Positions 1 through 51,474 of a DNA stretch of 51,474 nucleotides are shown one piece after another. Position 1 is the first letter of the stretch; every line of letters begins with the position of its first letter. Source of the stretch: Basidiobolus meristosporus CBS 931.73 (lineage: Eukaryota; Fungi; Basidiobolomycota). The stretch covers positions 1-51,474 of the forward strand of contig MCFE01000629.1 in the NCBI GenBank assembly GCA_002104905.1, given 5' to 3'. The translations under genes and the position numbers were made by a program. The notes under the pieces are model-generated. The model was not told the origin of the DNA and ran no database searches. It saw nothing but the letters and a program-made list of their open reading frames with translations.

Positions 1-322
1 ATTTAATGGCAAACATTACAAACAGCTACAAAGCAAGGGCTACTTTGAAGCTATGTATGACCATGCCTTTGCTTTAGCACTCGATGGATTCTCATTAAAC
101 AAGTACTCTGCCAGCAAATCCTGCTAGCCAGTGATTCTCATTGATCTGAATCTGTGGCCTATCTTGCTGTATCAGAGCAGTAATCTGATGGTAGTCTCGC
201 TGCTATCTGGGCCTAAATTGCTGTCCAACCTGGATAGCTACCTGTATCTATTGCTGGATGAATTTTGTATGCTGTCCAGCAGGATAATGGTATATGGCCA
301 TCATGTAAAAGCACATATTATT
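1..322 (+). pseudogene. CACTA/En-Spm (Transposase_21-like) transposase fragment, cut by the window start and by the MITE
   Basis: Translates HAFALALDGFSLNKYSASKSC*PVILIDLNLWP...VVSLLSGPK..SNLDSYL...LDEF; close paralogue of 3,670-3,990. Confidence 0.75.
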
Positions 323-612
323 AGACTTGTTCTGTTGGATAGTGCCACATTGAGCCATGAGTGCCAAATGATGCCATAGTGTGCCAGAGAGGCCAATTGA
401 GCCTCTACCTGGCCACAGAGTGTGAAACATAGCTCCGCATCTTCATGCAAAGCAGCCCCTTTGTTTCACCCATTGTGTTGGAGAAAATCCATTTTTTGAC
501 CTTTTTTTTTGGATCAATGTTGCGCAGGATGTGTTAGAGCACAAGCAGATTGAAGATATGCATCTGGTACTCAATACCCATGGCACTCTGAATCTAGCTC
601 CTGTAGCTTGTA
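323..612. mobile_element. Fold-back MITE copy 1 (left arm only)
   Basis: Starts AGACTTGTTCTGTTGGATAGTGCC after ATT (320-322); near-identical to 29,779-30,068 and 35,528-35,817; ends abruptly at LTR sequence. Confidence 0.85.
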
Positions 613-1530
613 CCTTATTGCATAAGTTACCCCTCACTTTATGTAAGATTACTAGCTACAAGTGTTTCTACATTAGCCAAGTACCCGCGCCAGTACCCAT
701 GACACATGATCAACCCGTGTCACCATCCCTACCATTTCCATACCATATATGGTATCCCCATGTTACACAGGTTCCAGAATACTGATTCCTGATTGGTTGG
801 ATGTGCTGTGCCTCTTAGAGCCTTCCAGCACCTACTTAGAGCGTTCTTAGGTCATTCTAATGTCATTAAGATTTCTATTGATATCCGGAACCTTCTGGAA
901 CACCATGATTAGTAATCACTTAGCCGGTAAGAAAAGTATATAAGGGAGGCTATCCCTCAACAATAAATCATCATCCCTTTTATCAATATACCGACTTGTT
1001 GATTAGTGTGATCACTGCTACCTGCTGCTACCTGAACTTCCAACCCCAGACCACAGGACACTCCCAGGAAACCGTGCTGACAGCCAACTGTCCTTGGAGG
1101 CACTACTTGTGAGGAATACTCAGAGTAGGTATCTTTTATTATATTTGATTCTTTCCCAAGTTTGTTCTTGTGCAGGCAAAGATACTTTTCTGTCTTTGTA
1201 ACTATTGACCACAGCTGCATTCTTATCAAGTCCCTGCTGGTGGAGTTTACAGTTGTTTTGACTTTGGAAGCTTTAGTACATTGTCATCTCAAAGGACGCT
1301 GAACCCAGCACATACTTTTGTTAAGACACCAACCAAGTTGGGGATTGTAGCTCAATAGTTTTCCCTTGACAAGCTTGTGGCTTTATTCCCCTTCACATTA
1401 TATTAGAGACAGAACCCAAGTATTCCTAGCAAGCTTTTGCCAGAGGTTATTGCACCCAGTAAACACCCCACACACAAAACACTTGAGAAGTGTTGGATGT
1501 ATCTCTCCCTTGGACCTATACACCACCACA
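613..1530 (+). mobile_element. 5'-truncated solo LTR (clan related to the 804-bp LTRs)
   Basis: Collinear with 20,470-21,390; ends CACCACCACA like the minus-strand end of the 37,855 and 40,668 LTRs; right flank CTGT. Confidence 0.8.
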
Positions 1531-3240
1531 CTGTCTCACCAGTAGATGGTTTTTTATAACCTTTTGTGTTATGATGAGAGACTGCATTGGTTTCACCTCC
1601 TTGATTGTCATACTGTTGCTATGTGCCTTGCTCACATTGGTGATATGAACCAGAGGGATGCACTTGGTATCCCACCTGAGTTCAGATGCACTGTAAAGTA
1701 TGTCCATCTTATGTTGGATAAACCAACTCTTACCTATGAGTAGGTTGCAGGCTGCAACAGGTAAGACCACAACATCTTGGTGTATAATCAAGTTGCCCAG
1801 CCAGATGGGGCAAATAGGAACCACTCCTACTGTTGTGTCCAGTTGGTCATTTGCTAGCCATACCCAAATGGTGTTGTTGGGGACTATATCTAACTTTAGA
1901 TCTTTTGTTAATGACTCTGACATGATCAACATAGTGGATCCTGTGTCAATAAGGGCAAGAATCTCCTTATTCTCTGTACATACCTTTACATATGTACCCT
2001 TATTTGGCTTTTGTAGGGCCATTGGGTAGACATGAAGGGTTGTTATCTCCTTCAATCCCTCTATCAGTTCCTTGACTGAGGCTAGGGCAAGTCCCAATAA
2101 ATTGGTTATTGGGAGGGTTGCCTTGGTTTGCTCTAGTACCTTCATTACAGCAAATAGGCTGTGGGAAGATGTACTAGTGTACTTTGTTTGCTTCAACACT
2201 TCTTCCCAAGACTAATTCCTTACTTCTTGACCTAAATCTGCATTCTTTCCTTTTGACAGAACCTCTACTACAGGTTCCTTTGCCTCCTCTCTAGAAGCAT
2301 CATGTCAATGCTTCTTCTTCCACAATTTGACTATTCTGACTGGAGGGCTTAGATTGACCAAGTCCTGGTGGCCTACTGGCAAGGGACTCTGTCTTTTGAT
2401 GTGTTTTTCTCTTATGTGTCCGGTATAGGTTCTTGTCTGTACCATTTTTAACATTTGTGGGCTTGGCACCCTACTTCTCCACATACATAACACAGGTACT
2501 GTTGTTGCGGTTGTTCCTTCTATTGGCTCAGGACTTGCACCTGGGCCTTTAGATCTACAACAGCTTCCCAGAGTTCATCACCTTCTTTGGGGACCTCTTG
2601 GAAATTGCTGATCAAGAGTTCTTGTACCTTTTGCAATAATTCCTCTAACTCATAGTCTCTTGGGGAGGCAATTTTTCCTTTCTTACAGGGGATCCCTGTC
2701 CTTTGATCACTTGTATCACTACAGGGTAGCACCCAAAGCAAGATGACCCCTTGTACTTGTTTGACCAGCACTTGCAACATTTTACATCTCTGTTGTTCTT
2801 TGGACACCCTACATCTAACTTTGTTGTCTAAGCCCATGATGTAATACCTCATGAGCTGTTGTTTGGCAAATTTGTCCTTCAAGAGGCATCAACCTTGTTG
2901 GAGAAACAGCTCAGTGTAGGCCTCATAGCTCTCATGGCTTTTCTTCTGTGAGGACAGTACAGGGGCTTTGTAGTGGTATTCCTTGGCATATAGAAACCGT
3001 ATCTTGTAGGCTTCTTTTACTACATCCCAGTTGTCTTTAACTGCATCTTACAGCACATAATGCCATTGCCATGCAGAGCCTTCCCTATGTCTTGCAAACT
3101 CCCTTACTTTCCTATTATCATCCCATCATGCATCAACCGCAACTCTCCCAAACTTATCAAACCACTCAAGGGCTTTCTTGCTCTTTCCCATGTATGTTTT
3201 TAGTTTGATTGTAGTAGTTGTTACCTCACTTGTGCTTATT
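1531..3240 (-). pseudogene. Ty3/gypsy gag-protease relic
   Basis: Aspartic protease motif ALIDTGST and LLIGKSW in ORF 1,516-2,199; decayed knuckle CYVCGEVGCQAHKC near 2,450-2,495; gag-like helical region 2,520-3,220 with stops. Confidence 0.75.
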
Positions 3241-3610
3241 TCTGCAGAGATGGCACCAAATATGTGGGTTATTACTGACTGTACTTTGTGAGTGGGATAG
3301 CTTGTAGGTCAAGTCAGTACCACTTATTTCAGAATAGCTTTCAATAGAAGGTAGCAAGGTAATAAGGACTTGTGTTTATTCCATCCAAATCTTATTATTC
3401 TCTCACCTGGTTCAACTGGACATATATATATTACTTGGAGGGGCTTAGATAATAGACAATGTGTTATAAAATAGGTGTGTGAGCACCTTCCTGTTATGGT
3501 AAGTGTTCTAACTAGATAAGGGCACAAATAGGAGGGAGGACATGTGGGGGAATCATAAGGAGAATACTGGGGGACTTTAGGGAGAACTCTTGGGTAAAGA
3601 GTGGGTACTA
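3241..3610 (-). mobile_element. PBS plus probable 5' LTR of the gypsy relic
   Basis: Minus strand reads ...CCCACA TATT TGGTGCCATCTCTG, the same CA-TATT-TGG spacing as the PBS at 40,663; outer LTR end near 3,610 is uncertain. Confidence 0.5.
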
Positions 3611-5720
3611 CATTTAGTACTCACATAGAGTACCGCACTCAGTATCAATCAAGTGCAAACATATCTGTCATACTTGATGGCAAACATTACAAGCAGCTAA
3701 GAAGCAAGGGCTACTTTAAAGGCATCTATGACCATGCCTTTGCCTTAGGACGTGATGGATTGTCATTAAACAAGTACTCAGCCAGCAAATCTTGCTGGCC
3801 ACTGATTTTCATCAGTCTGAATCTGCTGCCAATCATACGGTATCAGAGCAATAATAAAATGGTAGTCTCACTGCTACCTGGGCCTAAATCTCTGTCCAAC
3901 CTGGATAGCTACTTGCATCCATTGCTAGAAGAATTTTATATGCTTTCCAGCAGGATAACAGTAAGTGGACATCTTGTAAAAGCGCATATTATTATCTTCA
4001 TTGGAGATACCCCAGCCATCAGCAAGATAGCAGGCTCTTCTAGGCACATAGGATAGTATTGCTGTCAAATGTGCAAGATGCAAGGGACTTACTCCATAAC
4101 TCACTCACATTATTTTTACCCAGACACCAGCACTGAGAACATCATCTTCTCACAGAGAGTACTACAGAAGTCAGCATGTAATTGCAGCAAAGTTGGCAAG
4201 CTATAAGTGATTGACCAAATATGGAATCAATGGGGAACCAGAGATACTTAAGACAGAGGGTATCTGTTGGCGCAAAAGCTTTCCACTGGGAGCAATGCAT
4301 TTGCATTTCAACAATATCCCTATACTGATAACTAAGTTGTACATGGGGCATTTCCAGATAAATGAGCCCTTTGAGATACCAGAGAGATTTAAAAGAATTT
4401 GCAAGATATTACAGAGCATCTGCTACCCTAAGTACTTCTAACAAGCTCCAATGAATATTCATAAACATATGCCACAATATAAATGCAAATATTGGATGAA
4501 CTGGATATGTACTTATTCAAGTGGCATTTTAAAGCCATTCCTACTGAGAGTATATTAGAAGCATTGGGAGCCATATGTGGACATTACAGGAAAATTTATC
4601 CCAAAGTGGATCACCAATGCCAACTTGACACATCTACAGCTGTTGTGCAAGGTGTTAGTGATAGGATTTGAGTGACTATACTACAAACATAAAGCTGAAT
4701 GTGTAGATCCCTGCCTCTACTGTATCCATGCTCTACTGCATCTTGCATGGTGTGTGGAGAATATTGGGCCTTGCTTCACCTTTTGGGAGTTTCCTATGGA
4801 GCAGATGTGTGGGGAGATAGGCGGACAAGGCAAGTGCCTGTACTACCATATCCCAATCTCATCAAGAATATTACCTTCAAGTCTGTCATGGATGTGATAA
4901 GTTGGCACATGGAGGACAGTGAGCAAGAGTTGGAAAATTCTGAGCACAAATGTGCACATGGAAACAACTATGCATACAGAGTTAAGAAGCTAAGCAGCCT
5001 CAATGCATTGGTAATTAGTTAAGTAATGCAAAGTTAGGCTGGGTGCAACAAGCCACTAATTTTCATTAGGAAAACTCTACCAAGGTATGCTAGATTTTTC
5101 TTGGTTGCAAGCCAACTTCTACACAATTCAATAGCAAATTCACACAACAACAGCAGGAGTGCATCTATAAGGAGGACTAGAATACAGCAGGGTAAAGGAA
5201 TGTGTTGGCTAAATGTTGCAAAGCTCTTTGAGGATATTCAGGAGGTAGTCCTGGCAGAAGTGGCAACAACCAAGCATATGTTTGCAAGATATGTATGTTA
5301 CCAGCAGTACAAGGTATATGGCAACCTTGCAAGTATCACACCACAAAGCTGTAAAGTTGAGGTAATAGCAGTATGTCAATTGTGGTAGGTGCGCCTGTTT
5401 GTAGAGGTAGAGAAAGGAAAGGCCATTTGGTAAATTGGCACATTGGTATTATACAGAACCAGCTGTAGCCCACCTCACTGCCATCATAATGCCATCAGAG
5501 TCTTGTAGTGAGGCTGTTTTAATACCATCAAGCTTCTTGCCATATAAGGCAATTGGATGTCCTGGCTGGTAGGAGACATTTAAAATAATAGCAGAGCATA
5601 AGAAGACTGCAATAATACCATGCAATTATTGTCATAGCACCAATCAGATCTTGTCAAATTTATCAATTTATTTGGTAGTAAAATTAGCAAAATGCCATTG
5701 TTATCCTGTCATAAGATTGT
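3611..5720 (+). pseudogene. CACTA/En-Spm transposase, decayed
   Basis: ALGRDGLSLNK..SCWPLIFISLNL...LLPGPK..LDSYLHPLLEEF...FIGDTPAISKIAG...YCCQMCK, the Transposase_21 motif order; C-terminal part 5,090-5,720 repeats at 10,870-11,720. Confidence 0.8.
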
Positions 5721-5779
5721 TAAGAGTGTCAATAATTCCAAGCTTCTAGTATTATGAGGGTCTCTGAACAGGATCTTGA

Positions 5780-7303
5780 TGGATGATCCAGATTGGATCC
5801 ACCTGTGGGACCAAATTATTTTTCATAGGGTAATGAAAACCTCTATCTTAGGTATCTTGGGCCTCTGATAAATTGCATAGTCAGGCCAATGGCTTGTAGC
5901 TTGCAAACTTTGCTGCAAGTGAATTTTGACTTCTGTGTATTCTCTCTGTGGGAAGATGAAATTGGTGCTGGTGTCTGGGTAATAATAATCTGTGCAAGCT
6001 ATTGAGTAAATCCTCTAGATCTTGCACATTTAAAAGCAGTACTGTCCATTGTAGCCAGAAAAAATGGCTATTATGCTGATGGCTGGGATATCTCCAATGC
6101 AGATAATAATATGCATTCTGACATGAAGGCCATATACCATTATCCTGCTGGAAAGCATACAAAATTTATCCAGCAATGGATACTGGGAGCTTTCCAGGTT
6201 GGATGGTAATTTAGGCCAGATATCAGTAAGACCACCATCAGATTTTTGTTCTGATGCCATATGATAAATGGCATATTCTGGTTAATGAGAATCAGTGGCC
6301 AGCAGGATTTGCTGGCAGAGTACTTGTTTAATGAGAATCCATCAAGTGCTAAGGCCAAGACATGATCATATATACCTTCAAAGTAGCCCTTGCTTCTTAG
6401 CTGTTTGTAATGTTTACCATTGAATATATCACATTGTTTTCATTTGATTGATACTGAGTTTAGCACTCTGTAACTTTGCAATACTTATTGGACTGTATCA
6501 GCTTCTTTAGATGGGATGTTAATGGAATATATCCAAAATGTGTACAATGTCTTCCCTCAATGGTGGTGGATTCCTGACAACTCAGACACATTGCAATGGT
6601 GGCATTTTTGGATGTAAATGCCATGCAACTGTTAACACATGCTGGAATCATGACAGTCTCTGGTCCTATGTTACCAGCCACATGATGGTTGTCTGCTTGT
6701 ACCATATGCATGGTAAGTTGCATCCAAGAATAATTTTGACTAGAAGTAGTAGTAAATCCTCACAGCCCACATTACTAATATTAGTGGAAATGCACCACTT
6801 CTGTAGCCACAATATTACATCATTCACCAGCAGATGGACTACTAGGCCCAATTGGCTCCATAAGGTATTCTTGGCATTTGTTTCAATGGTTGTTGTCTCA
6901 TTGCATATTGAAATTTGACCAGGATCAAGCATAGTACTGCTGTTAGGGGAGATAGGCTCAAAATCCGTCAGTGGGCCTACTTTGTCAGAGCTATCACTCT
7001 GCGTGTCATATTCAGAAGGCTGAGGTTAGCCTAGAGACATCACAAGTTCATCTCACTCAGTTTGCGCAAGGTTACAAAGCCAACCAGGTGCAGATATAGA
7101 AGTATGAACTGACTAGCAAGACAATGTTGGTACAGTAGTGACTGATTAAAGGTCAAATATAACTTGTCTGGCAAAACACTGGCTGTGATACTGGTAATAC
7201 TTCCAATACTGTCTGGTGCTTCATGGCTCAGATGCTTGTTACAATAGCCACATGATCTTTTTTCTCTTTCCTTAAGTTCTTGAGTCAAAGCAGTCTTGTC
7301 CAT
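5780..7303 (-). pseudogene. CACTA/En-Spm transposase, decayed, opposite orientation
   Basis: IPACVNSCMAF...CLSC...FGYIPL, then ALALDGFSLNKYSASKSCWPLILIN...IGDIPAIS; N-terminal SCGYCNKH near 7,250. Confidence 0.8.
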
Positions 7304-8369
7304 GGGGCAAACAGTTTGACCTTCAACAATATAACACTATTATATTACTTTTTGGTCAATACTCTTGTAGGTTTTAGACAGTCTTGTATTTGAGACATTG
7401 CATCAACGTGAATGTAAGATTCAATGTTTGCCCACTGTAGTAGCATTACAAACAAAGCAAAGTTGTCTGGTTCCTAACCAAACCCCAATGCTGATGGCAG
7501 CAGAAGAACAGCTGGACAACAGCTTGCTTTGACATTCAGTGCAACAAGCAAGGCTACATCCAAAAAAGGCAGTGTTGACTGTGAGTCCACTGAGGGTAGT
7601 AATGTGGACTCCTCAGGCTCTCATTCAAGTAGGCAACTAAGAACCTCTGCAGAACTGCAGGCTGACCATTAAGCTCAGGTAGATGAGATTGTATCAAACA
7701 CATATCCTTCAGTTAAAGACTTGTACGTGGCTGTCATTACATTGCCACCACGCATATTGGCAAGTGTGTTGTCTGCTCATACCAAAGCATTCAAGAAGCA
7801 ATTTGGTGCAGTGGCTGATAGGATAGAAGCAATAACCAGAGAAGTTGGGAAATAGTACAGAAAAAGGATGAGCAGATAATACATCTAGAGTAACTGCTAA
7901 AAACCAACAGCTTCCTCAAGAGCCTGTTATAAGCAGGGCCAAAAGCTCCAGACAAGTGTAAAAGAGGCATCAGGTAAGCAAAAGAGTGCCAACAAGGGAG
8001 AACCAGGCCAACAGTGTTGCACCAGCACAACACTATCAAGGATAAAGTGTAGTACCACTCAAGAAGCACTCAGTCACAATGGCACTGAAGGACCTGGTGG
8101 TGATAAAAATCATTGGCTTCCTCAGGAGCCTATAATAACTACAGCTGAAAACTCAAAATAAGTGGTCAAGAAACATCAGGCTACCAGAAGAGTTACAGCA
8201 AGGGACAAGCAGGCCAAGATAGATGAGTCAAAGCAAAATTTTTCAAGGAGAAAACATAGTTCATTACAAGAAAAACTCAGACAGTGTAGCAGTGAAAGAC
8301 CTGGCAGTGATAAAGAAAAAGGTAGAGGAAAAAAAGTCTACCCATGCCTGAGACATGGAGGCATGCAAA

Positions 8370-8930
8370 AGAAACTGCAGTTCTTGCCAATTTATGCTGT
8401 AAGCCCAGAACACACTGAATCCCATCATAGCAAGAAGAGTTAATAACAAGAATACAGCCATTTTCATCAGAGTTGGAAGCACAGGCAGTTGAGCTACACT
8501 CCAGCAAAGTAGATGAGCTTGCAGAGAAAGGCAATTTGTTTACTACAGCCTCCATGTCCTCCATTGTGGACAGAGTAAAGATCCCACTGACAGGCAAGGC
8601 TACAATGTCAAGAACTTGAAAGACTACCACAATGCCTTTAGTGGCATTTTGGAACATTAATAGGCATACCAAGAGGTCGCAGCACCTCATCAAGAGTGGT
8701 GCTCAAGAAAACACACTTGAATATTGTAAGGATTTATTGCAAAGACTGGCAGATGAGGTGCTAGACCTTGCAGTACCAGGTAATGACCAGGACATGTGGG
8801 AGCCAGCAAGTGAACAGTGGTATAAAGCCATTGGGCTCCCACCAGAGTCATGGAAATAGAGCATTACAGTAGAAATACCTATTGAGTGGCAGATTTTGAT
8901 GAAGTTACCTGTTGAGTGTGGGGTAGGACT
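8370..8930 (+). pseudogene. Decayed ORF of unknown function next to a CACTA transposase
   Basis: EYCKDLLQRLADEVLDLAV...DQDMWEP; inverted diverged copy at 10,205-10,767. Confidence 0.35.
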
Positions 8931-9059
8931 TATGTGAGATCAGGGGTGCAAATATTTCTAACAGTCTTGGTACAGTGTCCCAACATGATCATTACCTCTC
9001 AGTTGCAGGACTTGTATTCTGCCATGGTTTTTTGACTGGATCATCAAGATAATCCTTCA

Positions 9060-9830
9060 CAATAAATCTATACTCATAGATTTATTATTGAAGCAGTCCT
9101 CTCTGTCTGAGTGTCTCTGGCTTCCTGCTGGTGGGGAGGTTTAAAGGCATCTGGAGTTTCCAACACAAACTCATCCCAGGTTGAGTTAGTAGAGCATCCT
9201 ATTATAGTGACTGACCTGATCTTGTTGTGATATTACTGTAAAGCAGCTTCTGCAAGGTCAGAGGCTGCAAAATATAACTTACTTTCTGGGGCAATTCCTT
9301 TGGCCTTAAAAGATTCTTTAATCTGAAAGAGCCAAGTCCCCACGTCTTCATTGACTTTACCATGGCACCAATTGACCTTGACATTAAAGCTGCTCCTTAA
9401 AGGGCTTTGCTGCTTCTGGGGCATGGTAGTCATTCCTTGTTGCTGGCTGAGGACCTGAACTTACTGTTGCTATTGGGCCCAGATTTGCTGCATAACATTC
9501 TGTGATTCTTGATTTGCTGACATCATGAGGTAGACTCCCTCTTTCTTCAGGGGGGGTTCCGGTTATTGCTGCTGCCAATATTACAAGTCTTGATCTATAA
9601 GTTGTAGAGGAGTAGGGAGTTTAGAAGGTATTGAATTCGCTGGAACTTGACTTGATTTTTACTGAAGTTCTGGCAGCTCCTTATATACGTTTTACCAGAT
9701 CAATTGCTGACTGATTGTATTTCCTAATGTAGGTTTTGACTGATGACTCATTTGATTGCATCATCATTGCCCAGTTAGATCCTATTTGATATATCTATTT
9801 TGTATGTAAAATTAATGTGATGCTTTTGTT
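9060..9830 (-). mobile_element. Gypsy family B fragment: LTR, PBS and start of gag
   Basis: LTR end at 9,579 followed by TTGGCAGCAGC; gag VKVNWCHGKVNEDVGTWLFQIKESFKAKG matches 28,281-28,841. Confidence 0.8.
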
Positions 9831-10204
9831 AAAAGGCTGTCACAGATTCTAAGTCCTATGAATGAGAGGTATTGAATTCATCAGGACACCATGCAAAGAC
9901 CGTCAATAAATAATTGCACCCAAGATATCATGAAAAACTCAGTCAAATATTTCATCACAACAGTACCAAAGTGGCTTTGGATATTTCACTACCAATTTTC
10001 TCACTTTCTAATCCCAGACTCTCTATCACCTCCTATGTTTGTGTGCATTGATTGGCTTTTGCCTCTTTTTCACACTCCTTGCTACCTGACTCAACTGTTC
10101 TCTTATTTTCCATGCATAAAAATTGATTTATTTCTGCTGAAACTTCAGTTGTACCTCAATTGTCAACTGTATTGACTTATACATGCCCCTATACCATACA
10201 GAAA

Positions 10205-10767
10205 TATTAAGCCCAACCCTAAACTCAACAAGTAACTCCATTAAAATCCATCATGATATAAGTGTTTCTGGTGTAATGCTCTGTTCCCACAACTTTGGTG
10301 GGAACACTACAACTTTATGCCATCATTTATTCACTGGTTCCCATATATCCTGGTCTTCAGCAGCCACTGCAAGGTCTAGCTCCCCTTCTGCCAGTCTTTG
10401 CAATAAGTCCTTGCAATATTCAGGTGAGTTTTTTAAGTACTGCTCTTGAAGAAGTGCTCCAACCTCTTGGTGTGCCTATTGGTATTCCTTAATTCCACTA
10501 AAGGCATTGTGATAATTTTTCGAGTTCTTGGTTAAGCTTTGACTGTCTGTGGGATCTCTACTCTGTCAAAAATGGAGGATGTGGGGGATGTACTACACAA
10601 ATTGCCTTACTCTGCAAACTCATCTACCTCACAGAAGAGTAGTCCAACTGGCTGCACTTCCAACTCTTGTGAAAACAGCTTTATTCTTGTTGGTAATTTC
10701 TCTTGCTATGATGGCATTTAGTCTGTTCAGGTCTTACAGTTTTAATTGGCAAGAACTGCAGCTTTTT
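10205..10767 (-). pseudogene. Second copy of the unknown CACTA-associated ORF
   Basis: Reverse complement aligns with 8,370-8,930 (EYCKDLLQRLAEGELDLAV...DQDIWEP). Confidence 0.35.
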
Positions 10768-10838
10768 AAGTATGATTAGTCTATCACAATGGTTATATGA
10801 CTAAACTTGTCTGTGGGAGGTATGTTTACCCTACCACA
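10768..10838 (-). mobile_element. About 70-bp terminal remnant of the 804-bp LTR family
   Basis: TAAACTTGTCTGTGGGAGGTATGTTTACCCTACCACA (10,802-10,838) is identical to the LTR termini ending at 38,658 and 41,471; flank ATGC. Confidence 0.75.
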
Positions 10839-10869
10839 ATGCTGCCAAGGTATGCCCAATTTCTCTTGG

Positions 10870-11720
10870 TCACAAGCCAATTTCTATGCCATTCAATACA
10901 GAACTCTCACAAATACAAGCCAGAATGCACCTAACAGGGACTAGAATCCAGCAGGGTGAAGGGATGTATTGGCTAAATGTTGTAAAGTACCTTGAGGATA
11001 TTCAGGTGGTATTCACAGCAGAAGTGGCAACTACCAGGTACATGTTTGCAACTAAGCATATGTTTGCAAGATGCATATGTTACAAGTAATACAAGGTATT
11101 AGGCAACTTTGCTAGCATAATACTAAAAAGCTCTGAAGCTGAGGTGATAGAAGAATGTCAATGCAGCAGGTGTGTGGGTTTGCAGAGCTTAGTGAGCAGA
11201 AGACCATAGTACTTTTGACTCACATTATATGTGGAATACCCAAAGTATTAGTGAGTAAACAAATAAAGAGGGATGATTTTACAGTGGAATAAATGAACTG
11301 CACGTGGGGAGGTAGAAAAAGGAAGTATCATTTGGTGAATTGATATGGTAGCATTATACAGAACTAGCTGTAGGCCACTATACTCCCATGATTATGCCAT
11401 CAGAGGCTTTCCAAGAGGCTTTCAAAACACCCTCAATTTTTTGGCCATATACACAATTGGATGAACTGGCTGGTTAGATCCACAAAAATAATTGCAAAGC
11501 ACACCTAGACCACAACAATGCCAGGCCACTGTTGGCAAAACATTGTATAAGCACCAGTACATCTTATCAACTTCATTTGGCTGTAAAACTAGCAAACAAC
11601 ATTGTGATTTTGTCACAAGATTGTGTAGATGGTCATTAATTCCAAGCTGCTGGTATTATAATAGTCCCCCTGGCAGGACCTTTGTGGCTCATTCAGATTT
11701 GATTCACCTACAGAACCAAA
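10870..11720 (+). pseudogene. CACTA transposase C-terminal relic
   Basis: Aligns with 5,090-5,720 (TRIQQGEGMYWLNV...AEVATT.KHMFAR). Confidence 0.6.
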
Positions 11721-11739
11721 ATTTTTTTCATAGGTTTTT

Positions 11740-11887
11740 TCTGTCAGACAATGGTGTAATGATTCATCAGCTGACTAACAATACTGATTTGATGCCTTAC
11801 ACTGATATACTGATAGGCTAAACATAAAACTAATTGATTTGACTATCAATGGGTCTAACTTAAACATTTAGCAGTAGATTATAACAA
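11740..11887 (-). mobile_element. Gypsy family B LTR fragment
   Basis: CTGATATACTGATAGGCTAAACATA...GCAGTAGATTATAACA matches 29,265-29,351. Confidence 0.65.
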
Positions 11888-12299
11888 CAGCACTAACATT
11901 GCCTCTTTCTTTCAGATCTATGATGATATGATAAGACTTGTTCCATGGTACCATGCCAGGGCATGTGGTGTGATCAATGGTGGCAAAGTACAATTGCGCA
12001 TGGTATTGTAGCTACCAGTAGGCAGGATTGCCCTTGGACAATTTTGCACTATGTGGGACAGTCTCACACACTGTGGCACAATCTGACTCAATTAGGCACG
12101 CAGGTGCAATCTGGATGCAGTGGCTTTAGGTCTCTATTATTCCTCTTGAAGTTCACCTCCTGATTCCTCAAGGTTCTCACCTATACTCTGCCTGATACTT
12201 TGGAAATATTGGCTTGATGGGTCCTATGTCTATTGCTCTTGAGAGCCACTTGGCTCTACTAATATATCACTTAGTACAGTAGTCATTTGAGGCAAAAGC

Positions 12300-13750
12300 C
12301 CATTCAAAATCTCTTCTGTTCCCAAACCTAAGGCACAAACTGATGCATCCAGCCTTTACTATGCAAATTGAGCACGGAGTTGTTTATGCGCAGCTTCCTT
12401 ATCAAATCCCCTCACACTCAGGTCAAACTTAATTACAATACTTGCATTGTTATATAGCTTCTTATATATATATGCTGGCCTCTTGATGTTAAACTCATGC
12501 TACAGCTTTCTACTAAGATTCTCCCACCTCTGTTGGCTTTCTGAGGTATCCAGTTGTGCTAGATTAATGAGTAGTACCTATATATCTGTATGAAGGCGCA
12601 TCATAGGCACTTGGGCCATACTAAAATTATTTGGCAAGAATGCAAACAGATCCAACATTGACTTTGCCAGTCAAGACCATGATTGTGAGCTGGTGGATAA
12701 GTTTTGTCTGGGTTGTGGCAAAGATGAGTTGAGACTTGGTATAGGGACCAAAGTGACAGATTTGGATATTTATACAGTAGTATATTTGCATCAACCTGGT
12801 CTTGTATGAGATAAATATTAAAACTAGTGTGTTTGTGGAATATTCCATATATTATGCATGATGCATCTTGGATTGTGTTGATATGGATCCAATCTCATCA
12901 GTTGCAGATTTCCTGTTTTATTTTTGACTTGTGAGCAAATCATCAATGAAGTTGCCAAGCTATTGTCTCAGGATGATTTATGTGGCATAATCACAGGATA
13001 CATGGCATATCTGATCTGTAAAGCTTATCATGCCAATTCAATTTTGTAACCTCCATTTAATAATGTATTAATTTTTTCATGACTTACTTATCTGAATGGT
13101 CATGTCTCATCAATCCCATTGCTACAACTGGTTTACCTTTTGACATATTAGAGGAGATCTATACTAAGTGCTGTGGACCATCTACCACAATCTACTGAAG
13201 AAGATCCCTTGCTAAACTTCTCTGCTATTACAAGTACTATTCCTTATCCCAGAATACACAGCAACAGGCTCCAAATCAGGAATATTCTGTATACTTTTGT
13301 AGTTAGGATTTGAAGACCTTTCAAAGGGCAGAGGCAGCTTTGTTCTGGCAAATGCAATGCACACTATGTGAAGTTTTAAGCACTGTCTGACATTGAGGGT
13401 CACATTCTCTGACTTGATTGGCCATTTGCTGGAGGTAGGCATGACAAAGTGCTCCAGGTAGAAAATTGTCCAGAATTTAGTAGAGTGAAATATATACGGC
13501 AGACTTAGTCTTCAAAGGAGAGGATTGGCAGCAATCAGGATGTATTACAGTTCATGGGAAGACATGGGATGGAGTGCTTGGCAGGAAGCAGAAGCCTTGC
13601 CATGAAATATAAAATCATTACACAGAGCAAATTAAGCATACATTTGGATATCTAAAGATACTCAGCTTATTTGCAGGTGAATCAGAGGAAAGTCATATAA
13701 GGGAGAAATCAGCTTAATAGGTGAAATGGGTAAGATACCTAATAATGCAC
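12300..13750 (-). pseudogene. Probable DIRS-like retroelement relic (RT, RNase H, methyltransferase-like order)
   Basis: Heavily decayed minus-strand frames: SLDIQMYA, FYISWQGFCFLPSTPSHVF, Y*ILDNFL (RT-like), then LDLFA and N..NWIPQ (DIRS MT-like); homologous DNA at 32,110-32,900 and 34,270-35,196. Confidence 0.4.
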
Positions 13751-13908
13751 AGTATATTTATACAAGAGGATATCCACCATGAGAGAATTGTGTGGCTCAT
13801 TATGAAAAGTAAATAAAGCAGGAGTAGCGCTGTTGAGAGCAACAAAAGTAAGGATAAGTAAGAATACCAGTAACTGTCTCCTATTACTGGCATAATGGTA
13901 GAAGTTAA

Positions 13909-13995
13909 AGTGCCAGATAGTACCATAGAGTGCTGGTTTGATCAGGCACAATAAGCAGGCTGGCTCTATGTAGCACTATTCAATGGAACAAGTCT
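13909..13995. mobile_element. Older or deleted relative of the MITE right arm
   Basis: AGTGCCAGATAGTACCA (inner end of arm), then ATGTAGCACTATTCAATGGAACAAGTCT (outer end), followed by ATT. Confidence 0.6.
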
Positions 13996-16900
13996 ATTAT
14001 CTGCCTATAGCTAGGATCAAGTTGGCCCATTTACCAAACATCATTTATCAGCCCTGACGCTCACACAGAATGCTCCTGAATAATGAGAGGCTGTCCTAAC
14101 TCAGTGTCATAAAAGTATTACCTCTACAAAGGTACAAATACTGAGTTTTTTGATGAATAAGCATCTGAACAACTACTATTAGTGTTATTTGTTTAGTTCT
14201 TGCAATCCAAAACAGTTCTTAAGTTGCAACAGGTTATGAGCCTTTATTGCATTTATATATTACAGATATGACTTCTATGCATAATCAGAGCAACAGGGGC
14301 ATCTTCCCTGTAAAGGAGAAGCTGGAAAGGACACACTACCAACTTTGTTGAATCATGATGCTGATCCACCTTGAGCATAGAAAGCTTTGAAATATAATAG
14401 CAGAAAGGGAAGTCAAGCACAAAAACCTGCAGAAAAGCCTGTAACATTCAAGAGAAGGAGAGAAAGCCTTTAATACCACATGTATCAATGTGCAAGATTC
14501 CCTAATTGGTCAAATGCATGCCTCAAATACTGCCAACACAGCATTGGAATCCTTAGAGCAGACATATGGGGCAATGCAAATATCAAGCAAGCTTTTTTGA
14601 AACAAATATTTTTTGACAAGCAAAAGAAGTCAGAGAATAACTAGCTACATCTAATTACCAGAATGGAGTCACTTGTCAAAGAACTTCATAACAACCATGC
14701 TGGTCTAAATGTTGAAGAAGGGATATTTCTTATATATTTCAGCTACCCAACAACTATGAGCCACTCATATTTTATTCCAAAATAGAGGTGACTAGTTGAC
14801 TCCTGACTTTATCAAAGGAAGACTTGTTATGAAGAACTCAGAAGTAATTACCAAGCAGAGTGATTTAGATTTCAATACTTTATCCAGCCCAGAAAGGCAC
14901 ACAGAAAAGAAGGGAAAGTAACAGAACCAAAGAAAATTGGCTTCTATAGCTACTGTTAGAAGCCAGGGCAGCAGGTAAGAGAATTCCAACATAAACAAGC
15001 AGACAAAAATTAAGAACCAGCGCAGGCAAACCATACATCTACAGATGAACAGTGGCTGGTATGCCATTGCAGCAATTACTGGTCATGACCCTGTAGCATT
15101 GCAACATATTTGTGGTGCTAAGAAGTGGTTCTGCAGCTTAAAAACTAAAGCCTTGACAGAGGTATATTTGTAAGTGAGCTCTGAGTTGGAAGCTACTACC
15201 AGTAGATCTGTTCAGTTAATATGAGTGATAACTTGGGGGCAAATACAGCATAACTGACTGATATACTCTGTGTGCCAAGAATAGCCAAGAACCTACTCTG
15301 AGTGAGTGGAGCAACCACTCAGTGACTGCAATCTATTTCTACCATGCCCAGCTGCTTAATCTTGAGTGAAAGTGAGCGAAATTGGCTTCTGAAATCATAG
15401 ACTACAAATATGCAAGTTACAATAAAAGATCCTTGTACTGGAGTTTGTTAACATTGCTGAAACTGATGGAACTGACTGGGAGACATGGCATGGAGGCAAG
15501 TACACCTTGGGTAGCCAAAAATGAGTCAGTTAGGACAAATTTACTTGCTTTAGTCCCCATTACTTATTTCCGCACATATTGACTGTCTTCAGTGGATGTT
15601 CACATAGCAAGTAAGCAAGGCAATAATTTTATGGCTGTATATGTTGCCACCACAGTAAACACTCTAACCAATTGCCCAACCGCAGCAACAGGCATCTCTA
15701 CAACATTTGAAACCTACATAGGCAAAAAGGCAGGCCTCCAGCCTCACAAAACCTTTGGAGGTGAGGCTTTGTATCACATCCTTGCCCCAAAATGCTCAAA
15801 GCTGAAACCAAGGAATACAAAGGGGCTCTTTATTGCATACATACAGATACAGAAGTGTTTATAGTGTATGATGATAGAGGTCAAAAGCTGATCAAGAGCA
15901 GGTACATTATATGTGAGGAAGATTCAAACCAGAAGGCCACTGAAATCATTGAACCACTGCCTCATGATGTAATTACCGCTAATGAAAAAGATATATACCT
16001 AATGCCCCCAGATATAAAAAAATATTCTGCCAGTTTCACATCAGAACAGATTATTCCAGTCAAAAGATTCACCAGAATAAGAAATGCCCATGAATCTTGG
16101 TAGCAGTCAGCCATTAACAATAAGGCAGCTCACTTTGCCTTTGGAGCCAAAGCTCAGAATCAGCTTCACACAATGCAAAGTCCAGAGGTAACTTTGTCCT
16201 AGTATGCCATGGAGGAGGAGTACCAATTATTACACATGGCGGAAACATGGCAATTGGTGAATCCATCAAATGGGAGAAAGCCAATAATATGTAGATGGGT
16301 CTACAAGATCAAAATTCCCTTAATTATGCCATTGGTAAGTATAAAGCTTGATTGGTAGGTGAAGCATAATCCCTGATACTAGGAATAGACCTTAAGGAAG
16401 CATTTGTACAAGTAGGCAAATTGAACTCCCTTAGGATAGTTCCAGCCCTGGCAGCAGTATGCAATCTGAAATAGCACAAAAGGTACAACAAAGCAACCAC
16501 TCTCACTAGGCATCTGGAAATGGTACTGTTATTAGTCAACTATAAGGTTCTTCCAATGCATAATACCCTTATAAGGCTTGCAGACTCTGAATGCAGCTGT
16601 ATAGGCTTAAGCAGGCAACATGGGTATAGTTAATAAGACTGACACATATCTAGAGGAGATTAGGCTTGTTTATAGCATAGCAGAGCATAGTCAATATATG
16701 AAATAGCTAAAAAGGTAGTGTCTGCCCAAATACCCTATATTGCCAACTTGATAATAGCTACAAGTGGTCAGAAGAACCCTTCACCAACAAAATTAGACCT
16801 TTTTTGCAAGTCTAAGCCAAGTGATCCTGGAAAATTCATCTCATTCTTGGACTTTAAATCAAATCTTTCATAGGTGCACAGAAAATTGTGCTCAATCAGT

Positions 16901-17190
16901 TCAAGCACATTAGGGACATTTTTAGATACTTCAAAGTGGAGGATTGACCCAGCAGCAACCTACATGCATAATGTTTCAATCCACCTCATGAATATCAAAG
17001 TTCAATCAGTTTTTGCCAAATTTATTGGCTCTAAGTTTAACTTATCAGTATACCAGTATTACCTAATAAGCAGTGGTATTAGTCAGCAGATGATTTAGCG
17101 GATTCTTGCCAGACAGAAATAGTATATAAAGTAGGATATGATTGGTAAACAATGAAGCAATCCATTGAGTCTTCAGCCACAACCTACATA
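13996..17190 (+). mobile_element. Decayed Ty1/copia element (partial 5' LTR, PBS, gag, integrase, RT)
   Basis: LTR ends TTGCAACA at 14,231; PBS GGTTATGAGCC; integrase tail KLKPRNTK...YD...KLIKSR; aligns with the minus-strand copia at 17,384-22,720. Confidence 0.8.
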
Positions 17191-17383
17191 AAGAAATATA
17201 ATTGGTCAGCAATTGATCTGGCAACATGTATATAGGGAGCTGCTGAAACTTCAATAATAGTCAGTTCAGATTTTAGTGAAAATAATACAAACTAACCCCC
17301 TATTCCTCTACAACTCTTATATCAAGACTTGTAACATTGGTAGCAGCAATGACAAGAACCTCACCACTGTAGAAAGAAGAAAC

Positions 17384-20300
17384 TGTTGGAATTTAAGTAG
17401 TGACTTGGATATCAGAACTTATCAAGAAATATTGATAATAGTTGGACTATAGTTCATTAATAAAGAAGCTCAGTATTTGTACCTGTGTAGAAGTAATACA
17501 GCTGTAACACTAAGTAAGGAGGGCTTCTCAGTATTCAGGAGCATTCTGTAACAGTTTCAGGGTTAGTACCTAATGTTTAGTAATGGTGCTAATTTGATCC
17601 TGACTATAGGGAAATAATCATAAGATCATAGATCTGAAGAGAGTGGCAAAGTTAGAGCTGTAAACTAGTCCCACAGTGACCAAGACTAGTCTAGAGTTGT
17701 TAAGTAAATTTTTAGCTGCTGAATGATACCAAATAGTCCAATATTTCAAGACTCCCCCACAACCAGCATACAGAATTATATATCCTGTGGTAGAGCATAT
17801 GTCAATCAGATCCCTACCCCAATCTCAATCACTATAACCATCAAATTTTTTCCTATTAGTAGCTTCAGAGTATTCCAGTACCATATTTATGGTACCTTAT
17901 AGAAATCTGAAAATCTGCTCAACTGCTGCAATTTGATCTGATTCATAATTCTGCATGAATTTACTGACTATTCCAGCTGCCACTGCAATATGTGGATGTG
18001 TAGACACCATGAGGTACATTAGGCTACCAACCATTGATTAATAGGGAAAGCTTTGGTCAATATTTGAGCCATTTTCATCTATACCTGGCTGAGATTTACA
18101 TGGTTTTAGGTTATTGCCGATAGGGGTAGCTGCGGGTGTGCACTTCTCCATCTTGAAGCGTCTAAGAGTGTCTCTGATGTACTTGGACTGATTCAGCACA
18201 ATTTTCTGCGTAGGTATGTCAAATTTGACCTCAATTCCAAGAAAGTGGCTCAATTTTCCAAGAGTTTTCATCTCAAACTTGCTGAAGTGATTTAATATTG
18301 TCTGTTTAAGTGCCTCTTGATCACTTGCGGCTATAATTGGGTCATCCACATAAAGAACTAGGATGATCACACCTTTTTTGAGCTGTTTCACATGTATACT
18401 GTGATCTGCAGTGCTGCAAAAGAACCCAATTTTCTCTAGATATGTGTCAATCTTGTTATACCATGCTTTAGATGCCTAATTAAGCCCATACAACAATTTG
18501 CTAAGTTTGTACACCTTATGGGGTTCTTTTGGATTGGTAAAGCCTTTGGGTTGCTTTATATATATAGTGTCTTGCAAATCCCCATTTAGAAAGGCTGCTT
18601 TGATGTTCATTTAGTGTAGATCTAGACTGTGTACAGCTACCAGGGTTAGAACTGTCCTAATGGAGTTAAACTTGGCAACCAGAGCAAATGTTTCCTTAAA
18701 GTCTAGTCCCTGGATCTGGGAATAGCCTTTAGCCACCAGTCTAGCCTTGTACTTATTGACAACACCATTTGAGGTTATCTTGATCTTGCAGACCCATCTA
18801 CATCCTATTGGCTTTCTCCCATTTGGTAAATCTACCAGTTTGCATGTTTTTGCCTTGATCTGTGATTGGTACTCCTTCTGCATGGCTTGTTGCCACATAG
18901 TAGCATCTGGACTTTGCATTGCCTGTTCCAGATTCTGAGGTTTGGCACATAAGGCAAAATAAGCTTCTTCATGATCATTGGATATCTGTTACCAGGATCC
19001 AGGCACATTTTTTATTCTGGTAGATCTTCTAACTGGGATAATCTGCTCTGATCTGGAATTGGTAGAATTATCATCTGTATCTGGCTGAATTAGGCATGTA
19101 TCTTCTTCATTAGTGTTGATTGCATGATCATTTAGCTGGCCAATAATTTCAGTGGCTTTGTGATCTGAATTCTCCTCAAATACAGCATCCCTGCTCTTGA
19201 TCAGCTTCTGAATTTTGCCATCATACACTCTATACCCTTTAGTATCATCACAATACCCAAGAATGATCCCTTTCCTACTCTTTGGTTCCAACTTTGAGAG
19301 TTTTTTGCCAGGGATGTGATAAAAAACATCACTGCCAAAGATCTTGAGGTGCTGAAAATGTGGTTTTTTGCCTGTATATGCTTCAAAGGGTTTAGAATCA
19401 TGTAGTGCTGTTGTTGGGCATCTATTCTTGATGAATACTGCAGTAGCAATAGATTCAGCCCAAAACCTGTAGTCCATTCCCTTATGATGTAGCTTAGATA
19501 TTCCCATCTCTATTATTGATCTATTTGCACATTATGCAACTCCATTTTGCTTTGCAGTGTGAGGAACTGTGGTCTGTTGAAGTATACCAGTAGATGAGCA
19601 GTATTTTGCCAACTCTTTTGAACTGTTTTCTCCTCCATTGTTGCTTTGTAGTACCTCTAATTTACACCTGGTTTGTGTTTCTGCCATGATCTTAAAGTGC
19701 TTAAACATCTCTAAAGCTTCATCCTTTGTTTTGAGGAAGTACACCCATCTATATCTTGTTTTGTCATCAATAAACATCATAAAGTATCTCTTGCCTCCAA
19801 AGGACAGTGTTCTCAGGGGGCCACATATGTCTGAGTGTACAATAGCCAGTATTTTGGTGGTATTGATGTCTTCTGAGCTCTTAAAGCATTGCATAGCTTG
19901 TTTGCTGTATGAATATCCCTTACAAACATTCAATTTGATTGGAATTGAGTATTTTAGGCCCAAAACAAGCTGATTTTTCACCAATTAGCTCATTTTCTGT
20001 TCCCCAATATGTCCAAGCCTCCTATGCCACATCCCCAGTTGGTTTTATCAGTTTTAGCAATGTTGACATACTCTGGTACAACAATCTTGCATTGTAACTT
20101 GTATACATTGTGACTTCTGATACCCAAAGCTAATTTTTGTCCATTTTCACTCAATATTGAGCAGCTCATCTTAGTAAATATGAGTTTCAGTCCCTGAGCA
20201 GTTGCTTTACTGACTGAGAGTAGGTTTTTAGCTATTTCAGGTACATTGAGTATGCCAGTCAGTCTTGCTGTTGTTGCCCCTGAGCAATTGCTCATGTTCA

Positions 20301-22720
20301 GTTGTATAGACCCACTGGCAATGTAGTGGGGTCACAGTGACACCCACTGACAGATGTGCTCATTCCCATGTTTTCTACTTCCCTATATCTCTACTACAAT
20401 TATTTTAGTTTTATCCCATTTGTCTTATCTTATCAGTACTATCACAAAAGCTGGTTGACTACGACACCTGCTTACCTTATTGCATAAGTTACCCCTCACT
20501 TTATGTAAGATTACCAGCTGTAAGTGCTACTATAATGGGCAGGTATCTGCGCCAGTACCCATGACATATGATCAATGTGTGCTACCATCCCTACCATTTT
20601 CATATCTTATATGGTATCCTTATGTTAGACAGGTCTCATAATACTGATTCTTGATTAGTTGGATGTGCTCTGCCTCTTAGAACCATCAGGCATCTACTTA
20701 GAATACTCTTAGGTCATTGTGATGTCATTAAGATTTCTATTAATCTCCGGAAACTTCTAGAACACCATGATTAGTAGTCACTTAGCCGGTGAGAAATGTA
20801 TATAAGGGAGGCTATCCCTCAACAATAAATCATCATCCATTTTATCAATATACCAGCTTGTTCATTAGTGTGATCACTGCTGCCTGCTGCTACCTGAACT
20901 TTGAACCCCAGACCACAGGACACTCACAGGAACCCAGCTGACAGCCAACTGACCTTGGAGGCACTATTTGTGAGGAATACTCAGAGTAGGTATCTTTTAT
21001 TATATTTGATTCTTTGCCAAGTTTGTTCTTGTACAGGCAGAGATACTTTTCTGTCTTTGTAACTATTGACCACAGCTGCATTCTTATCAAGTCCCTGCTG
21101 GCAGAGTTTACAGTTGTTTTGACTTTGGAAGCTTTGGTACATTGTCATCTCAAAGGATGCTGAGCACAGCACATGCTTTTGTTAAGATGCCAACTAAGTT
21201 GGGGATTGTAGCTCAATAGTTTTCCCTTGACAAGCTTATGGCTTTATTCCCCATCACATTAGATTAGAGACAGATCCCAGTATTCCTAGCAAGCTTTTGC
21301 CAGTAGTTATTGCACCCAGTGAACACCCCATACACAAAACACTTGAGAAGTGTTCAACATATCTCTCCCTTGGACTTATACACCACCCCAGTGGTAGCTT
21401 CCAGGGCAGAGTTATTGCCCAGATAAACCTTTCTTATGGGAATAGTCTTTCAGTTGCTGAACCAATCTGTTATACCACAAATATGCTGTGAAGCTCCCAA
21501 GTCAGTATACCATTCATTACTTTGGATACTTGCACTCTCTTGTACAATTACAAATAACTGTTCATCAATGGTTGTATGGTTTGCCTGCTACAGTTTCTGT
21601 TATTTGTTTGCTTGTTTCTTCTTACAGTAGTTGCAGCAACCAGGCTTTCTTTGGTTTTGTTGCTTTCCCTACTTTTCTGAGTGCCTTTCGAACTGAATAA
21701 AGCATTATCTTCATTTTTTGCTGCTTGATCATTACATCTGAGTTCTTCATGTAGAAGTCTTCCTTTGACATAGTGTAGAGTCAAATTGTCTTCTCTGCTT
21801 TCAAAAGAAAGTATGAGTGTCTCATACTTGTCTGGTAGGCTGCAAAGCAGACAGAATATCTTTTCTTCATCATCTACACCAGCATTTATACTGTAAAGTT
21901 CTTCTGCAAGTGTCTCCATTCTGGCAATGAGTTTTAGCATGTCATCATCTGGCTCCTTCCTCATGTTGAAGAGCTTTTGTTTTAAATAAATCTTGCTTGA
22001 TATTGAGTTTGCTCTAAAGATCTTCTCCAAGGATTCCCATGCTGCTTTGGCAGTATTTGAGGAATGGATTTGTCCAATGAAGGTATCTTGCACATTGATA
22101 CATATGGCATTAAAGGCCTTTCTCCCCTTTGCTTGAAACTTCTCCACTTCTTCTGCTGTTCCTTTGGGCTCAATTTCCTTTCCTGTTACTATATTCAAAA
22201 GCTTCCTTTCCTCAAGGTGGATCTGCACCTTGATTCTCCAAAGTCTGTAGTTCTTCCCATCAAACCTCTCCTTTAAAGGGAGATGTTTGTGTTGTTTTGT
22301 TTGCTGGTAGAAGTCATCTTTAGAATAGATTAATGCAATTGGGGCTCACAACCTGTTGCAATTTAAGTAGTAATTTGGATATAAGGAACCTATCAGGAAA
22401 TAGTGATAATTGTTGAACTGTTGTTTATTAATAAAGAAGCTCAGTATTTGTACCTGTGTAGAAGTAATACAGCTGTAACACTAAGTAAGGAGAGTTTCTC
22501 AATATTCAGGAGCATTCTGTAACAGTTTCAGGGTTAGTACATAATGTTAGTAATAGTGCTTATTTGACCTGACTATAGGGAAATAGTCATAAGATCATAG
22601 ATCTGAAGAGAGTGGCAAAGTTAGAGCTGTAAATTTGGCCCTCATTGACCAAGACTAGTCCAGAATTGCTCAGTGAATTCTTAGCTGCTGAATGATGCCC
22701 AATAGCCCAATATTTCCACA
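17384..22720 (-). mobile_element. Full-length but decayed Ty1/copia element
   Basis: LTRs 17,384-17,751 and 22,354-22,720; 5-bp TSD GAAAC on both sides; PBS GGTTGTGAGCCCC; PPT GTGGGGGAG; gag, integrase (HSDICGP...FIDDKTRY), RT (YKARLVAKGYSQ, LYVDD) in copia order. Confidence 0.92.
20322..21390 (+). mobile_element. Solo LTR inserted in the copia protease region
   Basis: TGTAGTGGGG...CACCACCCCA; collinear with 613-1,530; flanks GCAA and GTGG, and removing 4 bp restores the host frame (LEAT/I-T/A-SGSIQL). Confidence 0.85.
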
Positions 22721-22926
22721 GAAACCTCCCTCAAGAAGTCAGAAAATCAAGAATAGAAGTATGCTATGCAGCAAATCCTGGCCCAACAGCATTAGTTACT
22801 CCAGATCCTTAGCTAGCAGCAACAAGGAGTGACTACCATAGCCCAGAGCCAGCAAAACCCTGTCAAGAGCAGGTTTGGTGTGAGGGTCAACCAGTACCAG
22901 GATAGAGTTAATGAGAGCCTGGGAAC

Positions 22927-23198
22927 TGTTTAAATATTGGACTACTTGGTATCATTCAGCAGCTAAAAGCTTACTTAGCAATTCTGGACTAGTCTATGTA
23001 GCACTATCCTACAGAACAAGTCTATTGCATAATAACTATGAAACTGTTGCAGCATGCTCCTGAATGTTGAGAGACCCTCCTTAATTGTTGCTACAGATGT
23101 ATTACTTCTATAAAGGTATAAATACTGAGCTTTTTTACAAATAAAGAACAGTTCAACTATACACTCCTTATATTCAAATTGCTTCTTTAATTGCAACC
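22927..23198 (+). mobile_element. Solo copia LTR, internally deleted, in gypsy gag
   Basis: Reverse complement of the 22,354-22,720 LTR; flanks GGAAC and GTAAC; host reads ESLGT|WLFQIE. Confidence 0.8.
22996..23023. mobile_element. MITE right-end remnant inside the solo LTR
   Basis: ATGTAGCACTATCCTACAGAACAAGTCT versus MITE end ATGTGGCACTATCCAACAGAACAAGTCT; followed by ATT. Confidence 0.6.
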
Positions 23199-25632
23199 GT
23201 AACTTGGCTGTTCCAGATTGAAAAAGCTCTCAAGACCAAGGGAATTGCTCAAGAAAGCAGGTTGCACTATGCAACTTCTTGCAAAGCAGATGCAGCCTTA
23301 CAGCAGTACCACAACAAGATCAGTTCAGCCACCATAATGGGATGCTCTGCATTCTTTACCTGGGATGAGTTTGTGTAGGAAATTCAGGAGGCTTTTGAAT
23401 TGCACACTAGCAAACACTACAAAGAAGGAAGTTGGAGACAATCAGATATAAACAAATGGCTCAACAGTACACTTATGATTATGGATGTCTGCTTGCACAA
23501 ATTGAAAGAATGGACCCCTTGGATCAAGTAAAACACTTTATTGATGGGTTGAAAGAAAGAACTTGCAAGGAAGTGAATTATCAAAGACCCCAGACTATTG
23601 AAGCAGCCATCAAGATTGCCATTGACTATGACTCAGCTATGCTTGGAGTTAGGAAGCCCACAATGTAGAAACAGAGAGGCTATAATCACTATTTAAGGGG
23701 ACAATTAGATGCAGTGCCAATCAAATCAGATGCTAGGTAAGAGAATCTCACCTCAGAGGAGTGTAAGCAAAAAGGACCCTGCTTTAATTGCCGCAAGCAA
23801 GGTCATATTTCAAAGTACTACCAGCAGAGAAGAAATGGACACCAGTCAACAAGAACCTTTAACCATATTGAAGTCTTTGAGCATAATAACATGGATGATG
23901 AACTTGAAGAAGACTCAAAATTCACCTTCTATATGACAGAAAAATACATAACCCAGATGACTTCAAACTCAGGAAAGCTGTTATATTTGAATCAAGTAGC
24001 TAATGGACTACCTGCCAAGATCATGCTTGACTCAAAACCATCACATGAGTGCATGTCAGAGCAGTTTGCCTTGAAAGCTGTATTCAGCTTGGAACCCACC
24101 AAATCAATTTCAGTCTCAACAGCTGATTGGAACTCTCATATAATCAACCATACTACTCAGCCTGCAGGTATGAAAATAAATGACTATATAGTAGACCTAC
24201 ATGCCTCTATATATATGAACTGCAAGTTTTATCTTGTACTTGGAAAACCTGGCTATTTTGTTGTAATCCATGAATTAACTGGAGAACCCATGCTACTCAG
24301 ATCAAGCAAAGCAATAATACCTATCAGTTATTATCCACTAGACTGGATTTCTGCTTAGTCAATCACAGAATGTGGGAAACAAGAAAACTTAGCAAGGCAC
24401 AGTCTTGTAGGCACTTAAATAAGGTACCCCTATATTCCACATGACAGTATTACAGCAGGATTCTTCTACTTCAGTAGCCCAGAAAGTCCCAACTCTTTTG
24501 ACAGAATATTCATATATGTTGTCAGATGAACCTGTAAGCATACCACCAGTCAGAGATGTTGATCATGCAATTGACCCAGGAGATAATCCTCCAGTGAGTT
24601 AGACACCTTACACAATGAGTCCATTGGCGTTAGAAGAGCTGAAGAGATAAATATATCAATTATTTGATCAAGGATATATCAGGCCCAGCAAGTTGCGTTG
24701 GGGAGTGCCAGTGCTTTTTGTGAAAGAGAAGGTTGGAGCACACAAGATGTTTATTGACTACAGAGCCGTCAACTCAGTCATTGTGAAGAATAAGTACCCC
24801 ATACTTTGGATTGATGACCTTTTGGACCTCCTCAATGAAGCCACTATATTCAGCAAGATTGACCTCATGTCAGGATACAACCAGATTAGGGTGAAGCCAG
24901 AAGACATCCCTAAGACAGCATTCAGGACCAGTTATGGACATTACAAGTACTTAGTCATGAGTTTTAGACTCACCACTGCCCCTGCAACATTCATGACCCT
25001 GATGCAGACTGTCTTCCAGGAGTACTTAGACAGGCTTGTGGTAAGCTACCTTGACAACATATTGCTCTACAGAAAGACAGAAGAGGAACACTTGGTGCCC
25101 ATTGAAATGGTGCTGAAGAAGCTAAGAGAGAATAAACCTCATGGCAAGCTGCAAAGTGTGATTTCTTGATGGAACATATGGAATACATAGGATACATAGT
25201 GACTAGCACTGGTGCGGCCTTAGACCCCTAGAAGGCTGAAGTCATCAAGAATCTGAAGCAGCCCCATAGCAAAGCCAAATTCAGATTATTCCTTCAAATG
25301 GTTTCCTATTATTGGAGATTTGTTAAGTCCTTTACAAGTATTGCAGCACCTTTAGCCAAAATTCTCAAGAGAGACAAACCTTGCAATGTGACATAGCCTG
25401 TGTGACTGCCTTTCAAATGCTCAAGAATTAACTTGCTTAGCTACCCAGCTTAATAATCTTGGACTTCAGAAAAGAGTTACTCTGGGCACAAATGTTTTAG
25501 ATGATTCAATTGGTGGGGCACAGAGCCAAGAACCTGAGGAAAAGGACTACCCAGTTGCTTTTGAATCCAAGGTATTGAACTCAGGAGAACAAGACTATTC
25601 AGTGCATGAGAAGGAGGTGCTTGCCATAATAC

Positions 25633-28600
25633 TGTTACAAGTCTTGATATAAGAGTTGTAGAGGAATAAAGAGTTTAGCTAATATTGCATTCACTAAAAC
25701 TTGAACTGATTTTTATTGAGGTTCCAGCAGCTCCTCATATACATTTTGCCAGATCAATTGCTGACTAATTGTATTTCCTAATGTAGGCTGTGGCTGATGA
25801 CTCATTTGATTGCATCATCATCCCCAACAAGATCCTACTTCATATGTCTATTTCTGTCTGATAAGGATCCGCTGATTCATTTGCTGACCAATGCTATTGA
25901 TTTGATAGATAATACTATTGTACTGATAGGCTAAACATATGACTAATTGATTTGACCAAAAACTCATCCAACTAAAACGTTGAAGTAGTAGATTATAACA
26001 TTCTCCCCCACTAAAGCTGAGAGGGTTCTCCTGAAACTCTTTTCTTGTGATACCAATATCTTGATGATTCAGTATTATCAGCAAGTCTTGCAAGCTTGAA
26101 TCTGTCCCTATGCATTAAGTCTTCCCAGTTATTGCCTTGTTTGTCATCAGTTGGTAAGCTGCAAATGGACATTCTCCAATGATCTTGAATAGTCCTGTCC
26201 ATTATGGCTCAAACTTCTTCCAAGTGTTATTTCTTAGCAATACAAAGTTGCCAACTTTCAATGCTTCTAGTGCTAGAGTCTTATCAAATCTCTGCTCCAT
26301 CTTTTCTGCACTTTGAGACACTTTGGTCTGTGCCTCTTGACATCTTTGTTCCAGCTACTGGTGTTTAATTGGCTGACTGAGTTCATATTCTAAGGTGTCT
26401 GTAAGCTTTGGTTGTGTGAGATCTCCTTGAATCCTTGCTTCACTTCCATACGCTAAGTGAAACGGCAATTGTTGAGTGGTGTTGTATACTATGGCTCTGC
26501 TTGCAAAGAGTGCTTGGTCTATATACTCATCCATCTACTGACAACTCCATTTGCATACTTGGTCAGCATTTCTCCAATTAATCCATTAAACTGCTCAGTG
26601 ACTCCATTAGTTCTGAGGTAATGGGCTACAGTTTTCAAGTGTTTAATCTACTGCATTTCCAGGTAAGCTTCCAATATCTTTGACATAGGTTTTGCACCTC
26701 TATTGGATAGAATCTCTACAAGGCATCCAAACTTCATAAGGATATCATGGTAGATGAAACCTGGAACTTCTTGCTCACTGGTTATAGGTATAGCTTTAGC
26801 AACTGGCCATTTGGTTGCATTGTCTACTGCTACTGGTAGTTGGAAGTCTTCAAATAAAGTCAATTCCCCATCTTTCAAATGGTCTTACCGGCTCCAAGGG
26901 AAAAAGTTCTGCAATTCTCTGTAGTTGGGCTTGATTGATTTGGCAATGTGGGCATGTTTTCACTAGCTTCACAATGACATGTTTGATGCTGGGTCACCAT
27001 GCTCTGGCATTCACAAGGCCATAGGTTCCTGCAATTCCAAGATGTCCAAATTCATTGTGTAGCTTATGTACTAAATCCAGGCAAGCAACATAAGGGCAAT
27101 AGGCAATAGGGCTTCCATCAACAATATGTTAGATTGTTTCATCCTGCACTACATATTTGCTGGCTTTGTCCCAGATTATCTTGATATCTTCACCTACCTT
27201 CATTAGGAATGGCTTAGTCCTCCAAGTACTTTAGTAATAGGCTAGGCCAATCTGATTCATGCCCCAAGTTGAGTTTTGCAACTTGTTCTAATCTTGATAA
27301 GGCATCAGCAACTGTGTTGTTTTTCTCAGGGCAGTAGATAATCTCCAAATCAAATTGCTGAATGTATTCACTCCATCTGTTCATTCTTCTAGAGAGTACT
27401 TTCTGAGTAAATGCATACTTGAGGGAGGCATGATCAATCTTCACAGGGCATATGACTCCTTCAATATAGCATCTCCATGTCTTCAAGCAGTGTATTATAA
27501 TAAGCATATCCTTCTCACGCACTGAATAGTTTTGTCCTGCTGAGTTCAGTTTCTTGAATTCAGAGGCAACTGGCTAGTTCTTTTCCTTGTGTTCTTGGCT
27601 CAGCACTCTGCCAATTGCGCATTCTGAAGCATCTGTGCACAGAGTAAACTCTTTCCTGAAGTCTGGGATTCTTAAGCTTGGTAGCTTAGCAAGTTCATTC
27701 TTGAGTGTCTGAGAGGCAGTCTCACAAGCTATGTTGCACTTGTAGGTATTGTCTTTCTTGAGGATATCAGTTAAAGGGCCTGCAATACTTGCAAAGGACT
27801 TGACAAATCTTCAATAATAGGAGACCATTCCAAGGAGTGATCTGAGTTCTGCTATGCTCTGGGTCTGCTTCAGATTCTTGATAACTTCAACCTTCTTGGG
27901 GTCAAAGGTTACTCCTGCGCTGGTCACTATGTGTTCTAGATATTCAATGTGCTCCTTGAAGAAGTCACACATGGGTAGCTTTCCTGAGATTGAAGTCATC
28001 TGGGATGGGTCTTCTTCTGTCATATAGAAGGTGTGTTCTGAGTCTTCTTCAAGTTCATCCTCCATGTTAATATGCTCCAGGGCTTCAATATGATGAAAGG
28101 CTCTGGATAGCTGGTTTCCATTTCTTTTCTGAGGGCAGTACTTTGCAATATGTCCCTGCTGGTGGCAATTAAAGCAAAGTCCTTTCTTCTTACATTCTTC
28201 TGTGGTAGGATTCTTCTGCATAGCATTTATTTCCATAGGCACTGCTTCTGATTGTCTTCTTTCATAGCATCTCTGATTAGTCATTGTGGGCTTCCAACTC
28301 CATACATAGCTGAGTCACAGTCAATGGCAATCTTGATGGCTTCTTCAATAGGCTGAGGACTTTGATAATTCACTTCCTTACAAGTTATTTCTTTCAACCC
28401 ATTAATGAGGTATTCAACATGATTCAGAGGGTCTATTCTTTCTGCTTGTCCCAGTGGATATCTATATTCATAGAAGTACTCTTGGACCATTCCTTTCTGT
28501 CTGAATGTCTTCAACTTTCTTATTAATAGTGTCTGTTGCTTAGGGGGTTCAAAGGCATCCTGAATTTCCAACACAAACTCATCCCAGGTAGAGATTGTAG

Positions 28601-29351
28601 AGCAACCCATCAGAGTGGCTGATCTGATCTTGTTGTGGTACCACTGTAAAGCTGCATCTGCCAGGTAAAAGGCTGCATAATGTAACTTGCTTTCTGGACC
28701 ATTTCCCTTAGCCTTGAAAGCTTCTTCAATCTTGAAGAGCCAATTTCCCAGGTTTTCATTGACTCTACCATGGTACTGGTTGACCTTCACACTGAAGTTG
28801 CTCTTGAAAGGGTTTTGCTGGCTTTGGGCCTTGGTGGGCATTCCTTGTGCTGCTGGCTAACGATCTGGAGTAACTGTTGCTGCTGGGCCAGGATTTGTTG
28901 CATAGCATTCTTTCATTCTTGATTTTTGGACATCTTGAGGGAAGCTTCTTCTTTCTTTGGGAGGGAGGTTTCTGGTTATTGCTAAAATCAATGTTACAAG
29001 TCTTGATATAAAAGTTGTAGAGGAATAGGGAGTTTAGCTAGTATTGCGTTCACTAAAACTTGAAGTGATATTTATTGAGGTTCCAGCAGCTCCTTGTATA
29101 CATTTTGCCAGATCAATTGCTGACTAATTGTATTTCCTAATGTAGGCTATGGCTGATGACTCATTTGATTGCATCATCATCTCCGATAAGATCTTACTTA
29201 ATACATCTATTGAATGGATCTGCTGATTCATTTGCTGACTAATGCTATTGATTTGATAGATAATACTGATATACTGATAGGCTAAACATATAACTAATTG
29301 ATTTGACTAAAAACTGATCTAACTTGAATATTCAAGCAGTAGATCATAACA
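25633..29351 (-). mobile_element. Gypsy family B element, internally deleted, inserted into its own family's RNase H
   Basis: LTRs 25,633-26,000 and 28,992-29,351; PPT 26,001-26,012; 4-bp TSD ATAC/ATTC restores host frame AIIHYLK; gag runs directly into the end of RT (SGKLP|MCDFFKEHIEYL), so protease and most of RT are missing. Confidence 0.9.
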
Positions 29352-29778
29352 ATTCACTACTTGAAGACCTGGAGACACTACTTTGAAGGTATCAAGTGCA
29401 CTGTGGGAACTAATCATGCCTTACCCAGGTATATATTTACCAACAAGGTTCTATCCAGAAGAATGACAAGATGGAGTGATTTCATTTGGCAACTTGACTT
29501 GGGGATTGTCTACTGCCTGGGAAAAACAACACGGTTGCTGATGCCTTTTCAAGACTAGAATAAGTGGCACAACTCAACTTGGTGCATGAATCAGATTGAC
29601 CTAGCCCATTACCAAAGTACTTAGAGGACCTAGCCATTCCTGATGAAGTGGACATAGAGTTCAAGAAGATAATTCATGGTAATGCTAGCAAATATGTGGT
29701 ACAGGATGAAACACTCTACAAAATTTTTGATGGAAGCCCTACTGCTGGTTGCCCTTATGTTGCTTGCCTGGATTTAAT

Positions 29779-30512
29779 AGACTTGTTCTGTTGGATAGTG
29801 CCACATTGAGCCATGAGTGCCAAATGATGCCATAGTGTGCCAGAGAGGCCAATTGAGCCTCTACCTGGCCACAGGGTGTGAAACATAGCTCCGCATCTTC
29901 ACGCAAGGCAGCCCCTGTGTTTCACCCATTGTGTTGGAGAAAATCCATTTTTTGACCTTTTTTTTTGGATCAATGTTGTGCAGGATATGTTAGAGCACAA
30001 GCAGATTGAAGATATGCATCTGGTACTCAATACCCATGGCACTCTGAATCTAGCTCCAGTAGCTTGTATCATGTCACAAAAATGAATGGCACTATCTTGG
30101 TCCACTGGTACTATCTGGCACTATAAGTGCTTTGTATAGATCTTACTTTAGGGCTAATATTTAAATATAGTGCCAGATAGTACCAGTGGACCAAGATAGT
30201 GCCATTCATTTTTGTGACATGATACAAGCTACTGGAGCTAGATTCAGAGTGCAATGGGTATTGAGTACCAGATGCATATCTTCAGTTCTCCTGTGCTCTT
30301 ACACATCCTGAGCTACATTGATCCACAAAAAAAGGTCAAAAAATGGATTTTCTCCTGCGCAATGGGTGAAACACAGGGGCTGCTTTACATGAAGATGCAG
30401 AGCTATGTTTCACACTCTGTGGCCAAGTGTAGGCTCACTTGACCTCTCTGGCACACTATGGCAGCATTTGGCACTCATGGCTCAATGTGGCACTATCCAA
30501 CGGAACAAGTCT
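29779..30512. mobile_element. Fold-back MITE copy 2 (347-bp arms, 40-bp spacer)
   Basis: Arms 29,779-30,125 and 30,166-30,512; termini AGACTTG...CAAGTCT; TSD AAT/AAT; empty site in the paralogue at 27,070-27,072. Confidence 0.95.
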
Positions 30513-31977
30513 AATACATAAGCTACACAATGGATGTGGGCATCTTGGAATTGAAGTAGGCTATATAGCCTTGTGAAAGCCATAGCATGGTGGCCCAGAA
30601 TGAAACAAGATATTGAGAAGCTGGTGAAAACATGCCCAAATTGCAAAATCAACCAAGGCCACCTACAGCAAATGCTGGACTCTTTACTCTGGAGCCTGTA
30701 AGACCATTTGAGAGATGGGGGATTGACTTTATTGGAAGACTGCCAACCACTAGGAAATGCAACTGTTGGATCCCTGTAGCAATTGTCCATGCCCCTAAAT
30801 GGCTAGTGGTTAAAACTGTTGCTATAGCCAGTTAACAAGATGTTGCAAGTTTCAACTACCAAGAGATTGTTATGAAGTCAGAATGCCCTGTAAAGATTTT
30901 ATTCAATTTTGGAGCAAACTTTATGGAAAAGATATTGGTAGCTTGCCTGGAAACACAGCAGATCAAACACTTGGAAACTTTGCCATATCACCCTAGAACT
31001 AGTGGAATTGCTGAGTGGTTTAATGGACTATTTGGAAAAATGCTGACCAAATATGCAAATGCAGCTGTCAGCTGATGGAATGAGAATACAGACCCAGCAC
31101 TTTTTTTGTGCAGAGTTAGAGTAGACCACACCACCCAACAATTGCCATTTTACTTAGTGTATGGATGTGAACCAAGGATTCCTGGATATCTCACATAACC
31201 AAAGCTTACAGACACCTTAGAAGATGAACTCAGTTGGCAAAGTAGACACTAGCAACTGGAACAACAATGTCAAGAGGCACAGGCCAAAGTATCTCAAAGT
31301 GCAGAAAAGATGAAGCAGAGATTTGATAAGACTATGTTGCCAGAAGCATTGATGTTTGGGAACTTTGTATTGCTGTGAAACAACAATGGGAAGAAGTTTG
31401 AGCTACAATGGATAGGACCTTTCAAGATCATCAGAGAGTGTCCATTTACAACTTACCAACTGGTAGATAAAAAAGGTAATTTTCAGGAAGATTTAGTCCA
31501 TAGAGACAGACTCAAGCTTGCAAGGCTTGTTAACAATACTGAACCATTGAGATACTCTTATCACAAGAAAAGAGATTCAAGAGAACCCTCTCAAATTTAG
31601 TAGGGGAGACTATTAAGATCTACTGCTTGAATGTCTAAGTTAGATCAATGTTTAGTCAAATGAATTAGTCTTATGTATGGCCTATCAGTATGTCAGTTTT
31701 ATCTATCAAGTCAGTATTATGAATCAGCAGATGAATCCTTAGATCCTTGTCAGACAGAAATAGATATATTAAGTACAATCTAATTGGGTAATGATGATAC
31801 AATCAATTTAGTCATCAGCCACAACCAACATTAGGGTATACAATTAGTCAGCAACTGATCTGCCAATGTAAATAAGGAGCTACTAGAACCTCAATAAAAA
31901 TCAGCTCAAATTTTAGTGAATGCAATACTAGCTAAACTCTTTATTCCTCTACAACTATTATACCAAGACTTGTAGCA

Positions 31978-32110
31978 TTGGTAGCAGCAATAACCAGAAA
32001 CCTTCCTCCTGAAGAAAGAAGAAGCTGCCCTCAAGATGTCCAAAAATCAAGAATGAAGGAATGCTATGCAACAAATCATAGCCCAGCAGCAACTGCTACT
32101 CAAGACCTGT
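31978..32110 (+). mobile_element. PBS and gag start of a tandem gypsy B unit sharing the 31,611 LTR
   Basis: TTGGTAGCAGCAATAACC immediately after the LTR; matches 17,337-17,383 plus 22,721-22,800. Confidence 0.6.
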
Positions 32111-32900
32111 AACAATTCAATGGAACAAGTGTAATACACAAGAAACTAATGTTGGTGTCAAATTTATTCAACTCAGATTGCCTGGATATGAATCAGACCA
32201 GATCAGCTGCAGATTACTTAGTTGAATATAAACCTATGAGCAATGGATCAATAAAATCCCATCATTATTTAAGGATAATATTTGGAACAGAATACAGGAT
32301 GTATGACATTGATGGAGATTTAATCACTATGCATGGGGTATTAAATATATTGGGCTTGTTACCCCATATGGATTCAACCAATTGTGGACTTGATCTTTTA
32401 CCAGGCATAATTTAACTTCTTCATCCAAATGGTTGTAAATCATTAATTCCATCACTACAATCATAATTCCTAGTGACTAGTCATAGGACATCAATGCCAA
32501 GTACTGTGGGCCATCTACTGTAGACTACTCAAGGAGATCACTTGTCAAGCATCTCTGCTATTACAACAGCTTTTGCCCTACAAGGTTTCATCCCACCATC
32601 AATGGCAATAAAAGTCCTTGAAGCTTTCATTCCCAGCTGACAGTATTAGAGAACCATCTTGCATAAATTGTTAGCCACTTAGGGCAAGCTTAGAGTACTA
32701 GGCACTTGCCATATAAGGCCTTTGATTATATTGGCCACTTAGTTTAGATGTAACTAATGTAGAGTACATTACAACCATTGGAATGCAATGCAAGTCTTGT
32801 CAAAAGACTTCTTAAGCAGCATCAAGTTGTTAACTTAATTTAGCAGCAAAAGCAGCATAGTGCTGTCACAATTCCATCATCAGATTGTGTGGAAGGGCAA
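32110..32900 (-). pseudogene. Second probable DIRS-like relic
   Basis: 32,480-32,660 aligns with 13,160-13,240 and 35,010-35,180 (DGPQ motif); motifs very decayed. Confidence 0.3.
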
Positions 32901-32929
32901 TAATTTCAAGCTGCTGCCATTATGAGGGA

Positions 32930-33990
32930 CTAATTGGGGAATCCTTAGAGCTGATCCCAATTGTATCCCCCACAGATCCAAGTTATCTTTCATAGGGAAT
33001 AGGATTTTCACTCAAGTCCATGTCAACACAACATTCAATAGCCCCTTTGCATTTGCAGCTAAGTAGGATGCTGATGGATATCTAACTCTGAAGAGGCCCT
33101 GTTTGGAACCCAGATCACTGAGAAAACTTCTCTTACCAGCAAGTTGTGACTAATATACTCAAGAATGCACCATATATCTTGGTATTTGTGATGATTTCAT
33201 CATGTTTTCCTCAAACCCTGAAGATCATGCACTTTTATCACTGAAGTATTCAATAGACTAACAGCTACTGGACTGATTCTCAATGCTCAAAAGTGCAGCT
33301 TTGCTTACCTCAAAATCAATTTAATAGCATTTATAGTCTCACCAGCTGGCCACCAGCTAGGCCCTTTGAAACTGGTTAATATTCTTGATTGGCCAAACCC
33401 CACTAACTCTAATTAGCTTTAATATTATCTTGGTGTATTCAACTACTTAAGGGAGCAAATATCACTCATGACATGATTGAGTGCCCCTTGGATGCATTAC
33501 ACCATAGCCCTGATCTCCCCTCAGCCAGGAATAAGACTTACAACCAAGCCCTGAAGTCACTCTGCCAACTGCCTCCATAAGTACCCACCTTCTACAACTG
33601 AGATATTGCTAAGCTCTTTGTTATTTCTACAGATGAATTTTATGTTGGGTTTGGAGCTGTCCTCTGCTGGGTTGATAATCAAAATTCCCCTCACTGGATA
33701 TCTTTTTAAGTCAGATCCTTACAACCTGTCAAGAGAAATCACTCTTCCACTAAGAGGATGCTACTTATCATGGTTGTTTCTTTGAAGAAGCTTTGCCTGT
33801 GTCTCTGGGGCAGTCCTTTACCTTGTACACAGACTACTAAGCTCTTATATATATCCACAATGAAAAGACTCTAACTCCAATGCTTACCAAATGGCTTAAT
33901 ACTCTACTTGATTATTGATATACAGTTATGAAATGCCCTGTAGCCCTCAATATCATGCTTGACCACCTTTCAAGACTTTTCCAACTTCAC
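32930..33990 (+). pseudogene. Gypsy RT-RNase H relic of a different family
   Basis: LGICDDFIMFS..EDH, LILNAQKCSF, FVISTD...GFGAVL, LYTDY, NIMLDHLSRL across frameshifts. Confidence 0.7.
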
Positions 33991-34269
33991 CTTAGGAGGA
34001 ACCTATGAATACTAGCATAATCAGTAAGCTTACTGCATCTACCAAAATAATTCCTCAACAACACATTGGCTGGTTGATGATGAAATTTTCATTTATCTTA
34101 TGGACCTATCAGCACTCAAACTGATTTAAAGTGATCAGGTCACCTGGTGCATACTAGTTCAACTTGATCAGAAAAGTATCAATGAAGTTTATTGAATCTT
34201 CAGGCTTGGTTTGTACCTCTGTGAAAATAAGATTGTGTCTTAGCTAATTTGAGAAATCAACTCTTCCAT

Positions 34270-35196
34270 TCTAGCTTCTACCAAGGCTTATCCTATCTAG
34301 CTCTCCCAAGAACACCAGGCGTATCCTGCATATCAAACCAACTCCTTTGCGTCTGTAGCCAAACCCAGCTGTACCCAAACCAATATTAGACCAGAATAAT
34401 TCTGCTAGTAAATCTGTCACTCTCTGACAACTCCAAGATTCTCCACCTAATTGTCCCTTTGGCTCAGCTAAAACATCCAAGAATTTGGTACACTTTGGTC
34501 TTGAGTACAACAGTGCCTAAATATCTGTATGAGGGCTCTTTAGATATTCCTGGGCCATACTAACATTATTTGGCAATAATAATATGGATCTCACATTAAT
34601 TTGGTTGGTCTAAACTGTGCTTGTGAGCAGGGGAATGAGTGTTTTCAGGGTTGTACTAACAATAAGTTGAAACTAGGTATATATTATGCATGATGGGCCT
34701 TGATATGCACTTACACAGATCAGTGTATATCAGTTGCAGATTTGCTACCAGACCATAGACTTGTGAGTAAAGTCACTAAACCAGTATTTGAGGATGCTTT
34801 TTGCAACATAATGATGGGATGCATGGCAAATGATTGTAATTTAGTCGCAATGCATGGAGATTAGACTCATTAGACTGATTGCACCAAGTCCATCCAGCTT
34901 GTGCCTGATCATTCACCAATCTTGATATGACTTACCCAGCAGAATAGCCACTTCTCTTAAATCTCTTTGCCACCACTGGATATCTTTTGAGACATCAAAG
35001 GTGATCTGCATTAAATGCTGTGGACCATCTACCCAGCTTACTCAGGAAGACCCCTGTTAAACCTCTCTGCTATTACAAGAGCTATTGCTCTTTAAGTGTT
35101 GATATCACTACCAATAGCAACAAAAGTCAAAGAAGCTTTCCTACCCAGCCAACAGCAATGGGAGCCACCTTGCAGATGGTTTGAAAGACCTAGAGC
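34270..35196 (-). pseudogene. Third probable DIRS-like relic
   Basis: Aligns with 12,480-13,300; KDIQWWQRDL then DGLGAI, resembling the WW and DAS..G.G region of DIRS RNase H. Confidence 0.35.
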
Positions 35197-35527
35197 TGTG
35201 GTAAAAAGTTTTTAATTCCACCTAAATACTTACCTAACTTAGTCACTTAGATAGTTTGCTTCAAATCCTATAGAATACTGACCAGACTTCTTGTTGGGAT
35301 TTACTTGGAATATGTTCACCCAAATATCAGATACCCAGAACATGAAAATTCTCAATGCTGTCCAAGCAGCCCCAAGCTGTGCACACATGTTCAAACAGCC
35401 CCAAACTTTGCGCACATGTTCTTGGGACCTTTCCATGTCTATTCTAGCTTCTTGTTATGACAAGACCATGTAAAAGTATAAATTCTACTTTTACATACAA
35501 AATATCATCAAGTGAAAACCACATAAT

Positions 35528-36260
35528 AGACTTGTTCCGTTGGATAGTGCCACATTGAGCCATGAGTGCCAAATGATGCCATAGTGTGCCAGAGAGGCCA
35601 AGTGAGCCTATACTTGGCCACAGAGTGTGAAACATAGCTCTGCATCTTCATGTAAAGCAGCCCCTGTGTTTCACCCATTGTGTTGGAGAAAATCCATTTT
35701 TTGACCTTTTTTTTGGATCAATGTTGTGCAGGATGTGTTAGAGCACAAGCAGATTGAAGATATGCATCTGGTACTCAATACCCATGGCACTCTGAATCTA
35801 GCTCCTGTAGCTTGTATCTTGTCACAAAAATGAATGGCACTATCTTGGTCCACTGGTACTATCTGGCACTATAAGTGCTTTGTATAGATCTTACTTTAGG
35901 GCTAATATTTAAATATAGTGCCAGATAGTACCAGTGGACCAAGATAGTGCCATTCATTTTTGTGACAAGATACAAGCTACAGGAGCTAGATTCAGAGTGC
36001 CATGGGTATTGAGTACCTGATGCATATCTTCAGTTCTCCTGTGCTCTTACACATCCTGAGCTACATTGATCCACAAAAAAAGGTCAAAAAATGGATTTTC
36101 TCCTGCGCAATGGGTGAAACACAGGGGCTGCTTTACATGAAGATGCAGAGCTATGTTTCACACTCTGTGGCCAAGTATAGGCTCACTTGGTCTCTCTGGC
36201 ACACTATGGCATCATTTGGCACTCATGGCTCAATGTGGCACTATCCAACAGAACAAGTCT
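35528..36260. mobile_element. Fold-back MITE copy 3
   Basis: Near-identical to copy 2; flanks AAT/ACT; empty site (ATT on minus) in the homologous LTR at 45,604-45,606. Confidence 0.95.
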
Positions 36261-37854
36261 ACTATAGTTGTTCCCCTAATCACTTTCAATATCTCCAAGA
36301 CTATTCCAGCAGGTTATGAGCCCCTAGATATCACTCTCTGCTATGTCCACTACTGCCATTACTGAAATTTTTCCCTCTGGTGAAAAGCTGGATAAATCCA
36401 ACTACCAAGTATGGAAGGTGATGATGAAGATGCTGCCACAAGAAAGAGGCCATTGGAATATTGTTATGAGAGGAAATTGCCCTCCCTAAAACATGGGAGA
36501 ATAATTCTTGAAGTACTACAAGAAAGTACAAGGTGCCTTTGACTGTATATGCCTTAATCATAATGACAAATTGGTCATTCAATGCTCAAGAGCAAAAATG
36601 GCAAAGAATGTCTGGAAAGTATTAGAAGACACCTACCAGTCATGCTCAGCTGTTTAGAAGCTGAGTCTTAGACAAATATTCTTTACCATCAAGATATTGC
36701 TAGAAGAAGAAATGAAAAATCTAATTAAAAAAATGACCTTGCTGGTGGATGAGATGGAATCTGTTGACATACCAATCACTGATGAGGATGTGATGGTTGC
36801 CATCCTGAATAGCCTGACAGACAAGCTTCAGGGCCATGTGCCAGCCCAGAGCTCAGAACTGGAGATTTGTCATTATGTTATGTATATTGCAGGCTCTTGG
36901 ATGAAGAATCAAGAAAATCAAGTGGCAACAAGAAGGAAGAAAAATGCTTTGAGAAGCAAAGCTAACAGGCACAGGAGGTATCCCAGACCCTTTAAAGTCA
37001 ACAGCAACCTGTTTTGCAACTACTACAAAAGGAAAGGACACACATCAGACCGGTGCCTCAAAAAGAGAGTTAGTCAGCAGAAAAGCTTGATTAATGAAAC
37101 ACCCCAGCAACTGAAGATAAGCAATTCATATCTGTACCTAGCATGACCGCAAACAAGGATTCTCAGAGGAGGTATACTGACTCTGGAGCATCTCAACACT
37201 TTACATACCAAGAAGAGCTATTTACCTAAAATCAGGAAATTCAAACCAAGAAGGTTCTCATGGGTGATGATGGAGCACTTGATGAAGTAGGAGAACAAGC
37301 TGAACAAGCAAGCCTCAAAGCAGTGAAGGAAGCCACAAATGTACCTTCAATGAAGTATTTTATGTACCAGAAATAGCCCAGAACCTACTATTTGTTGCAA
37401 GGCCACAGCAGAAGGACTTGGTCTCAGCTTTGGCAATTCATGATGCAGGATCACAAATTAAAATGGTGCCCATATTGCTTTGGGTGTCAGAAATCTGAAT
37501 TGATGAGCACTGAGCTATATGCTATCATATCTGGATGCCAATGTAGGTAACTCAAGTGAAGAAATGCCAAAGCTTTGTCACAGGAGATTTGCACACATTA
37601 TTTTTGATTTTTTGTGCAAAATGTTCTAAGATCAGCTAATTTCCAGAGTAAAAAATAAAATTCCAGCCAGTTTGGAGCAATGTGAAGCCAGTATATATGG
37701 GAAAAAAGCCAGACAACTGTTCAGGAGCTCTGTGTTAATCAAAACTAAGAAAGTAGCAGATATAATAACTCAGATCTGTGGGGACCTATACAAGCTTAAT
37801 CCTTGATGGTATGAAGTAGTTAATTACTGTTATGGATGATAATACAAGCCGCGC

Positions 37855-38658
37855 TGTGGTGGTGTAGAGGTACTCCTGGGAGAAGCTACACAACTCAAGG
37901 TGTGTGAGGTGTCTGATGGGTGCAATAACCTCTGTGTCTAAACTGCTGGTGTCTTTGTCAATATGTCACTATGGTAAAAGCTCCTGCTTCTTTAGCTCCC
38001 TAGGTGCTCCAAGTGTCTCCAAAGGCCTCTGTGTGTCTTGTGCACTACCCTGAAAAGCTCCTTGATGGCAGGTCTTAGATGTACTGTTGAAGGCAGGTGC
38101 AGTGATCAACTGCTAATCAATAAGGTAGAAGTGTTACTGATAGAAGGGATGATTTATTGATGAGGGATTGCTTTCCCTTAAATACTTTTCCTGATTGCCA
38201 AGTGATTACTAATGACAAGGTTCTAGAAGATTCTAGGTATCAGTGGAATTCTTGATGACATCACTATGAGCTAAAAATATGCCAAGAATGTCCTGGAAGG
38301 TTCTAAAAGGCACAGCACTCTCAACCAATCAGGAATCAGTAGTCTGAAACCTGTGCAACATAGAAATACCATATATGGTATTGAAATGGTAGAGATGGTA
38401 ACACAGACCTAGGTCATGTGTCACGGGTACTGACGCGGGTACTTGCCTTATATAGATACATCTACTGATCACAAAGCTGAATAACATCTGGGATAACTAA
38501 TGCTAATAACTAATCAGGGTAAACATCATATGGGGATAATACTGATAATATGGGCAAAAGAAGAATGGGATAATACTGATAAGATAAAATATGGATAAAT
38601 ATATCATAATGACTATATGAATAAACTTGTCTGTGGGAGGTATGTTTACCCTACCACA
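37855..38658 (-). repeat. 3' LTR (804 bp)
   Basis: No difference from 40,668-41,471 found by eye. Confidence 0.95.
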
Positions 38659-38672
38659 TCCACCCCCCACTT
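38659..38672 (-). other. Polypurine tract
   Basis: Minus strand AAGTGGGGGGTGGA abutting the 3' LTR. Confidence 0.85.
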
Positions 38673-38736
38673 GAGCTAAAAAGTTTCAGGGAACCTTTTA
38701 GCTAACCACTGTAAGTTTGGAGAACAAAGTGCTCTC

Positions 38737-40593
38737 TCAGTCTTCCTCAATGAAGCCACCTGTCCTTTCTTGAGATAGAAATCTACATGATGTCATTGAT
38801 CGGATATTGTTTGAGTCCACACCACAGAAGGTTGCTGTTAGTCCTGGGCTCTCTGAGTATATAGTATACCATGCTGAACCATCTGGGTAGTTCACTGCAG
38901 TTGCTCTTGCTTTTACCTCCCATGGTCTTCCAAGAAGTAATTCAAAGTTAGCCTTTGCACATATGAATACTGGGATCTCATGGGGTATTCCTTCAATGAT
39001 GAGAGGGAAGCTGTGAATAATTCCTAAAAGCTTTGATTGCCCTGAGTTGGCATCCTTCATGCTCCAATTGATATTGGTGTCTATGGGCAATAAGTCTTTG
39101 CATGGTAGTTGTTTCCAAGCCTCCAAAGGCATCACACATATCTCAGATCCACTGTCTATATGACATAGGATTTCTTGATTATGCACAGTTCCTGTAGTTG
39201 TTGCAGTTGCCACTGAGTAGTAGTGTTTCTGGCTTTGATGCAGCTTACTGATATTTTGGCTTCCTTGAACTGTCCTGACCTGGTTGCCTTGAGTTGATTC
39301 AATTGGATGCTTTCTTATTCTGATATGCTCATCCAGAGTCTTTCTTACAGATGGTGATACACTGAGTAGCTCTCCAACCTTGATTGATATGTTGCTTCCT
39401 AATATATGACTTGTCAGAGCCTCTGGGGTACCATTTTGCTTGACTCTAGGCTGCATGTGGTAGTTGTTGGCCTTGGCAGACTCTTGTAAAATTAATGGGG
39501 GTGATGCTTTCTTCTCAATCACAACTTCTGGCTCACATCTTGGTACTTTTGTTGCTGGGCCTGGATTAGCCATTTTTTCAGGATGGTGTCTCTTTGAAGC
39601 ATAAATTGAAGCTATATGATCTTGGGCCTCTCTGGGGTCCTCATAGTCAAAGTTCAGAACTTCAGCTGGATCAAAGTAGTCAGGATCTTCTTCTTCATGG
39701 AGGTGAACCTTTCTTGTATGAGAGGTGACTTGCTTGTAGTGAACTCTCATTCCTCCTTGTCCAAATGCTGTGGATAATTTGTCACCATGCTTACTGACTA
39801 TGTATCCCTGAGGACTATATAGGACATCACCTGTGGATAGTAATGACTGAAGCTCTTGGCAATTTCTCTTGGAATGGTTGGCAGAGTCACACCACATGCA
39901 TGTATATTTGACTTCTTTCTCTACTGGCTTCTGACCATATGCTTTGCTGGCAAGTAGCAAAGAGAGTTTCTCTAGTTGCTGTGTCAGCTCCTGAATTTGA
40001 GTGCTTTGATTGCTGGGATTAAGTATGTCTTGGCTATCTTGGTTTTGTCCTGGGCTTGAAAGAAGCTTTCTGATTGGTGAGGTTTCTTCAGGGGCAAGTA
40101 AAATCTGCTTAGCTAACTGAAATGCAGGCAGTGAACTCATAGCTTTCACAGTAGGATTGTTTTCAATCCTTCTAACCAGGCCTTCTGGTAGTGCTCTGAG
40201 CAGATAGGCAGATAAAGTCAGATCAGTGATAATGCCTTGGGCTTTCAGTGACTCTCCAATTTGCTCAAGGCCACTCAAGTATTCTTTCAATGGTAGCAGC
40301 TTAAACTTGCTATAAGCAAAGTTCTCCAAGTCTTGAAGTGTGTAGTCAACTTGTCTCTCTCCATATTCATCAATCAAGTAGCTCTTCAAGAGGGTCCAGT
40401 TTGTCAGCAGATCATTTCTTTCATATAAAGAGAGCATGATCTCATCAGTGCTGTAGGGGGGCATCTCTTCAGCCATAATGGCCTCAGGTATTTTGTGGGC
40501 TCTGCAGAAAAGCTCCCACCTCTTGATGAAAGCATTAACTTTGGTTCCATCAAAGAAAGGGGTTCCTTGCATTCCTGGTAAAGGTAGATCCAT
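38737..40593 (-). CDS. gag: Gag-aspartic protease polyprotein, 618 aa, intact
   Basis: N-terminal PFFDG..V..FI; CCHC knuckle CMWCDSANHSKRNC; protease HIDSGSEICVM and FELLLGRPW; stops about 65 bp before the PPT. Confidence 0.9.
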   Translation of the reverse strand: MDLPLPGMQGTPFFDGTKVNAFIKRWELFCRAHKIPEAIMAEEMPPYSTDEIMLSLYERNDLLTNWTLLKSYLIDEYGERQVDYTLQDLENFAYSKFKLLPLKEYLSGLEQIGESLKAQGIITDLTLSAYLLRALPEGLVRRIENNPTVKAMSSLPAFQLAKQILLAPEETSPIRKLLSSPGQNQDSQDILNPSNQSTQIQELTQQLEKLSLLLASKAYGQKPVEKEVKYTCMWCDSANHSKRNCQELQSLLSTGDVLYSPQGYIVSKHGDKLSTAFGQGGMRVHYKQVTSHTRKVHLHEEEDPDYFDPAEVLNFDYEDPREAQDHIASIYASKRHHPEKMANPGPATKVPRCEPEVVIEKKASPPLILQESAKANNYHMQPRVKQNGTPEALTSHILGSNISIKVGELLSVSPSVRKTLDEHIRIRKHPIESTQGNQVRTVQGSQNISKLHQSQKHYYSVATATTTGTVHNQEILCHIDSGSEICVMPLEAWKQLPCKDLLPIDTNINWSMKDANSGQSKLLGIIHSFPLIIEGIPHEIPVFICAKANFELLLGRPWEVKARATAVNYPDGSAWYTIYSESPGLTATFCGVDSNNIRSMTSCRFLSQERTGGFIEED

Positions 40594-40646
40594 GGTCTTG
40601 ATAATTTGTTCTTTCTTAAGTCTTCTAGGGGCAGTTCAGTCAAACC

Positions 40647-40663
40647 CCCCACGTTGGGTGCCA
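40647..40663 (-). other. Primer-binding site, tRNA-Lys(CUU)-type
   Basis: TGGCACCCAACGTGGGG versus the classical Lys1,2 PBS TGGCGCCCAACGTGGGG; 4 nt from the LTR end. Confidence 0.8.
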
Positions 40664-40667
40664 AATA

Positions 40668-41471
40668 TGTGGTGGTGTAGAGGTACTCCTGGGAGAAGCT
40701 ACACAACTCAAGGTGTGTGAGGTGTCTGATGGGTGCAATAACCTCTGTGTCTAAACTGCTGGTGTCTTTGTCAATATGTCACTATGGTAAAAGCTCCTGC
40801 TTCTTTAGCTCCCTAGGTGCTCCAAGTGTCTCCAAAGGCCTCTGTGTGTCTTGTGCACTACCCTGAAAAGCTCCTTGATGGCAGGTCTTAGATGTACTGT
40901 TGAAGGCAGGTGCAGTGATCAACTGCTAATCAATAAGGTAGAAGTGTTACTGATAGAAGGGATGATTTATTGATGAGGGATTGCTTTCCCTTAAATACTT
41001 TTCCTGATTGCCAAGTGATTACTAATGACAAGGTTCTAGAAGATTCTAGGTATCAGTGGAATTCTTGATGACATCACTATGAGCTAAAAATATGCCAAGA
41101 ATGTCCTGGAAGGTTCTAAAAGGCACAGCACTCTCAACCAATCAGGAATCAGTAGTCTGAAACCTGTGCAACATAGAAATACCATATATGGTATTGAAAT
41201 GGTAGAGATGGTAACACAGACCTAGGTCATGTGTCACGGGTACTGACGCGGGTACTTGCCTTATATAGATACATCTACTGATCACAAAGCTGAATAACAT
41301 CTGGGATAACTAATGCTAATAACTAATCAGGGTAAACATCATATGGGGATAATACTGATAATATGGGCAAAAGAAGAATGGGATAATACTGATAAGATAA
41401 AATATGGATAAATATATCATAATGACTATATGAATAAACTTGTCTGTGGGAGGTATGTTTACCCTACCACA
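40668..41471 (-). repeat. 5' LTR (804 bp)
   Basis: Direct repeat of 37,855-38,658. Confidence 0.95.
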
Positions 41472-44149
41472 GCGCATGTGTCTGTTTCATGGAAAGAAAG
41501 GAAGAAGCTCTGTTTAAGCTCAAGGAGCTTAAAGCCATGGTGGAGAGAGAAACTGGTCAAATATCCAGAAAATACACTTTGACAATGGTGGAGAATATAC
41601 CTCAAAACTCTTCAGCCACTTCTTGAGAATTCATAGGATAAAGCAAGAGACTAATGAACACTACTCCCCACAGCAAAATGGAGTGGCACAATGTGCAAAC
41701 AGACTGTTACTTGATATTGCAAGATCTATGATCCATGATCAAAATTATCCTATGACTTTTGGGCAGAATTAGTTGCCACAGCTGTGTAGCTTATGAATAG
41801 GAGTAATAGCAGTATACTCTGTGATATACTCCATTTGAAGCCTGGTGCTGATACAGACCAAATGCAGAACATCTAAAAATTTTTGGGTGTAGAACATATA
41901 CTAAGAAACTGCCTAGAAATCAGTCAAAACTTGAGCCAAAAAGTGTAAAATGCATATTTTTGGGCAACTGCAATGAGGGTAGAGCATACTGACTCTGCAA
42001 TATTGAAGCAAAGCAGCTGATCAAGTCCAGGGATGAATTGTTTGATGAGAACTCAAAATTATCACAAAAAAGGACATTGATGCTGGCATATATCTGATCT
42101 CAAGTTTGCCAATAATCAGGATTGAATCAGAGCCAAACAATGAGAACCTCTTTACTCCATAGTGCTCTACAACTGTGGTTCAGCCTGAATCAGTGCCCTG
42201 GAATATTCCAGAAGTGATCATTCCAGTATCAAATGCCAGGAGATCCAACATGAGAAGAAATGGCCCAAATTACTATATCAATGAAGGAACAAACCTAGCC
42301 TATGCCAATTCAGTCCATATTGATGAGCCCCAGGCTGTAAAAGAGGCTGTAGATAGCACTTAGACATATTTTTGGAGATCTTCAATGAGTGAAGAGTATC
42401 AGGCCCTGATGAAAAAGCAAACTTGGTACTTGGTCAAATTACCAATCAACCAAAAATCAATTGGATGAGGATGTGTCTACAAGACAAATGCAAAGCTGAT
42501 GGTACAATTGAAAGATACAAAGCAAGACTTGTGGACAAAGGATACTCTCAAACAAAAGGACTTGACTATACTGAGACCTTTGCACTGGTAGCCAACTTTA
42601 ATTGCATCAGATTAATAGTGGCTATTGAAGTCAAATCTAAGATTTCTATACATAAAATGGATGTAAAAACTGCATTTTGGAATGAGGAAATTTATGAGGG
42701 CATGCATATGGACCAGCCTGATGGGTTTGTTGGCCAAGATAACCCTAATTTAGTCTGCAAGCTAAAAAAGTATCAATATGAACTCAAACAATCACCAAGA
42801 GCCTGAAAGTGCAATATAGATTCTTATTGAGAGTCTTTGGGTTTCAATAGGAGTAATGCTGACTATAGTATATTATAAGCCAAATCAGACAAATCCAGTT
42901 CTAATGGCTCTATATATGGATGATCTTCTTATAGCTGCCAATAACCTAGAAACATTAGATGAGACTAAATCTAGCTTATCAAAAGAATTGAAGATGCCCA
43001 ATCTTGGAGAACTCAGATACTACTTAGAGATAAAGATCTTCATAGACAGAAGTACCCAGATTATCTCCCTAAGCCAATCAAGGTATATTTAAGATGTACT
43101 AGAGAAGTACTGTATGGAAGACTGTTAACCAGCAGCTACCTTAACAGAGACAAACATTAACTTGGTCAAAACTCAACCTACTCAAGAGGGCCTGGTGCCA
43201 TTTGGAAGCCCTGACTTTCCTTGTCAGTCTATGGTCATCTTTCTGATGTATATCATGCCTGGATCACATCCAGATATTTAATATTCAGTGGAAGTTGTTA
43301 GCCAGCAAAATCAGAACTGTAGATCTGATCATATTGCAGCAGTTAGGTGGATTTTTAGATACCTCACGGGATATGCTGATATCTGCTCAAGGTACACCTA
43401 AAATGATTCAGAACAAACTCTTTTGGCATACTCTGATGCTGATTGGGGACAAAATTTAGTGGACAGTATATCCACCACAGGATACACCTTTCTTTACTGG
43501 CAGGGAGCAATTTCATGGAATTCAGGAAAGCAACAAACCATAGTACTTTCTACCACAGAGGCAGAGTATATAGTAGCCTGTGAAGCTGCAGAAGAAGCAA
43601 TATGGCTAAGAAAGCATTTTACAGATTTGGGTCTATGTTAGTAACTGCCTATTACTTTGTTTCTAGATAATCAGGGGTGCATACCATTGGGTAGAAATCC
43701 AACTTTTCATGCTAGAACTAAGCACATAGATATTAGACATCATCTCATACATGAAGCTATAGAGAATATTGTTGTTGGCTTAGTTTACTGTCTTGCAGAT
43801 GAAATGATTGCAGACATATTTACCAAACCATTAGCTAGAGTCAAGTTTGAATATCTTAGATCAAAATTATGACTAGTCAGTGTGAGCATTTAGTTTAGTG
43901 AGACTGTTGTAAAAAGCTTGTAACTCCACCCAAGTACTTACCTAACTTAGTCACTTGGATCTTTACCTCCAAATCCTAGAGAATACTGATCAAATTCCAT
44001 GTTGTTATTTATTTACTTTCTTTAAGGTGGACTTGCATCTTGATTCTGGAAATTGTGTAATGCTTCCCACAAAACTGCTTGCCATCTGACCCTTTGAGAT
44101 GTGGACCTAACCTCTGTAGAGTACTTGGTAATTCCAGGTGTAGTAAATA

Positions 44150-45240
44150 CTAGGTATGCTGCTCTTTCTACCACTTGCAATATATAAGAATTGCAGAGAA
44201 ATAGAGAGTTTATGTTGCATAGTATCCATTGACACTTATACTAGTTTTATTGAGGTTCTAGCCGCTCCTTGAATACATTTTGCTAGAGTAAGTGCTGACT
44301 AGTCACTCTTTGTAAGGTAAGCTGTGGCTGATGACCTATTTTATTGAATCATCATCACCCAATAGATCATACTTAGTATGTCTCTTTTTGTCTGTTACAA
44401 ATCTTCCAATGCAACTGCTGACCAGCGCTACTGATTTGATAGATGAAATCAACTTACTCACAGGCTAAGCACATCTACTAATGAGTTGTGTGAAAACTGA
44501 TCTCACTTCAGCATATAAGCAGTAGCTCATAAGATCCACTCTTACCAAAGCTGAGATGGTTCTCCTCAATCTCTTTTCTTATGATGGCAATATCTTGAAG
44601 GTTCAGCTTTGTCAGTTTATCATGCAGGTTTAAGTCTGAAAGCTTTAAGCCAAAACATCTTTGATATTTCCTTGTTTGTCCACTAGCCTATACATTGCAC
44701 CTAGGCATTGTCAGAAAAGCTTGAGTGGACTTATCCATTGGGGTTCAAACTTCTCCTCAGTGTGGTTTTCAGTAATCCAGAGTTCCCAGCTGTTTGTGCC
44801 TCTGGCAGCATAGTCTTATTAGATATATGCTTCTTCACCTCTGCACTCTTGAACACTTTTACCTCCACCTCTTGACATCTTTTCCCATAGCTGACATCTA
44901 CTTGGCTGATGGAGGTCATATTCCAAAGTGGCTGGAAGCTTTGGTTGTGAGAGATCTCCAGCAACTCTTGCTTTGCATCCCTACACTATTCAACAAAGCA
45001 ATTGCTGAGTGGTATTATGTACTCTAACTCTGCAGGCTACTGCTGCTTGGTCTATGTACTCATCCTATTTACCAAAAGCTCCATTGTTGAGCATATTCCC
45101 AAAAAGCTTGTCACCCCTCTGAGGAGCTCTGTTATTTCTGGAATGATATGCCAGAGCTTCTAAGCTTCTGGTCTGGTGCATTTCCAGGTGGGTTTCCAAT
45201 GTCTTAGCCACTGACCATATAGTGTCATGGTTAATGGCTA
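44150..45240 (-). mobile_element. Gypsy family B integrase tail plus 3' LTR
   Basis: Aligns with 25,633-26,800; LTR about 44,150-44,535. Confidence 0.75.
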
Positions 45241-45249
45241 CTGACACTT

Positions 45250-45905
45250 ATACAGTTTCATTGTTTATATTTATACTGTTGAGCACTGAGTTGGCAGTTT
45301 GTCTTTGACATTAAGACACAGGCAGTCAAAGAAACTTTGTTTGTGCTTCTGGTACTTTCAGGCTGCATTTCCTACATCTTTGGGTGGGCATTCTTCTCCC
45401 ATAATAACACTCCAAAGGCCTCTTTCCTGTAGCATCAGCTTCATCCTCCCTTTCCAAACTTGGTAGTCAGATCCATCCAACTCTTCAGCAGAGGGAAAAC
45501 ACCAGTAATGGTAGTAGTGGACATTTCAGAGAGTGACAGCTTGGGGCTCATAGCCTGTTGTAAGAGCTTCGGAGATATTGGAAGTGATTGGGAGAACAGG
45601 TAGAATATGTGGTTTTCACTTGATGATTTATTAGATGCAAGGGTAATTCGTGTACATTTCCATGGTCTTGGCAAAACAAACACGTGGAATATATTTCGGA
45701 AGGTCCCACAAGCATGTGGGCAAAGTTTGAGGCAGTTTGGACGGCTCTGAGATACCTCATGCTCAGGGTACAGGATATTTCGGTGAAAATATACCCAAGT
45801 AAATTCCGACCAGGTATTTGGCCAGAATTATCCAGGATTTGTAGACTATGGTCGAAGTGACGAAGTTGGGCGAATATTCAGGTGTGGTGACGGAATTCCC
45901 AACCA
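45250..45905 (-). mobile_element. Copia family C 5' LTR, PBS and gag start
   Basis: LTR 45,556-45,905 aligns with 35,197-35,527 plus 36,261-36,311; PBS GGCTATGAGCCCC; gag KLDGSNYQVWK.RMKLML..RGLW. Confidence 0.8.
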
Positions 45906-45914
45906 TCCATACAT

Positions 45915-46177
45915 CTTCCTAGCAGCTGGACATGACCGGTAGGTGTCTTCTAAGGTCTTTCAAGCATTCTCGGCTGTTACGGCCCTTAAGCATCGAGTCA
46001 GCCGCTGGTCTTTGGACGAATTGGAGATTATTCATGTCTTGGGTACCTGATACGTTGGTACAGTATTCCAAGCAAGCCCGGACAATGAATTCGGGCCAGA
46101 TATTCCAACATTTGTAGACCAGGATCAAGGTGACCAAGTTAATGGGATATTTAGGTGTAATCACGAAATTCACTACA
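45915..46177 (-). mobile_element. Second copia C LTR start fused to a gag fragment (internal deletion)
   Basis: Begins TGTAGTG; aligns with 45,750-45,900; TTAGAAGACACCTACCGGTCATG matches gag at 36,620-36,645. Confidence 0.65.
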
Positions 46178-46826
46178 TGCACATCATTGGTCACGGGTAC
46201 TGGATACAATGGAATGGTCGAGTAGGTGTACCACCACCGTGGGTCAAGGCCTACCCACCCTATACGCCGGTGGTGCAACTCCCATCGGCTGAACCTGACA
46301 CCAGGGGAGAGAAAATCCCCTTCCCCCCCCAGAGGCGGCGATCGATCTGGAGGTGATTGGGCTGGGTCTGCGGGTGCAGGTGCAGATGCAGGTATCACCC
46401 GATGCGCAGAAGGATCCATCAGAAGCTAAGGAAGGGGGAGGGAATATATCTACCCACATCTACTCTTGGGCCCACTCGGGGACTTCTCAACCATCGGGGT
46501 CCCCTGGGAGTGAGTCACGATGATCCGGCCCGATGCCTCGTCCCACGGTAGGTCCACCGACAGATATGGTGGGTGGTGGTGGTGGACCCAGTGCCCAAGC
46601 CATGGGATGATGATCCGTGACTCGCAAATCACTCCGACGACAAATCGAAGGGGACCGGAAGGAATTTTTTTTTGGGGGGGGACAGAGGTTGGTGAGTTTT
46701 TTTTTTTTAATCAAAATGGAATCTATCTCGAATCTAGGTGCAAATGGAATGTACCGGTGAACTGAGTTGTTTGGAAGTAGTTTACTTTACATGAAGTGAG
46801 GGGGCAGGGAGGCGGGGAGAGGGGAA

Positions 46827-47714
46827 TCAGGCACTTTCGTTCAAGAAAGACTTGGCGAATTGGGGGAGAACGAAGGCGGCCTCGTGAACGGCCGAGTTGT
46901 AGTACTTGCAAAGCTTGGCCTCCTCTTCGGGGGTCCAGGTGCGGAGGGGCTTCTTGAGGTTTCTTCCCTCCTCCTTGCAGCACATGATGAACCCGATTTG
47001 TCCGGAGGGGTAGGTAGGGATGGTGGTGAAAGCGTACTCGACCACGGGGTACATCTCCTTGGAGAAGTCCAACACCTTCTTGATGAGGGGAAGGTGCAAC
47101 CACATGCACTCCCCTTGGGTGCAAACGATACCACCCTCACGAAGAGCCCCCTTCATAAGGTTGTAGAAGTTCTCTTGGTAGAGGGACTCGGCGGGGCCGA
47201 CTGGGTCGGAGGAGTCGGTGATGATCACGTCGAAGGTGTTCACCTTGTCCTGCAAGTAGGGGAAACCGTCGCCGATGTGGACGGAGACCTTCGGGTGCTG
47301 GAAACCGACCGCCATCGAGGGGAGGTACTTCTTGGCGTTACGGATGACCGCCTCGTCGATTTCGCAGAGGACAACCTCCTCGACGCACTCGTGCTTGACG
47401 ACCTCACGAAGGACACCACCGTCACCACCACCGATGACAAGGACTCTCTTGGGGTTGGGGTGAGCCATCAAGGGGAGGTGGGTGATCATCTCCTGGTAGG
47501 AGAACTCGTCTCTCTCGGTAGCTTGGATGACACCATCGAGGACCAAGACGTTGCCGTAGTTCTTGGATTGGAACACCAAGACGTCTTGGTAAAGGGACTT
47601 CTCGTGGTGGAGGACCTCGGCGACCTCGAGGGACATGGCTTGTCCAGGCCACAAGGTGCAGTTCTCGGTGAACCAACCGTCTTTGATCAAATGATGGGTG
47701 ATGGTGTTAGACAT
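46827..47714 (-). CDS. SPE3: Spermidine synthase (putrescine aminopropyltransferase), intronless, 295 aa
   Basis: GWF.E...[68 protein letters not shown]. Confidence 0.97.
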
Positions 47715-47774
47715 GACAAATACCTATACAAACCGTTTCGCAAGGGCGACTCCACGCATTCGCGAAGTGCCCTC

Positions 47775-47781
47775 TTTTATA
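47775..47781 (-). promoter_or_regulatory. Candidate TATA box for SPE3
   Basis: TATAAAA about 60 bp upstream of the ATG. Confidence 0.5.
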
Positions 47782-47843
47782 CGCCATCCCGAGAAATCCT
47801 TCCCCCAATCAGCGGCCGAGCTGGGACGCACCGAGAAGTCCAA

Positions 47844-48616
47844 TCACCTTCGGGATCGGTTTCTTTCATCACGGTTCGTGGCCATTGGCTGGGGGAGATA
47901 GGCCCGCTGGTTAGGGAATGCCCACTTCAGGACTAAACCGTTTTCACGGTCGCTCCTTGGTAAGCGATGTGATTGATTCTGGGATGATTCGGAGATGGTA
48001 CACGGGATAGGATCCTCATCATCGAACGATGGCGAACTCCTAGGTGGATCAACATTGGGATCATTTTCTCGGTCGATTTCCGCGTTCGACAATGGAATTC
48101 GCATGTCGGAAGAACCTTCTACCGGGAGAACGGGGGTTTGCGCTGCCCTCGACCTAGCGTGCTGTGGAAGAGGGCCCTCCTGTGCTGGACTGAACGAAGG
48201 TCGAATTACTAAGCGACCACCTCCCTCGGAGCGATCGGTGTATCCAGAGGCTGACACAGGCTGAGGAGGTGGATGGCCAAGATCGCCAATATATGTCCCT
48301 GATACCTGTAAACAATGGATTCCGTGATCCCCAAGGAATCCACGGTAGCGGTATGCTGAGCACACTTCGGTACCAAACACGACCATAGATTCCGGGGGAT
48401 AGCAGGGGCTTCGTCACGCCGACAACACAGGGCTTGGCCGGCCTGCACTCGGCGAGATATCGCTATGCTCAGACTGTGCATCCCTGTGGTGATGGCGGAA
48501 ATTGCAACGATGATGATGGCGATGGCCACAGCGACGATCACGATTCGTGTTGATGACACCCACCCAGAAACTGGTGAATGTTGTGACTGACCAAGTGGCA
48601 TGGCTACTCCGCGCAA
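47844..48616 (-). other. Overlapping low-complexity ORFs, coding status unresolved
   Basis: 180-aa and 135-aa ORFs in different frames, no recognisable domain; overlaps the likely SPE3 promoter. Confidence 0.2.
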
Positions 48617-49322
48617 TCTATGCGGCTCAGCCCCCCCCCACCCATTGATACTTGGCCAATGCCCATGGATCAGTGTGGGTGGGTGACAATAAGACTATAT
48701 CTAGATGAGATGGGTGTTATCTGCCATGCACCCCGAATATCCTAATATTGGTCAAAGCTGACTCAGTCAAGACGGGGTGAGGGTTTCTACCCTACCTCCC
48801 ACGGATGGTGGGCTCGGATCCGGTCTTACACCTCCATATTTGCCATAACCGGCTGATGCATTAAGGAGGGATCATCAACGATGGTTCTCGTTAACCAAAT
48901 AGGGGTGGCCCGCGCCCACAGAGTTGAGTTGAGTCAAGTCAGGGAAGGCCTTGTAGGCGATAGGGAGCCCGCCGTGGAGCCAATGGAAACGGCTACCAAC
49001 GTAGATCTTGAGACACTGGTCATCAAAGTTCCGGTCAAGACCCAAGACTAATGCGCCCCACAGGTGTCTGGGATCCGATTCTGAATGGTGCACGAAGTTA
49101 CAGTGGGAACTGGGAGATAAATAACCAGGTTTATTTGTAACAATGTAACAATGCAACATCTACCCGCCGATGTTCAGGGTGGCGAGGGGGGAGGGGGAGG
49201 GATAATTCAGGCTTTCTAATGCAGTCAATGCGAAGATGTCTTGACGAGAAGGGGAGTTCGTATTTACAACCACGGCCACAACCACGACCACTCGGGTTGA
49301 GCCGGTGGATTCGTTCGGTGGT

Positions 49323-50177
49323 TTACCAGCGGCCCCGTGGGTACAGAGGATTTTCTGATACGGGGGAATGGCTCGCATGGGATTCTGGGTGGTCTGACTT
49401 GCCTCGGGTGTGAAGCTTGGCATGGCGGCGCAGGTTCGACAGCACAGAGAAGCGTCGGTTGCATCCGTCCTCCTTGCATTGGAACGGTTTCTCGCCGGTG
49501 TGAGAATAGATGTGGGTGTTCAGGGAGCTGGGCCTGGCAAATCGTTTCTTACAGTATGTACACCGGTACGGCTTGTGTACCGTCGTCGGTGACTGGTGAG
49601 TAGAATAGGGGTGGGAGGAATGGCTGGTGGCTAGATTGATGGCGGATCTTGTGTTGGCCTCCCATGGCTCTGGCCCATGTACCTTTTGGAAGGCGCTAGG
49701 ATAGGCGACCTTGGACCAATCGATATACTCTCTTTCGTAGTTGGTGGACTCTTTCCCGTCGAAGTATGGGCCAGCCATGGACACTGGAGATGCGAGTCCG
49801 GTCTTTTCAGCCACTTTGATTAGGTCCATTGGTAAACGAGCAGTGTCCGACTGTGGGGTAGCCAACAATGGAGAGGAGCTCGCAGACGAGATGCTGGAGG
49901 GCTTCTCTCCTCTAGGATAGAAGCTAATGCTGTCTCCAAGCATTTCGGCCTCGCAGTTGCAACCGGGCTTGCAGCAGCCGAACAGGCTGACGTCTTTGGG
50001 GTCCTCTTTTGGGCTCCATGAGGATTGGAACCGACTAGAGTGGGTGAGAGGCGGTGGAAGCGGGCTGGTGGACGAATCCAGCAGATCGGGGAACAGGGAG
50101 CGAAGATTCGGGAGCTGAAGTGATGTGCGTAATCCCATATCGTCACCAGAGGTGGATTGCATGGTCTGGAATGCCAT
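49323..50177 (-). CDS. C2H2 zinc-finger transcription factor (two C-terminal fingers), 284 aa
   Basis: YRCTYCKKRFARPSSLNTHIYSH-TGEKP-FQCKEDGCNRRFSVLSNLRRHAKLH; Ser/Pro-rich N-terminus. Confidence 0.9.
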   Translation of the reverse strand: MAFQTMQSTSGDDMGLRTSLQLPNLRSLFPDLLDSSTSPLPPPLTHSSRFQSSWSPKEDPKDVSLFGCCKPGCNCEAEMLGDSISFYPRGEKPSSISSASSSPLLATPQSDTARLPMDLIKVAEKTGLASPVSMAGPYFDGKESTNYEREYIDWSKVAYPSAFQKVHGPEPWEANTRSAINLATSHSSHPYSTHQSPTTVHKPYRCTYCKKRFARPSSLNTHIYSHTGEKPFQCKEDGCNRRFSVLSNLRRHAKLHTRGKSDHPESHASHSPVSENPLYPRGRW

Positions 50178-50250
50178 TGTCTAGGGAAGTGGCAAAGGAA
50201 TGGTGGATGGGGAGAGAACGGTTTCGAGGAATCGCCTTCCCGTGGGTGGA

Positions 50251-50257
50251 TTTTATA
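50251..50257 (-). promoter_or_regulatory. Candidate TATA box for the zinc-finger gene
   Basis: TATAAAA about 75 bp upstream of the ATG. Confidence 0.45.
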
Positions 50258-50786
50258 TGGCAACAGCACACACCGGGGAATTTCTGGCGGGCGTCACATG
50301 CTGCATATCCTCATGCGTACTCCTGCTCTCTACGCACTCCAAATGTGGGGGAGGGGGGAGGTTGAACGGACTTCGGAGTATTAACGACGATTTCACCATT
50401 TCTGGGATTAATTCATTCAACCTTTAGCCTATTTAGACAAGATGAAAAGGGGAGCGGTGTATCATTCATTTATTTGTATATGCTCGCTACAGTTAGCTTG
50501 GTTTGATTCAATCAAACGTGTCTTAGTTAAGGCGTCGCAATGTATTATTCCAAGGCAAAGTGGCATTGGCAGTACCCCAACCATGCCACGATCAAATCTA
50601 TGCTCTTCTTCGAGACATATCATCCGATTTATCTGATCAGTCAGCATTGATATACAAACAAACCCACCTGCCCCTATCGCAGCGCAGCAATTGCCCGTAT
50701 CCGGTAATTCGGTGATTCTTCCCTAGCTGAAAAATAGCCTCTTGATATCGACGGTGTTCCAATTGCGCGATTTTCACCCTCTAATA

Positions 50787-50835
50787 GCCCAAAACCCAGC
50801 CCAACCCAACCCAAACCCTAACCCTGGCCCTCACC
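50787..50835. repeat. Degenerate telomere-like CCC-repeat tract
   Basis: GCCCAAAACCCAGCCCAACCCAACCCAAACCCTAACCCTGGCCCTCACC, containing AAACCCTAACCCT. Confidence 0.5.
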
Positions 50836-51085
50836 GGTTGAGCTCTTTCTACCAAGTGCAAAGCTGGCTTTACCACTCCTCTGACCTAGCCCAAAGTGTA
50901 GACCAGCACTATGGTCTAATCTATCACCAGTGTCAAGCCAACGAATGCAGTTTAATATATTCTAGAGAGCCTTGAGGACGATGATGACGTATGGTTGAGT
51001 CAGCATCCTGTCAAGCAAACCAATGGTAGATTGGCCGGTAAACCCGTCCAGGATGGGCCAATTGGTACCACGCCCAGCTCGAAGA

Positions 51086-51091
51086 TATAAA
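51086..51091 (+). promoter_or_regulatory. Candidate TATA box for the kelch gene
   Basis: TATAAA about 45 bp upstream of ATG 51,135; CCAAT boxes near 51,020 and 51,058. Confidence 0.45.
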
Positions 51092-51134
51092 TGTCGCCGG
51101 CGGTTGCGTGACAAGAAAGTGATTGGGCTGTAGA

Positions 51135-51474
51135 ATGATATCCCCTCTTTTTATTTACATTTCGTTCATCGCGATCAACGTGGTTACCGTGACCGGTGCT
51201 CCCGCTGGTGCAGGCAGGTGGAAGAAATTGGCCGATTTACCTACATCCACTGCGGCCAACCTGACCGGTCGCGGTATTGGCTTGATGGCGGGAGAGTAGT
51301 CGATGGTAAGATTTACCTCGTCGGGGGCCAGGAAGGCTCCCGTCGCGGTGACGTTTACGGCACCAAAGTACTCGGATTTTCTCCCCCACCACCAACAGTT
51401 GGGGATATGGTAAGGACGCGCCTGATGCCAGAGAGCGCGCGGCGTCTGTCGTTGTAAACGACAACCTCTATATT
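51135..51474 (+). CDS. Probably secreted kelch-repeat protein, 5' part, two apparent frameshifts (runs off the window)
   Basis: MISPLFIYISFIAINVVTVTGAP (signal-like)...WKKLADLP / VVDGKIYLVGG / PTTNSW..GKDAPDARERAASVVVNDNLYI read in three successive frames. Confidence 0.7.

What the first reader, a model, noticed from the sequence alone, without database searches (positions are those of the whole stretch)
37851..41475. An LTR clan that appears to integrate at CpG (NCGN 4-bp targets)
Seen: the young element has a perfect GCGC target duplication, although CpG is extremely rare in its host copia. The related solo LTR at 20,322-21,390 has flanks GCAA and GTGG, and only a 4-bp duplication restores the host frame. 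Both flanks derive from GCGN by CpG deamination on opposite strands (CG to CA, CG to TG). The other two readable termini have flanks CTGT (1,531-1,534) and ATGC (10,839-10,842), again TG at positions 2-3. So 4 of 4 sites centre on CG or its decay product. Known: some insect gypsy-group integrases are sequence-specific for short CG-rich targets. Inference: this clan's integrase, supplied in trans, targets CpG, possibly methyl-CpG, which would steer it into silenced repeats and away from CpG-rich genes.
Basis: partly seen in the sequence, partly recalled or inferred. Interest (0 to 1): 0.78.

Follow-up and report, generated by a model that had tools for sequence, protein, structure and literature searches.

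The report
LTR clan inserting at CG-centred 4-bp sites
A family of jumping genes in the fungus Basidiobolus seems to insert where a CG sits in the middle of its four-base target, a habit already known from the fruit-fly element ZAM and from Ginger1 transposons; nothing here shows that it reads DNA methylation.

Summary
The young element (37855-41471, minus sense) has two identical 804-bp LTRs and an exact 4-bp GCGC duplication. One GCGC copy keeps the host copia integrase in frame. Its target, CCGCGCA, was the only CGCG outside this clan's own LTRs in about 41.6 kb of repeats, where only 0.24% of dinucleotides are CG (chance about 0.002).

The 1,069-bp solo LTR (20322-21390) needs a 4-bp duplication to restore its host frame. 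At positions 2-3 its two duplicate copies read CA and TG, and a paralogous copia reads TA. All three are CpG decay products, so the target was probably GCGG. The other two flanks (CTGT, ATGC) add little.

That leaves two informative sites out of four. I put the CG-centred preference at about 0.7, because this is a known kind of integrase specificity (ZAM: CGCGCg; Ginger1: CCGG/CCGT). Methyl-CpG reading is untested, about 0.1.

The element encodes only Gag and protease. Its relatives are Ty3/gypsy polyproteins of Smittium and Furculomyces. I could not retrieve an autonomous partner.

The scan has noted the same habit on other pieces of this genome, including two follow-ups.

The parts
37851..37854 (.). 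Left copy of the 4-bp target duplication, GCGC. The pre-insertion site read CCGCGCA.
37855..38658 (-). 3' LTR of the young element in its own (minus) sense. 804 bp, TG...CA, identical to the other LTR.
   Evidence: (0 mismatches in 804).
38659..38668 (-). Polypurine tract, GGGGGGTGGA on the minus strand, abutting the 3' LTR.
   Evidence: Read directly.
38740..40593 (-). Intact 618-aa Gag-protease ORF with a CCHC knuckle (CMWCDSANHSKRNC) and a protease DSG motif. There is no RT, RNase H or integrase.
   Evidence: translation; DUF4100, below threshold; relatives are Ty3/gypsy Gag-Pol proteins of Smittium and Furculomyces.
40647..40663 (-). Primer-binding site TGGCACCCAACGTGGGG, 4 nt from the 5' LTR. 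It resembles the complement of the tRNA-Lys(CUU) 3' end. The tRNA assignment comes from general knowledge and was not tested here.
   Evidence: Read. No tRNA gene lies in the window.
40668..41471 (-). 5' LTR of the young element in its own (minus) sense.
41472..41475 (.). Right copy of the 4-bp target duplication, GCGC.
20322..21390 (+). Solo LTR of the related 1.07-kb family, inserted in the protease region of copia 17384-22716. It shares its termini and a core of about 370 bp with the young LTR.
20318..20321 (.). Left duplication copy of the solo LTR, now GCAA.
21391..21394 (.). Right duplication copy of the solo LTR, now GTGG. The ancestral target is inferred to be GCGG.
   Evidence: The paralogous copia site at about 15195 reads GTAG in the same orientation.
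611..1530 (+). Sister copy of the 1.07-kb LTR, 90% identical to the solo LTR. Its first ~150 bp are cut off by another insertion. The 3' flank is CTGT (1531-1534).
10774..10838 (-). 65-bp terminal fragment of a clan LTR, 89% identical to the young LTR end. The flank is ATGC (10839-10842).

Best explanation
This is a clan of Ty3/gypsy-type LTR elements in Basidiobolus. It includes a very young, non-autonomous Gag-protease family of 3,617 bp and an older family with a 1.07-kb LTR. They share LTR termini (TGTGGT...ACCACA). An integrase supplied in trans, not present in the window, cuts the target with a 4-bp stagger. It prefers a short target with CG at its centre: GCGC here, and GCGG inferred at the older site. 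The most likely mechanism is direct recognition of a short, roughly palindromic DNA motif by the integrase complex, as shown for Drosophila ZAM (CGCGCg) and seen in the CCGG/CCGT duplications of Ginger1 transposons, which carry a gypsy-like integrase.

Shown: the 4-bp duplication length at two sites, one exact GCGC duplication, and the CpG-decay signature at the second site. Inferred: that the preference belongs to the integrase, and that it holds genome-wide.
For: 1. An exact GCGC duplication flanks LTRs that are 100% identical, and the host frame is kept with one copy.
2. A random target centred on CG has P = 0.0024, and GCGC has P = 0.0005. The site was one of only two CGCG in 41.6 kb of repeats, and the other lies inside a clan LTR.
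3. At the solo LTR, the host frame requires a 4-bp duplication. Positions 2-3 read CA in one copy, TG in the other and TA in the paralogous copia, which is the pattern of one CpG decaying independently three times. Unrelated flanks would show the CA/TG pattern with P = 0.013.
4. The solo LTR has lost about 7 of the ~10 CpG that its sister copy keeps, so decay of both duplicate copies is plausible.
5. Control: copia 17384-22716 in the same window has a 5-bp duplication, GAAAC, with no CpG.
6. Precedent: ZAM integrase binds and targets CGCGCg (PMC2527525). Drosophila Gypsy-group families have 4-bp duplications with palindromic target motifs (PMC3276498). Ginger1 has 4-bp CCGG/CCGT duplications (PMC2836005).
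7. Leads only, not checked here: other notes of this scan report the same habit on other pieces of this genome.
Against: Only two sites in this window are informative, and the hypothesis was formed after seeing the first. The solo-LTR duplication copies differ at 3 of 4 positions, and the position-4 difference (A/G) needs an extra, non-CpG transition. The flank CTGT of the little-decayed copy 611-1530 is more simply an original TG, which suggests that either the preference is not strict or this site does not fit. No integrase of the clan was seen. With this few sites, GCGC specificity cannot be told apart from a general N-CG-N preference.
Confidence: 0.7

Rival explanations
1. Chance. The clan inserts with no sequence preference beyond a 4-bp stagger, and the GCGC duplication and the CA/TG flanks are coincidences picked out after the fact.
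For: Only four sites exist in the window. Two of them are uninformative against a 16.6% background. The pattern was defined after reading the data.
Against: The joint chance of a CG-centred intact duplication (0.0024) and a CA/TG opposite-strand pattern at the second site (0.013) is about 3e-5. The paralogous copia site independently shows a decay product, TA, at the same two positions.
Confidence: 0.15
2. Methylation-guided integration. The integrase or a partner reads 5-methyl-CpG, so insertions are steered into silenced repeats and away from unmethylated, CpG-rich genes.
For: All four clan sites lie in repeats, although 324 of the window's 422 pre-insertion CpG are in the 6.3-kb genic part. 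If targets were chosen by CpG count alone, P = 0.003. In arthropods, Copia elements that captured a methyl-CpG binding domain are known (PMC6673714; title and abstract seen).
Against: Purifying selection against insertions in compact fungal genes explains the repeat-only survivors. No clan integrase was available. Six distant relatives were scanned: four long ones (P0007, P0013, P0019, P0032) show only DUF4100, protease, RT, RNase H and integrase domains, without an MBD, CXXC or chromodomain, and no Pfam family matched beyond the protease region in P0082 and P0129. Surviving CpG in the repeats are 5-fold enriched for GCGC (20/107 against 11/324 in genes). If that reflects poor methylation of GCGC, the preferred target would be the least methylated CpG class. 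No methylation data are at hand.
Confidence: 0.1
3. Regional rather than nucleotide-level preference. Insertions favour stretches that still hold CpG (younger or less silenced DNA), and the CpG in the duplication is a by-product.
For: None specific. This is a generic possibility for integrases tethered to chromatin.
Against: The CG sits exactly at positions 2-3 of the duplication at both informative sites. The neighbourhood of the young insertion is not CpG-rich: the nearest other CpG in the host copia are at 37051 and 37148, some 700-800 bp away.
Confidence: 0.05

Closest known systems
ZAM, a Drosophila Gypsy-group errantivirus (PMC2527525)
   Same: An LTR retroelement with a 4-bp target duplication and a highly specific, palindromic, CG-rich target (CGCGCg). 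Its integrase binds the target site directly. The young element's site here reads CCGCGCA with GCGC duplicated.
   Different: ZAM is an insect element that is autonomous and carries env. Here the host is an early-diverging fungus with extreme CpG depletion, the copy is a Gag-protease-only non-autonomous element, the integrase is unseen, and the motif may be looser (GCGG inferred at the second site).
Ginger1 DNA transposons with a Gypsy-like integrase (PMC2836005)
   Same: 4-bp duplications that are highly specific and centred on CG (CCGG 75%, CCGT/ACGG 24%), with TGTNR termini like Gypsy LTRs. This shows that gypsy-type integrases can have N-CG-N specificity.
   Different: Ginger1 are cut-and-paste elements of animals with terminal inverted repeats, not LTR retrotransposons. 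The 4-mers seen here are GCGC and GCGG, not CCGG.
Non-autonomous LTR elements that keep gag only (for example plant TR-GAG; from general knowledge)
   Same: LTRs, primer-binding site and polypurine tract are intact, the capsid gene is open, the replication enzymes are missing, and mobilisation is in trans.
   Different: This family also keeps the protease. Its host is a zoopagomycete fungus.
Arthropod Copia elements that captured a methyl-CpG binding domain (PMC6673714)
   Different: A different superfamily. No such domain was found here or in the scanned relatives of this Gag-protease, and no methylation data exist for this locus.

Membership tests
Ty3/gypsy (Metaviridae) LTR retrotransposon | Direct long terminal repeats ending TG...CA with short inverted termini | tested here: met
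   804-bp identical LTRs. TGTGGT...ACCACA is a 6-bp inverted terminus.
Ty3/gypsy (Metaviridae) LTR retrotransposon | Primer-binding site next to the 5' LTR and polypurine tract next to the 3' LTR | tested here: met
   TGGCACCCAACGTGGGG lies 4 nt from the 5' LTR, and GGGGGGTGGA abuts the 3' LTR. The tRNA-Lys assignment is from general knowledge only.
Ty3/gypsy (Metaviridae) LTR retrotransposon | Gag and protease homologous to those of Gag-Pol polyproteins with the order PR-RT-RH-IN | tested here: met
   The best HMMER hits (E 1e-27 to 1e-40) include Smittium Gag-Pol polyproteins, Furculomyces and Smittium hypothetical proteins, and unnamed Logan polyproteins. Hits P0007, P0013, P0019 and P0032 carry protease/DUF4100 followed by RVT_1 and RNase H; all but the shorter P0007 also carry Integrase_H2C2 (P0013 and P0032 rve too).
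Ty3/gypsy (Metaviridae) LTR retrotransposon | Own RT, RNase H and integrase (autonomy) | tested here: not met
   The internal region is 2,009 bp and holds only the 618-aa Gag-protease ORF. This is a non-autonomous derivative.
Sequence-specific CG-centred integration (ZAM / Ginger1 type) | Fixed 4-bp target duplication | tested here: met
   An exact GCGC duplication at the young element. At the solo LTR the host frame demands 4 bp.
Sequence-specific CG-centred integration (ZAM / Ginger1 type) | CG at the centre of the duplication in the great majority of insertions | tested here: inconclusive
   One of one intact duplication meets it. One decayed duplication is consistent with it (CA/TG, plus TA in the paralogue). 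Two single flanks with TG are uninformative. Four sites are too few.
Sequence-specific CG-centred integration (ZAM / Ginger1 type) | Integrase that binds the target motif, or a palindromic motif that extends beyond the duplication | not testable with these tools
   No clan integrase could be retrieved, and there are too few sites for a logo.
Methyl-CpG-guided retrotransposon (MBD-Copia type) | A methyl-CpG or CpG reader domain in the element's proteins | tested here: inconclusive
   None is in the Gag-protease and none appeared in six scanned distant relatives. The clan's own Pol was not available.
Methyl-CpG-guided retrotransposon (MBD-Copia type) | Target sites methylated before insertion | not testable with these tools
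   No methylation data.

The most novel reading that the evidence does not exclude
The clan's integrase, or a domain fused to it, tells methylated from unmethylated CpG. In that case a fungal retrotransposon would use the host's own silencing mark as a homing signal into already-dead repeats. This would be a self-limiting safe-harbour strategy in a genome whose repeats are running out of CpG.
Probability: 0.08. Interest if true: 0.85.

Novelty: new member of a known kind. Interest (0 to 1): 0.45.

Why it matters
If the preference holds genome-wide, Basidiobolus offers a culturable fungal system with a very young, apparently active LTR family whose integrase picks a CG-centred 4-mer. That sets up an unusual dynamic. 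The host's methylation-driven CpG decay removes the element's targets from repeats (0.24% CG) but leaves them dense in genes (about 5% CG). Target choice, selection and silencing would therefore be directly coupled, and measurable.

It also has practical uses. It gives a rule for dating and reconstructing decayed insertions, since duplication copies reading TG/CA point to a former CG. It also gives a candidate short-motif-specific integrase for study. As a kind of mechanism it is not new: ZAM and Ginger1 already show it.

Tried and rejected
2. The word-based protein search with the Gag-protease found nothing, and its exact sequence is not in the protein collection.
3. The HMMER search found only distant relatives (24-29% identity) from Smittium and Furculomyces, plus unnamed Logan proteins. 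It found no autonomous Basidiobolus partner.
4. An 18-nt LTR-end pattern scanned against metagenome and viral contigs gave 16 loci. None resembles the element beyond the 18-mer and none is CpG-depleted in the same way, so these are chance or unrelated repeats. None was taken for human DNA.
5. I looked for an empty-site paralogue for the ATGC flank. Homology with 5077 onward begins at the junction itself, and the paralogue's upstream sequence matches nothing else, so there is no control.
6. I checked whether the other GCGC sites in the repeats are hidden LTR junctions. Apart from the young element's own two junctions, two are followed by TG and two are preceded by CA, about the number expected by chance. 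One pair (13827 and 15020) brackets a copia gag region, not an LTR.
7. I tried to extract duplications for the 1.86-kb LTR family at 25633-27496. Its flanks are inverted copies of the same internal region, so no duplication could be read.
8. The idea that GCGC is part of the LTR was rejected. The internal LTR junctions read AATA|TG and CA|TCCA.
Full report
**What the window is.** The first 45 kb is a nest of transposons with 39-43% G+C and CpG observed/expected of 0.02-0.12. The last 6 kb is genic, with 54% G+C and CpG observed/expected of 0.66-1.09. An intronless spermidine synthase ORF (46830-47714, minus) is in public protein sets and clusters at 90% identity or more with a Basidiobolus ranarum protein. 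The genome is therefore a Basidiobolus, in line with what earlier notes of this scan call B. meristosporus.

**The young element.** The LTRs at 37855-38658 and 40668-41471 are 804 bp and identical at every position.
- They start with TG and end with CA, and have a 6-bp inverted terminus (TGTGGT...ACCACA).
- The internal junctions read AATA|TG and CA|TCCA, so the LTR limits are exact.
- The flanks are GCGC on both sides, and the next bases outward differ (C and A). The duplication is exactly 4 bp.
- With the element and one GCGC removed, the host copia integrase reads on in frame as ...DDNTSRACVCFMERKEEALFK....
- The element is in minus sense. It has a polypurine tract (GGGGGGTGGA) against the 3' LTR. 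A primer-binding site (TGGCACCCAACGTGGGG) lies 4 nt from the 5' LTR. From general knowledge this resembles the complement of the tRNA-Lys(CUU) 3' end; no tRNA gene lies in the window to check it against.
- Its single 618-aa ORF has a CCHC knuckle and a protease DSG motif, and nothing else.

**What family it belongs to.** Pfam gives only a sub-threshold DUF4100 match. The word-based protein search found nothing. The exhaustive HMMER search was therefore justified, and it returned 672 relatives.
- The best named hits (24-29% identity) include Smittium culicis Gag-Pol polyproteins, plus hypothetical proteins of Furculomyces boomerangus and other Smittium species.
- Hits P0007, P0013, P0019 and P0032 carry protease or DUF4100, then RVT_1 and RNase H. 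All but the shorter P0007 also carry Integrase_H2C2, and P0013 and P0032 carry the rve core as well.
- This is a Ty3/gypsy lineage of zoopagomycete fungi, and the copy here is a non-autonomous derivative that keeps only Gag and protease.
- Six distant relatives were scanned. P0007, P0013, P0019 and P0032 show only these domains, with no MBD, CXXC or chromodomain. No Pfam family matched beyond the protease region in P0082 and P0129 (apart from a YL1 match in P0082's N-terminal part).
- No autonomous Basidiobolus partner could be retrieved, so the clan's integrase remains unseen.

**How unlikely the GCGC site is.** In the pre-insertion repeat landscape of 41.6 kb:
- 0.24% of 4-bp windows are centred on CG, and 0.046% are GCGC.
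- The target CCGCGCA was one of only two CGCG. The other lies inside a clan LTR at 686.
- The host copia had 7 CpG in about 5.4 kb, and the nearest others are 700-800 bp away. The site is a lone CpG cluster, not part of a CpG-rich patch.

**The solo LTR.** The LTR at 20322-21390 (1,069 bp, plus sense) sits in the protease region of the copia at 17384-22716.
- It shares both termini and a core of about 370 bp with the young LTR.
- Deleting the LTR plus 1, 4 or 7 bases restores the copia reading frame, so among realistic duplication lengths only 4 bp fits.
- The two duplicate copies now read GCAA and GTGG.
- At the protein level the junction is ...LEA(T)(A)SGSIQL..., and a second copia (13.8-17.0 kb, plus strand) reads ...LEATTSRSVQL... 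there.
- Codon by codon, positions 2-3 of the target are CA in the left copy, TG in the right copy and TA in the paralogue. Position 4 is G in the right copy and in the paralogue.
- Three different CpG decay products at one dinucleotide, in three copies, is what one ancestral CG would leave behind. The most economical ancestor is GCGG.
- The extra G-to-A change at position 4 of the left copy is an ordinary transition and is the weak point of this reconstruction.
- Decay of both copies is plausible. The solo LTR keeps only 3 of the roughly 10 CpG that its sister copy (611-1530) still has, and it is about twice as derived (35 against 17 lineage-specific changes in 480 columns).
- For two unrelated flanks, the CA/TG pattern has a chance of 0.013.

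**The two remaining termini.**
- The background for CG, TG or CA at positions 2-3 is 16.6%.
- The copy at 611-1530 is the less decayed one, with 9 CpG kept. A former CG in its flank should more often than not still be CG, so the TG there is about as likely under either hypothesis. Its other end is cut off by an unrelated insertion.
- The 65-bp fragment ending at 10838 abuts a repeat whose only paralogue (from 5077 onward) starts its homology at the junction itself. No empty site can be reconstructed.
- '4 of 4' should therefore read: two informative sites, both centred on CG, and two neutral ones.

**A control in the same window.** The copia at 17384-22716 has LTRs 90% identical to each other and a clean 5-bp duplication, GAAAC, with no CpG. 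The 4-bp, CG-centred habit is not a property of every LTR element here.

**Mechanism.** The length of a target duplication is set by the stagger of the two strand transfers in the integrase complex. Short palindromic target motifs reflect its two-fold symmetry (PMC3276498). Direct precedents exist:
- ZAM integrates into CGCGCg, and its integrase binds that site in vitro (PMC2527525).
- Drosophila Gypsy-group families make 4-bp duplications (PMC3276498).
- Ginger1 transposons, whose transposase is a Gypsy-type integrase, make 4-bp duplications that are CCGG (75%) or CCGT/ACGG (24%) (PMC2836005).

I therefore read the clan as using an integrase, supplied in trans, with an intrinsic preference for a CG-centred 4-mer. 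With this few sites I cannot separate a strict GCGC or GCGS motif from a general N-CG-N preference.

**The methylation idea.**
- In its favour, all four sites lie in repeats although 324 of the window's 422 pre-insertion CpG are genic. If targets were drawn by CpG count, P = 0.003.
- Against it, selection against insertions in compact fungal genes explains that without any reader. No reader domain was found in the scanned relatives. No methylation data are available.
- One observation points, if anything, the other way. Among the 107 CpG that survive in the repeats, 20 are GCGC (19%), against 11 of 324 (3.4%) in the genic part. Flanking T before the CG, or A after it, is rare. If GCGC survives because it is poorly methylated or is better repaired, the favoured target would be the least methylated class of CpG. 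That is speculation and needs 5mC data.

**Relation to earlier notes of this scan.** Several first-reader notes and two follow-up reports, on other pieces of the same genome, describe gypsy-type LTR families with 4-bp duplications centred on CG (GCGC, CCGC/GCGG, ACGT, CCGG/ACGG). One concerns a 1.07-kb LTR that may be the family of the solo LTR here. I could not read those stretches, so they are leads and not evidence. They did point me to Ginger1, which I then checked in the paper itself. They also mean that this habit has been found before in this scan, on other DNA.

**Limits.**
- The scans of metagenome and viral contigs with an LTR-end 18-mer returned only unrelated sequences.

**Verdict.** The inference of a CG-centred 4-bp target preference is probably right (about 0.7), but here it rests on two sites. 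It is a known kind of integrase specificity seen in a new host lineage. The methyl-CpG reading is unsupported (about 0.1).

Noticed in passing
window 1-45200 compared with 45201-51474: Surviving CpG in the repeats are strongly biased to the GCGC context: 20 of 107, many as TGCGCA or GCGCAT. In the genic part the figure is 11 of 324. TCG and CGA contexts are rare. This suggests context-dependent methylation, deamination or repair.
   Followed up: partly
window 17384-22716: A copia element on the minus strand with 364-bp LTRs about 90% identical to each other and a clean 5-bp target duplication, GAAAC. It hosts the solo LTR.
   Followed up: yes
window 22720-28949: A 1.86-kb LTR (25633-27496, starting TGTTACAAG) is flanked on both sides by inverted copies of the same gypsy internal region (gag to RT, ending in ...ATAATAC). 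This palindrome-like arrangement may come from inversion between inverted LTRs. It is unexplained.
   Followed up: partly
window 29775-30516, 35524-36264, 299-616: A 742-bp element that matches itself in both orientations (foldback or long-TIR type, ends TAATAGACTTGTTC...). There are two full copies and one partial copy. One copy interrupts a gypsy LTR and another truncates the clan LTR at 611.
   Followed up: no
window 1-323, 3598-4053, 6104-6459: Fragments of a CACTA/EnSpm-type transposase gene (Pfam Transposase_21), in three copies about 85% identical.
   Followed up: no
window 1519-2211 (-): An aspartic-protease ORF of another gypsy-like element, 25% identical to the young element's protease. 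It is the host of the LTR copy that ends at 1530.
   Followed up: partly
window 45900-51474: A genic island with normal CpG content. It holds spermidine synthase (46830-47714, minus) and a C2H2 zinc-finger protein (49326-50180, minus). The boundary with the repeat nest at about 45.2-45.9 kb is sharp.
   Followed up: partly
L001-L014 (metagenome Ga0126343 and others): The LTR-end 18-mer TATGTTTACCCTACCACA occurs in 11 contigs of a single metagenome, with no other similarity to the element. It is presumably an unrelated repeat of some organism in that sample.
   Followed up: partly
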